A DNA stretch of 47,029 nucleotides from an uncultured Myxococcales bacterium (lineage in GTDB: Bacteria; Desulfobacterota; Binatia; UBA1149; CAITLU01): assembly GCA_964475235.1 (NCBI GenBank), contig CAYYVZ010000001.1, positions 1 to 47,029 of the forward strand, read 5' to 3'. The notes under the pieces are model-generated. The model did not search any database. It saw nothing but the letters and a program-made list of their open reading frames with translations, and was not told the DNA's origin. The translations under genes were made by a program, and so were the position numbers. Numbering within the stretch: position 1 is the first letter of the stretch; the number at the start of each line of letters is the position of its first letter. Positions 1-47,029 of this stretch are shown here, piece by piece.

Positions 1-879
1 GACATCTTCCGCGTGACGGCGGCCGGCGTCGTCAAGCAGATGACCTTCGATCCGAACGGCGGAGCCTGCGACAGCAGCGCGCCGTCGATCAACGACGCCG
101 GCTCCCTCATCGCCTTCGACTCCGACTGCAACCTGACCGGCGAGAACGAAGACCTCGCGATCCAGATCTACACGGTGACGGGCGCGGGCGTGGACGGCGG
201 AACCGTCAAGCAGCGCACGTCCGGCGACGACCAGTCGTGCTCCAGCCTGAGGGCGTCGATCGACGCCGAAGGCACGATCCTGGCCTACCACAGCGACTGC
301 AATCCGGTCGGCGAGAATGACGACAGCAGCGAAGAGATTTTCACGGTCACGATCTCGCCGTCTCCGGTCGTCGAACAGGTGAGCAACGGCGACGACGACC
401 TCTGCGCGAGCGGCGAGGTGCATCTCGCGGCGAGCGGCCTCGCGCTCGCGTTCACGAGCTACTGCGAGCTCGGGAGCGAGAACAGCGACGGCAGCGTCGA
501 AGTCTTCCATGCCGGCGTCGGCTTTTCGTCGAGCGCGGTCTTCGCGGTGACCGAAGGCTTCGAATGCGCGAGCGTGGCCGGCGGCATCAGCGCGGACGGC
601 ACGCTCGTCAGCTTCGACAGCGACTGCGATCCGCTGGCCGAGAACGCGGACGGCAGCATCGAGGTCTTCCGCGCATCGACGTGTACCTGCGGCGCGCCCT
701 CGACGCGCGGCGAGCCGAAGGCCAGCGACGCGCTCTTCATCCTGCGCGCCGCGGTCGGCAGCAGCGTCTGCGTGCTCTGCAGCTGCGACGTGGACGACAA
801 CGGCCAGATCACTGCAATCGACGCGCTGCGCGACCTCAAGGCCGCGGTCGGCCAGCCGATTCCGCTCAACTGCCCGTAA
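1..879 (+). CDS. Secreted PD40/TolB-like beta-propeller repeat protein, 5'-truncated by the window edge, with a C-terminal dockerin-like double repeat
   Basis: Frame 1 is open from nt 1, and 'DIFRVT' continues the repeat, so the GTG at 13 is not the real start. About 5 repeats of '(F/Y)(D/H/T)S(D/Y)C(N/D/E)-x3-EN-x-D-x-S-x-E(I/V)F' are present. The tail 'ASDALFILRAAVGS..CSCDVDDNGQITAIDALRDLKAAVGQPIPLNCP' carries the D-x-D-x-N-G-x-I-x3-D-A-L calcium-loop/helix signature of dockerins. Confidence 0.6.
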   Translation, partial: DIFRVTAAGVVKQMTFDPNGGACDSSAPSINDAGSLIAFDSDCNLTGENEDLAIQIYTVTGAGVDGGTVKQRTSGDDQSCSSLRASIDAEGTILAYHSDCNPVGENDDSSEEIFTVTISPSPVVEQVSNGDDDLCASGEVHLAASGLALAFTSYCELGSENSDGSVEVFHAGVGFSSSAVFAVTEGFECASVAGGISADGTLVSFDSDCDPLAENADGSIEVFRASTCTCGAPSTRGEPKASDALFILRAAVGSSVCVLCSCDVDDNGQITAIDALRDLKAAVGQPIPLNCP

Positions 880-942
880 ACGGTTGACTCGCTCCGCATG
901 GGGCGTGGTAAGGTCGCCGCCATCCGACCGGGGGTCCTCGGC

Positions 943-2535
943 ATGCGGAACGCCTTCGTTCTCGCGATACTCGTCCTTGCTGCGACCGGCGCATCGCCGG
1001 CACGCGCGGCAAATTCCAAATGCTTCGTCTACTCGGGCGGAGTCGTCAGCGTGCTCCCGACCCTCGGCGGCCTTCGCTGCCAGCCGCGCGATATCAACGA
1101 CGCCGGCCAGGTGGTCGGATGGTCCCAGCTGCTGCCCGGCCAGGGCGACCACGCATTCGTCGCCAACGGTGGCGTGCTCACCGACCTCGGAACTCTCGGA
1201 GGCGACGAAAGCATCGCCGTGAAGATCAACGAGCTGGGCGTGATCGCGGGCGAGTCGCTCAACGCCGACGGACGGCGTCGCGCCTTCCGTTACAGCGGCG
1301 GGACGATGACGGACCTCGGCGTGCTTCCGGGCGACGAGGCGAGCCAGGCTGTCGACATCAACGACGCCGGCCAGATCGTCGGGGTCTCGTATGTCTATCT
1401 CGAGCCCTACCGCAGCTTCCTCTACGACGCGGGCATGATGATCGATCTGGGTTCACTCGGCGGCGGCGACACGCGAGTTGCCGATATCAACGCGAGCGGG
1501 CAGATCACGGGGTCTTCGAAGAACGCCGGCGGAGTCACGCGTGCGTTTCTTTACGAGTCGGGATCGATGACAGATCTCGGGACGCTCGGCGGAAGCCGGA
1601 GCGTCGCCACGGCAATCAACGATGCCGGCCAGGTGGTCGGCTGGTCGGACACGGCCGACGGCGGACAGCACGCGTTCCTCTACGAATCGGGGACGATGAA
1701 CGATCTCGGCGATCTCGATCCCGGACAGAATTACTCGGCGGCCTGGTCCGTCAATGCGAGCGGCCAGGTCGTGGGCCGCTCCGACGTCGGCTTCACGGTT
1801 CACGGCTTTCTTTCCGATTCAGGCCCGATGACCGACCTCGGCATCGGGTTCCCGTTTGCGATCAACGACGCCGGCGTCGTCGCGATCGCCAGGGGGAACG
1901 ACATCGTCCTCTACGACGGCGGCATCACGACCACGATCCCGCTCATCCCCGGCGCTTACGAGAGCCTCGGCTACGGGCTCAACTCCGCCGGCGAGGTCGC
2001 GGGGTACTTCATCGGCGAGTTCTGTCCGGACGAGCCGCTGCCGACCTGCCTCGCCGCCGAACGCTCCTCGCTGCGCATCGACGAGGGAAGCACCGACGCG
2101 AAAGACCTGTTCCAGTGGAAGTGGAGCGAAGGCCCCGCGATCGACGGGAGCGAACTCCACGGCGGCGACACCCTGCTGTGCCTCTACGACACGACGTCCG
2201 GAGCGTACTCGGAGGTCGCGAGATTCCGGCTCGTTTCCTATCTCGGCTGGGACACCCAGGGGAACGGCATGATCTGGGTCGATCGCGACGGAAACGACGA
2301 CGGCGCGCGCAAGCTCCGGCTCAAGTTTGGTGACGACGGCAGGACGTCCGTCGCGTTCACCGCCAAGGGGGAAGCCGTGCCGATGCCGGTGCCGGTCAGT
2401 GGAACCGAGATGCTCGACCAGGATCCGTCGGTGGTGATCCAGCTCTACCAGGACCTCGCGGACATCTGCTGGACGAGCGAGTTCACGATCGCCGGCCGCA
2501 ACGAGCCGGAAGAGTTCAAGGCGAAGGTACCCTGA
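943..2535 (+). CDS. HAF-family extracellular repeat protein with a Cys-containing C-terminal domain
   Basis: Signal peptide 'MRNAFVLAILVLAATGASPARA'. About 8 repeats of 'A-x-(D/A)IN-x-(A/S)GQ(V/I)(V/T)G...(H/R)AF(L/R)Y-x-(S/G)G-x-M-x-DLG-x-LGG', which is the HAF repeat signature. The start could instead be the ATG at 898. Confidence 0.7.
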   Translation: MRNAFVLAILVLAATGASPARAANSKCFVYSGGVVSVLPTLGGLRCQPRDINDAGQVVGWSQLLPGQGDHAFVANGGVLTDLGTLGGDESIAVKINELGVIAGESLNADGRRRAFRYSGGTMTDLGVLPGDEASQAVDINDAGQIVGVSYVYLEPYRSFLYDAGMMIDLGSLGGGDTRVADINASGQITGSSKNAGGVTRAFLYESGSMTDLGTLGGSRSVATAINDAGQVVGWSDTADGGQHAFLYESGTMNDLGDLDPGQNYSAAWSVNASGQVVGRSDVGFTVHGFLSDSGPMTDLGIGFPFAINDAGVVAIARGNDIVLYDGGITTTIPLIPGAYESLGYGLNSAGEVAGYFIGEFCPDEPLPTCLAAERSSLRIDEGSTDAKDLFQWKWSEGPAIDGSELHGGDTLLCLYDTTSGAYSEVARFRLVSYLGWDTQGNGMIWVDRDGNDDGARKLRLKFGDDGRTSVAFTAKGEAVPMPVPVSGTEMLDQDPSVVIQLYQDLADICWTSEFTIAGRNEPEEFKAKVP

Positions 2536-2555
2536 CGGCTTGCGCCCGAGCGGGG

Positions 2556-2638
2556 AAAATCGGGGACGGATCCCTGTCGCCCGGCGACGGGGCCTTTCAC
2601 CAGCCATCGCCGTGCGACAGGGATCCGTCCCCGATTTT
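2556..2638. repeat. Perfect 25-bp inverted repeat with a 33-nt spacer; candidate bidirectional terminator or palindromic repeat element
   Basis: The left arm AAAATCGGGGACGGATCCCTGTCGC (2556-2580) is the exact reverse complement of the right arm (2614-2638). The spacer can add about 9 more base pairs (CGGCGACGG/CCATCGCCG, 1 mismatch). It lies between convergent genes ending at 2535 and 2669. Confidence 0.6.
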
Positions 2639-2668
2639 GTCGGGCATCGGGCGTCTGCGCGTTGACGA

Positions 2669-3868
2669 CTAGGAAGTTCGGAGGGCTTCGACGACGGGCA
2701 TGCGCACGGCGCGGATGGCGGGGAACAGGCCGCCGATCGTTCCGATTGCGAGCGCCCATCCCATTCCTTCGAGCACGAGGCCCGGAGTCACGCGGAACTC
2801 GAAGGCCACCTGCGAGAACGTGTTGAAGTTGAGCGTCGAGAGCGACGCGCCGTTGCAGTAGACGGCGGCCGCGCACGCGCCAATGAGGCCGCCGGCCGAA
2901 GCCAGCACGAGCGACTCGATCATCACCGACACGAGCACCGGCAGCCCGCCAAAACCGATCGCGCGCAGCGTCGCGATCTCGACCTGGCGGCTCGCGACGG
3001 CCGAGTACATGCAGTTGAGCGCGCCGAACGTCGCGCCGACGGCCATGAACGACGCGACGAGGTAGCCGAGCACGTTGATCAGCGTGGCGAGCGTCTCCGA
3101 CTGCTTGGCGTAGTACTCGGGTTCGCGCAGCACCTTGATCGAGAAGCGCGGGTCCGTCGTCACCGTGCCCTGCAGAAGCCGGAACGACGCCGGCGAGTCG
3201 CTGTCGAGCCTGGCCATGAGCGACTGGAAGCCGCCGCGGCGAAACGCCGACATCGACGTCTCGGCGTCGGCCCAGATCTCCGTCTCGTGCACGTCGCCGC
3301 CGCTCGTGAAGATGCCGACGACGTCCCACATGCTGTCGCGCAGCTTGATCTGGCGGCCGACGACGAGCCCTTCGAACTGCGCGGCGGCCTTGCGGCCGAC
3401 GACGACCTCGAGGCGGCCCGGCTCGAAACGGCGACCCTCGACGATCCGGAGCTCGTCGCGGATCTCGAACGACGCGGGCCCGACGCCGCGCAGCGGGACG
3501 TTGTTCGGCGACGTTTCGCCCTTGCGCGGAAGATCGACCATCAGCACGAGCTCGGCCGACGCGAGCGGCCGTCCGTCGGCGGCCTGGTCGATCGACGGCA
3601 TCGCGGAGAGCAGCGCGGCTTCCTCGCGCGTGATGTTGCTCGACATCTCGGCGTCGGAACCGCCGCGCAGCATGATCACGCGGTTCGTGCGCCCGGTGGA
3701 CGCGAGCGTGTGCTCGAAGCCGCGCGACATCGCGAGCATCGCGACCAGCACGCCGACCACGCCCGCGATCCCGACGACGATGACGAGCGAGGTTCCGATC
3801 CGTTCCGGAATCGTCCAGAGGCCGACCACCGTGATCTGCGAGATCTGTCGGAGCAGCCTCGCCATCAT
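2669..3868 (-). CDS. ABC transporter permease, FtsX/MacB type
   Basis: N-terminal TM segment 'VVGLWTIPERIGTSLVIVVGIAGVVGVLVAMLAM', a large extracytoplasmic domain, and a C-terminal 3-TM FtsX-like region. The ATGATG start at 3868 overlaps the upstream stop by 4 nt. The 893-aa ORF in the track is an off-frame upstream extension. Confidence 0.8.
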   Translation of the reverse strand: MMARLLRQISQITVVGLWTIPERIGTSLVIVVGIAGVVGVLVAMLAMSRGFEHTLASTGRTNRVIMLRGGSDAEMSSNITREEAALLSAMPSIDQAADGRPLASAELVLMVDLPRKGETSPNNVPLRGVGPASFEIRDELRIVEGRRFEPGRLEVVVGRKAAAQFEGLVVGRQIKLRDSMWDVVGIFTSGGDVHETEIWADAETSMSAFRRGGFQSLMARLDSDSPASFRLLQGTVTTDPRFSIKVLREPEYYAKQSETLATLINVLGYLVASFMAVGATFGALNCMYSAVASRQVEIATLRAIGFGGLPVLVSVMIESLVLASAGGLIGACAAAVYCNGASLSTLNFNTFSQVAFEFRVTPGLVLEGMGWALAIGTIGGLFPAIRAVRMPVVEALRTS

Positions 3869-5024
3869 CGCCCCGCCAGCGCGTCCACGATCTTCAGCCG
3901 GCGCACGCGCAGCGCCGGCGGCAGCCCGATCACGAGCGCGATCACGACTGCGATCGCGAACGCGTGCATCCACGTCGTGGCCGAAAGGAACAGCGGCGGG
4001 AAGCGCCCGCCCGTGGATCCGTTGAGCCCCGGCATGATCGCCGCCGCCACGCCCACGCCCACCGCGCAGCCGCCGACGATGAGAAGACCGGCCTCGGCGA
4101 GCACGAGAGCGGTGAGGCGCGAGTCCGAAAACCCGAGCGTCTTCAGCACGGCGAGCTCCGGGATCCGTTCGCGCAGCGACTGCGACATCGTGTTGCCCGT
4201 GAGGATGAGGATCGTGAAGAACACCGCCGCGAGAATCCGGCTCACCATCACGCCGATGTCGCCGATCTGTCTCGCGAAACCGAGCGCGAACTCCTTCTCC
4301 GGCTGCGTCCGCGTCTCGTCGGGCGAATTCGCGAACATCCGGTCGATCTCGCGCGCGACCCGGTGCGGATCGGCCGAGTCGTCCACGCGCAGCGTGAACC
4401 AGCCGATCGTTCCCTTGTTGGCCGTGCGCGCTTCGTCGAAGTACGCGCGGTTGATGAGGATCATGTCGGTGTTGCCGAGCACCGCCGGATCGTGCGCATC
4501 GATCGTTCCGACCAGATCGAACTCCCAGTTCATGTCGCCGTTCTCGCGTGCGTAGATCTCCGAGCCGATCGGCAGCTTCTGGCCGACCTTCCAGCCGAAG
4601 CGCTCGACGAGCCGGCGTCCGGCCAGGGCGCCGGTGCGGGTTTCGATCACCGCGCGCCGCTGCTGCGGCGGGACGATGAACTCCGGGAACATGTCGAGAT
4701 AGCTCGCGGGATCGCCCGCAATGACGGGAAACGCATTGCTCTGGTTCTGGTACTTTCCGCCGAACCAGTCGGCGCCCGCGACGCTTTCGACGCCGGGAAG
4801 CTGCTCGATGCGCGCGAGGTAGGACTCCGGCAGCGACTCGATGAGCGAGAAGCGCGCGATGGTGAGCAGCCGCTTCGCATCCGCGCTGCTCGCGCCCGAC
4901 TCGAACGCGAGCTGTACCGCCTGCAGCAGCCCGAACAGCGAGAACGCGATCACGACGGAGAACGTCGTGAGGATCGTTCGCGTCTTGTGGCGCGTGAACG
5001 CGGCCCAGAGCAGCGGCAGCCATT

Positions 5025-5028
<4 letters not shown>
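3865..5028 (-). CDS. ABC transporter permease, FtsX/MacB type (paralog of the downstream permease)
   Basis: 'MKWLPLLWAAFTRHKTRTILTTFSVVIAFSLFGLL' (TM1), then a periplasmic domain and an FtsX-like C-terminus. ATGA overlap with the ATPase gene stop at 5025. Confidence 0.8.
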
Positions 5029-5807
<779 letters not shown>

Positions 5808-5811
5808 GGCG

Positions 5812-7050
5812 TCACTCCGCGGTGCCGGTGCGAACGCGCGCACCGTCTTCGAGCGACGACGGCGGCGCCAGTACCACGGTCTCGCCGGCGGCAAGCCCGC
5901 TCGTCACCTGGCTCTCGGCCTGCGCGACCTCGCCGACGCTCACGGTCCTGCGGCTCACACGGTCGCCGTCGAGCACGTACGCGACGCGCGCATCGCCCTG
6001 CGCGACGACGGCGTCGCTCGGAATCCACACGCCAGTGGAAGACGAGGCCCCGCTGCGCAGGAACGACACGCGCACGCCCATGTCGGGCACGATGCGCGCA
6101 TCCTTCGCCTCGATCGCGACGCGCACCTTGATCGTGGCCTTGCTGCGGTCGGCCGTCGGAATCACGGCGATCACGCGCCCCGGGATCTTCCAGTCGGGGT
6201 AGGCGTTGAGCGTCGCACGCACGGGCTGTCCGGCCGAGACGCGGCCGATGAACGATTCGTTGACGTCGATCTCGAACTCGAGCGAGTCCATGTCCACGAT
6301 GGTCCCGATGCCGGTGCGCGTGAAGCCGCCGCCGGCCGAGATCGGCGAGATCATTTCGCCGGGCTGAGCGGCCTTCGCCACGACGACGCCGGAGAACGGG
6401 GCGCGAATGACCGTGTTGTCGAGCTGGACCTGGGCGACTTCGACGGCTTTCCCGGCGACGTCGATGCGGGTCTCGGCGTTCACGAGGCGGGCGCGCAACG
6501 TGTCGCGCATCGCACCGGAACGCTCGAGCTCCTGGCGCGAGCCGACCTGCTCTCGCGTGAGCGAAGCCTGGCGCGAGTAGTCGCGCTCGGCCTGCGCAAG
6601 GTCGGCGCGCAGCACCTCGAGATCCGAGCGTGCCGTGGTGAGCTGGGCCTCGGCGTGAAGCAGCGCGGCCTTCGCCTCGGTGTCGTCGAGGCGCGCCAGC
6701 ACGGCGCCTTCCTCGACGCGCATGCCTTCCTCGATCAGCACTTCCGTGACCTTGCCGGTGATCTTGGCGGAAACGGTCGCTTCCCTGCGGGCAGTCACGT
6801 AGCCGCTCGCGTCGAGCACCGACGTGTCGGCCGCCATTTCGCTCGCGGCGCGCACGACGGCGGTCTGGACCAGCGGGCGTTCTTCCTCGCTGCCCGTGGC
6901 GATCCATGCAAGTGCAACGACGAAGGCGGCAGCGCCGGCAGCGGGCAGCTTCCAGCTCCGCGTGGCGCCGCCGGCTCCGGCGCGCGAGTCGCGGTCGAGG
7001 CGCAGCCGCTCCACGAGCTGCACTCGTTCCTGATCCCGTGATTCGCTCAT
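5812..7050 (-). CDS. Efflux transporter periplasmic adaptor, HlyD/MacA family
   Basis: ATG at 7050 ('MSESRDQ...'). TM anchor 'AAGAAAFVVALAWIATG', lipoyl-like 'GKVTEVLIEEGMRVEEGAVLARLDD', coiled-coil hairpin, and beta-barrel 'VIRAPFSGVVV'. Confidence 0.8.
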   Translation of the reverse strand: MSESRDQERVQLVERLRLDRDSRAGAGGATRSWKLPAAGAAAFVVALAWIATGSEEERPLVQTAVVRAASEMAADTSVLDASGYVTARREATVSAKITGKVTEVLIEEGMRVEEGAVLARLDDTEAKAALLHAEAQLTTARSDLEVLRADLAQAERDYSRQASLTREQVGSRQELERSGAMRDTLRARLVNAETRIDVAGKAVEVAQVQLDNTVIRAPFSGVVVAKAAQPGEMISPISAGGGFTRTGIGTIVDMDSLEFEIDVNESFIGRVSAGQPVRATLNAYPDWKIPGRVIAVIPTADRSKATIKVRVAIEAKDARIVPDMGVRVSFLRSGASSSTGVWIPSDAVVAQGDARVAYVLDGDRVSRRTVSVGEVAQAESQVTSGLAAGETVVLAPPSSLEDGARVRTGTAE

Positions 7051-7108
7051 CGCTCGCGCCGGTCGCCCAGATTGAAGCGGACCGATGCACGACGCCAATC
7101 GCACGCGT

Positions 7109-7128
7109 GAAAACGGGGACGGATCCGT
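7109..7128. repeat. Degenerate copy of the GAAAA(T)CGGGGACGGATCC intergenic repeat
   Basis: GAAAACGGGGACGGATCCGT at 7109-7128 matches the arm of the 2556-2638 palindrome with one indel. An imperfect partner (AACGGAACCGCCCC) lies at about 7149-7162. The site is in the divergent intergenic region between the HlyD gene and pgpA. Confidence 0.5.
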
Positions 7129-7244
7129 TCTTGTGATCGACGGCGGGAAACGGAACCGCCCCCCCATTCCCCGCCGTCGTCGTGTGCTCAGAGTCGTTGC
7201 CACCCTGAACCCGTGCGCGTAGGTTCCGCCGCCGGAGCGCCGTC

Positions 7245-7733
7245 GTGACCAACCAGGCAGAGCAGGCGAGCGCGGCGCCGCCCGTGCTCGCGACCATCCT
7301 CGCGACCGGCTTCGGCTCCGGGTACTCGCCATTCGCTCCCGGTACGGCCGGAACGATCGTCGCCATTCCGATCGCGATGCTGATGCCCGGCGGCTTCTTC
7401 GCGCAGGCGCTCTTCCTCGCCGTCGTGATCAAGCTGGCCGTCTGGTCGGCCGACGCAGCCGCGCCGGCCTTCGGCCTGAAGGACCCCGGCCAGATCGTCG
7501 TGGACGAGATCGCGGGCTATCTGCTCGCCGTCGCCATGCTCCCGGCCGGCTGGCCGCTCTGGGTGGCGGGTTTCGTGGCCTTCCGGCTCTTCGACATCCT
7601 GAAGCCGCCCCCGTGCCGCCGGCTCGAGGCCCTGCCGGGTGGCATCGGGATCGTGGCGGACGACCTCATGGCCGGCCTCTACGCCAATCTTTCCCTGAGA
7701 ATCCTGTGCGCTACGGGAATTCTTTCGCTTTAG
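7245..7733 (+). CDS. pgpA: Phosphatidylglycerophosphatase A
   Basis: 'LATGFGSGYSPFAPGTAGT', 'VVDEIAGYLLAV', 'FRLFDILKP..GGIGIVADDLMAGLYANL' are typical PgpA motifs. GTG start. Confidence 0.8.
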   Translation: MTNQAEQASAAPPVLATILATGFGSGYSPFAPGTAGTIVAIPIAMLMPGGFFAQALFLAVVIKLAVWSADAAAPAFGLKDPGQIVVDEIAGYLLAVAMLPAGWPLWVAGFVAFRLFDILKPPPCRRLEALPGGIGIVADDLMAGLYANLSLRILCATGILSL

Positions 7734-7787
7734 TTTCGTGCCGGGCTCGCAATCGGGAACGCAGTAGCGTAAAAAAGGCGAAACTCA

Positions 7788-9104
7788 ATGTCGGAGCCTA
7801 TCCGGACCGCAGCCATCGTGAGCACTGGGGACGAAATCGTGGGGGGCCGTACCGTGGACACGAATTCTTCGTGGCTGGCGGACAAACTCGCCAGCCTCGG
7901 GATCGACGTCACCGCCTTCCTTGCGGTCAGCGACGACGTCGATCGCATCGTCTGGGCCTGGCAGAGCGCCATCGACAAGGCCGACCTCGTGATCTCGACC
8001 GGTGGCCTCGGCCCGACCAGCGACGATCTCACGACGGAAGCCGTGGCCGCCGTCGCCGGGACCGGGCTCCAGCTCGACAGTGTCCAGGCCGAGCGCATCC
8101 GCGAGTTCTTCCGATCGCGCGGCCGTACGATGTCCGACAACAACCTTCGCCAGGCCATGCTGCCGGTCGGATCCGAAGTCATTCCGAATCCCGTCGGCAC
8201 CGCGCCGGGTTATCGCATCGAAATCCCGCGCCGTGCGGGCGGCAGCTCCGTCGGCATGGTCTTCCCGGGCGTGCCGCGCGAGATGAAGCCGATGTTCGAA
8301 CAGACGGCGCTTCCGTGGATCGCTTCGCGGACCGATCCGGGCCGCGTCGTCGTTGCGCAGGCGTTCTCGACGTTCGGCGCGCCGGAGTCGGCTCTCGACG
8401 AGAAGCTCCGCGGCGTGGTGCCGGCGGACCGCGGGCGTCTGGCGTTCCGCGCATCGTTCCCGAAAATCTCGGTGCGCGTCAGCGTGGCCGGCGCGGAAGC
8501 CGACGCGCGTCGCGAGCTCGCGGCGCTGGCCGCCGAAGTGCGCTCGCGCATTGCCGATTTCGTCTACGCCGACGGCGACGCATCGATGGAGGAAGTCGTC
8601 GGAGGGCTCCTCAAGTCGGAGGGTCTCATGCTCGCGTCGGCCGAGTCCTGCACCGGCGGAATGATCGGCAGCCGCATCACCGATGTCGCCGGAAGCTCGG
8701 CTTATTACAGCGGTGGGATTGTGGCCTACAGCAACGATCTGAAAGAACGTCTCCTCGGAGTCAGCGTGAAGACGCTCGAACGATACGGCGCCGTGAGCGA
8801 GGAGACGGCCAGGGAAATGGCGGCGGGAGCGCTCGCCGCGGGCCGCGCCGACATCGCCGTCGCGACGACCGGTATTGCCGGCCCCGACGGGGGCACGCCG
8901 GAAAAGCCGGTCGGCACGGTCGCGATCGCGCTGGCAAGGAAGGGCCGCGAGCCCGAGTCGCGGCTCTACCGATTCTGGGGCGGCCGCGACTGGGTGAAGA
9001 TCCTGACGACCCAGGTTGCGCTCGACTGGATCCGTCGCAGCCTCGTCGGCCTCGGGCCGCTCGAGCCGGGCACGATCACGCCGGCTCGCGGAGGGGCGAA
9101 GTGA
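7788..9104 (+). CDS. cinA: CinA family protein (MoCF-binding domain plus nicotinamide-nucleotide amidohydrolase PncC domain)
   Basis: N-terminus 'AAIVSTGDEIVGGRTVDTNSSWLADKL', 'VISTGGLGPTSDDLT'. C-terminus 'ESCTGGMIG..ITDVAGSS.YY.GGIVAYSN..K...LGV'. Classic position upstream of recA. Confidence 0.85.
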   Translation: MSEPIRTAAIVSTGDEIVGGRTVDTNSSWLADKLASLGIDVTAFLAVSDDVDRIVWAWQSAIDKADLVISTGGLGPTSDDLTTEAVAAVAGTGLQLDSVQAERIREFFRSRGRTMSDNNLRQAMLPVGSEVIPNPVGTAPGYRIEIPRRAGGSSVGMVFPGVPREMKPMFEQTALPWIASRTDPGRVVVAQAFSTFGAPESALDEKLRGVVPADRGRLAFRASFPKISVRVSVAGAEADARRELAALAAEVRSRIADFVYADGDASMEEVVGGLLKSEGLMLASAESCTGGMIGSRITDVAGSSAYYSGGIVAYSNDLKERLLGVSVKTLERYGAVSEETAREMAAGALAAGRADIAVATTGIAGPDGGTPEKPVGTVAIALARKGREPESRLYRFWGGRDWVKILTTQVALDWIRRSLVGLGPLEPGTITPARGGAK

Positions 9105-9144
9105 CTTCGACTGCAAATGCGTGCGCACGGCGCTGGCCAGAACG

Positions 9145-9172
9145 AGTGAAGAAGTAGAGTGAAGAAGTAGAG
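9145..9172. repeat. Tandem direct repeat, 2.15 copies of the 13-mer AGTGAAGAAGTAG, upstream of recA
   Basis: Positions 9145-9157 and 9158-9170 are identical, followed by AG. This is the most AT-rich stretch of the cinA-recA spacer. It is followed by the 10-bp palindrome GTTCCGGAAC (9177-9186). Confidence 0.7.
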
Positions 9173-9258
9173 CGTAGTTCCGGAACGCGGACCCGGAGAT
9201 GATGGAGCGATCGGCCGCGCGACTGTCCGATCCAAGCCGTCTGAGTGGAGAGAAGAAG

Positions 9259-10341
9259 ATGTCGATGGACGAAAAGAAGAAGGCCCTGGAGCTCGCGGTC
9301 AGCCAGATCGAGAAGCAGTTCGGCAAGGGCTCCCTCATGAAGCTCGGCGCCGACGACGTGGCCCGGGACATCCCTGTGATTCCGACCGGCTCGCTTGGTC
9401 TGGACGTGGCGCTCGGCGTGGGCGGACTGCCCTGCGGGCGCGTGATCGAGATCTACGGACCGGAATCCTCGGGCAAGACCACGCTGGCCCTCGAGGCCAT
9501 CGCGCAGGCCCAGCGCCGCGGCGGCACGGCCGCCTTCATCGACGCCGAGCACGCGCTCGACGTGAACTACGCGCGCAAGCTCGGCGTGCGCACGTCCGAG
9601 CTGCTGATCTCCCAGCCCGACAACGGCGAGCAGGCCCTCGAGATCACCGAGACCCTCGTTCGCAGCGGCGCCGTGGACGTCCTCGTCGTGGACTCCGTCG
9701 CGGCCCTCGTGCCGCGCGCCGAGATCGAGGGCGACATGGGCGAGCCGCAGATGGGACTGCAGGCCCGCCTCATGTCGCAGGCCCTGCGCAAGCTCACGGG
9801 CACGATCTCGCGCTCGAACTGTGTCGTCATCTTCATCAACCAGATCCGTATGAAGATCGGCGTCATGTTCGGCAATCCCGAGACGACGACGGGCGGCAAC
9901 GCGCTCAAGTTCTACGCGACGGTGCGCCTCGACATCCGCCGCATCGCCTCGCTCAAGCAGGGCGAACAGGTGATCGGCAACCGCACGCGCGTGCGCGTGG
10001 TCAAGAACAAGGTCTCGCCGCCGTTCCGCGAGGCCGAGTTCGACATCCTCTACGGCCAGGGCGTCAACAAGCCCGGCGAGCTGCTCGACCTCGGCTCCGA
10101 GATGAACATCGTCGAGAAGAGCGGCGCCTGGTACTCGTACGGCGGCGAGCGTCTCGGCCAGGGCCGCGACAACGCCTGCGAGTTCCTGCGCGAGCACGGC
10201 GACATCGCCAACCAGATCGAGGCCAAGGTGCGCGAGGCCGTGGGTCTTCCGTCCACTGCTCCGGTGCTGAAGATCGTCGACGGCGGTCTCAGCGAAAAGA
10301 ACGACGACGACAAGAAAAAGACCGCCACCGCCAAGAAGTGA
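9259..10341 (+). CDS. recA: Recombinase RecA
   Basis: '[23 protein letters not shown]', Walker A '[12 protein letters not shown]', 'FIDAEHALD', '[30 protein letters not shown]'. ATG at 9259 is preceded by GGAGAGAAG; the track start at 9199 adds 20 non-conserved residues. Confidence 0.97.
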
Positions 10342-10346
10342 GAAAT

Positions 10347-10384
10347 CCGGGACGGATCTGATTTTCCCGTCAGATCCGTCCCGG
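10347..10384 (+). terminator. Stem-loop after recA (15-bp perfect stem, 8-nt loop) followed by a T-rich tract; related to the GGGACGGATC repeat family
   Basis: CCGGGACGGATCTGA (10347-10361), loop TTTTCCCG, then TCAGATCCGTCCCGG (10370-10384), followed by TCCTTTTCCC. It lies between the recA stop and the recX start. Confidence 0.6.
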
Positions 10385-10394
10385 TCCTTTTCCC

Positions 10395-10871
10395 ATGCCC
10401 GCCTCCCGCCAGACCGCGATCGAGTTCGGCATCGCCGTCGTCTCCGCGCGCTCGCTTCCCGAGAAGAAAGTCCGCGAGCGCATCGCGAGCCGCTTCTCGC
10501 GCGAAGAGACCGAAGCGGCGATCGCGAGGCTGCGCGAGCTTCGCTACGTGGACGACGCCGCGTGGGCCGAACGATTCGTGCGCGACCGCTCGACGCGCGC
10601 CGGCAAAGGCCGCCACCGGATTCGCGCCGAGCTTGCGACGAAAGGCATCGATCGTGCGACGGCCGAGTCGGCGATCGATGCGGCGATCGGCGCCGACGAC
10701 GAGCGCGCACGAGCATCGGCTGCGCTCGAATCGATGCGGGCGAAGCTCGCGGGCGGCGCCGCCAGCCCGGCCGAGCACACCGACCGAACCCTCAAAGACA
10801 GGCTGTTTCGCCGCATGCTGGCGCGCGGCTACCCGGCCTCCCTCGTGCGTGACTTGCTGGGCGTTTCCTAG
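10395..10871 (+). CDS. recX: Recombination regulator RecX
   Basis: Three-helix-repeat pattern 'ARLRELRYVDDAAWAERFVRDR...GKGRHRIRAELATKGIDRATAESAI'. Located immediately downstream of recA. Confidence 0.85.
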   Translation: MPASRQTAIEFGIAVVSARSLPEKKVRERIASRFSREETEAAIARLRELRYVDDAAWAERFVRDRSTRAGKGRHRIRAELATKGIDRATAESAIDAAIGADDERARASAALESMRAKLAGGAASPAEHTDRTLKDRLFRRMLARGYPASLVRDLLGVS

Positions 10872-10888
10872 TATCCCGTCGTCGCTGA

Positions 10889-13531
10889 ATGACGGGTACC
10901 GAAGTCCGCAAGTCCTTCCTCGATTTCTTCCGTTCGAAGGGCCATCTCATCGTTCCGAGCGCGCCGATCGTTCCGGTCGGCGACCCGACCCTGATGTTCA
11001 CGAACTCGGGGATGGTGCAGTTCAAGAACGTCTTCCTCGGTTTGTCCGAGCCGCCTTCCGCGCGCGTCGCCGACAGCCAGAAATGCCTGCGCATCTCGGG
11101 CAAGCACAACGACCTCGAAGACGTCGGCCGCGACACCTACCACCACACCCTGTTCGAGATGCTCGGCAACTGGAGCTTCGGCGACTACTACAAGCCCGAG
11201 GCCATCGAATGGGCCTGGGAGCTGCTGACGGGCGTCTGGGGACTTCCGAAAGACAAGCTCTACGCCACCGTCTACAAGACCGACGACGAGGCCGAGCAGC
11301 TCTGGAAGAAGATCACCGACATCGGCCATGACCGCGTGCTGCGATTCGCCGAGAAGGACAACTTCTGGGAGATGGGCGACACGGGTCCGTGCGGCCCGTG
11401 CTCGGAGATCCACATCGACCGCGGCGAAGGCGCATGCGACATGCAACACGTCGCCGGCCACGTCTGCGCGGTCAACGTGGGCTGCGCGCGTTACATCGAG
11501 CTCTGGAACCTCGTCTTCATCCAGTACCACCGCGACGACGCGGGCAAGCTCCACGAGCTGCCGGCCAAGCACGTGGACACCGGCATGGGCCTCGAGCGCG
11601 TGGCCTCGGTGCTCGAGAACGTCGGCGGCAACTATGACGGCACGCTGCTGCGCTGCCTCATCGCGACCGCCGAGCAGCTCTCGAAGCGGAAGTACGGCGA
11701 CAACGCGGACAAGGACATCAGCTTCCGCGTGCTCGCGGACCACAGCCGCGCGATCTCGTTCATGATCACCGACGGCATCGAGCCGTCGAACGAAGGCCGC
11801 GGCTACGTGCTGCGCCGCCTGCTGCGCCGCGCGGCGCGCCACGGAAAGAACCTCGGCCTCGGCGACGCGTTCCTCTACCGCATCTGCGACACGGTCGTGG
11901 AGACGATGGGCGACCAGTACAACGAGCTCACGAGCGGCCGCAGCAAGGTCCTCGACACCGTGCGCGAGGAAGAAGAGCGCTTCGCCGTCACGCTCGACCG
12001 CGGCCTCGTCCACCTCGACGACGAGGTGAAGCGGCTCGGCACGGGCGCGACGAAGCTTCCCGGCGACATCGCGTTCCGCCTCTACGACACCTACGGCTTC
12101 CCCGTCGACATGACGGACGACATCCTGCGCGGCCGCGGCATGGCCGTGGACCGCGACGGCTTCGAAGCTGCGCTCGAAGAGCAGCGCGAGCGCGGCCGCG
12201 GCGCCCAGGCCGCCAAGGGCGGCGCGCGCGACTACACGCTGATCGTCGCTGCGGCGCGCGAGCGCGGCGTGAAGTACGCGGGGCAGCAAGTCGAAGCCGC
12301 CGATTCGCGCGTCGTCGCGCTCGCCAGGGGCGGCGAGCTCGTCACGTCGCTGAAGCAGGGCGAAGAAGGCGAGCTCGCAGCGGAGCTGACGCCGTTTTAC
12401 GGCGAGTCGGGCGGACAGGTCGGCGACGCAGGCACGATCACGGGCAAGAGTGGCCTCGCCCTGCGCGTGATCGACACGCAGAAGCCGGCACCCGACGTCG
12501 TCGTCCACATCGTGCGCGTCGAGAAGGGCGAAGTCTCGGTCGGCGACGAAATCGCGCTTCAGGTGGACGCCGCTCGTCGCCAGGCGATCCGCCTCAACCA
12601 TTCGGCCACGCACCTCATGCACGCGGCGCTGCGCAACCACCTCGGAAAGGGCGTGCACCAGCAGGGCTCGCTCGTCGATCCGACGCGGCTGCGTTTCGAC
12701 TTCAACCATTCGGGCCCGGTCGCCGACGAGAAGCTCGCCGACATCGAGTCGGAGACCAACGCCGCCATCCGCGCGAACTACGAGGTCACCGTCACCGAGA
12801 TGCCCTACGACGACGCGATCGCCGCGGGCGCGATGGCGTTCTTCGGCGACAAGTACGGCGACGTCGTGCGCGTGCTGAAGATGGGCGACTACTCGATCGA
12901 GCTGTGCGGCGGCACTCACGTCTCGCGCACGGGCGACATCGGCCTGCTGCGTCTCGACAGCGAGAGCGGAGTGGCCGCCGGCGTGCGCCGCATCGAGGCT
13001 TCGACGGGCGCCGGCGCGTTCGAGACCATCCGCCGCCGCGATGAGATCCTGCGCGAGATCGCCGGCCTGCTGAAGATCCGCGAGGAAGACACGGTCGGCC
13101 GCATCGAGAAGCTCATCGCCGAGAGCCGTGAGCTCGAGAAGAAGCTCGCGCGCGCGGCCCAGGGCCAGTCGCGCGACGTCGTCGCCGACCTCGCGGCGGC
13201 CGCGAAGAAGACGGGCGACGGCACCAGCGTCGTCGTCTCGAAGGTCGAGGGCATCGACGCGAAGTCGCTGCGCCCGGTCTGCGACCGTCTTCGCGAGAAG
13301 CTCGGCCCCTCGGTCGTCGTGCTCGCGGCGGAGGGCGACGGCTCGGCGAGCGTGCTCGTCGCGGTGACTCCGGATCGCATCGGCAAGTGGAACGCCAACG
13401 ACATCATTCGCCAGCTCGTGCCGCTGATCGACGGACGCGGCGGCGGCAAGCCGGACTTCGCGCAGGCCGGCGGCAAGAATCCCGCCGGCATTGCGGCGCT
13501 GCTGGAGAAAGCCCACGAAATCGTCGTCTAG
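10889..13531 (+). CDS. alaS: Alanine--tRNA ligase
   Basis: 'FLDFFRSKGHLIVPSAPIVP..DPTLMFTNSGMVQFK', 'HHTLFEMLGNWSFGDYYK', editing domain 'HSATHLMHAALR', 'CGGTHV', C-terminal DHHA1-like 'GGGKPDFAQAGG'. 880 aa. Confidence 0.97.
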   Translation: MTGTEVRKSFLDFFRSKGHLIVPSAPIVPVGDPTLMFTNSGMVQFKNVFLGLSEPPSARVADSQKCLRISGKHNDLEDVGRDTYHHTLFEMLGNWSFGDYYKPEAIEWAWELLTGVWGLPKDKLYATVYKTDDEAEQLWKKITDIGHDRVLRFAEKDNFWEMGDTGPCGPCSEIHIDRGEGACDMQHVAGHVCAVNVGCARYIELWNLVFIQYHRDDAGKLHELPAKHVDTGMGLERVASVLENVGGNYDGTLLRCLIATAEQLSKRKYGDNADKDISFRVLADHSRAISFMITDGIEPSNEGRGYVLRRLLRRAARHGKNLGLGDAFLYRICDTVVETMGDQYNELTSGRSKVLDTVREEEERFAVTLDRGLVHLDDEVKRLGTGATKLPGDIAFRLYDTYGFPVDMTDDILRGRGMAVDRDGFEAALEEQRERGRGAQAAKGGARDYTLIVAAARERGVKYAGQQVEAADSRVVALARGGELVTSLKQGEEGELAAELTPFYGESGGQVGDAGTITGKSGLALRVIDTQKPAPDVVVHIVRVEKGEVSVGDEIALQVDAARRQAIRLNHSATHLMHAALRNHLGKGVHQQGSLVDPTRLRFDFNHSGPVADEKLADIESETNAAIRANYEVTVTEMPYDDAIAAGAMAFFGDKYGDVVRVLKMGDYSIELCGGTHVSRTGDIGLLRLDSESGVAAGVRRIEASTGAGAFETIRRRDEILREIAGLLKIREEDTVGRIEKLIAESRELEKKLARAAQGQSRDVVADLAAAAKKTGDGTSVVVSKVEGIDAKSLRPVCDRLREKLGPSVVVLAAEGDGSASVLVAVTPDRIGKWNANDIIRQLVPLIDGRGGGKPDFAQAGGKNPAGIAALLEKAHEIVV

Positions 13532-14486
13532 TCTCGAGTTCGCCGACTCGCAGCGGCTCCACGTGCTCTTCGGAAACCACGACGAGAACGTGCGGGCGCT
13601 CGAGAAGGCGCTCGACGTCCGCGTGGCGATGACCGACGAAGGGCTTCGCATCGAGGGCGACGACCACCAGACGGAGCTCGCCGCGCGAGTGCTGCGCGAG
13701 CTCTACGGCATGGCCGGCGGCGGCCGCACGGTGGCTCCGGCCGATGTCACGCGCGCCATCGAGATCCTCGCGTCCAGCAAGACGGCGACGCTGTCGGAGA
13801 TGTACCGGCGCCCGATCTACGTCTCGCCGCGCGGCAAGGAGATCGCCCCCAAGACGACGAACCAGCGCCTCTACGTCGAGGCCATCTCGAAACACGATCT
13901 CACGTTCGGCATCGGTCCGGCCGGTACCGGCAAGACCTACCTCGCGATGGCGATGGCCGTCGCGGACCTGTTCCGCGGCAAGTACTCGCGCATCATCCTC
14001 ACGCGCCCCGCGGTCGAAGCCGGCGAGAAGCTCGGCTTCCTGCCCGGCGATCTCGCCGAGAAGGTGAATCCGTACCTGCGGCCGCTCTACGACGCGCTTC
14101 ACGACATGGTGAGCCTCGAGAAGGCGCAGACGATGATCGAGCGCGGCACCATCGAGGTCGCGCCGCTCGCGTTCATGCGCGGCCGTACGCTCAACAACGC
14201 GTTCGTGATCCTCGACGAGGCCCAGAACACCACGCGCGAACAGATGCGCATGTTCCTCACGCGCCTCGGCTTCGAGTCGAAGGCCGTCGTGACCGGCGAC
14301 ATCACGCAGGTGGACCTGCCGATCACGCACGTCTCGGGCCTCGACGACGCATGGAAAATCCTCGAAGGCATTCCCGACATCGCCTTCGTCCAGTTCGAGG
14401 ACCGCGACGTCGTCCGCCATCCGCTGGTCAAGCGCATCATCGGCGCGTACGAGAAGAGCGTGCCGACGCGGCGCCAGTCTTCCTGA
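13491..14486 (+). CDS. phoH: PhoH-like ATPase (YbeZ family)
   Basis: Walker A '[16 protein letters not shown]', '[32 protein letters not shown]', Walker B 'VILDEAQN'. The only in-frame start ahead of the conserved N-terminus is TTG at 13491, which overlaps alaS by 41 nt. Confidence 0.85.
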
Positions 14487-14496
14487 CTCCCATCCC

Positions 14497-14991
14497 ATGC
14501 CGGTCGAAGTGATCGACGAGTCTTCGCCGGAGCCATGCGGCACGCCGGAGGCGCAGTCCCCGCTCGGCGCTTCGGCCGAGGGGATCGCGACGGCGATTCT
14601 CGAATGCCTCGATCGCGCGGACGCGGAGCTGTCGGTCGCGCTCGTTGGCGACGAGCGCATGCGCGACCTCAATCGCGACTGGCGCGGCAAGGATGCGACG
14701 ACCGACGTGCTGTCGTTCTCGCAGATCGAAGGCGAGCCGTTCTCGACGCTCCACGAGATGCTCGGCGACGTCGTGATCTCGGTGCCGGTGCTTCGTCGCC
14801 AGGCCGCCGACGGCGGCTGGACGGTCGAGGAAGAGCTCGCGCGGCTGCTGCTGCACGGCGTTCTCCACCTGCTCGGGTTCGATCACGAGAACGAAACGGA
14901 CGCGCGCGCGATGCGCGTCGAGGAAGGACGCATCGTCGCGGCCCTCGCGGCGCGCGGAATCGGGTGTGCGTGGGAAGGGGGCGCCGCGTGA
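14497..14991 (+). CDS. ybeY: rRNA maturation endoribonuclease YbeY
   Basis: Zinc motif '[12 protein letters not shown]', 'TDVLSF'. Located between phoH and lnt, as in the conserved ybeZYX-lnt arrangement. Confidence 0.9.
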
Positions 14992-16622
14992 GCAAGCGCG
15001 CGCGCGATAACGCAGGGGAACGGTCCGATGTCCGCGGCGCCGCGGGGAAGCCCGGGTGGCGACAGATCGCCGGTGCAGTTGCGAGCGGGCTGCTGCTTGC
15101 AGCGTCGTTCCCGCGCATCGACCAGCCGTGGCTGGCCTGGGTGGCGCTCGTCCCGCTGCTCGCGGCGATCCGCGGCGCGCGTCCGCGCCGGGCGGCGGCG
15201 CTCGGGTGGCTCACCGGCTTCGTGTTCTTCGTGACGTCCGTCTACTGGATCCCCGACACGATCAGCAACTTCACGAGCATTCCGCACGTGCTCGCGGTGC
15301 TCATCCTCGTGATCGCGGCGACGTACGCGGCCTACACGCACGCATTGTTCGCGTTCGGGCTCGAATGGCTCGCGGCGGGCGGCGTGCCGCGCATGCTCGG
15401 TGCGCCCATCGCGTGGGTCGGCTGCGAGTGGCTACGCACGTTCGCCCTGGCCGAGTTTCCCTGGAACCTGCTCGGTTACTCGCAGATCCCCTTCGTCAGT
15501 CTCATCCAGGCGGCGGATCTCGGCGGCGTGTATCTCCTCTCCGCCGTGATCGTGTTCGCGAACGCATCGATCGCGAGCGGCATCGTCGCGTGGCGGAAGA
15601 ATCGCTGGGGTTCGGCGCCGGCGCGGTTCGCGCTCGCGGCCGCCTGTCCGGCCTTCCTCTTCGTCTACGGCGAGTATCGTCTGGGCGCGCTCGAACAGAT
15701 TCCGTATTCCGGGTCGCTGCGCGTCGGCATCGTGCAGGGCAACATCCCGCAGATCCTGAAATGGGACGCGACCGTTCAGAACGAGATCCTCGCAAAGTAT
15801 CTCGCCCTCACCGAACAGGCCGCGGACGCAGGCGCGCAGCTCGTCGTGTGGCCGGAGACGTCCGCGCCGTTCTACATGGGGCGGGACACCCGCACGCAGG
15901 TCATCATGAAGACGGCGCGCGATCGCGGCATCGACATCCTCGTCGGCGCGCCGGGGCTCGAGGACCGCGACGGCGAGAGCATCAAGCCGTGGAACGACGC
16001 GTGGCTCGTGCAGGGCGCCGGCCCCGTGATCGGTCCGTACACGAAGATCCAGCTCGTGCCGTTCGGCGAGTACATTCCGTTCTACGGCATGCTGGGCCTT
16101 CTGGAGCTCGCGCCCGAGATCGTCGGGCAGCTCGGGCGCGGCAGCGAGCTCACGATCTTCGAGACCAAGCCGGTCGTACCGGCTTCGTCCGAAGGCGCGC
16201 CGGTCTCGCGCTCGGCGCGCTTCGCGACGCTCATCTGCTTCGAGGGAATCTTCCCGAAGCTCACGCGAGCGTTCGCAACCGAAGGGCCGGACTTCCTCGT
16301 CAACATCAGCAACGACGCATGGTACGGCGACACCGCGGCCGCCAACCAGCATCTCATCATGGCGGCGATGCGGTCGGTGGAGAACCGGCTGCCGCTCGTG
16401 CGCTCGACCAACACCGGCATCTCGGCGTTCGTGACAGACGAGGGGCGCATCGGACCGACGACGCCGCTGTTTCACGAGGACGTGGTCGTGGAGACGGTGC
16501 TGATCCGGAATGTCTGGTCGTTCTATCGCGAGTACGGAGACGTGTTCCTGCGCACGTGCCTGGCGCTGGTGGCGGTGCTGTCGCTGTTCGTGATCTTGCG
16601 CGGGCAGAACGCGCCGGCTTGA
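14988..16622 (+). CDS. lnt: Apolipoprotein N-acyltransferase
   Basis: Multi-TM N-terminus 'LLLAASFPRIDQPWLAWVALVPLL', then a CN-hydrolase domain with 'LVVWPETS' (Glu), 'KIQLVPFGEYIP' (Lys) and 'ATLICFEGIFP' (Cys). GTG at 14988 overlaps the ybeY stop (GTGA). The track start at 14535 is off-gene. Confidence 0.88.
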   Translation: MSKRARDNAGERSDVRGAAGKPGWRQIAGAVASGLLLAASFPRIDQPWLAWVALVPLLAAIRGARPRRAAALGWLTGFVFFVTSVYWIPDTISNFTSIPHVLAVLILVIAATYAAYTHALFAFGLEWLAAGGVPRMLGAPIAWVGCEWLRTFALAEFPWNLLGYSQIPFVSLIQAADLGGVYLLSAVIVFANASIASGIVAWRKNRWGSAPARFALAAACPAFLFVYGEYRLGALEQIPYSGSLRVGIVQGNIPQILKWDATVQNEILAKYLALTEQAADAGAQLVVWPETSAPFYMGRDTRTQVIMKTARDRGIDILVGAPGLEDRDGESIKPWNDAWLVQGAGPVIGPYTKIQLVPFGEYIPFYGMLGLLELAPEIVGQLGRGSELTIFETKPVVPASSEGAPVSRSARFATLICFEGIFPKLTRAFATEGPDFLVNISNDAWYGDTAAANQHLIMAAMRSVENRLPLVRSTNTGISAFVTDEGRIGPTTPLFHEDVVVETVLIRNVWSFYREYGDVFLRTCLALVAVLSLFVILRGQNAPA

Positions 16623-16692
16623 GCCACGGCCGGGTCGTTCCCGGTCGGCACGGCATTGGCGTTGCACGCTGCGAGTCACTAGCCTCCGCCGC

Positions 16693-18030
16693 ATGCCCGC
16701 GCGCCCCGTCGTCTCCGTCATCGTTCCGACCTTCGACGGCCGGGAGTTCCTGGCAGAGTGCCTGCCCGGATTGCGGGCCCAGAGTCTCCCGCTCGATCAG
16801 TTCGAGATCGTCGTGGTCGACAACGGTTCCACGGATGGAACGGCGGAGTGGCTCGGTGCCGAGTACCCCGCGACGGTTGTCGTCCGCCTGTCGGAGAATC
16901 TCGGTTTCGCAGAAGGCGTGAACCGCGGCGCCGCAATCGCCAAAGGCGAGCTTCTCGTCTTCCTGAACAACGACACGTTTCCGGAGCCCGATTTTCTGGC
17001 GGAGTTGATCGAGGCGGCCGGGGGCGCAGACCCTCCGGATTGCGTGGCCGCCCGGATCCTGAACTGGGAGGGAGACGGGATCGAGTTCGGCGGGGCGTCG
17101 CTCAACGTCTTCGGATTCGGCGCCCAGCATTCGTCGTGGCAACCCCGGTTCTCGGAGACGAAGGCCGGGGACCCTCTTCCGTTCGCGTGCGGCGGCGCGA
17201 TGCTCATCCGGGCAGATGCGTTCCGAGACCTCGGGGGCTTCGACCCGGACTACTTCGCCTACTACGAAGACGTGGACCTTGGCTGGCGGCTGTGGCTGTC
17301 GGGGCGTCGTGTGGTGTACGCGCCTGCCGCCGAAGTGCGGCACAGGAGACACGCCACGGGCGAGCGCTTCTCGACGACCTGGCGGCATTTTCACTGGTAT
17401 CGCAACGCCCTGCTCACCCTGATCAAGAACAGCGACGAAGAGCTCCTGCCGCATCTTCTGCCGTTCGCGTTCATCGCGTTCTTCCAGCGTATCGGCGCGC
17501 TCTATCATTCTGCCGCGCAGGCTTCTGCCGCCGGCGACGTCGAGCAGGCGCAGTTTCTTCTGGGAAGCGCGGTCGGTGGTGCCGACGGCATCAGCTGGAT
17601 CCTCGATCATCTGGAGGCCGTGTGGGACAAGCGTCGTTCCGTGCAGGCCCTCCGGCGGGTTCCCGACCGTGCGCTCGCAGACATCCTCGACATCCGGCTG
17701 GATTTTGGAGCGGAGGGAGATGCTTCGGAGAACGCGCGTGCGCTGCGGCTCCTTCCCTTCGTCGATCTGTCCGCTCTCATGACACCCGATCGTGCGGAGG
17801 CGGCGGCCATGGCCGCCGCAAGCCGAATCGCCGAGGACGCGAGAAAGGAGCTGGAGAAGATGCGCCCTGAGCTGGTCGCGTGGCACGCCGAAGCCAGCAG
17901 GCTCGGCAGGGAGCTCCACGCGCGCAACCTCGAACTGGCCGAGGCGCGCCGCAGGCTCGACGAGATTCTCTCCTCCCGGTCATGGCGCTGGACCGCAGCC
18001 GTCCGGTGGCTGATCGCCGCCGTGCGATGA
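16693..18030 (+). CDS. Family 2 glycosyltransferase with a C-terminal coiled-coil tail
   Basis: 'VSVIVPTFDGREFLAECL..L..Q......EIVVVDNGSTDGT', 'LVFLNNDTF', 'YYEDVDLGWRLWLSGRRVVYAP.AEV.H'. The C-terminus 'ELEKMRPELVAWHAEASRLGRELHARNLELAEARRRLDEILSSRSWRWT' is helical. Confidence 0.8.
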   Translation: MPARPVVSVIVPTFDGREFLAECLPGLRAQSLPLDQFEIVVVDNGSTDGTAEWLGAEYPATVVVRLSENLGFAEGVNRGAAIAKGELLVFLNNDTFPEPDFLAELIEAAGGADPPDCVAARILNWEGDGIEFGGASLNVFGFGAQHSSWQPRFSETKAGDPLPFACGGAMLIRADAFRDLGGFDPDYFAYYEDVDLGWRLWLSGRRVVYAPAAEVRHRRHATGERFSTTWRHFHWYRNALLTLIKNSDEELLPHLLPFAFIAFFQRIGALYHSAAQASAAGDVEQAQFLLGSAVGGADGISWILDHLEAVWDKRRSVQALRRVPDRALADILDIRLDFGAEGDASENARALRLLPFVDLSALMTPDRAEAAAMAAASRIAEDARKELEKMRPELVAWHAEASRLGRELHARNLELAEARRRLDEILSSRSWRWTAAVRWLIAAVR

Positions 18031-19085
18031 AATTCGACTTCCTACTTTGCGGGAGTCCCGACGACGCCTTCTACTCCCAGTTCTCGCTCTTCCGGCGCAG
18101 TCTCGACGCACTCGGCGGCGACTATCGGGACGCGCGACTCGTCGGGGTCTTCGGTGCGGCGCGCGAAGTGCCGTTACCCGAGAGATGGAAGCGCTACTTC
18201 GATCGGATCGAGATCGCCTGGGCCGATTGCGACGAGTACCGGCGCGTGGAGACCTACGCGCAGGGCGATCTTCGTTACGAGCTCGTCCGGCCGGATGCCG
18301 ATCTGGCGTTCCTCTGCGATGCCGACACGCTGATGTTGCGCCCGTTTCCGGACGATTTCCTGGCCGGCATGACGCAGCAGCCCGCGATCTCCGCGGTCAT
18401 TGCGCACTATCCGCTGCCCATCGGGTTCACGCAGGAGGAGCTCGGGAAACTCTCGGTCGATTCCGTCGCGCGCTCGCTGATCGCCCGCTGGCCGTCCGTC
18501 TACGATGCAGCGATGCGTTTCCCTGGCCTGCGGCGCTACCTTCCGCTGACAGCGGAGACGAAGAGCGACGATGTCTGGGAGATTCTCGGGCGCGACATTC
18601 TCGGCCGCTCACCGGACATGGCGTTCGGCTACACGTTGCAGACACCCGAGTCGCGCCAGGCCTGCCCGTTCTACGTCAATTACGGCTTCGTTGCGGGAAC
18701 CCCGGCGATGCTCGTTGCCCTTCATGGCGAGCTGCGCCGCATGCAGCCCCACCTCGCGGAAAGAATCGGAAAGTCGGTTGGATTCTACGGGCAGGCGGCC
18801 ATCGCCCTGGCGGTCCAGAAGCTCGGGTTGCCGCACCGCGCGCTGCCGATGCGGTTCAACTATCCCAACGACCCGCTCGCCGACCGTCTCTATCCCGAGG
18901 AGCTCGCGAACGTGGTGTTGCTCCACTACCTCAGGACGACTCATTTCGATCGCCACCGGATCTTCTCCATCGAAGAAGAGTTCCGGCGGTTTCTCTCCCT
19001 CGATCTGTCGGGCAGCGATCGGGTCTTCCAGCAGTACGTGCGCGAGCTGACTGGCGGAACCTTTCCGTTTTCAGGTGCCGTGTGA
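18027..19085 (+). CDS. Hypothetical protein; possible GT-A (GT8-like) glycosyltransferase with a DxD motif
   Basis: ATG at 18027 overlaps the GT2 stop (ATGA). Coding-like composition throughout. 'FDFLLCGSPDDAFY' and 'FLCDADTLML' resemble the N-terminal and DxD motifs of GT-A enzymes. I recognise no family with confidence. Confidence 0.5.
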   Translation: MKFDFLLCGSPDDAFYSQFSLFRRSLDALGGDYRDARLVGVFGAAREVPLPERWKRYFDRIEIAWADCDEYRRVETYAQGDLRYELVRPDADLAFLCDADTLMLRPFPDDFLAGMTQQPAISAVIAHYPLPIGFTQEELGKLSVDSVARSLIARWPSVYDAAMRFPGLRRYLPLTAETKSDDVWEILGRDILGRSPDMAFGYTLQTPESRQACPFYVNYGFVAGTPAMLVALHGELRRMQPHLAERIGKSVGFYGQAAIALAVQKLGLPHRALPMRFNYPNDPLADRLYPEELANVVLLHYLRTTHFDRHRIFSIEEEFRRFLSLDLSGSDRVFQQYVRELTGGTFPFSGAV

Positions 19086-19142
19086 CCGGGAGGCCGTCGC
19101 GATGCGGCACGCAGTGGGCCCGCCGGTCCGGCTCCGCGCGAG

Positions 19143-19844
19143 CTACGGACGGGAAGCCACGTAAAGACCCATTCCGAAGAGCCCCTTCGGATCGAATCGG
19201 ACGAGCTTCAGTCCCGCGGCCTCGAACGCGGCGGAGTAGTCCGCGGCTTCGAACAGTCCCATCTCGTGGCGTTCGGTGAAGTGCTCCACGCCGTCCGGAG
19301 ATCCCACCAGGTACTCGACGTCGTGCGTGACCAGCGTTCCTTCGCGCCTGGCGACGAACATCCGCACGATCTTGCGGGGAGGATCCTCCACGACGTCGGT
19401 GACGACGCGACCGGTCCAGAATCGATCGGGAGTTACCCACGGCTCGACGAACAGAAGGCCGCGCGGATTCAGGTGTCGCGCCATGCGGCCGACCGCGAGA
19501 CGGAGACGCTCGACGGTCCGCACGTAGGCGATCGAGCTGAACAGGCAGGTCACGACGTCGAAGGTCCGGCCCAGGTCGAAGTCCACCATGTCGGACTGAT
19601 GAAACCGGACCGCCGGGCAGCGTGACCGGGCCGTCTCCAGCAGATTGGCATCGAGGTCGAGTCCCTCCACCTCGTAGCGCTCGCGTAGATGCTCCAGGTG
19701 CTTGCCTGTTCCGCAGGCGACGTCGAGAAGGGACCGCGCATCGGGACGAAGCTCCCGAATCTGCGCGTCCAGCGCGGCGGCCGCCGCGGCGTAGTCTCTG
19801 GAGCGATAGAGCAGGTCGAAGAACCGTGCCGATTTCACGTACAC
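19143..19844 (-). CDS. SAM-dependent methyltransferase, TylM1/DesVI-like (NDP-aminosugar N,N-dimethyltransferase family)
   Basis: 'SLLDVACGTGKHLEHL....YEVEGLDLDANLLETARSR.P', 'DMVDFDLGRTFDVVTCLFSSIAYV', 'LFVEPWVTPDRF', 'VEYLVG', 'LF....Y..AFEAAGL'. These align along the whole length with TylM1 as I remember it. GTG start at 19844 (or 19838), preceded by GAAAAAGG. Confidence 0.65.
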   Translation of the reverse strand: MYVKSARFFDLLYRSRDYAAAAAALDAQIRELRPDARSLLDVACGTGKHLEHLRERYEVEGLDLDANLLETARSRCPAVRFHQSDMVDFDLGRTFDVVTCLFSSIAYVRTVERLRLAVGRMARHLNPRGLLFVEPWVTPDRFWTGRVVTDVVEDPPRKIVRMFVARREGTLVTHDVEYLVGSPDGVEHFTERHEMGLFEAADYSAAFEAAGLKLVRFDPKGLFGMGLYVASRP

Positions 19845-19866
19845 GCGGACACCTTTTTCCGGAGAG

Positions 19867-20793
19867 TCACGCCAACTCCCCGGAACGGTACGCGGGGAAG
19901 TAAGACGTGTCGCCGGTGCCGGATCGTCCGGCAAGATCGCGGTATCCGGCCGGATCGAGGATGCGGCCGCACAGGTAAGCCCATCGTCGTTCGTTCGAAA
20001 AAGCTTCCTTGAACGAGGTGAGCCCATCCTCGTTTCCGGGAACGAGACCGGCACCGCTGCCCCAGTCGATCCAGCGAGCCTTGCCCGCGAAGTGCTCGAT
20101 CCCAGAGAAGTGCAGCGCATGGGACGCTCCCATGCGGTAGCCCAGCTCGTCGTAGGCGCCGAGGTGCCCGTAGACGATGTCGCCCTGGACCAGTAGCAGA
20201 TGCATTCCAACCGCCGCGCCGTCGAACGAGGCGCGCAGGGCGACGAGGCCCGGGACGGCGAACAGTCGCGACAGTGCAGTTCGCGAGAGAGCCTTCATTC
20301 CCGTGAGACGATGCCGGCGGATCAGGCAGTCGTAGAGGCGCGACCAGTCGTCGACGAGGGACATTGGTTCGGTGAAGACCTCGACCATGAGCCGTTTCAG
20401 CGCATTTCGGGCGTGACGCCGGCGTTTCTTCGACACGATCTGGTCGATCGGTTTCGTCAGGTCGGAGACGAGGTGCTCTTTGAAGGGGACCACATGGTCG
20501 AAGATCGCCCGCAGGTCTGCTTGGCCGACGGGGCCGAACGGATCGGTCACCATCGTGAAGCTGATCCATTCCCGCCCGACGTCGTCGATGTCCGCTCGGA
20601 GCCCCTGCCAGTCCGCGCAGCAGAATATCGGATAACAGCCCATCGCATCGAGTCGCGTGGATCCCGGGACGGCACGTTCCAGGATCCAGCCGCCGCACCG
20701 CGGAAGCTGTCGCGGCGTTCCGAACTCAAAGAACGATCCGGCGTACTCCGGATGGGCGTAGCCCGAAGGAACCGGGACGGGCGCGGCGCTCAT
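19867..20793 (-). CDS. FemAB/CelD-like GNAT-fold acyl- or aminoacyl-transferase
   Basis: 308 aa from ATG 20793, with an ATGA overlap on the upstream gene. 'LRASFDGAAVGMHLLLVQGDIVYGHLGAYDELGYRMGASHALHFSGIEHFAGKARWIDWGSGAG' resembles the C-terminal GNAT lobe of FemAB/Acetyltransf_6 proteins. The 550-aa ORF in the track is an upstream extension. Confidence 0.5.
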   Translation of the reverse strand: MSAAPVPVPSGYAHPEYAGSFFEFGTPRQLPRCGGWILERAVPGSTRLDAMGCYPIFCCADWQGLRADIDDVGREWISFTMVTDPFGPVGQADLRAIFDHVVPFKEHLVSDLTKPIDQIVSKKRRRHARNALKRLMVEVFTEPMSLVDDWSRLYDCLIRRHRLTGMKALSRTALSRLFAVPGLVALRASFDGAAVGMHLLLVQGDIVYGHLGAYDELGYRMGASHALHFSGIEHFAGKARWIDWGSGAGLVPGNEDGLTSFKEAFSNERRWAYLCGRILDPAGYRDLAGRSGTGDTSYFPAYRSGELA

Positions 20794-21473
20794 CGCGGGG
20801 CGGGACTCCGGTAGACGTAGGTGGTGTACTCCCACGTCGGATAGTCGTGCCGGATCACGAAAGTCCGGCTCAGCTCGGCCGCGACGAACCGGGTCAGGGT
20901 CTCGAACGGCAGATGGAAAAGATCGTCGCGCTCCCAGTCCACGATCTTGGACATCACGTTGAAGGCGATGCCCTTGCGGCAGTGTTTGTACGCCACGGCG
21001 ATCATCTGCTGCCAGTAAAGAAGCATCCGCTCGTAAGGCAGCTCGCCCCGGAAGTTGAAAAGGCCGTTCAGGACAATGTAGTCGTAGTCGGGAAGGGCTT
21101 CGTCCGACTCCAGGATGTCCATGTGGAGGAACGCGACCCCGGGATGCCGGACCGCCGCGGCATCCAGGTACTTGCGGGAGATGTCGAGACCCGAATACCG
21201 GACGTTCCGGCGCAGGGGCGATGCATGGATCCGGTCGAGCAGGTGCGCGAGCCCGCAGCCCAGGTCCAGCAGAGTAACCGGCTCGTCCTTTTCGCGAACG
21301 ACGTCGAGCATCACGTCGTACATGGCAGCGGCTTCCTGCTCGGAGCGGGTGTATCCCGCGCCGCGGAAGCTGTCGCCATAGCGCTCCAGGTCGGCCTCGC
21401 AGGCCGTCGACAGGTAGCGTTGTGGCGGCGGCGTTGTCACAGGGGAGGGCGCTCCATCCGGCGCGATGTACAA
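20790..21473 (-). CDS. Class I SAM-dependent methyltransferase
   Basis: Motif I 'VTLLDLGCGLAHLLD', motif II 'AFLHMDIL', 'DYIVLNGLFN'. TTG start at 21473 in the track; a GTG at 21440 is an alternative. Confidence 0.7.
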   Translation of the reverse strand: MYIAPDGAPSPVTTPPPQRYLSTACEADLERYGDSFRGAGYTRSEQEAAAMYDVMLDVVREKDEPVTLLDLGCGLAHLLDRIHASPLRRNVRYSGLDISRKYLDAAAVRHPGVAFLHMDILESDEALPDYDYIVLNGLFNFRGELPYERMLLYWQQMIAVAYKHCRKGIAFNVMSKIVDWERDDLFHLPFETLTRFVAAELSRTFVIRHDYPTWEYTTYVYRSPAPR

Positions 21474-21592
21474 TGCCTCGAATCGTAAGGGTTGAAAACG
21501 CCCGATTGGACATTGCCACTCGGTAGCTTACGCAGGACGAATCACGAGGCCAGCAACACGGCCGGAATGCCGCACGCAGGCGAGGGCGCGCG

Positions 21593-22696
21593 ATGTCGCA
21601 GAAGACGCTCGAGATTCATTGCTGCCGCCCCTCTCTGCCGCGTGCGGGGGAGATTCTTCCCTACCTCGAGCGAATCGACGAAACGGGCTGGTACACCAAC
21701 TACGGACCGCTCAACGGCGAATTCGAGCGCCGCCTCGGGGAGCATTTCCGGGCCGCGGCCGGCTGCATCACCACCGTTTCGTCCGGCACGGCCGGCCTGA
21801 CGGTAGCCCTGATGGCCAGCGACGCCCGTCGCGACGGCTACTGCATCCTGCCGTCGTTCACCTTCGTCGCCACCGCCCATGCCGCGTGTTTCGCCGGCTT
21901 GAAGCCGTTCTTCGTCGACGTGGACGACGGCAGCTGGGCGCTCACGCCGGCCATCGCGCGGCAGGCGTTGCGGGAGGCGCCGGGGCCCGTGTCGGCGGTG
22001 ATCCCCGTCTCCGCGTTCGGAGCGCCGGTCGACGCCGCCGAATGGGCGGAGTTTCGCAGCGAGACCGGGGTGCCGGTGGTCATCGATGCGGCCGACGGCT
22101 TCGACACGGCCCGTTCCTCGAGTGTGCCGACCGTCGTCAGCCTTCACGCGACGAAGCTTTTCGGGGTTGGAGAGGGCGGCCTCGTGCTGTGTGACGATGC
22201 GGGAGCCATCGAACGCATCCAGCGCCATTCGAACTTCGGCTTTTTCGAACGCCGTGAGGCGGACGTGACAGGCACGAATGCGAAGCTGAGCGAGTATCAC
22301 GCGGCCGTCGGCCTTGCGGGACTCGACGCGTGGCCGAAGCGGCGGCAGATCCTTCAGCAGATTGCCGGGCAGTATCGCCAGCGGCTCGATGCGGCAGGCA
22401 CGTTCCGGACGCAGGAGGGTTTCGGAAGCAGTTGGCTGGCGAGCACGCTCACCGTGGATGTCGGTGTGGGAAAGCGCGACATCGTGGCCGCAGGGATGCT
22501 TTCGCGCGGGATCGAGACGCGAGCCTGGTGGGGAGCCGGCTGTGCGTCGCACCGTGCATTCCGCGACTGTCCGCGCACGTCGCTCCAGACCACCGAACGT
22601 CTCGCGGCTCGCATCGTTTCGTTTCCCTTCCACGCAGGACTCGGGTCCGCCGATGTGGACCGGATCGTCGAGAGCGCACGGAGCTCGTCGCCGTGA
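21593..22696 (+). CDS. DegT/DnrJ/EryC1/StrS-family PLP-dependent sugar aminotransferase
   Basis: 'PYLERIDETGWYTNYGPLNGEFERRLGEHF', 'SSGTAGLTVAL', 'LPSFTFVATAHA', and the PLP-lysine motif 'SLHATKLFGVGEGG'. Divergent from the methyltransferase/GNAT operon. Confidence 0.85.
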   Translation: MSQKTLEIHCCRPSLPRAGEILPYLERIDETGWYTNYGPLNGEFERRLGEHFRAAAGCITTVSSGTAGLTVALMASDARRDGYCILPSFTFVATAHAACFAGLKPFFVDVDDGSWALTPAIARQALREAPGPVSAVIPVSAFGAPVDAAEWAEFRSETGVPVVIDAADGFDTARSSSVPTVVSLHATKLFGVGEGGLVLCDDAGAIERIQRHSNFGFFERREADVTGTNAKLSEYHAAVGLAGLDAWPKRRQILQQIAGQYRQRLDAAGTFRTQEGFGSSWLASTLTVDVGVGKRDIVAAGMLSRGIETRAWWGAGCASHRAFRDCPRTSLQTTERLAARIVSFPFHAGLGSADVDRIVESARSSSP

Positions 22697-23970
22697 GCGT
22701 CGCAACACCGAAGTCCCGTACGGCGGTGCTGGTCCTCGGGATGCACCGAAGCGGCACGTCGGCCGTGGCCGGCTCCGTACATCTCCTCGGCGCGGCGGTG
22801 CCGAAGACGCTGATGCCCGGCAACGACACCAACCCGCGCGGGTTCTGGGAATCCGACCGGATCGTGCCGATCCACGAGGAGATGCTCGAGGCGATGGGCT
22901 CCTCCTGGGACGACTGGCGCAAGGCAGACTCCGAGTGGCTGGACAGTGACGCGGCGGCCGCGTTCGCGGACCGCCTGCGCGAGGCGACGATCGACGAGTT
23001 CGGCGACGCCCCCCTGTTCGTACTGAAGGACCCGCGGATGTGCCGGTTTCTGCCGCTGTGGATCCGCGTCCTCGAGGGCCTGGACATCAGGCCGGTCGCC
23101 TTCCACGTGGTGCGCAATCCGATCGAAGTCGCCGATTCGCTGAAGCAGCGCGACGGCTTCGTTCTCGAAGACGCTGTGCTGCAGTGGCTGCGGCACGTCC
23201 TCGATGCCGAGGTGGACTCGCGGGCGATGCCGCGCTGCTTTCTCGACTTCGAAAGCTTCCTCTCCGATTGGGGGCCGCTACTCGACAACGCGCAGAAGCA
23301 GACGGGAATCGAGTGGCCGCGAACGCCGGCGGCAGCGCGCCGCGACATCGCGGAGTTCCTCACCGACACGTTGCGCCGGCACCGCGCGGCCGCCGCCGAT
23401 GTGGAAACGGACCCGCGCCTCGCCGGCTGGGCCAGGGAAGCTTGCGCGCACTTGCGGACGCTCTCGGTCCGGCCGGACGATGCCGGTGCCATGGCGGCGC
23501 TCGATCAGCTGCGCGGCCGCTTCGACGACGCGTGCAGCGCGTTCGGCCGCCAGGTCGAGCGGCTGCGGACTACCATCGGGTTGCTGGATGCCGACCGGGC
23601 TGCGCTCGCCACGCGCGTGAACCAGCTCGAGGCTTCGCTCAGGACAACGGCGGCGGCAGGAATCCGCGCGCAAACGCAGATGGAGGTCGGCGCGATCGGG
23701 CTATCGGACGACGACAGCCGCGCAGTGATTGCCAGCGAGTTCGACGTGCCCTTTTACCTGGCCAGCAATCCGGACGTGGCCAGCGCGGGCGTGGATCCGA
23801 TCGATCACTTCATTCGCGACGGCTGGCGCGAGGGCCGTGATCCGTCTCCCGGCTTCTCGACGAAGCATTACCTGGATTCGAATGCGGACGTGCGCCAGGC
23901 GGGCATGAACCCGTTTCTCCACTTTCTGAAGCATGGACGTTCGGAAGGCCGGCGGCCGAACCGGAAATAG
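22693..23970 (+). CDS. Sulfotransferase family protein with coiled-coil and tandem C-terminal 'NPDV..AG..P..HF...G..EGR.P' motifs
   Basis: GTG at 22693 overlaps the DegT stop (GTGA). The 5'-PSB-like motif 'VLVLGMHRSGTSAVAG' is present, and 'LKDPRMCRFLPLW' is compatible with a 3'-PB region. The two C-terminal repeats are at 23740-23967. Confidence 0.7.
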   Translation: MSVATPKSRTAVLVLGMHRSGTSAVAGSVHLLGAAVPKTLMPGNDTNPRGFWESDRIVPIHEEMLEAMGSSWDDWRKADSEWLDSDAAAAFADRLREATIDEFGDAPLFVLKDPRMCRFLPLWIRVLEGLDIRPVAFHVVRNPIEVADSLKQRDGFVLEDAVLQWLRHVLDAEVDSRAMPRCFLDFESFLSDWGPLLDNAQKQTGIEWPRTPAAARRDIAEFLTDTLRRHRAAAADVETDPRLAGWAREACAHLRTLSVRPDDAGAMAALDQLRGRFDDACSAFGRQVERLRTTIGLLDADRAALATRVNQLEASLRTTAAAGIRAQTQMEVGAIGLSDDDSRAVIASEFDVPFYLASNPDVASAGVDPIDHFIRDGWREGRDPSPGFSTKHYLDSNADVRQAGMNPFLHFLKHGRSEGRRPNRK

Positions 23971-24032
23971 CGAGCGTCCCCACCACGCGGCGCATTGATC
24001 GCCCGCGCCCCCCGTGGCAACTTCCGCCGATC

Positions 24033-25176
24033 ATGGCGAAAGTCGAGCCAGAAATCCGTTCGCGAGTAACCGCCCTGCAGGAGAGAGTCGATCTCCTCGG
24101 GCGGCGGCTTTGACGTAGATACCCTCCGCAAGCGCTTCGAAGAGCTCGACGCGCGCAGCCAGGACCCCTCGCTCTGGAACGACCGTGAAGCGGCAGGCAC
24201 CGTGCTTCGCGAACGCTCCAGTCTCGATTCCAAGATCAAGCACTTCACGGGCATCCAGCAGGCCAACGCAGACGTCGCCGTCTATCTCGAGATGGCCGAC
24301 GAGGGCGACGAGGATGCGGCCGTCGAGCTGATCAAGCATCTGGAGGCGTCCGAGAAGCAGCTCGACGAGATCGAGCTGCAGCAGATGCTCTCCGGCGAAT
24401 ACGACCGCAGCAACGCGATCGTCGAGCTTCGCCCGGGCACCGGCGGAACGGAGAGCCAGGACTTCTGCGAGATGCTGCTGCGCATGTACCTGCGCTGGGC
24501 CGAGCGGCGGGGATTCAAGACGACGCTCACTGAAGTTCAGCCCGGCGAAGGCGCGGGACTCAAGTCGGCTTCCCTCATCGTCGAGGGAGAGTTCGCGTAC
24601 GGCTATATGCGCGCCGAGGCCGGCATCCACCGGCTGGTGCGCATCTCGCCGTTCGACAACGCGGGACGCCGCCACACGTCGTTCGCGTCGGTGATGGTCT
24701 GGCCCGAGATCGACGACACGATCGAGATCAACATCCGCGACGAAGACCTTCGCGTCGACACCTACCGCGCCGGCGGCGCCGGCGGCCAGCACATCAACAA
24801 GACGGATTCGGCCGTGCGCCTCACGCACATCCCGAGCGGGCTCGTGGTGGCGTGCCAGAACGAGCGCTCCCAGCACAAGAACAAGGCCTTCGCGATGAAG
24901 CTGCTCGCGTCACGGCTCTACGAGCTGGAGAGGCAGAAGCAGGAAGCGAAGATGGCGGAGCTCGGAACGACGAAGGTCGAGGCGGGGTTCGGGAGCCAGA
25001 TTCGCAACTACGTGCTGGCGCCGTACCGGCTCGTGAAGGACGTGCGCACCGGCTACGAGGTGGGGAACACGGACGCCGTGCTCGACGGCGACATCGACGG
25101 TTTCATCACCGAGTATCTGATGAAGCACTCGCAGGGGCAGATCGGAGCGGTGAAGGGGGCGGTGGCGGGTCGCTGA
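24033..25176 (+). CDS. prfB: Peptide chain release factor 2, requiring a programmed +1 ribosomal frameshift at codon 27
   Basis: Frame 0 reads ATG 24033 ... 'GRRL' then CTT TGA C at 24108-24114. The +1 frame continues 'DVDTLRKRFEELDARSQDPSLWND...' into the track ORF 24202..25176. 'SPF' and 'GGAGGQHINKTDSAVR' motifs are present. Confidence 0.93.
24108..24114 (+). promoter_or_regulatory. prfB: RF2 autoregulatory +1 frameshift site CTT TGA C
   Basis: Exact match to the canonical CUU UGA C slippery/stop context. Upstream lies the G-rich GGGCGGCGG rather than a clean AGGGGG Shine-Dalgarno-like element. Confidence 0.9.
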
Positions 25177-25246
25177 CGACTTCCATCGATCCGCTGCGTC
25201 GCCGCGAGTTCCGACGACCGCGGCGCCGTGCTAGCTCCGAACTTCC

Positions 25247-26389
25247 ATGAACCTGCAACTGCTCCGCAGGACGTCCGACGGGCGCAACCTGCCCGCGCTC
25301 GAAGGCGTGCGCGGCCTGGCCGTAGTGATCGTCCTTCTCGCCCACACGAGCACGGCCGGCGTGTTCCTGGTCGATGGGCTCAACTTCAAGGGCCGCGGGA
25401 TCCTCGGCGTCTACCTCTTCATGGTGCTGAGCGCGTTCCTGCTGACGTACCACTACCTCGAAGCCCCGGCGAAAGTTTCGAGCTCGCTGCGCTACTGGCG
25501 CGACTACGCCGGCCGCCGCATCGTGCGCATCTATCCGCTCTACACCCTGATCCTGCTGCTCACGACGGTTTCGCCGCTCGTGTCCGAAGCGGTGGCAGGC
25601 AAGGTGCAGCCCTCCGTCTGGAGGCACCTGCTGCTCCTCGACGGCTACAAGATCTTCTGGACGATCCCCGTCGAGATGAAGCTGTACGCGCTGCTGCCGT
25701 TCGTGGTGACGGCGGCGAATGCCATCGCCAGGCGAAGCACGGCCTGGGCCCTGGTCGCTCTCCTCGTCTTCCTGCTGACCGCGTCGTCGATCTGGCCGCC
25801 GGGCATGATCGTGTATCGATCCCTGGCTCTGCGGGACTACCTCGCTCCTTTCGTCGTGGGCTTCATGGTCGCGTTCGCCTGGAGGGACCTCTCCCGGCGC
25901 GAACGCTCGATTCCCGTCCGCATATGCTGGGACGTCGCGGGACTCGTCGCGCTGGTCGCGATCCTGGCCCCGGGGCTGCTCGGCGACCCCTTCGGACCCA
26001 GCCACCGGCTGGCCAAGCGGGTCTTCGGCTCCGATGCGGCCTGGTACGGTGCGGCCTGGGGCATTGTCGTGCTGTCTACCGTCGCCGGGCGCGGCTTGCT
26101 GAACCTCTTGTTCGAGTTCCGCCCTCTTCGCGTCCTCGGGGTAGTGAACTTCAGCGCCTACATGTGGCACCTGCCCATCCTCGCGGTCCTGAGGCACACC
26201 TCGTTCGCCAATCGCAACGAACCTTTGTCCTTTCCGATCATCTTCGCGGCCGTCTACCTGTTCTCGATCGTCTCGTTCCTCGTCATCGAGCAGCCGGCGA
26301 TGCTGGCCTTCAACCGGTGGCTGAAACGCGGAAAGACGAAGCCGGAACGGCAGCTCCAGAATCTCGAAAGCAGTCGCGAAGCGTCCTGA
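25247..26389 (+). CDS. Acyltransferase family 3 integral membrane protein (OafA/YrhL-like O-acyltransferase)
   Basis: 'LPALEGVRGLAVVIVLLAH' N-terminal motif and about 10 predicted TM segments across 380 aa. Confidence 0.8.
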   Translation: MNLQLLRRTSDGRNLPALEGVRGLAVVIVLLAHTSTAGVFLVDGLNFKGRGILGVYLFMVLSAFLLTYHYLEAPAKVSSSLRYWRDYAGRRIVRIYPLYTLILLLTTVSPLVSEAVAGKVQPSVWRHLLLLDGYKIFWTIPVEMKLYALLPFVVTAANAIARRSTAWALVALLVFLLTASSIWPPGMIVYRSLALRDYLAPFVVGFMVAFAWRDLSRRERSIPVRICWDVAGLVALVAILAPGLLGDPFGPSHRLAKRVFGSDAAWYGAAWGIVVLSTVAGRGLLNLLFEFRPLRVLGVVNFSAYMWHLPILAVLRHTSFANRNEPLSFPIIFAAVYLFSIVSFLVIEQPAMLAFNRWLKRGKTKPERQLQNLESSREAS

Positions 26390-26440
26390 CGACCGAATCT
26401 TTCGCCGGCCAGCCACATTCCTTCTTCCGTGGCGCGGGCG

Positions 26441-28690
26441 ATGCGACTATTCTCACAGCAGATGCCCGTCGCGGCTGCTTTCCTCTTTTTCCAACTGCTC
26501 GTCTCCGTCGCGGCAGCTTCCACGCTGCCTCCCGAGCCGCATCCCGTTGCGAGCTGGGGTCGTCGCGGCACCGATCCCGGCGCGTTCTTCTCCGTCATGG
26601 CGATTGCGACCGCTCCCGACGGAAGCGTCTATGCCGCCGACACGGACGGCATCAAGAAGTTCACTTCCGACGGCGAGTTCCTGCTGGAGTGGGGATCGAG
26701 CGGCACCGGGGACGGCCAGTTCAAAACGCCGACCGGCCTCGCGGTGGGTACGACCGGAGAAGTCTACGTCGTCGAGTACTGGGGTCATCGCGTCCAGGTG
26801 TTCGACGGGAACGGCCGTTTCCTGAGGAAGTGGGGCGCGGAAGGCCGCGGCTCCGGCGAATTCTCGTGCCCCGACAAGATCGCGATCGGTCCGGACGGCG
26901 ACGTCTACGTGACCGACGCCAACAACTTCCGCGTGCAGAAGTTCAGCCCGACCGGACAATTCCGGACGGCGTGGGGCCGGCGCGGCACGGGACCCGGGGA
27001 ATTCGCAGTTCCGGCCGCGATTGCGGTCGGACCGGATGGTCGCGTCTACGTCACCGACTTCAGCGGCGGCGTCCAGGTATTCGAATCCGACGGTCGCTTC
27101 GTTGCGCGGTGGGGAGATCCGCCGAGCGATGTCCCGGCGCAGCGACCGACCAGCGCGGAGAGGCCGCCCGGAACAGGAATGCTCAAGGCCGGGAAGGGGG
27201 AATTCGGCGGGCCCGCGCCACCTGCGGCGCGCACCTGCGCGTCCACCCTGGAGAAGCCGGGTGGAATCGCGTTCGACGCCGGCGGAACGCTCCACGTCCT
27301 CAACCGCGCGTGCAACCGCGTGCAGTGGTACGCGCCCGGCGGCGACTACCTCGGCGGCTGGCAGGTGGACGATCTTCCGGAGTTTCCGATGGAGCGGCTG
27401 AGCGACATCGCGGTGGCGGCGAGCGGAGACGTGTTCGTCGGCGAGCGAAACGGTCCGCGCATTCGAAAGTTCGGCGTCGGGCCCGTGCATACCGAGCGAA
27501 TCGCGCTCGAGTTCCTCGGCACCGAACGCCTTCGCCTGCTCGATTCCTTGATCGCTGCGCCGCTCGGTGTGCCGAAGTCGGCGGCCCTTCCTGCGCTACC
27601 GGAAGACGTGAAGCTCGAATGGGCCCACCGTGGATTCGAGCCGGAGCCGGTGCTGGTGTCGGCATCGTGGGAGATCGACGTGCCGGCTTCCGCGCGTGCC
27701 GCTTCGATCGTCACGGCCATCGACGACGCCCTGGGACGCAGGCTTGGGGAAGCGCCCGCGCAGGTCGACGTGTCCGCGGACAGCCTGGCCGCCGTGGTGC
27801 ATGAACGCTCCGGCCTCGTCGTGCGAGTCGAAAACTCCCGCCGGGACACCGGCGCCTACCGGATTCGCCTCGAGCGCGAGAGTACGGGCATGCAGACGAC
27901 CGGGAATGTGGATGCGTGCGATCTGCGCATCCTCGAAGGGCGCCTGACCGAGCTCGCGGGAACGTGGGAGATGCTTTTCCCCGCCCTGCGCGCCCGCCGG
28001 CCGCAGCTCGCGGACGCCATTCTGTCCAATCGCCTCACCGACGAATCGCTCCTCGAAGAGGTCCGCCGCGTTCTGGCGCCGGACTTCCCCGAAGCGGATC
28101 GCGACCTCGTGCTCCTCGCCGCCGACCAGTGGCTTCGCCCGCCCGACGCTCCGGACCGGCCCGCACCGAGGCGCCACAACCTCGACGAGAAGTGGAACGC
28201 GATCGGCTTCAGGAACTCGGATGCGCGTGGCTTGGGACGCTACTACGGCTCCATCCTGCCGTCGCTCGCTGCGCGAACGGGGCAGAACGAATGGGCCGAT
28301 CGCGCGTTCCTGCTGTTGCTCGACCAGGGATGGCTCACCGACTTTCACGCGAGCTTCGAAGGCCCGGACGTCAGCAATGAGAAGTTCGTGCCGGTGCTGA
28401 TCCACGGAGAAGCGTATCTCGCGGCGAACGCGAGCTCGGCGCTGCGGCCGTCGGTGGCGCTTCGCGTGGCGATGGCCCACGAGACGGCCTGGTCCCGCGG
28501 CCGCGGGGAGGAGGATCGCGAGCGGCGCGCCAAGGTACAGGAACACCGCCGCCGGGCGATCGAGCTCTATCGGGAGGTGGCGCCGCGCACGCAGGATCCA
28601 GCGCTGCGGCGCGCGATCGAAGAACGCGTGCAAACGCTCGACCGTGGCCAGTCCGGATGCATCGTCTACATGATCACAGGCGAATGTTAG
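26441..28690 (+). CDS. Secreted NHL-repeat beta-propeller protein with a roughly 400-aa uncharacterised C-terminal region
   Basis: Signal-like 'MRLFSQQMPVAAAFLFFQLLVSVAAAS'. Repeats 'G.G.G(E/Q)F..P.(G/A)(L/I)A(V/I)G..G.VYV.(D/E)....RVQ.F...G.F...WG' occur at least 5 times, which is the NHL signature. Start ambiguous among GTG 26429, ATG 26441 and ATG 26462. Confidence 0.75.
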   Translation: MRLFSQQMPVAAAFLFFQLLVSVAAASTLPPEPHPVASWGRRGTDPGAFFSVMAIATAPDGSVYAADTDGIKKFTSDGEFLLEWGSSGTGDGQFKTPTGLAVGTTGEVYVVEYWGHRVQVFDGNGRFLRKWGAEGRGSGEFSCPDKIAIGPDGDVYVTDANNFRVQKFSPTGQFRTAWGRRGTGPGEFAVPAAIAVGPDGRVYVTDFSGGVQVFESDGRFVARWGDPPSDVPAQRPTSAERPPGTGMLKAGKGEFGGPAPPAARTCASTLEKPGGIAFDAGGTLHVLNRACNRVQWYAPGGDYLGGWQVDDLPEFPMERLSDIAVAASGDVFVGERNGPRIRKFGVGPVHTERIALEFLGTERLRLLDSLIAAPLGVPKSAALPALPEDVKLEWAHRGFEPEPVLVSASWEIDVPASARAASIVTAIDDALGRRLGEAPAQVDVSADSLAAVVHERSGLVVRVENSRRDTGAYRIRLERESTGMQTTGNVDACDLRILEGRLTELAGTWEMLFPALRARRPQLADAILSNRLTDESLLEEVRRVLAPDFPEADRDLVLLAADQWLRPPDAPDRPAPRRHNLDEKWNAIGFRNSDARGLGRYYGSILPSLAARTGQNEWADRAFLLLLDQGWLTDFHASFEGPDVSNEKFVPVLIHGEAYLAANASSALRPSVALRVAMAHETAWSRGRGEEDRERRAKVQEHRRRAIELYREVAPRTQDPALRRAIEERVQTLDRGQSGCIVYMITGEC

Positions 28691-28786
28691 TTTCGGACTG
28701 AACGAACATGCGCATCCGCCGGCTGATCGTCCGCCGGCACAGACCGGGCACGGACCGCCTGGGCAAAGGCGGCGAATGGCGGTGCG

Positions 28787-29830
28787 CTAGTCGCCGCCGG
28801 TCAACGTCACCGCCACCGCGACGTTCACGTTGCGTACGCGGTTGCCCTCGAGATCGGATGCGTCGTCGACGACGACGGTAAAGTTCGCGGGCACCGGAAC
28901 CGGGGTGTCCGGCAGGAAGGAGCACTCGGCGAGCTCCACCGGATCGTCGAATCCTTCGAGCGAAATGAAGCCGAGCTGAAGCTTGCTCGTGGCATCGTTG
29001 GCGTTCGGCGCGAAGAGCACCGAGTCGATGCTGCTCGCGCACTCGACTTCTGCCCCGTCTCCGACGAAGCGTCCGGGCGCCGACGTATAGTTCACCGTCA
29101 GCTGAAGCGCGCCGAGCGGCTCGACCGTCTGGTCGAGCAGGAAGCGGATGGCGATCGGCTCCTGGACGATGGTCGTACTGGTCGTCGTGCCGCTGGTCGA
29201 AGGGGTAGTCGCAACGGTCGTCGACGTGGTCGTGGTCGACGGCGGCCCGCACAGCGGGGAGTGCTGGCAGTTCGGGTCTTCGCAGTCCTCGAGGCCGTTG
29301 CCGTCGTCGTCGACACCGTTGTCGCAGTCCTCGCAGGAGCGCGGGTCCGCGTCCTCGTCGATGCAGAGCGGCGGGCCTCCGTCGCAACCGGCGACGGTGC
29401 ACACACACTGCGCGGTGCTCTCGGAGTTGATGTCCGAGACGTCGACCTCCGTGAACACGCACTGGAACAGGTTCGTGACGGCGGGGATCGTGCACCCGGT
29501 GATCGTCACGCGCAGCGCGTCGCCCGCGCCGAGCTCGGTGAACGTCGCCGTGCAGCCGCTCGTCGAGAGCAGGGCGTCGATCGAGCAGTTGGGTCCGCCG
29601 CTGGAGAGCCGCGCGAGGATCGCATCGGCGTCGGCGAGGTCCACGTTGACGATGACGCTGTTGCAGCTGCCGTCGCCGTTGATGCCGAAGAAGAGACGGA
29701 TCGCATTGCCGCCGCCTCCGCCGTCGCCGCTGCCGCCGCAGTGGGCAAGCGCAGCGGCCAGAGCGAACGCGAACGCACCGTTCGCAACTGTCCGGGCGCC
29801 GCTACGGATCGCGTGAAGCCAGCGAGTCAT
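28787..29830 (-). CDS. Secreted protein or probable lipoprotein: two copies of a beta-rich domain separated by a Cys/Asp-rich metal-binding-like motif and a Thr/Ser linker
   Basis: ATG at 29830. 'AFAFALAAALAHC' followed by the Gly-rich 'GGSGDGGGGG' gives an atypical lipobox (LAHC). 'CIDEDADPRSCEDCDNGVDDDGNGLEDCEDPNC' lies at 29249-29386 and 'PPSTTTTSTTVATTPSTSGTTTSTT' at 29171-29245. The N- and C-terminal domains share 'AIR(L/F)', 'C-x-S-ID', 'L(R/Q)-x5-G..........(Q/E)C-x-F'. Confidence 0.65.
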   Translation of the reverse strand: MTRWLHAIRSGARTVANGAFAFALAAALAHCGGSGDGGGGGNAIRLFFGINGDGSCNSVIVNVDLADADAILARLSSGGPNCSIDALLSTSGCTATFTELGAGDALRVTITGCTIPAVTNLFQCVFTEVDVSDINSESTAQCVCTVAGCDGGPPLCIDEDADPRSCEDCDNGVDDDGNGLEDCEDPNCQHSPLCGPPSTTTTSTTVATTPSTSGTTTSTTIVQEPIAIRFLLDQTVEPLGALQLTVNYTSAPGRFVGDGAEVECASSIDSVLFAPNANDATSKLQLGFISLEGFDDPVELAECSFLPDTPVPVPANFTVVVDDASDLEGNRVRNVNVAVAVTLTGGD

Positions 29831-29970
29831 GGAGATCCTCCGTCGCCGTGGGGCGTCCCGGCCGGGGCCCGCACCCCGCACGTCGTCGTTGCCACTTCGG
29901 TGGCAATGCCCCCCGGCACCGGAGGCCATCGTCGTCGCTGGACGACCAAAGAACAAGAGGCTTTCTCCGG

Positions 29971-31188
29971 CTACGGGCCCCCGTCCTTCTTCTGCCGGAT
30001 CGCATCCGTGGCGATCCGCTCGACGCGAGCGGCGAGGCGATCCCACGTGTGCAGCCTCGCTCTCTGCCGCGCGCGACGCGCAAGTTTGGCGCCGAGTGTG
30101 GGATCCGTCCGGATCAGCTCGACGTGTTCGGCGAGCCTGCTGGCGCTACCGGGCGGATGGAGCATCGCCGCCTGGCGGTGGGCAAACAGGCGCGGCAGCT
30201 CACCGCTGGAGCTCGCTGCGATCGGAACGCCGGCTGCGGCGTACTCCCAGACCTTCAGCGGCGAGAAGTAGAACGACGGAAGCGCGGGATACGGTGCGAC
30301 TCCGACGTGCATGCGCGCGAGCTGCCCGGCCACGGCCGACGGATCGATCTCGCCGGTGAGCTCGGCGAACGCGCCGAGCTGATGCTCGCTCAGGAAACGT
30401 TCGATCTCCCCACGCAGCGGCCCGTCCCCGACGATCAGCAGGCGATACGACTTCGACGCGCGGTGCAGCTTGCGGAAGGCCCGCAACAGCACGTCGATGC
30501 CGTGCCAGGGCTTGAGGCTGCCGACGAAGCCGACCACGAAAGGGTCGTCCTCCCGCCGCGCCGGGCGCGGCAACGGGGCGATGCGCGAGGTCGCGACGCC
30601 GCACGGTACGAGGCGCACCTTTCGGCGCGATGCTCCGTGAGCACGCGCGTAGTCCGCCAGATGGGCCGCGGTCACCAGCACGCGGTCGCTGCCCGAGAGC
30701 AACGCCGCTTCGATCGCCGCCGCCGCCGGCGCGAGCTCGAGCTCGCGATACTCGCGCTGCTGCTCCACCAGCGGCGCGTTCACCTCGAGAAGATGGGGAA
30801 CGCCGGACCGGCGAGCCCAGCGCAGGCCCGCGATCGACCACAGGGACTGCCGTTCGTAGACGAGGTCCGGCCGCGGCCTCAGCTCCGACAACGCCGTCTC
30901 GAGCGAGAGGTTCCGGAGAAGCGAACGTACCTCCTTCGACTGGCGCGAAGAACCGGCTTCGCCCGCTTTCTGCATTCGCGCCGTCACCTCCGCGAGCGAG
31001 GCGTCGGCCTGCAGGTCGACGATGCGTGCCGGGAACGATCGCGGCGCCGTGCCCGCGTTCGCCGCCAACAGCGTGACGTCGTGGCCGCGCGCCGCGAGCG
31101 CCACGAGCATCTCCCGCACGTGGGTGGAACTGCCGCTGAAGCCGAAGGGGTCGACGCCGCGATCGGCGCAAACGTACGCGATGCGCAT
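29971..31188 (-). CDS. Family 4 glycosyltransferase (GT-B fold)
   Basis: 'MRIAYVCADRGVDPFGFSGSSTHVREMLVALAARGHDV' and the EX7E region 'LKVWEYAAAGVPIAASSSGELPRLF'. It is a paralog of the 34544-35794 gene. An alternative ATG at 31218 would overlap the barrel gene. Confidence 0.8.
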   Translation of the reverse strand: MRIAYVCADRGVDPFGFSGSSTHVREMLVALAARGHDVTLLAANAGTAPRSFPARIVDLQADASLAEVTARMQKAGEAGSSRQSKEVRSLLRNLSLETALSELRPRPDLVYERQSLWSIAGLRWARRSGVPHLLEVNAPLVEQQREYRELELAPAAAAIEAALLSGSDRVLVTAAHLADYARAHGASRRKVRLVPCGVATSRIAPLPRPARREDDPFVVGFVGSLKPWHGIDVLLRAFRKLHRASKSYRLLIVGDGPLRGEIERFLSEHQLGAFAELTGEIDPSAVAGQLARMHVGVAPYPALPSFYFSPLKVWEYAAAGVPIAASSSGELPRLFAHRQAAMLHPPGSASRLAEHVELIRTDPTLGAKLARRARQRARLHTWDRLAARVERIATDAIRQKKDGGP

Positions 31189-31207
31189 TCCCCGCACGGC
31201 CTGCTCT

Positions 31208-32173
31208 TCAGAAGTCATAGGAAAGTCGCAGCGAACCGTCGTTGATGTCGTAGGTACGGTCGGCACGCGTGGAGTCGTTGTCGCGGTAGCGGTAGCGAAG
31301 GCGCAGCATCGTGGAAGGGATCCACGGGACCGGAACGTCGAGTCCCGCTTCGTAGGTATAGGCGTCGTCCTCGCGCCCGAAATTGCTGTTGCCGTCGCCG
31401 CTTTCGTCTTCTTCGTACCCGACGAGGAAGTTGCGCCACAGCTTCTCGAACCGGAAGATCAATCGCACGTCGGCGGGCAGATAGACGTCGAAGCCCGCGA
31501 GCAGCCAGATTTCCTCGCGGTCGAAGTTGGAGCTGATCGCATCGCGCGCCGAAAAGCCGACTCCGCCCCGTGGTGTCAGGTAGGAGGTCAGACGGTAGCG
31601 CAGGCCCGCCTCGACGGCCTCTTCGTAGAAGGATCGCTCCCGAAAGGGCGGGTCGTAGAACTCCGCGTCGAACTCGAGGTTGAGCACCGCCGTCCAGCGC
31701 TTCCTGTCGCCGAACTTCGAACGCAGCTCTGCCACGAGGTTGTGGACGTCGGCGAACGCATCGGCGGTGGCGGCCGGATCGACGCGCAGGTGGTCGGGAG
31801 ACAGCTGATAGCTGACGGTGAGCGACGCGAGGTCCCAGTCGTAGCCGAACGACGGGCCGAACTCGGCGTAGTCGCGGTTGTCGAAGGCGCTGTAAACGCG
31901 CGCTCGCATGAGTCCCCCGATGCGGTGCGGAAGCCAGCCGCGGGGGTGCCGTTGCCACTCGCCTTCGGCTTCGAATGTCGTGTACCAGGCTTCCTCCCGC
32001 CGCGCCTCGTCGGCGCGGACGTTGTCGGTGTAGCCTTCCTCGAGCGATACCGAGCCGTCGAGCCCCGGTTCGACGTCGCGCGCCCACGCGCCCGCCGGCG
32101 AAACGACCAGGGCGGCGGCGAGCGCGAGAGCCGCACGGAACGCTCGAGGAAGCCGGGCGGTGTTTCGCGTCAT
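31208..32173 (-). CDS. Outer-membrane beta-barrel protein, family unknown
   Basis: Signal peptide 'MTRNTARLPRAFRAALALAAALVVSPAGAWA'. Alternating amphipathic strands rich in Y/R/D/G. Terminal 'SLRLSYDF' with a C-terminal Phe typical of BAM substrates. ATGA overlap with the upstream GT stop. Confidence 0.65.
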   Translation of the reverse strand: MTRNTARLPRAFRAALALAAALVVSPAGAWARDVEPGLDGSVSLEEGYTDNVRADEARREEAWYTTFEAEGEWQRHPRGWLPHRIGGLMRARVYSAFDNRDYAEFGPSFGYDWDLASLTVSYQLSPDHLRVDPAATADAFADVHNLVAELRSKFGDRKRWTAVLNLEFDAEFYDPPFRERSFYEEAVEAGLRYRLTSYLTPRGGVGFSARDAISSNFDREEIWLLAGFDVYLPADVRLIFRFEKLWRNFLVGYEEDESGDGNSNFGREDDAYTYEAGLDVPVPWIPSTMLRLRYRYRDNDSTRADRTYDINDGSLRLSYDF

Positions 32174-33378
32174 TGCCGGGCCTCGCTCGCGAGCGAGAGC
32201 TGCTTGCGGACGCGGCGCGCGATTCGCGTGGCTCCCGCAAAATCGATCTCGGGCCGCGCTTGCGGACGCCAGCCGCCCTGTGCGCGCGCGAGCAACTTGC
32301 GGACGGCGGCTTCGAGCGAAGCCGCCGAGACTTCCTCCTGCGGCAGGACGTCGACGAGGCCTAGCCGCGCAAGCGCGTCGGCGCGCATCGTCTGTTCCGC
32401 ACGCGGCTCTGCGCGCGGAACGAGCAGCGCCGGCTTGGCGGCCGAGACGACCTCGCAGACGGTGTTGTACCCCGCCATGCTCACGCTCACGGTCGAGAGT
32501 GCGAGCAGCGCGGGGACGTCGGGGCTGAAGTCGCAGACGAGTACGCGCTCTCCGAGCGGCAGCAGACGGGCACGCAACTCGCGGCGCTCGGCGGCGGGCA
32601 TGTCGGGGCCGAGGAGCACGATCGAATCGATGCCGTCGCGCGCCAGCCCGGCAGCGGCGCCGGCCCACGCGTCCATCAGCGCGTAACCGTCGCCGCCTCC
32701 CCCGCAGCTCACGAGCACGCGCGGCCTTTCGTCGAGCCTCAGCTCGCTGCGCAGCCGGTCCACCTCGGCGTCCGCGCTCGAGCGTACGACGTATCCGCAG
32801 TAGCGCGTGCGGCGTCGCACCGATTCGGGGAAGTCGTAGAGCTCGGGCGGATCGAAGACGGCCTGGCACCCGGCGATCCAGATCTCGTCGTAGAACTCCT
32901 CGAGCACGGCCGCCATCCCCACTTTCTTCCAGTGCTTGACGATGTGATCGGGCTGGTCGAGCACGTCCCGCAGCGTGAGCGCGATGCGCGTCTGCGGCCG
33001 TCGTTCGCGCAGATAACGCAGCGTCGAGAGCAGCTCGCCGCCGACGCCGCGCGGCGCGTTGTCCACGACCAGCAGATGGGGATCGAACGCACGCACGACG
33101 GCGCGAACCAGATTGCGGCGGATGCGCCGCACGCGATCGAAGCTGATGCGAAGATGGCGCGAGCGGTACTCCTCGCGCCCCGACTTCCATACGCCCGGCA
33201 GCTTGACGAAGTCGACGCCCGCCGTTGCCTCGAAGGCGGCCGCCGAATCGAGACCCGTGAGCATCAGCACGGCGACGTCGTCGACGTGACGGGCGAGGTG
33301 GGACGCCAGCGTGAGGCTGCGCCGGAAGTGCCCGAGCCCGAAGGTGTCGTGAGAATAGAAGAGAATGCGCCGCTTCAT
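32170..33378 (-). CDS. GT-B glycosyltransferase (GT1/GT28 MurG-like; 'predicted glycosyl transferase' COG4671-type)
   Basis: 'MKRRILFYSHDTFGLGHFRRSLTLASHL', 'VLVSCGGGGDG', 'SVSMAGYNTVCEVVSAAKPALLVPR'. ATGA overlap at both ends. Confidence 0.7.
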   Translation of the reverse strand: MKRRILFYSHDTFGLGHFRRSLTLASHLARHVDDVAVLMLTGLDSAAAFEATAGVDFVKLPGVWKSGREEYRSRHLRISFDRVRRIRRNLVRAVVRAFDPHLLVVDNAPRGVGGELLSTLRYLRERRPQTRIALTLRDVLDQPDHIVKHWKKVGMAAVLEEFYDEIWIAGCQAVFDPPELYDFPESVRRRTRYCGYVVRSSADAEVDRLRSELRLDERPRVLVSCGGGGDGYALMDAWAGAAAGLARDGIDSIVLLGPDMPAAERRELRARLLPLGERVLVCDFSPDVPALLALSTVSVSMAGYNTVCEVVSAAKPALLVPRAEPRAEQTMRADALARLGLVDVLPQEEVSAASLEAAVRKLLARAQGGWRPQARPEIDFAGATRIARRVRKQLSLASEARQ

Positions 33379-34547
33379 CGAGTGGCCTCCTCGACGAGGG
33401 CGGGCGAAATGCGGCTCCAGCGCAGGTGGAGCCGGTACACGAAGGCGAGCCGCACGAGGCTCGCGCGGCGGTACCAGCGAGTCGCATCGGCGCGCGCCGC
33501 GCGTCCGTAGCCGCTCAGCGCGGCGAGCTCGAGCGCGCGGTGCGCGTCCCGGCGGTCCCACTGCAGGCCGCGCAGGAACAGGTGGGCCAGCAGGTTGCCG
33601 AGGTCGAGCTCACGGTCGCCGGTGCATCCGGTGTCGACGTCGAGCAGCCACAGGTGCGGGCCGTCGAGGAACACCTGCTTGTCGTAGAAGTCGCGGTGGG
33701 CGAATCCGCCCTTCGAAGGGCGCGGCGCCTGCGCTTCGAGCGCGGCGAGTACGGGCAGGGCCGCGCGGGCGAGCGCCGGATCGACGTCCGTCATCCATTG
33801 CGCCCAGGAGCGCAGGAGCTCGAGCTCGTCTGCGCTTCCGTGAACGCGGTCGCGAGGTCCGTCGATCCTCGAGTGGAGCTCGGCGAGCGCCTCGCCGACC
33901 GCGCCGAGCGCGTGCGCATCGGCCGACTCGGCAAGGACTTCGTAAAGGCTGCGCCCGGCGACGGGAGCCACGAGGTCGAGGCCGAGCGACTCGACGCTGC
34001 CGAGCGGCGCCGGGACGCGCATCGCAAGCGGAGACGTCGCCGCCGCGAGATCCTGTTGCAGGCGCCGACGCCGGCCGGGCTCGCGCTCGACGGAGATCTT
34101 GCCGTACGCGAGCGTCTCGCTGCCGCGGCGATAGCGGAACTGGCAACGCATTCCGGCACGATAAGCGGCGACGTCGCAGGCGTCGGCCTTCGCGCCGGCA
34201 ACGGCGCCGTGCGTGATCGACGGGTCGAGGCAGTCGCCGAGCTGGGGCAGGCGGTAGTCGAGCGGAAAGCGAAGCGCGAGAACGTCCTCGGCCACCATCA
34301 CCGCCCCCGATGGGTCTCGACGTGCGATGCGTCGCACGACCTTCTCGCCTTCGGCCGCGCCGACCACGCAGAGGGAGAGCCGCTCGCCGTCGTCCGCATC
34401 TCGATAGCAGACGTTGAGGTATCGGCCGGGTTTGGCCCACACGGACTCGACTTCGAGGCTCGGTGGGCCGGCCCGGCCCGCGAATCCGGCCAGCAGGGCC
34501 GAGGCCGCGCCGCCGTCGAGCAGGCGATGGACGGTTGCCGCGTTCAT
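33375..34547 (-). CDS. Kinase-fold protein (LPS-kinase Kdo/WaaP-like or APH-like phosphotransferase)
   Basis: 390 aa from ATG 34547. Catalytic-loop-like 'FAHRDFYDKQVFL' and metal-binding 'WLLDVDTG'. 'HRD-(C/F)-Y' is reminiscent of WaaP. The 904-aa ORF in the track is an upstream extension. Confidence 0.6.
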   Translation of the reverse strand: MNAATVHRLLDGGAASALLAGFAGRAGPPSLEVESVWAKPGRYLNVCYRDADDGERLSLCVVGAAEGEKVVRRIARRDPSGAVMVAEDVLALRFPLDYRLPQLGDCLDPSITHGAVAGAKADACDVAAYRAGMRCQFRYRRGSETLAYGKISVEREPGRRRRLQQDLAAATSPLAMRVPAPLGSVESLGLDLVAPVAGRSLYEVLAESADAHALGAVGEALAELHSRIDGPRDRVHGSADELELLRSWAQWMTDVDPALARAALPVLAALEAQAPRPSKGGFAHRDFYDKQVFLDGPHLWLLDVDTGCTGDRELDLGNLLAHLFLRGLQWDRRDAHRALELAALSGYGRAARADATRWYRRASLVRLAFVYRLHLRWSRISPALVEEATR

Positions 34548-35794
34548 CGGGCGCGCTTCTTTCCCGCGCCGGCCGTTCGCCGCGCCGTGCGCACGAGCGC
34601 GAGCACGCGTGTCGCGTTGCGTTTCCAGGTGTAGCGACGCACGAGCTCCTGGCGCGCGGTGCGCGACAGCTTCACCGCCAGCTCGGGGCGGCGGCGAAGC
34701 TCCCCGATCGACGCGGCGATCTCGGCGATCGCGCCGGGACGGTGGAGGAGCGCGCTCCGCCGGTGCTTCAGCACCTCGGCGATCTGGCCGACGCGGCTCG
34801 CGACGATCGGAGTCCCGGCCGCCATGTACTCGAAGATCTTGATCGGCGAGAAGTAGTCGGGCGCGTCTTTCGGATAGGGCGCGACGGCGACGTCCATGCG
34901 CGCGAGCAGGGCGGGGACTTCCTCGTGCGCCGCGGCCCCCGTGAACGTGACGGCGTGCGCGAGCCCCCACTCCGCGAAGCGCCGCTGGACGTCCTCGCGC
35001 AGCGGTCCGTCGCCGACGACGAGGAGGCGGTAGCCCTTCCAGCTGCGGTGCAGGCGCCGGAACGCACGGGCGAGGTCGTCGAGCCCGTGCCAGGGCTTGA
35101 GGCTTCCGAGGAATCCGATCGTGAACTCGTCGCGCGCGCGGTCGCGGCCGCGGCGGGACGGCCGAAAGCGCGCCGGATCGGCGGCGTTCGCGACGACGTG
35201 GACCGCGTGCTCGGCGGCGCCGCGCGAGACGGCGTAGGTTCGAAGGGCGGCCGACGGCACGATCACGCGGTCGGCCATGGTCAGCGTGTGGCTCTCGATG
35301 GCGGCTGCGAGCGACTCGTTCTCGAGCGCGCGGTAGCGTTTCTGCTCCGCGGGAAGCGGTGCGTTCATCTCGACGAGGTGGGGCAGCCCGTTGGCGCGCG
35401 CGAAGGCGCCGGCCGAATGACTCCATAGCGAGCAGCGCTCGTAGACAGCGTCGATTCGCCAGGCGGCGTGCAGCTTCTCGAGAGCGCGCGACATGTCGAG
35501 ATTGAAGAGGACGGCCGCCGTCTCGGCCGCCGCAACCGGCGAGACGAGGGTTCCTTCGCCGCGCGACAACGCCTGCCGCGTGCGGCGTGCAGAGCGACTG
35601 CCGCCGACGTCGACGACGTTGGCGGGCGTGCCGCCGCTGCCGTCGGCCACGCGCGCGGCGAGGATCCGCACTTCGGCGCCGCGCTCGCCGAGCGCGCGCA
35701 CCAGCTCGGCGACGTGCAGCGAAGCGCCCTTGTGACCGCCGATCGGCACGCCGCGGTCCGCGCAGACGTAAGCGATGTGGATGCCCCTGGTCAC
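34544..35794 (-). CDS. Family 4 glycosyltransferase
   Basis: GTG start at 35794 (GTGA overlap). 'IHIAYVCADRGVPIGGHKGASLHVAELVRALGERGAEV' and 'IKIFEYMAAGTPIVASRVGQIAEVL'. Confidence 0.8.
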   Translation of the reverse strand: MTRGIHIAYVCADRGVPIGGHKGASLHVAELVRALGERGAEVRILAARVADGSGGTPANVVDVGGSRSARRTRQALSRGEGTLVSPVAAAETAAVLFNLDMSRALEKLHAAWRIDAVYERCSLWSHSAGAFARANGLPHLVEMNAPLPAEQKRYRALENESLAAAIESHTLTMADRVIVPSAALRTYAVSRGAAEHAVHVVANAADPARFRPSRRGRDRARDEFTIGFLGSLKPWHGLDDLARAFRRLHRSWKGYRLLVVGDGPLREDVQRRFAEWGLAHAVTFTGAAAHEEVPALLARMDVAVAPYPKDAPDYFSPIKIFEYMAAGTPIVASRVGQIAEVLKHRRSALLHRPGAIAEIAASIGELRRRPELAVKLSRTARQELVRRYTWKRNATRVLALVRTARRTAGAGKKRAR

Positions 35795-37023
35795 GCCGTC
35801 GCGCGCTCCGTGGGCAGATGGCGCCGGAACATGGCTGCCAGCTCGGCGACGTTGCGACGCAGGTCGAAGTGGGCCTCGGCGCGCCGCCGCCCCGCCCGGC
35901 CCATGGCCTCGGCGCGCGCCGGGTCCGCGAGGATCTGCGCGATGGCACCGGCCAGGCCGCCGATGTCGCCGGGCTCGACGAGCAGCCCGTTTTCACCGTC
36001 GACGACGATCTCGGGAATGCCGGAAAGGCGCGTCGAGACGAGCGGAAGTCCGCAGGCCATTCCTTCGAGCAACGCGGTGGGGAGCGCATCGACGTTGCCG
36101 TCGGAGCCGACGACGCACGGCAGAGCCACCAGCGACGCCTGGCGAAGCCGCTCGGTGACCTGTTCGGTCGATACGGATCCGCAAAGCGTCACGACGTCAC
36201 CGAGGCCCCGCCGGGCAACGAGGTCGCGAAGCGACGACTCGAGGTCGCCGCCGCCGACGATGTCGCAGTGGAACGCGAGGCCGCGGTCGCGCAGCATCGC
36301 GCAGGCCTCGATGAGGACGTCGAAACCCTTCTTCTCGACCAGGCGGCCGATCGAGACGATGCGCGGCAGCTTGCGCGGTACCTCGGCCGGCGGGGGTTGG
36401 TTCGGGGAGAAGCGCTCGAGGTCGACGCCGTTGTAGAGCCGCACGATCCCCGCCGCTTCCGTTTCCTCGCACGCCATGAGCTCGAGCAGGTGGCGCCGGT
36501 TGTAGTCGGTCACCGTGACGACGAAGCGTGCGCGGCGGATCTTCCAGGCGAGCACGTCGCGATCGACGTCGCGGTGATAGATGTCCTTGGCATGGGCCGT
36601 CATGCTGAACCCGATGCCGCCGAGCTGCGCGGCGAGCAACGCGACGTGCCCGGCGCGCGATGCGAAATGGGCGTGCAGGTGTCCGACACCGTGGCGCCCG
36701 GCGAGAGAAGTCAGCGCGAGGCCGAGCCGCACGTACTTGCGCGGGAGGAGCGCGGGACGCTCGGCCTCGGCGATGTCGAGCAGGCGCGCGAGTCGTTCGG
36801 TAGCCTTTCGGACTTCCGCGTCGTCGACGACGGTTTCCTCGACGATCTCGACGGGTGCTGCGAGGTCGCGGAGGATCGCGTGGGTCACCGGAGCCGGGTT
36901 GCGGTGCAGCGAGAACACGACGGGGTGTTCGCCGAGTGCCTCGAGCGCGCGCACCTCGTTGATGACGAACGTCTCGGAAGTGCGTGGGAAGACTTTCGCG
37001 ACGTAAGCGATCCGGTGGCTCAC
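35791..37023 (-). CDS. Family 4 glycosyltransferase
   Basis: GTG at 37023 ('VSHRIAYVAKVFPRTSETFVINEV') overlaps the upstream stop (GTGA). 'IGRLVEKKGFDVLIEA' and 'LLEGMACGLPLVSTRLSGIPEIVVDGENGLLV'. Confidence 0.8.
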   Translation of the reverse strand: MSHRIAYVAKVFPRTSETFVINEVRALEALGEHPVVFSLHRNPAPVTHAILRDLAAPVEIVEETVVDDAEVRKATERLARLLDIAEAERPALLPRKYVRLGLALTSLAGRHGVGHLHAHFASRAGHVALLAAQLGGIGFSMTAHAKDIYHRDVDRDVLAWKIRRARFVVTVTDYNRRHLLELMACEETEAAGIVRLYNGVDLERFSPNQPPPAEVPRKLPRIVSIGRLVEKKGFDVLIEACAMLRDRGLAFHCDIVGGGDLESSLRDLVARRGLGDVVTLCGSVSTEQVTERLRQASLVALPCVVGSDGNVDALPTALLEGMACGLPLVSTRLSGIPEIVVDGENGLLVEPGDIGGLAGAIAQILADPARAEAMGRAGRRRAEAHFDLRRNVAELAAMFRRHLPTERATA

Positions 37024-37487
37024 GGGGTGGCTCCGGGGACAGTTTCCCTCGCCGGCGTGGGTACGGCGAGAGGCGTCGTGGTCTCCGGAGCCGGCGCGTC
37101 CGTGTTCGCGCCGGCCGTCCGCCGAGAGGGATCGGGGACCAGCCGGCACGCATGGTCTTCGCAGACGGCCTTCACGTCGTTGCGGCAGAGGTCGAGCTGG
37201 ATGCACACCGGTCGCGGGCGGCACGCGCTCTTGAGAAACAGCCGAAGCTCGTCGGTGTGCCAGCGGGTGACGGCGCCTTGCGCGCCGCCTTCGGAGCACG
37301 GGCAGCAGCCGATGCGATCGACGATCTTGCAGTCGTCGGCCGTCGCGCACCAGAACGAATCGAAAGGCAGGACGACGGGCTTGGTCGCCGCGGTGCCGTC
37401 GTGGAACGAGACGATTCCGAGGCCGAGCATCCCCGCGGTCAACAGCAGGGTCCCGACGGTGACGACCATGCTGCCACGCGAGGTCAT
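37020..37487 (-). CDS. Hypothetical membrane-anchored Cys-rich protein (155 aa, 10 Cys, Pro/Thr/Ala-rich tail)
   Basis: The ATG at 37487 overlaps the ABC exporter stop (ATGA), and its own stop overlaps the GT4 start (GTGA). TM 'MVVTVGTLLLTAGMLGLGIVSF', then 'WCATADDCKIVDRIGCCPCSEGG...ACRPRPVCIQLDLCRNDVKAVCEDHACRL', then the tail 'TDAPAPETTTPLAVPTPARETVPGATP'. It is hidden in the track inside a 757-aa off-frame ORF. Confidence 0.6.
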   Translation of the reverse strand: MTSRGSMVVTVGTLLLTAGMLGLGIVSFHDGTAATKPVVLPFDSFWCATADDCKIVDRIGCCPCSEGGAQGAVTRWHTDELRLFLKSACRPRPVCIQLDLCRNDVKAVCEDHACRLVPDPSRRTAGANTDAPAPETTTPLAVPTPARETVPGATP

Positions 37488-39403
37488 GCCTTGGCTCCCG
37501 ACGTCGCGGCCGCAAGAACAGGCTGTGCCGCTGCGCCGCTTGCGGGTTCCGCCACCACCTGGAGCGCGGGCGCAGCCGGCGTTCCTTCCTGGATGCGCCA
37601 CGTGTCGCGATACCAGCCGGGCTGCTGGACGAGGTCGTCGTGGCGTCCGTACTGCACGATGCGGCCCTGGTCGAGGACGATGACGCGGCGTGCCTTGCGC
37701 ACTTCGCTCAGGCGGTGGGCGACGCGCAGCGTGGTCTTTCCTGCACTGATCCGGGCCAGCGTGCGGTTGAGGTGCGCGGCGGAAGTCGCGTCGAGGTGAG
37801 CGGTCGGTTCGTCGAGGATCAGGATGGGCGGGTCGTTCACCATCGCGCGTGCGATCGCGATCTTCTGGCGCTGGCCGCCCGACAGCGTGTCGCCGCGTTC
37901 GCCGACTTTGGTCTCGTAGCCGTCTTCGAGCGCGACGATGAAGTCGTGGGCGTCCGCGAGCCTGGCCGCCGCGACGATTTCCTCGTCCGTGGCGTCGGGC
38001 CGGGCGTAGGCGATGTTCTCGCGGATCGTGGTGGCAAACAGGATCGGCTCCTGCAGGACCACGCCGATCTGCTGGCGCAGCGACTCGAGCGTGAACGACG
38101 TGATCTTCTCTCCGTCGATCGTGATCGTCCCCTCGGCGGGATCGAACAGGCGCGGGAGCATCGCGCAGAGCGTGGACTTGCCGGCGCCGTTCGATCCGAC
38201 GATGGCCAGGGTCTGGCCCGGCTTCACCGTGACGCTCACGCCGTCGAGCACGCGCACGCCGGAATGGTAGCTGAAGCCGACGTCGTGGAAGCTCACCCGT
38301 CCCGCGAAGCGCGGCGCCGGCACGGCGTTCTTCGAGACGCGCACGCATTCGCTCACCTCCAGCAGCGAGAAGACGCGTTCGGCACAGACGCGGGCCTTCG
38401 ACGCGCGGCTGGCGACCGTCGAGATGCGGCGCAGCGGCTTGTACATCGCGGCCAGGTAGGCGGTGAAGACGAGCAGATCGCCGGGGGTGAGGACGCCGGA
38501 CATCACGCGCTCGGTTCCGAACCACAGGACGAGGCCTGTCCCGATGGCGATCATGATCTCGGCCGTGCGCTCGAGCGACGCCTCGAGCTTCACGGTGCGC
38601 AGGCCCTGGCGCAGAGATCGCTTGTTGGCTTCGCCGAAGCGCGCCGCCTCGTCGGCTTCGCGCCCGTGCACCTGCACCACGGCGATGGCACCGAGGGTCT
38701 CGCCGACGTGCGCTGCCATGCGACCTTCGCGGCTTCGCTGCTTGCGCACCGCCGTGCGGAGCTCGGCCGAAAGGCGCAGCGTCGAGAGCGCGAGCAACGG
38801 CAGCACCGACAGGCTGATGATCGTCAGTTGCCAGTCCACCCACGCCATGACGACGACCATCGCGACGATGGTCAGTGCCGAGGTCGCGAAGATCACGAGC
38901 GCCTCGACCATCATCTCTCGCATCATCGTGGTATCGGACGTGGTGCGGAGCACGAGGTCGCCGATCCTCTGGCGGCGGTGGAACGTGAGCGCGAGCCGCT
39001 GCAGATGGAGGAAGAGGCGGCGGCGCAACAGGAAGGATACCTCGTGCCCGGCGGACGCGATGAGGTAGCGCTGAAGGTAGCTGAACAACCCCCACAGAAG
39101 ACCGATCGCGAGCAGCAGCACGCACGCGATGCCCGCGATGCCCGAGGCGCCGTAGCCCTTGAGCATCGAGTACGGGAAGGCCCAGCGGATGCGGTCTTCG
39201 GATCCGAGGGCGTAGTCGAAGACCATCTTGATCGGCCACGGGCGCGCGACGACCATCATGACGGTCCCGACGCTGCACGCGAGGGCCAGCCACAGATCCC
39301 GCTGAACGGCATGGAGGAACGGCGCCATGTCGCCGAAGAGGCGACGAAGCGACTGCCAGCGCAGCGAGCGCAGCAGCGGGTTGAGCGCGACTTCCACCTT
39401 CAT
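37484..39403 (-). CDS. ABC exporter, fused transmembrane and ATPase domains (type I exporter, MsbA-like architecture)
   Basis: Six-TM N-terminal half. Walker A 'GSNGAGKSTL', signature 'LSGGQRQKIAIARA', Walker B 'ILILDEPTAHLD'. No C39 peptidase domain. Confidence 0.85.
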   Translation of the reverse strand: MKVEVALNPLLRSLRWQSLRRLFGDMAPFLHAVQRDLWLALACSVGTVMMVVARPWPIKMVFDYALGSEDRIRWAFPYSMLKGYGASGIAGIACVLLLAIGLLWGLFSYLQRYLIASAGHEVSFLLRRRLFLHLQRLALTFHRRQRIGDLVLRTTSDTTMMREMMVEALVIFATSALTIVAMVVVMAWVDWQLTIISLSVLPLLALSTLRLSAELRTAVRKQRSREGRMAAHVGETLGAIAVVQVHGREADEAARFGEANKRSLRQGLRTVKLEASLERTAEIMIAIGTGLVLWFGTERVMSGVLTPGDLLVFTAYLAAMYKPLRRISTVASRASKARVCAERVFSLLEVSECVRVSKNAVPAPRFAGRVSFHDVGFSYHSGVRVLDGVSVTVKPGQTLAIVGSNGAGKSTLCAMLPRLFDPAEGTITIDGEKITSFTLESLRQQIGVVLQEPILFATTIRENIAYARPDATDEEIVAAARLADAHDFIVALEDGYETKVGERGDTLSGGQRQKIAIARAMVNDPPILILDEPTAHLDATSAAHLNRTLARISAGKTTLRVAHRLSEVRKARRVIVLDQGRIVQYGRHDDLVQQPGWYRDTWRIQEGTPAAPALQVVAEPASGAAAQPVLAAATSGAKA

Positions 39404-39506
39404 GTCGATCGTCGTGCGGCGGCGGCCCCCGCGATCGCGCCGGCGGGAGGCCGCAGATCCGCCCGAAGGCGTGCCTCCCGTTGCGATCGCACCCAGGGCG
39501 CCGGGC

Positions 39507-40022
39507 TCAGTCGCCGTTCTGCTTGCGCCGCGAGAAGAGCTTGAGCGTCGCGATGGTATTGGGCGTCGCGCTGGATTTGTCGACCAGGATGCCGGTGCAA
39601 AGGATGCGCGTGCTCGTTCCGAGGATTCGTGCGGCTCCGTTCTTGACGTTTCCGAGGCCGGTGATGGCCGCGTCCTCGTGCAGGCCCACGCTGGTGCCGG
39701 TCGAGATGGTGACGGTGTGCCCCACCGGTAGCGGCAGCGTACCGTTGCCGGAGCCGACGGCGACGTCGTTGAGCGCGTCGCCGCCTTCGGGCGCGAACAC
39801 TTCGAACGCGACGGTCGCGTCGACCGTGTCGAGCGAGGTGCACATGATCGCCGTCTCGATGCCGTTGTTCTTGATCACGCCCGGAACGTGGAACAGCACG
39901 CGCGTCGATTCGGAGGCCGAGATCGACGGGACGGGGCTGTCACCCGGACCGAGCGCGGATGCGCTGGTGACAAACGTGAGGACCACGGCCGCAACCGTGC
40001 TCGGAATCGCTGCTCTTTTCAT
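39507..40022 (-). CDS. Hypothetical secreted protein (171 aa)
   Basis: ATG at 40022 preceded by GGAGAGAGA. Signal peptide 'MKRAAIPSTVAAVVLTFVTSASA'. Beta-rich and G/T/V-rich mature part. It starts 26 nt downstream of the delta-60 gene. Confidence 0.6.
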   Translation of the reverse strand: MKRAAIPSTVAAVVLTFVTSASALGPGDSPVPSISASESTRVLFHVPGVIKNNGIETAIMCTSLDTVDATVAFEVFAPEGGDALNDVAVGSGNGTLPLPVGHTVTISTGTSVGLHEDAAITGLGNVKNGAARILGTSTRILCTGILVDKSSATPNTIATLKLFSRRKQNGD

Positions 40023-40048
40023 CGTCTCTCTCCTCGGTTGTGGTCCGG

Positions 40049-41755
40049 TCAGCCCGGACAGTTCAGCTCTACTGCCTGGCCGACCGCCTTGCGCAGCACG
40101 CGCAGCGCGTCGCCCGCCTGGATCGCTCCGCTCGAATCGACGTCGCAAAGCGAGTCGGGACACGCGACCGCCTGGCCGACGGCGTTTCGCAGCACGCGCA
40201 GCGCATCGCTCGCCTGGACGCTTCCGTTCAGGTCGGCGTCGCCGCAGCTCGCTTCGGCCTGGCAGGTCGCGTCGCAGCCGTCGCCCGGCGCGGTGCCGCC
40301 GTCGTCGCACTCTTCGACTCCGCTGCGCACGAATCCGTCTCCGCACTTGGAATTGAGGCAGGTGGACGGACACGCATCGGTATCGATCGCGTTTCCGTCG
40401 TCGCACTCTTCCGGACTCTCGACGTTGCCGTTGCCGCACGCGGCGATCTGGCCGGCGAGGTAGCGAACGACCATCTGGTAACTGGCCTGGCCGTCGTCGG
40501 CGAGACCGCCGGCGAGGATTCGTCCGTTGTCCTGGAGCAGAAGCGAAGAGAGCTCCTCGTCGAACGTGCTCGCAGCGCTCGTCACGGCAATGCCGCCGTT
40601 TCCGAAGCTCGAGTCGGGCTGGCCGCCGGTCGTGTAGCGCACGAGCGTGAAGGCGCCGGCCCGCCCGGCATTCGAGACGCCGCCGGCGACGAGCTTTCCG
40701 TCGGCCTGGCGTGCGAGCGCGCGCGCAGCGTCGATCTCCCCGGGCGAGACGTCGGTTCGTGCGATGCCGCCGCTTCCGAAGCTCGCGTCCGGCTGTCCCG
40801 TGCTCGTGTAGCGCACCACCACGAAGTCGCCGTCGGCCTCGCCGGCAACGACGACCTTGCCGTCCGGCTGAACCAGGAGTGCGAACGCCGCGTCGTCGCG
40901 CGCCGAAACCGACGTCGTCACCTTGCCGCCGGAGCCGAAGGATCCGTCGGGCGTGCCCGCGGAGGTCAGCCGGGCGAGCGCGATGTCCGAAGAGCTCTTC
41001 TCCGACGCGCCCGCGAGCACGACAGCCCCGTCGAGGGGCTGGACCGCCACGGCACGGGCGACGTCGTTTCCGCCGAAATCGACGGTGGCGATTCCGTCGC
41101 CGGAGAAGCCGCTGTCGGGCTGGCCGCCGGTGGTGTAGCGCACCACCGCGAAGTCGCTGTCGCTTCCGTCGTCGGCGCGACCGGCGGCGAGGATTTTGCT
41201 GTCCGGCTGCTGCGCGAGCGCGAACGCTTCGTCGTCACCCTGGATGGTGGTGTTCGCGGTTCCGCCCGAGCCGAAGCCGGCGTCGATCGCCCCGGCCGTC
41301 GTCAGGCGAGTGACCGCGAAGCGACTTCCCGCGCGGCCTGCCAGCACGAGCTTGTTGTCGGCGCTCTGTCGGAGCATCGCATGGACGACCTGGAGCGTGT
41401 CGGCGCCGACCTGCACCGACGCGACACCGGCATTGCCGAAGGAAGAGTCTACCGTCCCGCCCGTCGTCAGCCTGGTGAGACGGAGCGTGGCGCGGTCGGC
41501 GGCTGCGTCGTCGATGGTGGCGACGAGGAGCTTGCCGTCCGCCTGAAGCGCCATCGCGACGACTCCTTCGTCCCCGATCGCCGACAGTGCGACACCCTGC
41601 GTGGCATAGGTACCGTCGGGGTCGCCGGGGGCGGCAAGGGCGCGAGCAACGCCGACGACGAGCGTGCAGACCACGGCGGCGACGCGCACCGATCGCGCAC
41701 GCGCGCTTCGGCCGGGCGAAGCCGGGCGACTTCGGGGGGAGTGTTGCCGGGTCAT
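40049..41755 (-). CDS. Secreted delta-60-repeat protein with two Myxococcus-type Cys-rich repeats and a C-terminal double dockerin-like module
   Basis: ATG at 41755 preceded by GGAGGA. About 7 repeats of '(R/Y)-x-T-x-(G/A)G-x-(P/V/I)D-x-(S/G)FG-x-(G/A)G...A-x-A(L/V)-x-(Q/R)-x-DGK(L/V)(L/V)(A/V)(A/G)G', the delta-60 signature. 'CGNGNVESPEECDDGN...C' and 'CGDGFVRSGVEECDDGG...DGCDATC'. Tail 'CGDADLNGSVQASDALRVLRNAVGQ...CDVDSSGAIQAGDALRVLRKAVGQAVELNCPG'. Confidence 0.8.
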   Translation of the reverse strand: MTRQHSPRSRPASPGRSARARSVRVAAVVCTLVVGVARALAAPGDPDGTYATQGVALSAIGDEGVVAMALQADGKLLVATIDDAAADRATLRLTRLTTGGTVDSSFGNAGVASVQVGADTLQVVHAMLRQSADNKLVLAGRAGSRFAVTRLTTAGAIDAGFGSGGTANTTIQGDDEAFALAQQPDSKILAAGRADDGSDSDFAVVRYTTGGQPDSGFSGDGIATVDFGGNDVARAVAVQPLDGAVVLAGASEKSSSDIALARLTSAGTPDGSFGSGGKVTTSVSARDDAAFALLVQPDGKVVVAGEADGDFVVVRYTSTGQPDASFGSGGIARTDVSPGEIDAARALARQADGKLVAGGVSNAGRAGAFTLVRYTTGGQPDSSFGNGGIAVTSAASTFDEELSSLLLQDNGRILAGGLADDGQASYQMVVRYLAGQIAACGNGNVESPEECDDGNAIDTDACPSTCLNSKCGDGFVRSGVEECDDGGTAPGDGCDATCQAEASCGDADLNGSVQASDALRVLRNAVGQAVACPDSLCDVDSSGAIQAGDALRVLRKAVGQAVELNCPG

Positions 41756-41822
41756 GAAAAGCCGTCCTCCGGATGCGCGCGGGAACCTGCCTCGCTCAGT
41801 ATTTCGAAGGGCTGTGGGGGCA

Positions 41823-41838
41823 AGCAATCGCCGTGCCG
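41823..41838 (-). promoter_or_regulatory. Sigma-54 (-24/-12) promoter candidate for the delta-60 gene and the downstream block
   Basis: The minus strand reads CGGCACGGCGATTGCT, compared with the consensus TGGCACG-N4-TTGCW. Only the first T differs, and the GG-N10-GC spacing is exact. It lies about 70-85 nt upstream of the ATG at 41755 and 170 nt downstream of a GAFTGA-containing activator gene. Confidence 0.7.
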
Positions 41839-41969
41839 CTGCAGGTGTCCGGACGGGGACCCGGCGGCTACTCTCCTCATTCGGCAAAACGCCTGCGCGG
41901 CGATCGCCGGGCAGGCCGCTTCGTCCGCGCCGGGCCGGGCCTCGAACTCGGCGGAAGCGCACGACTTTC

Positions 41970-41999
41970 CCGGACCGCGCAGGATCTTGCGCGGTCCGG
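41970..41999 (-). terminator. 12-bp perfect inverted repeat just after the response-regulator stop; terminator and/or activator-binding palindrome
   Basis: CCGGACCGCGCA (41970-41981), spacer GGATCT, then TGCGCGGTCCGG (41988-41999). It lies 5 nt from the stop at 42005 and about 130-160 bp upstream of the sigma-54 -24 element. There is no clear U-tract. Confidence 0.45.
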
Positions 42000-42004
42000 C
42001 CCTT

Positions 42005-43366
42005 TCAGAGGCCGTGTCGCTTGAGCTTGTACCAGAGGTTGCGCTCGCTGATTCCGAGCATTCGCGCCGCCTTCGCCTTGTTCCCTCCGCTGCGCGAGAG
42101 GGCCGTCTCGATCGCCTGGGACTCGGCCCGGGCGACCGCTTCGGCGAGCGACTGCTGCTCGTGCGCGGTAGCGGTGCGGCCGGCCGGGGCCCTTTCCGGA
42201 AGGTCGAGCAGGTGGGCGACCAGGTCGAAGCCCGAACGACCGTCCGACCCGCGAACGGTGAGCCGCTCGCAGACGTTTCGCAGCTCGCGCACGTTGCCCG
42301 GCCACGGATAGGCCTCGAGCAACTCGACGGCGCTGCGTTCGAGCGCGAGCGGCGGCGTTCCCATGCGTGTCGCCGACTCCCCGAGAAAGTGCGCGGCCAG
42401 CAGGGGCACGTCCGTCGCGCGGTCGCGCAGCGGGGGAACCTTCACCTGAAGAACGTTGAGGCGATAGTAGAGGTCCTCGCGGAAGCTGCCGTCGGCGACG
42501 CGCTCCTGCAGGTTGCGGTGGGTGGCCGAGACGATGCGCACGTCGACGCGGATCTGGCGGTTGCTGCCGATCCGCTCGATCACGCCCTCTTCGATGGCGC
42601 GCAGGATCTTCGGCTGGAGCGCGAGAGGCATGTCGCCGATCTCGTCGAGAAACAGCGTGGCGCCCGAGGCGACTTCGAATTTCCCGAGCCGGTTGTCGAG
42701 CGCGCCGGTGAAGGCGCCGCGCACGTGGCCGAACAGCTCGCTCTCGAGAAGGCCGAGCGGGATCGCCGCGCAGTTGACCGGCACGAAGAGCCCGGCGCGG
42801 CGCTCGCTGGCTTCGTGGATCGCGCGGGCCACGAGCTCCTTGCCCGTGCCGGTTTCGCCGACGACGAGCACCGGCGCACGAGACGTGGCAACCTGTCGCA
42901 CCTGCGCGAACAGCTCCTGCATGACGGCGGAGCGGCCCACGAGGTCCGCCAGCGCGTGTTCCTCGTTCTCGCGCAGGTAACGATTCTCGCGTGCCAGCGC
43001 GTCGAGCTCGAAGGCGCGCGTGACGACGATGTCGAGCTCGTCGAGGTCGAAAGGCTTGGTGATGTAGTCGAACGCCCCGCGCCGCATCGCCTCCACGGCC
43101 GAGCCGACGGTTCCGTAGGCCGTCATCACGATCACCGGGATCGGCAGCCCGCGGCGCCGCGTTTCGCCCAGCATCTCGAGCCCGTCGCGGTCCGGCATGC
43201 GCAGGTCGGTCAGCACGAGGTCGATGCCTTCGTCGAGCTTGGGGAGCGCCTCGGCGACGGACGCCGCCGTGAGCACGCGGTTTCCGCGCTGGCCGAGCGA
43301 CGCCTCCAGCAACCGCCGGAACCGCTCTTCGTCGTCCACGACCAGAATGGTTTGCTCACGATTCAC
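42005..43366 (-). CDS. Sigma-54-dependent response regulator (NtrC family: REC, AAA+, Fis-type HTH)
   Basis: REC 'ILVVDDEE..DLVLTDLRMPDRDG..VIVMTAYG'. AAA+ Walker A 'GETGTGKE', sigma-54 contact loop 'GAFTGA', 'LFLDEIGDM'. HTH 'GNKAKAARMLGISERNLWYKLKRHGL'. GTG at 43366 preceded by GGAGGA. Confidence 0.9.
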   Translation of the reverse strand: MNREQTILVVDDEERFRRLLEASLGQRGNRVLTAASVAEALPKLDEGIDLVLTDLRMPDRDGLEMLGETRRRGLPIPVIVMTAYGTVGSAVEAMRRGAFDYITKPFDLDELDIVVTRAFELDALARENRYLRENEEHALADLVGRSAVMQELFAQVRQVATSRAPVLVVGETGTGKELVARAIHEASERRAGLFVPVNCAAIPLGLLESELFGHVRGAFTGALDNRLGKFEVASGATLFLDEIGDMPLALQPKILRAIEEGVIERIGSNRQIRVDVRIVSATHRNLQERVADGSFREDLYYRLNVLQVKVPPLRDRATDVPLLAAHFLGESATRMGTPPLALERSAVELLEAYPWPGNVRELRNVCERLTVRGSDGRSGFDLVAHLLDLPERAPAGRTATAHEQQSLAEAVARAESQAIETALSRSGGNKAKAARMLGISERNLWYKLKRHGL

Positions 43367-45221
43367 TTGCTTCCTCCGCTCCGGCCGCGACGGGCAGGGT
43401 GACGACGAGCTTGGCTCCTCCGCCCTGGCGGTTGCGTGCGAGAACCTCGCCGCCGTGAGCACGAACGATGCGGCGCACGATCGCGAGGCCGAGTCCGATA
43501 CCACCGTCGCGCTCGCTCGTGAACGGCTCGAAGAGGCGCGCGAGCACGGCCGCCGGGATCCCGGCGCCGCGGTCGCGCACGACGAGGGCGGCGAGCGGGC
43601 CTCGCGCCTCGATCGTGAGGCTGACCTCGCCGCCGCGCGGGCTGGCCTGCAGCGCGTTCATCAGCAGGTTGAGGCAGACCTGGTGGATCTGGTCGGCGTC
43701 GCAGGGCACGACGACCTTCCCGTCCGGTTCGCGGACCGTGACGGTGACGCCGCGATTGCCCGCTTCCGTCGACAGCAGGCTCGCCGCGCGTCGCGCCACC
43801 GCGGCCAGGTCCACGGCCGTCTTCATCGGCGGAACCGGCTTTACGAACTCGAGCAGCTCGGTCACGACCTTGGCGAGGCGGTCGGATTCCTCGCGGATGA
43901 AGACGGCCCATTCGCCCGCCTCGCGGTCGCCCGTGCTGTCCATGCGGCGCTCGAGCAGCTGCGCCGAGCTGCGGATGATGCCGAGCGGCGTGCGGAACTC
44001 GTGCGCCATGCCGGCGGCCATCTCGCCGAGAAACGCGAGCTTGGAGGTCCTCACCATCTCTTCGTTCGCGGTCGCCACGGCGGTCACCATCTGCTGGAAC
44101 GCGCGCGCGAGCTCGCCGACTTCGTCGTCGGAGCGCGGAGACGGCACGTCCTCCAGATCTCCGCTGCGCGCGATGCGCGCCGCTACCAGCGTCAGGTCCT
44201 TGATCGGCCGCGAGAGCCGGCTCGCGAGCCACGCTGCCGCGAGCAGGCCGAACGCGACGAGTCCCATCCCCGTCACGAGCACGCGATCTCGCGCGGCCGT
44301 GACCGGGGCCAGCGCGAGATCCTTGGGAACGCTCGCGACGAGGTGCCAGCCCGGCGTCGGCAGCATTCCGCGGCTGCCGATCGGGACCTCGGCCAGGATG
44401 AAGGAGCGACCGCCTTCATCGCTACCTTCGCGCAACAGCGGCGGTGCACCGGGGGGAAACTGGTTGGGACTGTCGCCCCGCTCGATTCGCCAGTCGGCGA
44501 TGTGCCGGATGTCGAGCGGCGTATCGCGGCCCGCGAGCAGCCGGTCTTCGCCGTCGAGCAGGCGCAGCTCGACGTGGCTGTGACCCGGCTTGGAGACGAC
44601 GATTCGATCGAGCACCTCGCGGTCGAGCATCGCCACGAGAGTGCCGATCGCGGGGCCCTGGCCGGTGGGATCAGGGATCGGGGAGGCCAGCCTCACGAAG
44701 TGGGCCCGGTACTGCTCCGACCATTCGAGGGTCGGCTCGGGATCGGAATACCCGTCCGACGGGGAAGCGACGGGCGTGTCGGCGAGGTCCCGGCCGAGGT
44801 CGCGAGCGTCGCTCGAGGCCACGCACACTCCCTCGCGGTCGAGCGCGACGACGGCGAGGTAGACGCCGTAGTCGCGATGAACCGCCGCGAGGAAGCGTCC
44901 GATCGACTGGCCGGCGTCGCGCGTCGCGACGTCGCCCATGATCGCGAGCCGCGCCCACGTGCGCACGTTGAGGTAGTGCGCGGTCAGCATTTCCTCCAGC
45001 CCGCCCTTCACGTTGATGGCGTCGTCGGCGAGCTGCTCGCGAATCGACGGAAGCAGCGCGTCGCGCGCGGTCGCGAAGGCGACGTAGCCATAGATCAGCG
45101 TGTAGGCGACGAGCAGGACGGCCGACCCGACCAGGAGCTTCGCACGGATCGGCATTGCCGGCCCGCTCGGCGCGGGATTCTGTCGCTTCGACGTTGCGTC
45201 GCTGAGGGAATTCTTCGCCAT
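43356..45221 (-). CDS. Sensor histidine kinase (TM, roughly 270-aa extracytoplasmic domain, TM, HAMP, HisKA, HATPase)
   Basis: TM1 'AKLLVGSAVLLVAYTLIYGYVAFA', TM2 'VLVTGMGLVAFGLLAAAWLA', HAMP 'RPIKDLTLVAARIARSGDL', H-box 'MAHEFRTPLGII', N/G boxes 'LLMNALQAS', 'DRGAGIP', 'GIGLGLAI'. The start may be ATG 45155. Confidence 0.85.
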   Translation of the reverse strand: MAKNSLSDATSKRQNPAPSGPAMPIRAKLLVGSAVLLVAYTLIYGYVAFATARDALLPSIREQLADDAINVKGGLEEMLTAHYLNVRTWARLAIMGDVATRDAGQSIGRFLAAVHRDYGVYLAVVALDREGVCVASSDARDLGRDLADTPVASPSDGYSDPEPTLEWSEQYRAHFVRLASPIPDPTGQGPAIGTLVAMLDREVLDRIVVSKPGHSHVELRLLDGEDRLLAGRDTPLDIRHIADWRIERGDSPNQFPPGAPPLLREGSDEGGRSFILAEVPIGSRGMLPTPGWHLVASVPKDLALAPVTAARDRVLVTGMGLVAFGLLAAAWLASRLSRPIKDLTLVAARIARSGDLEDVPSPRSDDEVGELARAFQQMVTAVATANEEMVRTSKLAFLGEMAAGMAHEFRTPLGIIRSSAQLLERRMDSTGDREAGEWAVFIREESDRLAKVVTELLEFVKPVPPMKTAVDLAAVARRAASLLSTEAGNRGVTVTVREPDGKVVVPCDADQIHQVCLNLLMNALQASPRGGEVSLTIEARGPLAALVVRDRGAGIPAAVLARLFEPFTSERDGGIGLGLAIVRRIVRAHGGEVLARNRQGGGAKLVVTLPVAAGAEEASES

Positions 45222-45494
45222 CGTCGCGTCGCTGCTCCGACTCTAGCCCTGTCGGTGTCCTGTGCCGAGTGGTCCACGTGCCCGCCGTCCGCGTGCAGTC
45301 CTGCCCGGCGCGACGCCGTCCGCTCGTTCGGTCCGACGAGAGAGCGGCGTCACGCTCGCGACCGTCCGCGCCCGCGCGGGCTGCCGGAGCCGCTGGCAAC
45401 ACGTAGGCCGACCTGAAATGTAGTGGCGCGAACGTTCCGGCGGCGAGCCGCAGGACACAACCGCAGCCCGCCGGCGTTCGAGGAGAGGTTACGA

Positions 45495-46721
45495 ATGAGC
45501 ATTTCGAAGAGGCTTTCCGGGTTGTCGGTCGGGTTCGTTGCGCTGGCGGTCCTTGCCTCCGAGCCGGCGTACGCCGGCACCGTCAACGTATCCGCCAACG
45601 GTGCCGACAGCGGCACCTGCGGCTCGTCCGGCGATCCCTGCGCAACCATCGCGCAAGCCGTCACGAACGCTGCCGCCGGCGACACGATCGCGATCGCGCC
45701 CGGCGCGTACGCGGGAACGACCGTCGCCAAATCCGTGTCTATCGTGTCGAGCGCCGGCACGGGCACGGCCGTGATCACGAGCACTCTCGACCTCACCGCG
45801 AGCGGCATCGAAGCCGGCAAGAAGGGAAAAGGGCTGAGTTTCAGCGTCCCTGGTACTGCCGTCACGATCTCGGCGGATGAGGTCCTCGTGCGCGGCAACC
45901 GCTTCTCGGACGGCGCGACCGGCGTCGAGGTCAATGTCTCGAACGGGGCCGTCATTCGCGAAAACAGCTTCGACAACCTGACCACCGGCATCTCGGTGGT
46001 CAGCGGGGTGGGAACCCTGGTGCGCGGAAACGAGTTCGGATACTCGGGCACGACGGCGGTGTCTCTCGGCGCTACGAGCGTGGCCGCCGTCGTTCGCGAG
46101 AATCGAACGCACGGACCGTCCGGCGCCGGATTCGAGATCTCCGGACAGGATCACGTCTTCCTCCGCAACCAGGTGCACGGAAGCCCCGCCGGTGGATTCG
46201 TCTCGGTCGGTACTCCCACCGGAGTGACGCTGACGGAGAACATCGTCGTCAGCTCGGGGAGCCCCGCATTCTTCATTACTACGGGTAGCGGCTGGGTGCT
46301 GACGCGGAACGCGGCCGTCAACAACGGCTCTCCGGGGATCTATCTGACGAACGCAATGCCGAACGTCCTGACCGACAATCTCGCCATCGGATCCGGCTCG
46401 TACGGGATCCTCATCGCGGGCGGCAACGACCACGTGCTCACCGGCAACTCGGCGATCAACAACAGCGGCCAGGGCTTGCTGCTGGGATCGGTAGGGACGG
46501 GTGTGGTCGTCACCGGCGGGAACCTCTACGGAAACGGCTCCGGCAATTGCGGGCTCGAGAACTCGTCCGCGAGCGCCGTGACCACGAGCGACGTCTATTG
46601 GGGAGCCCCGGCGGGACCCGGGGCGGATCCGGCCGACGAGGTCTGCGGCAACATCGCCGGCGTCGTCATCGGATCGCCGGCGGATTCGCCGGCGAAGATG
46701 AAGGGGCCGGGAATCAAGTAG
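45495..46721 (+). CDS. Secreted right-handed parallel beta-helix repeat protein (NosD/pectate-lyase-fold-like)
   Basis: ATG at 45495 preceded by AGGAGAGG. Signal peptide 'MSISKRLSGLSVGFVALAVLASEPAYA'. 'GDPCATIAQAV..AAAGDTIAIAPGAY', then about 22-residue coils '...(L/V)-x-x-N-x-(I/A/F)-x-x-(S/N)...G(I/F)'. Confidence 0.7.
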   Translation: MSISKRLSGLSVGFVALAVLASEPAYAGTVNVSANGADSGTCGSSGDPCATIAQAVTNAAAGDTIAIAPGAYAGTTVAKSVSIVSSAGTGTAVITSTLDLTASGIEAGKKGKGLSFSVPGTAVTISADEVLVRGNRFSDGATGVEVNVSNGAVIRENSFDNLTTGISVVSGVGTLVRGNEFGYSGTTAVSLGATSVAAVVRENRTHGPSGAGFEISGQDHVFLRNQVHGSPAGGFVSVGTPTGVTLTENIVVSSGSPAFFITTGSGWVLTRNAAVNNGSPGIYLTNAMPNVLTDNLAIGSGSYGILIAGGNDHVLTGNSAINNSGQGLLLGSVGTGVVVTGGNLYGNGSGNCGLENSSASAVTTSDVYWGAPAGPGADPADEVCGNIAGVVIGSPADSPAKMKGPGIK

Positions 46722-46735
46722 CGAGGTCCGCGGTT

Positions 46736-46768
46736 CCTCGCGGCCGGCTCTACGGGCCGACCGCGAGG
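46736..46768. terminator. Hairpin between convergent genes (8-bp perfect stem, extendable)
   Basis: CCTCGCGG (46736-46743) pairs with CCGCGAGG (46761-46768). An inner CGG/CCG extension follows one mismatch. Confidence 0.35.
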
Positions 46769-46793
46769 GGCTCCTCCGGAATCGTTCGCGCGC

Positions 46794-47029
46794 TCAGCGC
46801 CGCCGCCCGCCGGTGCCGAGGCAGCGCGACATCGCGCGTTCCATGCGCAGGCTCGCATCGTCGAGCTCGGCCTGACTGATCACCAGCGGCGGAGCGAGGC
46901 GCACGACGCGATCGTCGTGAAGCGTCCAGCCAAGCAGCAGGCCCTCGCTGCGGCATGCCGCCGTGAACTCCGAGGCGAGCGTCGCCGTCTCCATCTCGAG
47001 ACCGAGGAGCATCCCCGCGTGCCTCACCT
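46794..47029 (-). CDS. Class-III (acetylornithine/GABA-type) aminotransferase, C-terminal fragment; the gene continues past the window end
   Basis: '(V)RHAGMLLGLEME...A..F...C...GLLL.......VVRLAPPLVISQAELD' is the conserved C-terminal pattern of ArgD/GabT-like enzymes. The frame is open to nt 47029. Confidence 0.6.
   Translation of the reverse strand, partial: VRHAGMLLGLEMETATLASEFTAACRSEGLLLGWTLHDDRVVRLAPPLVISQAELDDASLRMERAMSRCLGTGGRRR

What the first reader, a model, noticed from the sequence alone, without database searches (positions are those of the whole stretch)
29971..39403. Eight-gene operon with six consecutive 4-nt overlaps: ABC exporter, 10-Cys orphan, GT4, GT4, kinase, GT-B, outer-membrane barrel, GT4
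Six consecutive gene junctions are 4-nt start/stop overlaps: 37487/37484 ATGA, 37023/37020 GTGA, 35794/35791 GTGA, 34547/34544 ATGA, 33378/33375 ATGA and 32173/32170 ATGA. The last junction is 19 nt or shorter. Overlaps of this kind imply obligate co-translation and fixed stoichiometry. The content is an MsbA-like flippase/exporter, four glycosyltransferases (three GT4 and one MurG-like), a WaaP/APH-like kinase with an HRDFYDKQ catalytic loop, a dedicated outer-membrane beta-barrel, and an unknown Cys-rich membrane protein. That set looks like a self-contained pathway for making, phosphorylating and exporting a glycolipid or short lipid-linked glycan. It has no Wzx/Wzy/Wza, no Wzm/Wzt pair, no WaaA/WaaC/WaaF and no initiating phosphoglycosyl transferase. 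It therefore fits neither a classical LPS-core locus nor a capsule/EPS locus.
Basis: partly seen in the sequence, partly recalled or inferred. Interest (0 to 1): 0.7.

Follow-up and report, generated by a model that had tools for sequence, protein, structure and literature searches.

The report
Conserved uncharacterised glycan assembly-and-export operon
This is a real, tightly packed operon for making a sugar chain, phosphorylating it and exporting it through both membranes; it is one lineage's version of an unstudied gene module found in many bacterial phyla and on some Shiga-toxin E. coli plasmids, where it could be tested.

Summary
Eight minus-strand genes span 39403..29971. Six consecutive 4-nt start/stop overlaps sit exactly where stated, and the last gap is 19 nt. 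The order ABC exporter, 10-Cys protein, GT4, GT4, APH-fold kinase, GT28-like GT, outer-membrane barrel, GT4 recurs in at least eight independent metagenomic loci, mostly with the same overlaps.

The unit is larger than reported. A sigma-54-type promoter (41838..41824) precedes a secreted delta-60/dockerin protein and a 171-aa secreted protein (g0). A histidine kinase and a sigma-54 response regulator lie just upstream.

The operon is a lineage-specific elaboration of a wider module: GT28-like, GT4, GT4, ABCB-type exporter, one to three APH kinases, outer-membrane channel. That module occurs in 35 loci from Acidobacteriota, Zixibacteria, Planctomycetota, Gammaproteobacteria, Gemmatimonadota, Ignavibacteria and Actinomycetota-labelled bins. 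It is also on plasmids in 18 of 5426 complete E. coli genomes.

The kinase is APH-like, not WaaP-like. The barrel is a 14-strand OmpG/CymA-like porin. Relatives use AlgE-like porins and often carry UDP-sugar dehydrogenase or lyase genes.

Best reading: sigma-54-controlled synthesis, phosphorylation and secretion of an anionic glycan. No paper found describes the module, and the product is unknown.

The parts
43356..45221 (-). Sensor histidine kinase (Cache-like, HAMP, HisKA, HATPase_c). Its stop overlaps the response-regulator start by 11 nt.
   Evidence: Pfam; start and stop positions. The same HK-RR pair lies upstream of the cluster in L001.
42005..43366 (-). NtrC-family sigma-54-dependent response regulator (Response_reg, Sigma54_activat, HTH_8).
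   Evidence: Pfam; NCBIfam (AtoC/NtrC/PEP-CTERM-box regulator models, all below cut-off). Sigma-54 activators recur next to the module in 10 distant loci and in the Ca. Manganitrophus record.
41824..41838 (-). Sigma-54 promoter-like element cGGCACG-N4-TTGCT, 69 nt upstream of the ATG at 41755.
   Evidence: It is the only 1-mismatch match to TGGCAC-N5-TTGC in the 47-kb window; sequence. The same element sits 54 nt upstream of the orthologous gene in L001. High-scoring -24/-12 motifs occur upstream of the module in 7 of 35 related loci, against about 0.5 expected.
40049..41755 (-). Secreted delta-60-repeat (DUF5122) beta-propeller protein with Cys-rich DUF4215 repeats. By eye it also has a dockerin-like C-terminal repeat pair.
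   Evidence: Pfam; NCBIfam; sequence. A faint Dockerin_1 hit is on record for the L001 orthologue. It is conserved directly upstream of g0 in L001, L067 and L068, and downstream of the cluster in L002.
39507..40022 (-). g0: a 171-aa secreted protein with a signal peptide, two conserved Cys and a conserved C-terminus RRKQNGD. It starts 26 nt after the previous stop. No family or solved-structure relative was found.
   Evidence: Conserved in L001, L002, L067 and L068, with arrays of 3-6 paralogues in Binatia loci. No hit in Pfam, NCBIfam or PDB.
37484..39403 (-). g1: ABCB-type half-transporter exporter (ABC_membrane + ABC_tran), 639 aa.
   Evidence: Pfam. NCBIfam: best matches are the MsbA-related models at 425 bits, below every equivalog cut-off. 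PDB: ABCB1, Sav1866, TM288, MsbA.
37020..37487 (-). g2: a 155-aa protein with an N-terminal membrane anchor, an ~85-aa domain with 10 invariant Cys (CCxC core) and a Pro/Thr/Ala-rich tail. A 4-nt overlap couples it to the ABC gene.
   Evidence: It has 36 representatives at E<=1e-3 among 1.84 billion proteins. The domain is also fused to FG-GAP, Kazal and Ig-like extracellular modules. No PDB relative.
35791..37023 (-). g3: GT4 glycosyltransferase of WcaL/EpsE type.
   Evidence: Pfam. NCBIfam: EPS_EpsE 217 bits and WcaL 150 bits, full length, both below cut-off.
34544..35794 (-). g4: GT4 glycosyltransferase (Glyco_trans_4_4 + Glycos_transf_1).
33375..34547 (-). g5: APH-fold kinase. Catalytic loop HRDFYDKQ, metal-binding LLDVDT, ATP-binding Lys in YGK, and a ~130-aa N-terminal cap.
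   Evidence: Relatives carry PF01636. Invariant residues. Profile against PDB. AF2 pLDDT 94.6. Foldseek neighbours.
32170..33378 (-). g6: GT-B glycosyltransferase with a GT28/GT1-type C-terminal domain. It is among the best-conserved proteins of the cluster (81% identity to L001, as is the ABC exporter).
31208..32173 (-). g7: outer-membrane 14-strand beta-barrel with a signal peptide and a C-terminal Phe.
   Evidence: Weak Pfam and TIGR03016 hits. AF2 pLDDT 86.3 with 14 strands. Foldseek: CymA, and OmpG with TM 0.62/0.70.
29971..31188 (-). g8: third GT4 glycosyltransferase, a paralogue of g4. The likely start is ATG 31188; alternatives are 31218 and 31266.
   Evidence: An 18-nt gap at the same junction in L067 supports the 31188 start.

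Best explanation
The operon encodes an envelope-spanning line that builds, phosphorylates and secretes a glycan.

Shown:
- Four soluble GT-B glycosyltransferases: one GT28/GT1-like and three GT4.
- One cytoplasmic APH-fold kinase with intact catalytic residues.
- One ABCB-type exporter, translationally coupled to a membrane-anchored protein with 10 conserved Cys.
- One porin-type 14-strand outer-membrane barrel.
- All are packed behind a sigma-54-type promoter and next to a histidine kinase and a sigma-54 response regulator.
- The whole arrangement is conserved in relatives.

Inferred:
- The GT28-like enzyme starts the chain on an acceptor that needs no dedicated phosphoglycosyl transferase. 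This could be a common lipid or a small phosphorylated molecule.
- The GT4 enzymes extend the chain.
- The kinase adds phosphate in the cytoplasm, either as a charge or export tag or as a chain-end mark.
- The ABC exporter moves the product across the inner membrane, with g2 as its periplasmic partner.
- The barrel lets the anionic oligo- or polysaccharide out.
- The co-transcribed secreted proteins (g0 and the delta-60/dockerin protein) probably act with the product at the cell surface.

The window carries a lineage-specific, sulfatase-less version of a widespread uncharacterised module: GT28-like, GT4, GT4, ABC exporter, APH kinase(s), outer-membrane channel.
For: - Anatomy and overlaps. Domains.
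- The same gene order occurs in L001, L002, L004, L066, L067 and L068 and in Binatia loci.
- The core module is present in 35 of 59 genome-derived loci from many phyla. The complete module is on E. coli plasmids.
- The slot after the kinases holds either a DUF5666 + Alginate_exp porin (26 loci) or a g7-type barrel (8 loci). An outer-membrane channel is therefore part of the module.
- g7 is modelled as a 14-strand OmpG/CymA-like sugar-channel fold.
- UDP-sugar dehydrogenase sits next to the module in Zixibacteria and E. coli. An alginate lyase lies inside it in Ca. Manganitrophus.
- The kinase fold is closest to small-molecule and sugar kinases, including maltokinase.
- Sigma-54 control: promoter element and adjacent activators.
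- No phosphoglycosyl transferase, Wzx/Wzy, PCP or OPX gene recurs in the loci.
Against: - No product, substrate or transcript has been observed; every functional step is inferred from families and synteny.
- The window itself has no UDP-sugar dehydrogenase, lyase or AlgE-like porin, so the anionic-polymer evidence comes from distant relatives at 30-45% identity.
- GT28/GT1-type enzymes and ABCB exporters (MsbA, PglK) usually handle lipophilic or lipid-linked substrates. This fits a glycolipid as well as it fits a secreted glycan.
- The kinase substrate cannot be read from the fold (TM about 0.5 to every neighbour).
- The roles of g0, g2 and the delta-60 protein are guesses.
- The core module also occurs in bins labelled Propionibacteriaceae, Acidimicrobiales and Chloroflexaceae, without a barrel gene detected in the stretch held. 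The outer-membrane step is therefore not universal, and bin labels can be wrong.
Confidence: 0.5

Rival explanations
1. The pathway makes a phosphorylated glycolipid or short lipid-linked glycan. The GT28-like enzyme starts it on a membrane lipid, the ABC protein flips it as MsbA or PglK would, and it ends up anchored in the outer membrane as an LPS-independent surface glycolipid.
For: - No phosphoglycosyl transferase occurs in any locus.
- The GT28-like C-terminal domain is closest to MurG, then to GT1 enzymes that glycosylate lipophilic acceptors.
- The exporter's best family models are MsbA-related.
- The WcaL/EpsE-type GT4 resembles enzymes that work on lipid-linked intermediates.
- The core module also occurs in bins labelled as monoderm lineages, where no outer-membrane channel would be needed.
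Against: - The dedicated outer-membrane protein is an open porin-type barrel like OmpG/CymA, and AlgE-like in relatives. It is not a lipid insertase.
- A lyase and UDP-sugar dehydrogenases in relatives point to a soluble uronate-containing polymer.
- No periplasmic lipid bridge or carrier is recognisable.
- The exporter is below every MsbA and PglK cut-off.
Confidence: 0.25
2. A protein glycosylation system. The glycan is assembled and exported in order to decorate the co-encoded secreted proteins: g0 and its paralogue arrays, the delta-60/dockerin protein, and the Pro/Thr-rich tail of g2.
For: - g0 and the delta-60 protein are conserved next to the operon in the window, L001, L002, L067 and L068. 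g0 occurs as 3-6 paralogues flanking the cluster in Binatia.
- g0 has a conserved C-terminal RRKQNGD motif that could be a recognition tag.
Against: - No oligosaccharyltransferase or ligase (PglB, PglL or Wzy_C type) is present in the operon or recurs in relatives.
- The wider module in other phyla and in E. coli lacks g0, g2 and delta-60 proteins but keeps the GTs, exporter, kinases and porin.
Confidence: 0.1
3. Tailoring, export and self-protection genes for a glycosylated, phosphorylated small-molecule natural product.
For: - The kinase's nearest solved relatives are antibiotic and small-molecule kinases: corramycin phosphotransferase, macrolide phosphotransferases, APHs and PsiK.
- The GT28-like C-terminus also matches macrolide glycosyltransferases.
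- ABCB exporters often pump drugs.
Against: - No scaffold-forming genes (PKS, NRPS, RiPP precursor or terpene synthase) are in the window cluster or recur in about 60 loci.
- Three or four glycosyltransferases plus a dedicated sugar-type porin, a sugar dehydrogenase and a lyase fit a glycan better.
Confidence: 0.05
4. A divergent LPS inner-core (Waa) locus with its MsbA flippase.
For: GT4 enzymes, a kinase and an MsbA-like exporter together superficially recall waaG-waaP-msbA neighbourhoods (established knowledge of Pseudomonas and E. coli core loci).
Against: - No WaaA, WaaC, WaaF or lpx gene is anywhere in the 47-kb window.
- Waa-type NCBIfam models score 20-37 bits against cut-offs of 385-618.
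- The kinase family is PF01636, not the Kdo/WaaP family, and WaaP is absent from the Foldseek top 50.
- The module is plasmid-borne in E. coli, which already has a chromosomal waa locus, and it also occurs in Actinomycetota-labelled bins.
Confidence: 0.03

Closest known systems
ABC-transporter-dependent O-antigen and capsule pathways (Wzm/Wzt with the WbdD terminator kinase in E. coli O9a; KpsMT group 2 capsules)
   Same: - The glycan is completed in the cytoplasm by GT-B enzymes and exported by an ABC transporter.
- In O9a, a kinase-fold enzyme phosphorylates the chain end and so couples termination to export (established knowledge). This suggests a role for the APH kinases here.
   Different: - The exporter here is a fused ABCB-type half-transporter, not an ABC-2 Wzm/Wzt or KpsMT pair.
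- There is no initiating phosphoglycosyl transferase, no KpsS/C, and no PCP or OPX (Wza/KpsD/E).
- The outer-membrane step is a porin-type barrel.
- The kinases are APH-family, stand-alone, and often present in two or three copies.
Alginate-type (synthase-dependent) secretion through AlgE
   Same: Distant members of the module end in an Alginate_exp-family barrel, and some carry a lyase or a UDP-sugar dehydrogenase.
   Different: - No GT2 synthase, c-di-GMP receptor or TPR scaffold is present.
- The inner-membrane step is an ABC exporter.
- The window's own barrel has 14 strands and shows no detectable homology to the AlgE-like proteins (hhalign probability 0.8%).
Cyclic glucan / osmoregulated periplasmic glucan export (NdvA/ChvA exporter, OpgB-type substituent transferase)
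   Same: - An ABCB-type exporter moves a soluble glycan.
- Relatives of this operon add a periplasmic alkaline-phosphatase-superfamily (sulfatase-family) lipoprotein.
   Different: - The exporter scores 353 bits against a cut-off of 733 for the glucan exporter model.
- There is no NdvB or OpgH synthase.
- The system has kinases and an outer-membrane channel.
- The sulfatase-family gene is absent from the window.
LPS core assembly (WaaG/WaaP plus MsbA)
   Same: It combines GT4 enzymes, a kinase that would phosphorylate a sugar, and an MsbA-like exporter.
   Different: - Different kinase family (PF01636, not Kdo/WaaP).
- No Kdo or heptose transferases.
- Below all Waa and MsbA cut-offs.
- Found on E. 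coli plasmids and in non-LPS lineages.
OmpG / CymA monomeric 14-strand sugar channels
   Same: The predicted fold and strand number of g7 match: 14 strands, TM 0.62/0.70 to OmpG, and the top E-values go to CymA.
   Different: - About 10-14% sequence identity and no family-level sequence match.
- g7 is encoded inside a biosynthetic operon, so it would serve export rather than uptake. The direction of transport is inferred.

Membership tests
LPS core (Waa) locus | Kdo or heptosyl transferases (WaaA/WaaC/WaaF) or lpx genes in or next to the cluster | tested here: not met
   Pfam and NCBIfam scans of the operon and of the long ORFs across most of the 47-kb window found none.
LPS core (Waa) locus | Kinase of the Kdo/WaaP family | tested here: not met
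   Relatives of g5 carry PF01636 (APH). The profile against PDB gives corramycin phosphotransferase and APHs. The Foldseek top 50 contains no WaaP.
MsbA lipid A flippase (TIGR02203 equivalog) | Score above the curated equivalog cut-off | tested here: not met
   424.6 bits against a cut-off of 602. Among PDB half-transporters, Sav1866 (330 bits) scores above MsbA (290 bits).
PglK-type lipid-linked oligosaccharide flippase / NdvA glucan exporter | Score above the curated cut-off | tested here: not met
   PglK 167 bits against 1000; glucan exporter 353 bits against 733.
Wzx/Wzy-dependent EPS or capsule locus | Wzx flippase, Wzy polymerase, PCP, OPX (Wza) and an initiating phosphoglycosyl transferase | tested here: not met
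   None among the eight proteins or the upstream genes. No such family recurs in about 60 related loci.
ABC-2 (Wzm/Wzt, KpsMT) dependent glycan export | Separate ABC-2 permease and ATPase | tested here: not met
   g1 is a fused ABC_membrane + ABC_tran protein.
Synthase-dependent secretion (alginate, cellulose, Pel, PNAG) | Membrane GT2 synthase with a co-polymerase, plus an AlgE/BcsC/PgaA-type porin | tested here: not met
   No GT2 synthase is in the operon. g7 shows no homology to the Alginate_exp proteins of relatives. AlgE-like porins occur only in distant versions.
APH / protein-kinase-like phosphotransferases (PF01636) | Bilobal kinase fold with an ATP-binding Lys, a catalytic Asp in an HxD loop and a metal-binding Asp | tested here: met
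   K150, HRD286 and D303/D305 are conserved in 22 sequences. AF2 pLDDT 94.6. The fold matches APH-family kinases at probability 1.00. g5 itself falls below Pfam reporting, but 18 of its 23 relatives carry PF01636.
GT4 glycosyltransferases | Glycos_transf_1 C-terminal domain plus Glyco_transf_4-type N-terminal domain, above Pfam cut-offs | tested here: met
   g3, g4 and g8.
MurG (GT28) equivalog | Full-length match above the cut-off | tested here: not met
   Only the C-terminal domain matches: PF04101 at 41 bits, and TIGR01133 at 32 bits against a cut-off of 250. The profile against PDB aligns residues 216-394 only.
14-strand monomeric porins (OmpG/CymA) | 14 antiparallel strands forming a single barrel | tested here: met
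   The AF2 model has 14 strands. Best TM is 0.62/0.70 to OmpG 2x9k, and the top E-values go to CymA. This is structural resemblance only; no sequence-family membership was shown.
Sigma-54 regulon member | A -24 GG / -12 GC promoter upstream, plus a cognate bacterial enhancer-binding protein | tested here: inconclusive
   The motif and the adjacent activator are present and recur in relatives. No transcript or binding data exist.

The most novel reading that the evidence does not exclude
The module is a previously unrecognised general route for bacterial glycan secretion. It would be distinct from the Wzx/Wzy, ABC-2 and synthase pathways. In this route the chain is built without a dedicated undecaprenyl-phosphate initiating enzyme. 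APH-type kinases install phosphate as the export or activation signal. An ABCB-type exporter crosses the inner membrane, and a porin-type barrel (AlgE-like or OmpG-like) crosses the outer membrane. In the window's lineage the exported phospho-glycan would then be handled by the Cys-rich anchor protein and bound or displayed by the g0 and delta-60/dockerin proteins.
Probability: 0.2. Interest if true: 0.85.

Novelty: new variant of a known kind. Interest (0 to 1): 0.62.

Why it matters
Bacterial surface and secreted glycans are currently sorted into a few export schemes: Wzx/Wzy, ABC-2 transporter, synthase, and the Lpt route for LPS. This module does not fit any of them. It combines cytoplasmic GT-B enzymes and APH-fold kinases with an ABCB exporter and a porin-type outer-membrane channel, often under sigma-54 control. 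It is conserved from Myxococcota-like and Binatia genomes to Acidobacteriota, Zixibacteria, Planctomycetota and Gammaproteobacteria. No paper found in the library describes it.

A complete version sits on plasmids of culturable Shiga-toxin-producing E. coli. Its product and the role of glycan phosphorylation in export can therefore be tested directly by genetics and chemistry. The result could also bear on the surface biology of food-borne STEC strains.

Tried and rejected
- **Hairpin before the ABC gene.** The 103-nt gap between g0 and the ABC gene folds into a long hairpin (-54.6 kcal/mol). Shuffled sequences fold as well (z = 0.13), and the gap is only about 30 nt in L001. I dropped it as a regulatory element.
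- **Sigma-70 promoters and terminators.** No sigma-70-type promoter was found in 28.5-42.5 kb. Terminator-like sites were fewer than in shuffles.
- **g7 as a shortened AlgE-like porin.** Profile-profile comparison with the DUF5666/Alginate_exp proteins gave probability 0.8%. Rejected.
- **'Sulfatase' hits in distant loci.** jackhmmer hits downstream of the kinases in distant loci turned out to match only the DUF5666-like insert, not the catalytic domain. Only 9 loci have a true sulfatase-family gene.
- **g0 and g2.** There was no Pfam, NCBIfam or PDB-profile match, even at permissive thresholds. I thought of a cohesin-like g0 pairing with the dockerin-like repeats of the delta-60 protein; nothing supports it.
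- **Literature.** Searches for COG4671, DUF5666, 'delta-60 repeat', a combined term set, the E. coli kinase accession and strain RM9088 found nothing on this cluster.
- **GC3-based gene calling.** It was unreliable in this 68% GC window. Gene limits rest on homology and database calls instead.

Full report
**1. Observation**

The window is 68% GC. On the minus strand, eight ORFs translate without internal stops:

| Gene | Product | Coordinates | Length |
|---|---|---|---|
| g1 | ABC exporter | 39403..37484 | 639 aa |
| g2 | Cys-rich protein | 37487..37020 | 155 aa |
| g3 | GT4 | 37023..35791 | 410 aa |
| g4 | GT4 | 35794..34544 | 416 aa |
| g5 | kinase | 34547..33375 | 390 aa |
| g6 | GT28-like | 33378..32170 | 402 aa |
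| g7 | barrel | 32173..31208 | 321 aa |
| g8 | GT4 | ends 29971 | |

The six junctions are ATGA, GTGA, GTGA, ATGA, ATGA, ATGA at the stated coordinates. For g8 the start that matches its paralogue g4 (MRIAYVCADRG) is ATG 31188.

The overlaps are conserved in orthologous loci, using the databases' own gene calls:
- L002 has 4-nt overlaps at the same six junctions.
- L067 and L068 have five of seven.
- L001 and L004 have four of eight.
- In the flanks of L001 and L002, only about 2 of 16 same-strand neighbour pairs overlap by 4 nt.

The run of overlaps is therefore real, non-random and maintained by selection. It shows translational coupling. It does not show fixed stoichiometry.

**2. The eight proteins**

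- **g1 (ABC exporter).** It has ABC_membrane plus ABC_tran. Its best NCBIfam models are MsbA-related at 425 bits, below every curated cut-off (MsbA 602, glucan exporter 733, PglK 1000). Against PDB it is a generic ABCB-type exporter: Sav1866 330 bits, TM288 308, MsbA about 290.
- **g3, g4, g8 (GT4).** All three are clear GT4 enzymes. g3 is a full-length WcaL/EpsE-type match below cut-off.
- **g6 (GT28-like).** It matches only the GT28 C-terminal domain. A 26-sequence profile aligns residues 216-394 to MurG (E 7.8e-9), then to GT1 enzymes such as YjiC and OleD. g6 and the ABC exporter are the best-conserved proteins of the cluster (each 81% identical to L001; kinase 53%).
- **g5 (kinase).** It hits no Pfam model itself. 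Of its 23 relatives, 18 carry PF01636. K150, H284-R-D286 and D303/D305 are invariant or nearly so. The profile's best PDB matches are corramycin phosphotransferase (2.4e-7) and APH-family proteins. The AF2 model is very confident (pLDDT 94.6, pTM 0.92). Foldseek returns PsiK, corramycin phosphotransferase, maltokinase, methylthioribose kinase, macrolide phosphotransferases, type II homoserine kinase and APHs, at TM about 0.45-0.55. No WaaP appears in the top 50. It is an APH-fold small-molecule or sugar kinase of a distinct subfamily, not a WaaP.
- **g7 (barrel).** Its family hits are weak (OMP_b-brl, BBP2_2, and the C-terminus of TIGR03016). With 18 homologues, AF2 gives pLDDT 86.3 and a signal peptide followed by 14 strands. 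Foldseek puts CymA first by E-value (6e-8). OmpG fits best geometrically (2x9k, TM 0.62/0.70). AlgE appears only at rank 26.
- **g2 (Cys-rich protein).** It has an N-terminal membrane anchor preceded by basic residues, an ~85-aa domain with ten invariant Cys (C..C..CCxC..C..C..C..C..C), and a Pro/Thr/Ala-rich tail.
  - It is rare but not an orphan: 36 representatives at E<=1e-3 among 1.84 billion proteins.
  - Some larger proteins carrying the domain also carry FG-GAP, Kazal or Ig-like modules. This fits an extracytoplasmic, disulfide-bonded domain.
  - No PDB relative was found.

**3. The unit is larger than reported**

- **g0.** A 171-aa protein is encoded 103 nt upstream of g1, at 40022..39507. 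It has a signal peptide, two conserved Cys and a conserved C-terminus RRKQNGD. No family or structure match was found.
- **Delta-60 protein.** A 568-aa secreted delta-60-repeat (DUF5122) propeller protein ends 26 nt upstream of g0 (41755..40049). It has DUF4215 Cys repeats and a dockerin-like repeat pair.
- **Promoter.** The sequence cGGCACG-GCGA-TTGCT lies 69 nt upstream of the delta-60 ATG. It is the only 1-mismatch match to the sigma-54 -24/-12 consensus in the whole window.
- **Regulators.** Immediately upstream are an NtrC-family sigma-54 response regulator (43366..42005) and a sensor histidine kinase (45221..43356).

L001, an uncultured Myxococcales MAG, has the same layout: HK, RR, delta-60, g0, operon. 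It has the same promoter element 54 nt before the delta-60 gene. L067 and L068 also have delta-60 and g0 directly upstream.

**4. Conservation in the close clade**

The order ABC, g2, GT4, GT4, APH, GT28-like, barrel, GT4 recurs in L001, L002, L004, L066, L067 and L068. Binatia loci carry it with rearrangements.

L001, L002, L004 and L066 carry an extra gene of about 630 aa between the barrel and the last GT4. It is a lipoprotein-like member of the sulfatase / alkaline-phosphatase superfamily, of arylsulfatase/PehA type, with a DUF5666-like insert. The window lacks this gene, as do L067 and L068. The sulfatase-less form is therefore a recurrent natural variant, not an assembly artefact.

In Binatia, g0 is amplified to 3-6 paralogues around the cluster, and g2 can be duplicated.

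**5. The wider module**

A scan of one genome per species with the kinase motif returned 59 loci. Mapping the window proteins onto them showed a recurring block: GT28-like, GT4, GT4, ABC exporter, then one to three APH-fold kinases. All four component types are present in 35 of the 59 loci. Many of the others are cut by contig ends.

Lineages include Acidobacteriota (Vicinamibacterales, Thermoanaerobaculia), Zixibacteria, Planctomycetota/Phycisphaerae, Arenicellales, Methylococcaceae, Methylothermaceae, Thioalkalivibrio, Gemmatimonadota and Ignavibacteria. Bins labelled Acidimicrobiales and Propionibacteriaceae also carry it.

Other features of these loci:
- **Outer-membrane channel.** After the kinases, 26 loci encode a barrel with an N-terminal DUF5666 domain and a Pfam Alginate_exp domain. 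Eight loci instead have a g7-type barrel in that slot.
- **Regulators and sugar genes.** Sigma-54 activators flank the module in 10 loci, and UDP-glucose/GDP-mannose dehydrogenase genes in 6.
- **Promoter motifs.** High-scoring -24/-12 motifs lie upstream of the first gene in 7 of 35 loci. The per-window null rate is 1.45%, so about 0.5 would be expected.
- **What is absent.** No phosphoglycosyl transferase, Wzx, Wzy, PCP or OPX family recurs.

**6. A culturable host**

tblastn of g6 against plasmids found the complete module on E. coli IncF plasmids. One example is p1RM9088, NZ_CP042296.1, 32389-42567. Its annotated genes in order are: 'glycosyl transferase family 28', two 'glycosyltransferase family 4', 'ABC transporter ATP-binding protein', 'aminoglycoside phosphotransferase family protein', 'phosphotransferase', 'alginate export family protein', 'nucleotide sugar dehydrogenase'.

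Identities to the window proteins are 29-38%, in the same order as in the distant phyla. The 10-kb block is present at >=99% identity in 18 of 5426 complete E. coli genomes. It is always on plasmids, and most strains come from cattle, food or bird sources.

The one paper found on strain RM9088 does not mention these genes.

Two other records are informative:
- A Ca. Manganitrophus record carries the module with an alginate-lyase-family gene inside it and two sigma-54 regulators next to it.
- Rhizobia (S. meliloti pSymB, Shinella) have only the GT28-like/GT4/GT triad. It sits with an importer-type ABC system, a lyase (in S. meliloti) and sugar dehydrogenases, and there is no kinase.

**7. Interpretation**

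Shown: the enzymes are soluble GT-B transferases and a competent APH-fold kinase. The exporter is ABCB-type. The outer-membrane component is a porin-type barrel. The set is co-directional, overlapping, conserved, and associated with sigma-54 elements.

Inferred: cytoplasmic assembly of a defined glycan, cytoplasmic phosphorylation, ABC-driven export, and release through the barrel.

I favour a secreted anionic oligo- or polysaccharide for four reasons:
- The outer-membrane slot is always filled by an open channel type, either OmpG/CymA-like or AlgE-like.
- Relatives carry uronic-acid-forming dehydrogenases, and one carries a lyase.
- The kinases would add negative charge.
- Nothing resembling a lipid insertase or periplasmic lipid carrier is present.

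By analogy with WbdD in E. coli O9a (established knowledge), phosphorylation may mark the finished chain for export. This is untested.

GT28/GT1-type initiators and ABCB exporters typically handle lipophilic substrates, no priming transferase exists in the loci, and the core occurs in bins labelled as monoderms.

The other rivals are less likely. Protein glycosylation of g0 and the delta-60 protein is at 0.1. A natural-product reading is at 0.05. A Waa-type LPS core locus is at 0.03 and is essentially excluded by the membership tests.

**8. Novelty and verdict**

All the parts belong to known families. The combination does not match any of the described glycan export schemes, and no paper found in the library describes it.

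I classify it as a new variant of a known kind, namely ABC-exporter-dependent glycan assembly. There is a 0.2 chance that it represents a distinct general secretion route. Interest is 0.62. The function is unproven, but the module is widespread, coherent and now testable in E. coli.

Noticed in passing
window 16594-26389: A second sugar-modification neighbourhood lies 3.6-13 kb beyond the operon's 3' end, mostly on the opposite strand. It holds a GT2 glycosyltransferase (16594-18030 +), two SAM methyltransferases (19143-20294 -, 20790-21527 -), a DegT/DnrJ aminotransferase (21527-22696 +) and an Acyl_transf_3 acyltransferase (25235-26389 +). Peptide-chain release factor (PCRF/RF-1 domains, 24070-25176) interrupts it. 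These genes could supply modified sugars, but no link to the operon was shown.
   Followed up: no
window 31188-31208; L001 13330-15225, L002 13480-15399, L004 7990-9876, L066 3906-5870: Relatives carry a ~630-aa sulfatase / alkaline-phosphatase-superfamily lipoprotein with a DUF5666-like insert between the barrel and the last GT4. The window, L067 and L068 lack it cleanly, leaving only an 18-69 nt gap.
   Followed up: yes
L007 2154-4132 and 13822-15558; L008 13246-14970; L009; L017 269-1405: In Binatia loci the small secreted protein g0 is expanded into arrays of 3-6 paralogues, some as two-domain fusions. Only some copies keep the C-terminal K/R-K-Q-N/Q-G-D motif.
   Followed up: partly
E. 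coli plasmid NZ_CP042296.1 32389-42567 (L070 9998-20176): The complete distant version of the module sits on IncF plasmids of E. coli isolates (many of them Shiga-toxin producers), next to F4(K88)-like fimbrial genes and an S6 (SPATE) peptidase. It is in 18 of 5426 complete genomes, at >=99% identity, always on plasmids.
   Followed up: partly
L069 (S. meliloti pSymB) 11977-15629; L072 (Shinella) 9977-13765: Rhizobial megaplasmids carry a GT28-like/GT4/GT triad homologous to g6 and g3. It sits next to an importer-type ABC system and nucleotide-sugar dehydrogenases (plus a polysaccharide lyase in S. meliloti), with no APH kinase. It may be a related but different pathway.
   Followed up: no
L067 12268-12816: In L067 the last GT4 is followed, with a 4-nt overlap, by a gene whose product looks by eye like a caffeoyl-CoA-type O-methyltransferase. 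This gene is not present in the window.
   Followed up: no
window 28787-29831 (-): A further minus-strand ORF starts about 140 nt after the g8 stop. It has a weak match to an acidic double-disulfide repeat (33 bits, cut-off 41). It is unclear whether it belongs to the transcript.
   Followed up: no
window 5025-7428 (-): An HlyD-family membrane-fusion protein and an ABC ATPase form an unrelated efflux-type pair. The rest of the left half of the window is housekeeping: PgpA, CinA, RecA, RecX, AlaS, PhoH, Lnt.
   Followed up: no
window 26390-28690 (+): A 766-aa NHL-repeat beta-propeller protein converges on the operon's 3' end. Together with the delta-60 propeller, this makes two large secreted propeller proteins flanking the cluster.
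   Followed up: no

Follow-up and report, generated by a model that had tools for sequence, protein, structure and literature searches.

A four-cysteine dockerin module on exported proteins of an uncultured Binatia bacterium and its candidate cohesin-fold receptor

The C-terminal tail of a secreted delta-60 repeat propeller protein belongs to a lineage-specific dockerin subfamily with four cysteines, which probably serves as a general portable docking tag on well over 100 exported proteins of an uncultured Binatia bacterium. Structure predictions point to a two-cysteine domain of a putative lipoprotein, here named domain B, as its most likely partner, and we favour the view that the tag docks on domain B and fixes its cargo at the cell envelope. 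The following features of the window, i.e. the whole stretch of 47,029 nucleotides that was analysed, are concerned:

1..879, forward strand, 5'-open ORF cut by the contig end, coding for a 5'-truncated carrier protein (292-residue fragment)
679..876, forward strand, second four-cysteine dockerin module, C-terminus of the contig-end carrier (profile A1 E 2.7e-27)
28787..29830, reverse strand, putative lipoprotein of 347 aa (signal peptide, LAHC, Gly-rich tether)
28805..29158, reverse strand, domain B of this lipoprotein, ∼118 aa, predicted cohesin fold (AF2, Foldseek), candidate dockerin receptor
40049..41755, reverse strand, gene of the secreted delta-60 repeat beta-propeller protein (called product 568 aa, P0151, start MTRQHSP...)
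40052..40249, reverse strand, four-cysteine dockerin module of 66 aa, C-terminus of the delta-60 protein (PF00404; profile A1 E 4.4e-26)

Identity of the two tails

The delta-60 protein has a signal-peptide-like N-terminus, seven delta-60 repeats, two Cys-rich acidic repeats (∼40250-40465) and, last, the dockerin module. It matches the NCBIfam models TIGR02608 (7.6e-77) and TIGR02232 (1.1e-15), and the C-terminal end of the ORF at 40049..41962(-) is exactly SCGDADLNGSVQASDALRVLRNAVGQAVACPDSLCDVDSSGAIQAGDALRVLRKAVGQAVELNCPG. The ORF at 1..879(+) ends in ...ASDALFILRAAVGSSVCVLCSCDVDDNGQITAIDALRDLKAAVGQPIPLNCP, and its product contains about four Cys-containing repeats (F-[DT]-S-x-C-x-[LP]-x-x-E-N-x-D...). 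Both tails had been quoted in an earlier note on this DNA and were found in place; they are homologous to each other (phmmer E 3.9e-12 against the 59,003 six-frame ORFs of the genome). The same note had described the 292-residue fragment as a PD40-type protein, a label that Pfam does not support, a weak dockerin match being all that it gives at E<=1. It had also ascribed the dockerin loop pattern to both tails. The canonical pattern, D-x-[DN]-x-[DNS]-G-x-[IV]-x3-D and then a helix, is indeed present in both calcium loops of the delta-60 tail (DADLNGSVQASD, DVDSSGAIQAGD), whose repeats are near-identical, and in loop 2 of the second tail (DVDDNGQITAID), but loop 1 of the latter is degenerate (CGAPSTRGEPKASDAL; CGAPSTRGEPKASD).

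The Pfam search proposed in that note placed the isolated delta-60 tail above the gathering score of PF00404 (24.8 bits versus 22.9). The score was 19.7 bits within the full-length protein and 23.7 bits in a six-frame search (40091-40243). With 12.9-14.7 bits, the second tail falls below the cut-off; it is tied to the family via paralogs (E 2.7e-27 to profile A1). Genome-wide, PF00404 matched 33 places at E<=0.01, of which ∼26 lie above the cut-off (top score 38.8 bits). The precomputed Pfam list for the delta-60 protein lacks the dockerin. In a search of the PDB, the family profile retrieved the dockerin chains of Clostridium thermocellum Xyn10B (2ccl_B and 1ohz_B, E ∼1e-3).

The AF2 model of the delta-60 tail (pLDDT 94.7, pTM 0.81) has the three-helix fold of dockerins, with helices at residues 16-26 and 48-58 among them. 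Foldseek returned dockerins without exception as the 27 best PDB matches of this model (TMq 0.65-0.80; 4uyq_B, TM 0.79, rmsd 1.7 A), and the structural match that the earlier note had expected is therefore present at the level of the predicted fold. We conclude that the tail is a genuine dockerin, composed of two calcium-loop-plus-helix repeats in a predicted type-I dockerin fold.

Copies, cysteines and calcium loops of the module

A profile built from the tail and counted over the genome, as the earlier note had suggested, found the module in 118 ORFs (120 modules in 5.1 Mb; about 125 modules by another count), and ∼2-3% of the genes bear a dockerin. The idea of a tag shared by unrelated proteins was borne out; that of a special pair was not, the two tail proteins being merely two among about 118-125 carriers. 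The 40 carriers scanned comprise propellers, beta-helices, peptidases and oxidases (Disintegrin/DUF4215, beta-helix, RCC1, PD40, PPC, multicopper oxidase, GSDH, DPPIV, M43 and LamG families). Among the families listed for these 40 carriers there is no glycoside hydrolase, and a single weak Pectate_lyase22 match was seen (E 3e-4). Most copies fall short of the Pfam threshold, which is passed by ∼26 of the 120. Worldwide, the profile search gave 2,542 cluster representatives at E<=1e-10, and the four-cysteine pattern occurs in 126 of the 150 best matches. The position is typically C-terminal, after a Thr-rich linker: 67 of 89 full-length copies lie <=30 residues from the C-terminus, 13 are N-terminal and 9 internal. 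Some non-C-terminal modules precede whole domains, and one protein carries a tandem pair.

The cysteines before loop 1 (C1), after helix 1 (C2) and before loop 2 (C3) are each conserved in 86 of the 89 copies, and the terminal one (C4) in 84; their contexts are C-G-D..., ...C-x4-C-D... and ...C-P. A cysteine ahead of each loop, first noticed in the two tails, is accordingly a family-wide trait. As for the LNCP ending that had been called conserved, the terminal cysteine stands, but the motif generalises merely to [L/P]-x-C-P (L 56, N 26, C 84 and P 54 of 89).

Because the cysteines are invariant and are lost in pairs, we infer that they form disulfides, probably C1-C4 plus C2-C3. The modules that lack C2 and C3 jointly (four cases) retain C1 and C4, whereas the two P0014 modules among the sequences listed retain C2 and C3 alone. 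One bracket per repeat (C1-C2/C3-C4) was considered as an alternative topology, and the evidence leans towards C1-C4 plus C2-C3, away from one cysteine bracket per loop. The sole DSSP bridge in the tail model joins residues 41 and 66, and could fit C3-C4 too. The variant modules on which the pairing leans are a handful.

An intramolecular clasp has been described in dockerins, in which the residue at position -1 (or -2/-3) to the conserved Gly touches a C-terminal residue; this contact lends stability to the dockerin with its calcium and to the site that binds the cohesin (Slutzki et al. 2013, PMC3821032). C1 and C4 of the four-cysteine module are located at exactly the clasp positions. However, the known clasps are non-covalent (stacking, salt bridges), whereas we propose a disulfide here and another within the linker. 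Outside the cytoplasm, where conditions are oxidising, C1 (at -1 to the conserved Gly, in C-G-D) would bond to C4 (in the C-terminal C-P) as a covalent counterpart of the clasp that stabilises cellulosomal dockerins, and the linker that joins the two repeats would contain a C-x4-C loop closed by C2 and C3.

Loop 2 is canonical in 78 of the 89 full-length copies and loop 1 in 40. Since loop 1 lacks calcium ligands in the remaining 49, many modules may take up no more than a single calcium. Conservation extends to the recognition-type positions ([ST] at loop position 11, L-[RK] at 17-18), and a dual binding mode would be possible given that the two repeats are nearly symmetric. The type-I helix positions that touch the cohesin are strongly conserved across the 89 paralogs, which suggests a shared protein receptor.

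Domain B as the candidate receptor

A Pfam-type cohesin was rejected as the partner. PF00963 gave nothing at its cut-off in the genome (best 14.7 bits, E 0.09, in a 1,598-aa ORF on C244), and a Pfam cohesin is present in just 2 of 31 genomes of the same order; as the other 29 lack one in a group that carries 10-135 dockerins per genome, it cannot be the general partner.

The earlier note had named the 28787-29830 protein as a candidate receptor, and its C-terminal domain is predicted to fold as a cohesin. In this protein, the Gly-rich tether is followed by a Cys-rich domain A, a spacer that is acidic and rich in Cys, a linker rich in Thr and, last, domain B. Its lipobox-like LAHC is atypical. 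Domain B, which has two invariant cysteines, occurs single or in tandem in 23 copies in 18 ORFs (24 modules by another count); 7 of the 18 ORFs bear a dockerin too, and the dockerin-free carriers show a lipobox, mostly with a Gly tether, in 5-6 of the 9 N-termini read. The AF2 model of domain B (pLDDT 95.0) has 9 strands and corresponds, at moderate TM, to the nine-stranded cohesin beta-sandwich. The best 18 PDB matches in Foldseek, including 6kgd_A, 2jh2 and 2xdh, are all cohesins (probability 1.00, TMq 0.53-0.69, E 1e-3 to 2e-2). Beta-sandwiches are common folds, and the Foldseek E value for domain B is just ∼1e-3.

Homology of domain B to cohesins could not be demonstrated by sequence. Pfam gave no match at E<=10 for the 28787-29830 protein or its domains, assigned none of the 23 domain-B copies to the cohesin or any other family, and a search of PDB sequences with domain B was empty at E<=10. 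In hhalign, domain B aligned with five cohesin matches from relatives (three of these above the Pfam cut-off) over 34 columns at 5% probability.

The dockerin module and domain B are both present in all 31 same-order genomes. Their copy numbers correlate (Spearman 0.87; 0.63 with genome size removed), and both counts scale with genome size. Neither module occurs in 9 non-Binatia genomes or in 59 genomes of a phylum-wide sample of 61. The whole delta-60 protein used as a query retrieved mostly delta-60/DUF4215 relatives in other phyla, whose genomes lack the module. As the co-occurrence is limited to one lineage, it counts as a single evolutionary event. In this genome, 4 of 11 dockerin-free domain-B ORFs have a dockerin ORF <=3 kb away, and three of these four share one contig; we set aside this neighbourhood enrichment as weak and driven by that contig (permutation P 0.06). 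Within the window, ∼10 kb separate the lipoprotein gene from the delta-60 gene.

In the mechanism that we propose, the module would use its pair of conserved helices ([AST][STG]-D-A-L-x-x-L-[RK]) to dock on the predicted two-cysteine beta-sandwich of domain B, probably aided by calcium. Domain B would be presented on Gly-tethered lipoproteins, including the 28787-29830 protein, and on adaptor-like dockerin-bearing proteins, and cargo such as the delta-60 propeller would be suspended from the cell envelope or linked into chains there, as a plug and socket of the cellulosome style repurposed for non-cellulolytic surface proteins. A wider reading, which we advance tentatively, is that of a complete and hitherto undescribed envelope-assembly system of the Binatia: about 10-135 exported proteins per genome, each with a disulfide-clasped dockerin, may plug into a lipoprotein-borne, cryptic cohesin-fold family that has diverged past sequence recognition, and small cohesin-linker-dockerin and directly fused dockerin-cohesin proteins could chain head-to-tail, so that a lineage of Gram-negative type that is not cellulolytic would own a 'surface-ome' built like a cellulosome.

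The alternative that survives best, although we consider it rather unlikely, keeps the dockerin fold and gives it a partner other than domain B: another family, a Pfam-type cohesin missed in the 93%-complete assembly, or a non-protein ligand, for example an exopolysaccharide or outer-membrane glycolipid; the module could also act mainly in folding or solubility, stabilised by calcium and disulfides. The lack of sequence similarity between domain B and cohesins, the weak neighbourhood linkage and the degenerate first calcium loop of about half of the modules agree with it, and dockerin-like modules reportedly occur in many genomes in which cohesins have not been identified. Against it, Pfam-type cohesins are excluded as general partner by the 29 relatives without them, the cohesin-contact helix positions are kept across the 89 paralogs, and domain B is the sole cohesin-fold family found, is carried by lipoproteins, is fused to dockerins in 7 ORFs and has exactly the phyletic range of the dockerin.

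The earlier note had itself raised the possibility of a sorting signal that a dedicated enzyme processes. In this reading, the tail would direct sorting or secretion from the C-terminus, would be recognised and perhaps cleaved by a dedicated machine, as PEP-CTERM (by exosortase), MYXO-CTERM or the T9SS CTD are, and would not be a binding module. The predominance of C-terminal copies, the conserved terminal C-P and the large, varied set of exported proteins that are tagged would suit such a signal. However, no NCBIfam sorting-signal model matches either tail, 22 of the 89 copies are N-terminal or internal, a hydrophobic helix followed by a basic tail is absent from the sequence, and a module confidently predicted as a folded dockerin, once even paired in tandem, makes this explanation highly improbable. 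Least credible of all is convergence from a generic, unrelated EF-hand-like calcium-binding repeat pair: single-sequence Pfam scores close to the threshold and a weak EF-hand_9 match in the Pfam scan could be read that way, but the ∼26 paralogs above the Dockerin_1 cut-off, the retrieval of Xyn10B by the family profile and a fold search headed by dockerins, with the first non-dockerin EF-hand protein at rank 35 (E 7.7), argue strongly against it.

Significance and comparison with known cohesin-dockerin systems

Cohesin-dockerin pairs are the textbook case of modular extracellular assembly and are widespread in protein engineering, and their study has been confined almost wholly to anaerobic cellulolytic Firmicutes. 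A search for dockerin together with Binatia or Binatota found no paper connecting them in the literature library covered. The host lineage is uncultured and globally distributed, its dockerin is mostly overlooked by standard annotation and the likely socket, domain B, escapes every sequence model. If the binding is true, it would reveal how the Binatia cell surface is organised, extend the cohesin family and provide a natural disulfide-locked, possibly sturdier, orthogonal docking pair for designer scaffolds.

The module resembles the type I dockerins of clostridial cellulosomes (1OHZ/2CCL, Xyn10B; 4UYQ, A. cellulolyticus ScaB; 6KGC-F, C. acetobutylicum CaDoc0917) in its ∼65 residues, its duplicated calcium loop and helix with a short linker helix, its usual C-terminal position after a Thr-rich linker and its conserved recognition-type positions, and its predicted structure can be laid over theirs with a TM of 0.7-0.8 and an rmsd of 1.6-2.3 A. 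In contrast, its four near-invariant cysteines are missing from the cellulosomal dockerins aligned, roughly half of the copies have a degenerate loop 1, most copies are below the Pfam threshold, the carriers are not carbohydrate-active enzymes and the host belongs to a high-GC, lipoprotein-making, Gram-negative-type lineage. The earlier note had seen no cellulosome genes in the window. In the genome, PF00963 stays below the cut-off that the cohesins of a scaffoldin would be expected to reach, and the families listed for the 40 carriers scanned include no glycoside hydrolase.

Comparable in use are the non-cellulosomal cohesin and dockerin modules, which have reportedly been surveyed before and which likewise represent a plug and socket outside cellulose degradation. 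The cohesins 2XDH (Archaeoglobus fulgidus), 2JH2/2W1N (C. perfringens) and 7URP/7UVG (Ruminococcus bromii amylosome) are among the best matches to domain B by structure, at ranks 2, 3, 5, 8, 9 and 11. Domain B differs from them in lying beyond cohesin sequence models, in its two invariant cysteines and in being lipoprotein-borne. The scale is also far larger here: the 5.1-Mb genome encodes ∼125 dockerin modules and 24 copies of domain B, numbers that rival those of the richest cellulosome producers.

Identity of the shared tail module

The earlier note described related, cysteine-bracketed tails on two secreted proteins of the window, and both were found where it had placed them. The last 66 residues of ORF 40049..41962(-), coded by bases 40052-40249, are exactly the first tail, and the second tail is the end of ORF 1..879(+), which is open at its 5' side. 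The first carrier is the following gene:

40049-41755, minus strand, delta-60 repeat propeller with a dockerin tail

The database gene call gives a protein of 568 residues (start MTRQHSP...) with seven delta-60 repeats (TIGR02608, E 7.6e-77) and two Cys-rich acidic repeats (TIGR02232/DUF4215) ahead of the tail. The carrier of the second tail is truncated by the contig end, and its description as a PD40-type protein is not supported by Pfam, which assigns no family at E<=1. This protein has roughly four repeats (FDSDCNLTGENEDLAIQIY, YHSDCNPVGENDDSSEEIF and others), all of them with a Cys and an E-N-x-D motif. A phmmer search of the genome's 59,003 six-frame ORFs matches the two tails to each other at E 3.9e-12; at the sequence level, their homology is well above chance.

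The isolated delta-60 tail scored 24.8 bits against Pfam Dockerin_1 (gathering score 22.9) and 19.7 bits in its full-protein context, while the second tail reached only 12.9-14.7 bits; an NCBIfam scan of the tails returned no model for the module. With a profile built from 61 of the genome's own copies (A1), a sequence search of the PDB led to the Clostridium thermocellum Xyn10B dockerin chains. The AlphaFold2 model of the delta-60 tail, with A1 as alignment (pLDDT 94.7, pTM 0.81), has helices at residues 16-26, 35-38 and 48-58. In a Foldseek search of the PDB with this model, dockerins fill all of the top 27 ranks (for example 4uyq_B, TM 0.79, rmsd 1.7 A), the first non-dockerin EF-hand protein appearing at rank 35 with E 7.7. 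Because the Pfam and profile matches agree with best fold matches made up of dockerins only, the module is a dockerin by sequence family and predicted fold.

A large family with four cysteines

The genome (5.13 Mb, 636 contigs, 67% G+C, 92.7% complete) encodes 120 modules in 118 ORFs according to an iterated HMM, and an independent six-frame search with A1 gave 125 places. The Pfam model finds 33 places at E<=0.01. Since only ~26 of roughly 120 modules pass its cut-off, routine annotation is blind to most copies; PF00404 is missing even from the precomputed Pfam list of the window's delta-60 protein. Worldwide, 11,294 cluster representatives match the profile at E<=1e-3 and 2,542 at E<=1e-10, and the four-Cys pattern is present in 126 of the best 150.

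Position, cysteines and loops were counted over 89 full-length copies; the family has the consensus C-G-D-x-n-x-D-G-x-V-x-A-S-D-A-L-x-x-L-R-x-A-V-G-x3-C-x4-C-D-V-N-x-x-G-x-V-x-A-x-D-A-L-x-x-L-R-x-A-V-G-Q-x-V-x-L-x-C-P. The four cysteines, C1 to C4, are kept in 86, 86, 86 and 84 copies, respectively. Loop 2 is canonical in 78 copies but loop 1 in only 40, and the second window tail belongs to a large 'C-G-Q-P...P-K-A-S-D-A-L' subtype that is devoid of loop-1 ligands. The module lies within 30 residues of the C-terminus in 67 copies, near the N-terminus in 13 and internally in 9, commonly behind a Thr-rich linker. In one protein (contig C536:1-1008) a complete four-Cys dockerin at residues 155-227 is followed by a second one at 256-328, a tandem pair that recalls the double-dockerin of Clo1313_0689 from C. 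thermocellum (8x39), itself among the fold matches of the tail.

A Pfam scan of 40 carriers revealed disintegrin/DUF4215 repeats, beta-helices, RCC1, PD40 and delta-60 propellers, PPC, multicopper oxidase, glucose/sorbosone dehydrogenase, DPPIV, M43/M12B peptidase and LamG domains. Of the families listed, none was a glycoside hydrolase; there was one weak Pectate_lyase22 match (E 3e-4). A sorting signal was rejected as an explanation of the tails: they match no curated sorting-signal model, a quarter of the 89 copies lie away from the C-terminus, some are directly followed by another folded domain, and the module sequence has no hydrophobic anchor.

Slutzki et al. 2013 (PMC3821032) showed that an 'intramolecular clasp' stabilises dockerins by linking a C-terminal residue to the one at -1 (or -2/-3) of a conserved Gly; when the clasp is broken, both Tm and cohesin binding fall. 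In the four-Cys module, C1 stands exactly at -1 (C-G-D) and C4 in the C-terminal C-P. C2 and C3 are lost together with C1 and C4 kept in four variant modules (three in the protein P0007, one in the window's genome), and two modules of another protein, P0014, retain only C2 and C3 (C-x4-C). Alternatively, each repeat could be closed by one disulfide; given the co-loss patterns and the published clasp position, we favour a putative covalent clasp C1-C4 and, in the linker, a small loop closed by C2-C3.

Domain B as a candidate socket

Pfam detects no cohesin in the window's genome (best score 14.7 bits), and only 2 of 31 relatives have one over the cut-off. The receptor candidate proposed in the earlier note, 28787-29830(-), is a 347-residue protein composed of a signal peptide, LAHC, a Gly-rich tether, the Cys-rich domain A, an acidic Cys-rich spacer, a Thr-rich linker and the C-terminal domain B. 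An internal duplication in this protein is unsupported by the sequence, and domains A and B are unrelated as far as phmmer detects. Domain A (29393-29707(-), ~105 aa, 8 Cys) forms a separate small family without a Pfam match, found in 6 ORFs of the genome, always near the ORF start (positions 33-87) and directly behind the lipobox in all three paralogs whose N-termini were read.

The domain B family has 23 copies in 18 ORFs, with two invariant Cys. For dockerin-free carriers, 9 N-termini were read, and 5-6 of these have a lipobox (LGGC, LASC, LSSC, LAGC, AAGC), mostly followed by Gly runs; some dockerin-free carriers have a tandem pair of domain B. Seven of the 18 ORFs combine both modules:

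C41:2692-3549, C285:4914-5705, C33:4076-4825 and C73:12789-13904, small proteins (250-370 residues) with domain B, Thr linker and dockerin
C161:4540-7686, C95:9905-12346 and C152:3009-5294, large proteins with the dockerin joined to domain B without a linker

These fusions could serve as adaptors or assemble into head-to-tail chains, if both modules bind each other.

None of the 23 copies matched a Pfam family, domain B had no match among PDB sequences, and hhalign against five cohesin matches of relatives (three of them over the Pfam cut-off) aligned 34 columns with 5% probability. The AlphaFold2 model of domain B is a nine-stranded beta-sandwich (pLDDT 95.0) whose best 18 PDB matches are cohesins only (TM 0.53-0.69, probability 1.00, E 1e-3 to 2e-2), including C. 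acetobutylicum CaCohA2, a C. perfringens cohesin-like module, an Archaeoglobus fulgidus non-cellulosomal cohesin and Ruminococcus bromii Sca5.

Shared distribution and comparison with known systems

Both modules occur in all 31 sampled genomes of the same GTDB order (18 genera), with 10-135 four-Cys dockerins and 4-34 domain B copies per genome; the counts correlate (Spearman 0.87; 0.63 with genome size removed). Neither was found in nine genomes from Myxococcota, Planctomycetota and other phyla, to which the Cys-rich repeats had led, and in an even sample of the phylum (61 genomes; domain B E<=1e-8, dockerin strict 1e-20) both were confined to the window's genome and a second genome of its family. 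The co-occurrence is perfect, yet it counts as one event because it is confined to one lineage. Contig CAZKRI010000015.1 (locus L043; genome G013, the same as G033), titled 'uncultured Myxococcales bacterium' by NCBI, belongs to the same genome as one placed by GTDB in the window's order, which two 'Candidatus Binatia' MAGs share with it; this genome has 60 dockerins and 30-31 domain B copies, and its NCBI label is probably wrong. These three NCBI records are among the 31 genomes sampled, and their names put the window in Binatia.

In the fragmented assembly, neighbourhood linkage of the two gene sets is weak (P 0.06). The tightest such neighbourhood, C307:126-6127, comprises a lipoprotein that combines domain A with two copies of domain B, a gene 33 nt downstream whose product has a dockerin directly behind the signal peptide, and then two further domain B genes.

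We propose that cargo proteins are exported and that the dockerin would then fold, with calcium probably in loop 2 and also in loop 1 if that loop is intact, two disulfides locking the folded module. Its two conserved helices would dock onto domain B, carried either by lipoproteins with a Gly tether or by adaptor proteins, so that the cargo may be displayed on the envelope.

This kind of system is not new, as non-cellulosomal dockerins are already known; dockerins outside cellulosomes were reportedly described by Peer and colleagues in 2009. Solved non-cellulosomal cohesins are also among the fold matches of domain B. Our literature search found no paper joining dockerins with Binatia. Relative to the literature searched, three features are new: the signature of putative disulfides placed at the clasp positions, a family this large in a Gram-negative-type lineage that is not cellulolytic, and a candidate partner family on lipoproteins whose predicted cohesin fold lies beyond sequence recognition.

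Follow-up and report, generated by a model that had tools for sequence, protein, structure and literature searches.

Does a two-component system control the cell-surface genes that follow it on the same strand, and does it do so through the short spacer that separates them? This question is raised by positions 41756-42004 of the window, a stretch of 47,029 nt that makes up the entire contig C1 of a metagenome-assembled genome (G000; 5.13 Mb, 636 contigs, 67% G+C) whose closest public relatives carry the labels uncultured Myxococcales, Deltaproteobacteria and Candidatus Binatia. A sequence-only reading had proposed that the spacer holds a near-consensus sigma-54 promoter, and had left undecided whether a palindrome further upstream is the enhancer of this promoter or the terminator of the two-component operon.

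The locus and its regulators

Genes were mapped with a codon-usage log-odds caller trained on G000 (4,263 genes, 86% coding density), and the local map was cross-checked by a GC-phase plot (Table 1). In agreement with the sequence-only reading, every gene from 41755 down to 28787 lies on the minus strand of this map, with gaps of 26, 103, 19 and 140 nt. The glycan assembly/export operon reads, in order, ABC exporter, small Cys-rich protein, GT4, GT4, a 390-aa protein without a family, a GT28-like protein, an outer-membrane barrel and GT4; the exporter is followed by a chain of genes with 4-nt overlaps that reaches 31208.

Table 1. Features of the locus and of the related loci used for comparison
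Feature	Coordinates	Strand	Basis or remark
Sensor histidine kinase gene	43356..45155	-	599 aa: N-terminal TM, periplasmic dCache-like region, HAMP, HisKA, HATPase_c
NtrC-family sigma-54 activator (bEBP) gene	42005..43366	-	453 aa: REC, AAA+, C-terminal Fis-type HTH
Palindrome, 30 bp	41970..41999	.	Probable enhancer (UAS), possibly also terminator hairpin of the two-component operon
Half-site CCGCGCAGG, tentative	41892..41900	-	Seen by eye; 9-nt block common to the G003 spacer
Sigma-54 promoter CGGCACG-GCGA-TTGCT	41823..41838	-	Motif, spacer controls, core matrix, G003 conservation
Predicted transcription start, ~41812	41810..41814	-	From standard sigma-54 promoter geometry
Delta-60/DUF5122 secreted protein gene, 568 aa	40049..41755	-	Pfam, TIGR02608, G003 ortholog
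Secreted protein gene, 171 aa, without family	39507..40022	-	Gene call; G003 ortholog
Glycan assembly/export operon, eight genes	29971..39403	-	Pfam; 4-nt start/stop overlaps
ABC exporter gene	37484-39403	-	First gene of the glycan operon
GT4 gene	29971-31188	-	Last gene of the glycan operon
347-aa gene, without family	28787..29830	-	Last same-strand gene; gene call
Sigma-54 promoters on distant contigs	L113:3000-3015, L114:2831-2846		After a cytochrome P450-like gene; leader ~190 nt
Tandem dyads and sigma-54 promoter, genus g2	L295:4006-4123 (G011), L296:3085-3200 (G006)		Extra periplasmic-binding-like gene in front of the kinase-activator operon

Directly upstream of the spacer and on the same strand lie, as had been described, a histidine kinase and a GAFTGA-bearing NtrC-type activator, the kinase gene overlapping the start of the activator gene by 11 nt. 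We found that the kinase matches the HAMP, HisKA and HATPase_c families of Pfam and, weakly, dCache; its best NCBIfam matches are AtoS/ZraS, below cut-offs. The activator matches Sigma54_activat (PF00158, 4e-70), Response_reg (PF00072) and HTH_8 (PF02954), and its translation contains the Walker A motif GETGTGK (residue 170), GAFTGA (217) and DEIG (241). It therefore has what defines an NtrC-family bEBP, namely a REC domain, an AAA+ domain with GAFTGA and a C-terminal HTH. By sequence it is nearest to AtoC, NtrC, PrsR and ZraR, and since it scores below each of the NCBIfam equivalog cut-offs (AtoC 472 against 714, NtrC 443 against 558.6, ZraR 369 against 760 and PrsR 397 against 502.6 bits), it is not an ortholog of any of these; judged from these scores, we take it to be an NtrC-family member that is the ortholog of no named regulator.

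The proposal of a sigma-54 promoter presupposes an rpoN gene, and G000 contains one that is intact (PF04552, 208 bits, on contig C8; a 498-aa ORF with the RpoN box ARRTVAKYR), together with about 12 full sigma-54 activators. Orthologs of the activator are present in 15 related genomes at 55-76% identity, with paralogs clearly apart at 50% or less. A wider search for related loci with the activator as query returned only generic paralogs from many phyla.

A probable sigma-54 promoter before the surface-protein gene

Sigma-54 (-24/-12) promoters are marked by two invariant doublets, GG and GC, with exactly 10 nt between them, and transcription starts about 12 nt past the GC. At 41838-41823 on the minus strand, CGGCACGGCGATTGCT matches TGGCACG-N4-TTGCW at 11 of the 12 specified positions, the first T being the one exception, just as first reported; its GG (41837/41836) and GC (41825/41824) give the exact GG-N10-GC spacing. 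The C that replaces the first T is also found in three other intergenic sites of G000. The element is non-coding, correctly oriented and less than 300 nt from a start codon, and codon periodicity is absent from the 41756-42004 spacer (checked across 41700-41940). Its -12 C lies 69 nt from the ATG (41755) of the delta-60 gene, where about 70 had been estimated, and a GGAGGA Shine-Dalgarno sequence at 41770-41765 stands ahead of this ATG. The predicted transcription start would fall 12 nt past the -12 C, leaving a leader of about 57 nt. The spacer contains no sigma-70-like promoter and no U-tract terminator, and no Rfam family was found in 39300-45600, which includes the spacer and the predicted leader.

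We examined how often a site of this quality arises in the genome. GGCACG-N4-TTGCW has nine intergenic matches in G000 and none in coding sequence, where the sequence-only reading had seen frequent matches as the danger in so GC-rich a genome. Controls with the wrong spacer (N2, N3, N5-N8) gave 0-2 intergenic and 3-7 coding matches each, with means over the six controls of 0.8 and 5.2, so that fewer than one of the nine intergenic matches is expected by chance. When up to one mismatch to TGGCACG-N4-TTGCW is allowed, 31 of the 38 matches lie in intergenic DNA, which makes up 14% of the genome. Furthermore, a comparable intergenic site lies within 3 kb of 7 of the 12 activator genes, at a chance rate of about 0.05 each.

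A leave-one-out matrix that includes the flanks (28 columns from 29 sites, and noisy) puts the site no higher than 47th, among matches of which about half are coding; because of this noise we relied on the spacer controls instead. With a 16-column core matrix the site scores 16.3, a threshold reached by 29 intergenic and 5 coding matches genome-wide, in a comparison biased by the training sites being themselves intergenic. Taken together with the adjoining regulators, the element is very probably a genuine sigma-54 promoter that is switched on by the neighbouring kinase and activator and drives the surface-protein gene.

As a separate observation, the correctly spaced GGCACG-N4-TTGCW is missing from all 4.41 Mb of coding DNA, in which the wrong-spacer versions each occur 3-7 times. 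Selection that keeps stray sigma-54 binding sites out of genes may account for this absence. A candidate second sigma-54 element at 45394-45408 (TGGCAACACGTAGGC) was rejected: it scores below 5 with the G000 matrix, the spacer that holds it has no dyad with fewer than two mismatches, and it is probably not a promoter.

Conservation in related genomes

The locus is syntenic in G003, a genome of the same genus, from the kinase and activator through the spacer, the delta-60 protein (58-64% identical), the 171-aa protein and the ABC exporter along the glycosyltransferase chain to the last glycosyltransferase. The spacers of six orthologous loci have diverged too far for a useful direct alignment, and we used exact-block and window comparisons instead. 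The G000 and G003 spacers cannot be aligned overall and have only two islands in common, the promoter and the palindrome. The palindrome island is a 23-nt exact match, the longest in 500 shuffles being 15 nt. With the palindrome masked, the best 20-mer window is the promoter island (AGCGGCACGGCGATTGCTTG against CGCGGCACGCCGATTGCTTG, 18/20), a value reached in 1 of 300 shuffles; the promoter itself is kept in G003 as CGGCACGCCGATTGCTTG.

Outside this pair the arrangement varies. In G005, CGGCACGCGCCTTGCG lies downstream of the activator ortholog and before an unrelated 325-aa gene, with degenerate dyad copies upstream. G004 has the closest activator ortholog (76%) and neither promoter nor dyad within about 12 kb; the genes past its activator are convergent. 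In genus g2, a sigma-54 promoter stands ahead of the orthologous two-component operon (TGGCATGGCCGTTGCT in G011, TGGCGCGAGACTTGCT in G006), preceded by tandem dyads 20-21 nt apart (GCGCAAGATCCTGCGG and GTGCAAGTGTTTGCGC in G011; weaker in G006). This arrangement suggests positive autoregulation of the two-component operon in the sister genus. A metagenome scan for GCGGCACGNCGATTGCTTG yielded 55 unrelated loci, none with a delta-60 homolog or the palindrome; at one of them a distant paralog of the activator (39% identity) lies about 8 kb off.

The palindrome upstream of the promoter

The palindrome was described correctly at the outset: it has perfect 12-bp arms, CCGGACCGCGCA and TGCGCGGTCCGG, at 41999-41988 and 41981-41970 around a 6-nt centre. 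It begins 5 nt past the TGA of the activator gene (42007-42005). Its conserved core, CCGCGCA-AGATCC-TGCGCGG at 41975-41994, has its centre at 41984.5, placing it 148.5 nt upstream of the -24 G. As RNA, the palindrome would fold into a hairpin of about -30 kcal/mol (z = -2.9) with a perfect 12-bp stem. No U-tract lies behind this hairpin, the tail being GGAAAGUCGUGCG, and a terminator scan of 39300-45600 found none.

Perfect GCGCA-N6-TGCGC dyads are scarce, with only 4 in the 550 kb of intergenic DNA of G000, and they occur at only 2 of its 31 candidate sigma-54 promoters; a 260-nt stretch of intergenic DNA has one by chance at a rate of 0.002 without mismatches and of 0.05 with one. We found that all five promoters linked to the activator orthogroup, in three gene contexts, carry a dyad with at most one mismatch (mismatches: G000, 0; G003, 0; G005, 1; G011, 1 and 1; G006, 2 and 1). 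The distance from dyad centre to the -24 G is 148.5 nt in G000, 161.5 in G003, 183.5 in G005, about 95.5 in G011 and about 75 in G006, the last two having been worked by hand and becoming 93 and 72/73 nt if measured from the start of the 16-mer promoter. This spacing fits the UAS range, about 70-200 bp upstream of -24. The 20-mer core has 33 exact copies across one genome per species of about 185,000 species, and a sigma-54-like site lies within 350 nt of the G003 copy only. In the G000 spacer, the tentative half-site CCGCGCAGG is identical to the left half of the dyad as it stands in G003 and has no right half-site beside it, a weak resemblance. This distribution of the dyad suggests that the palindrome is probably a binding site of the activator, and the hairpin may in addition stop read-through from the activator gene.

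Broader pattern searches were uninformative: with two mismatches allowed, matches to the palindrome in 13 related genomes were swamped by coding sequence, and in G006 and G011 the matches to GCGCA-N6-TGCGC that lie upstream of the kinase proved to be part of a coding gene. G000 also has a REP-like family of perfect 20-30-bp palindromes built on CGGGGACGGATCCCGATT, placed just after genes (contigs C263, C181, C34, C105, C391, C258, C59, C42, C14 and others) and unrelated in sequence to the palindrome at 41970-41999.

Other copies of the dyad in the genome

One further perfect dyad, CGCGCAAATCCTTGCGCG, lies in a divergent spacer on contig C62 (7936-8131; locus L298), 170 nt upstream of a strong sigma-54 promoter, TGGCACGCGCCTTGCG. 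This promoter is followed by an operon with genes for a membrane protein, a ferredoxin/FAD oxidoreductase and a multihaem cytochrome c, and the same activator could have its second target here. On a more speculative note, which we think unlikely to hold as a whole, the dyad would define a small regulon of this one activator, made up of the C1 surface/glycan-export cluster and the C62 operon, while the module of the sister genus would instead control its own two-component operon. If true, an external and perhaps redox-related signal would make Binatia-like bacteria remodel their cell surface and, along with it, their extracytoplasmic electron-transfer machinery. In G011, both the sigma-54 site and the dyad are missing from the ortholog of the C62 operon, and a two-operon regulon is therefore unsupported by conservation.

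On contig C180 (655-765), the palindrome recurs in a second perfect copy, CGCGCAGGATCCTGCGCGGTCC, past the stop codon of an HNH-like gene. About 80 nt further on is TGGCACG-N8-TTGCA, with a spacer 4 nt too long, before an AAA ATPase gene. This arrangement may be a decayed module or a coincidence.

Genes behind the promoter

The first gene encodes a protein with DUF5122 beta-propeller repeats (3.7e-41) and DUF4215 in Pfam, with TIGR02608 delta_60_rpt (2.4e-77) and with a Cys-rich acidic repeat; its tail is dockerin-like at a sub-threshold score (Dockerin_1, 20.0 bits against a cut-off of 22.9). The 171-aa gene 26 nt further on has no Pfam or NCBIfam match, and its homologs precede the ABC gene in other Binatia-like contigs. 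No Pfam match was found for the 347-aa protein at the far end, and it is uncertain whether its gene, beyond the 140-nt gap, belongs to the transcription unit.

The Cys-rich repeat and dockerin-like tail (40049-40440, the C-terminal ~130 aa) recur in 17 of 17 relatives searched, where dozens of ORFs per genome carry them and are otherwise different, and look like a lineage-wide surface-anchoring or sorting module.

Alternative explanations

That the promoter motif arose by chance in non-coding DNA of high GC content, and that no sigma-54 transcription starts there, is very improbable. It is true that its first consensus base is wrong, that by our own arithmetic base composition alone predicts about seven such matches per genome, and that the flank-inclusive matrix puts it where half the matches are coding. 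However, the nine intergenic matches compare with fewer than one predicted by the wrong-spacer controls, the orientation and start-codon distance are correct, an activator gene adjoins the site as at six other sites, and the site is kept in G003 inside an otherwise diverged spacer. Easier to credit, and still unlikely, is that the promoter is real and the palindrome only the intrinsic terminator of the kinase-activator operon, with the enhancer lying elsewhere or another of the roughly 12 activators serving the promoter. A terminator role is a fair prior, because the strong hairpin starts 5 nt past a stop codon and perfect hairpins of at least 12 bp stand just downstream of 4.9% of G000 genes; the C180 and G011 dyads likewise come after stop codons, and U-tract terminators seem generally missing from the region. 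Against a terminator and nothing else, the U-tract is absent, and the 6-nt "loop" is conserved and nearly palindromic (RGATCY), so that the symmetry runs through the centre as in protein-binding sites. Furthermore, the G003 element lies 79 nt past the stop codon and behind another hairpin, the C62 copy sits in a divergent spacer with nothing there to terminate, the G005 and G006 versions make poor hairpins and keep their half-sites, and the dyad tracks the orthologous activator through three gene contexts. On the choice that the sequence-only reading left open, the comparison of genomes speaks for an enhancer, which may also act as a terminator.

How far transcription from this promoter extends is less clear-cut. 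We lean towards read-through into the ABC exporter/glycosyltransferase operon, which is plausible because the 26-nt and 103-nt gaps have no sigma-54-like or sigma-70-like site, because the fold of the 103-nt gap (39404-39506) resembles that of shuffled sequence, because the equivalent junction in G003 is only 30 nt, and because of two distant contigs, L113 (UBP10) and L114 (Binatia). In these a sigma-54 promoter (TGGCACGAGAGTTGCA and TGGCATAGGAGTTGCA, respectively) directly precedes the 171-aa gene and the ABC operon, without the delta-60 gene. Alternatively, the promoter drives only the delta-60 and 171-aa genes and the glycan operon is transcribed from a separate promoter, not recognised as such, inside the 103-nt gap or ahead of it; we judge this the less probable arrangement by a modest amount. 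In its favour, the gap folds into a long GC-rich hairpin and most related operons have no delta-60 gene; moreover, in G011 the glycan operon lacks a sigma-54 site and has no activator nearby, and sigma-54 control of this operon is therefore lineage-specific. The hairpin, however, is no better than those of shuffles (z = -0.01), and the bare gap, the short G003 junction and the placement of the L113 and L114 promoters all tell against a separate start, leaving read-through as the preferred reading.

Proposed mechanism

Starting from the motif with its rarity and conservation, the set of protein parts and the finding that the dyad accompanies activator orthologs, and drawing on established knowledge of the family for binding, start site, signal and transcript extent, we propose the following scheme. 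The membrane kinase would sense a signal outside the cytoplasm and phosphorylate the receiver domain of the NtrC-type activator, which would then assemble on the dyad CCGCGCA-N6-TGCGCGG, whose centre lies about 148 nt upstream of -24. Looping of the DNA would bring the GAFTGA loop of the activator into contact with promoter-bound sigma-54 holoenzyme, and ATP hydrolysis would open the promoter. Transcription from about 41812 would run through the delta-60 and 171-aa genes and probably into the ABC-exporter/glycosyltransferase operon. For the scheme as a whole, that is, a functional sigma-54 promoter, a cis-encoded activator acting on the dyad and transcription of the surface genes, we estimate a probability of roughly three in four.

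An uncultured lineage thereby gains a regulatory annotation consisting of a promoter, a likely start, a likely activator and a candidate motif (CCGCGCA-RGATCY-TGCGCGG), and the surface-protein and glycan-export cluster so annotated is conserved and previously uncharacterised. The pair of motifs could be used in reporter assays, toward defining the signal that induces the cluster.

Comparison with known systems

The kinase and regulator have the domain architecture of AtoSC, ZraSR and NtrBC, which also provide the best NCBIfam matches, whereas the targets here are unrelated to acetoacetate, zinc or nitrogen metabolism. PrsK/PrsR (TIGR02915) is the sigma-54-dependent two-component pair of PEP-CTERM/exosortase systems and is tied to exopolysaccharide and surface-protein loci. 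Our activator resembles PrsR at 397 bits against TIGR02915, below the cut-off of 502.6, and at its C-terminus our surface protein has a dockerin-like, Cys-rich module instead.

In function, the nearest counterpart is SypG of Vibrio fischeri, which activates the syp sigma-54 promoters via short sites about 60-175 bp upstream (PMC10162802; PMC12369376). In both cases a two-component NtrC-type activator is encoded in or beside a polysaccharide synthesis and export cluster; the likeness is one of architecture. The dyad here is GCGCA-N6-TGCGC, whereas the reported SypG motif is TTCTCANNNTGMDWN; there is one promoter here and several in syp, and the first gene here encodes a delta-60 repeat surface protein. 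With its TGC-containing half-sites, the dyad also resembles upstream sites of the NtrC/LuxO style, the LuxO site being TTGCAWWWTGCAA (quoted in PMC10162802).

More generally, Francke et al. [quoted passage not shown] To judge from that part, the present locus is a further example from a Binatia-like lineage apparently outside the survey, and it fits the established picture of sigma-54 and the bacterial exterior while leaving that picture unchanged (PMC3162934). It is a classic arrangement of a cis-encoded two-component activator, an enhancer and a sigma-54 promoter at cell-surface genes, and as such a known switch, not a new one.
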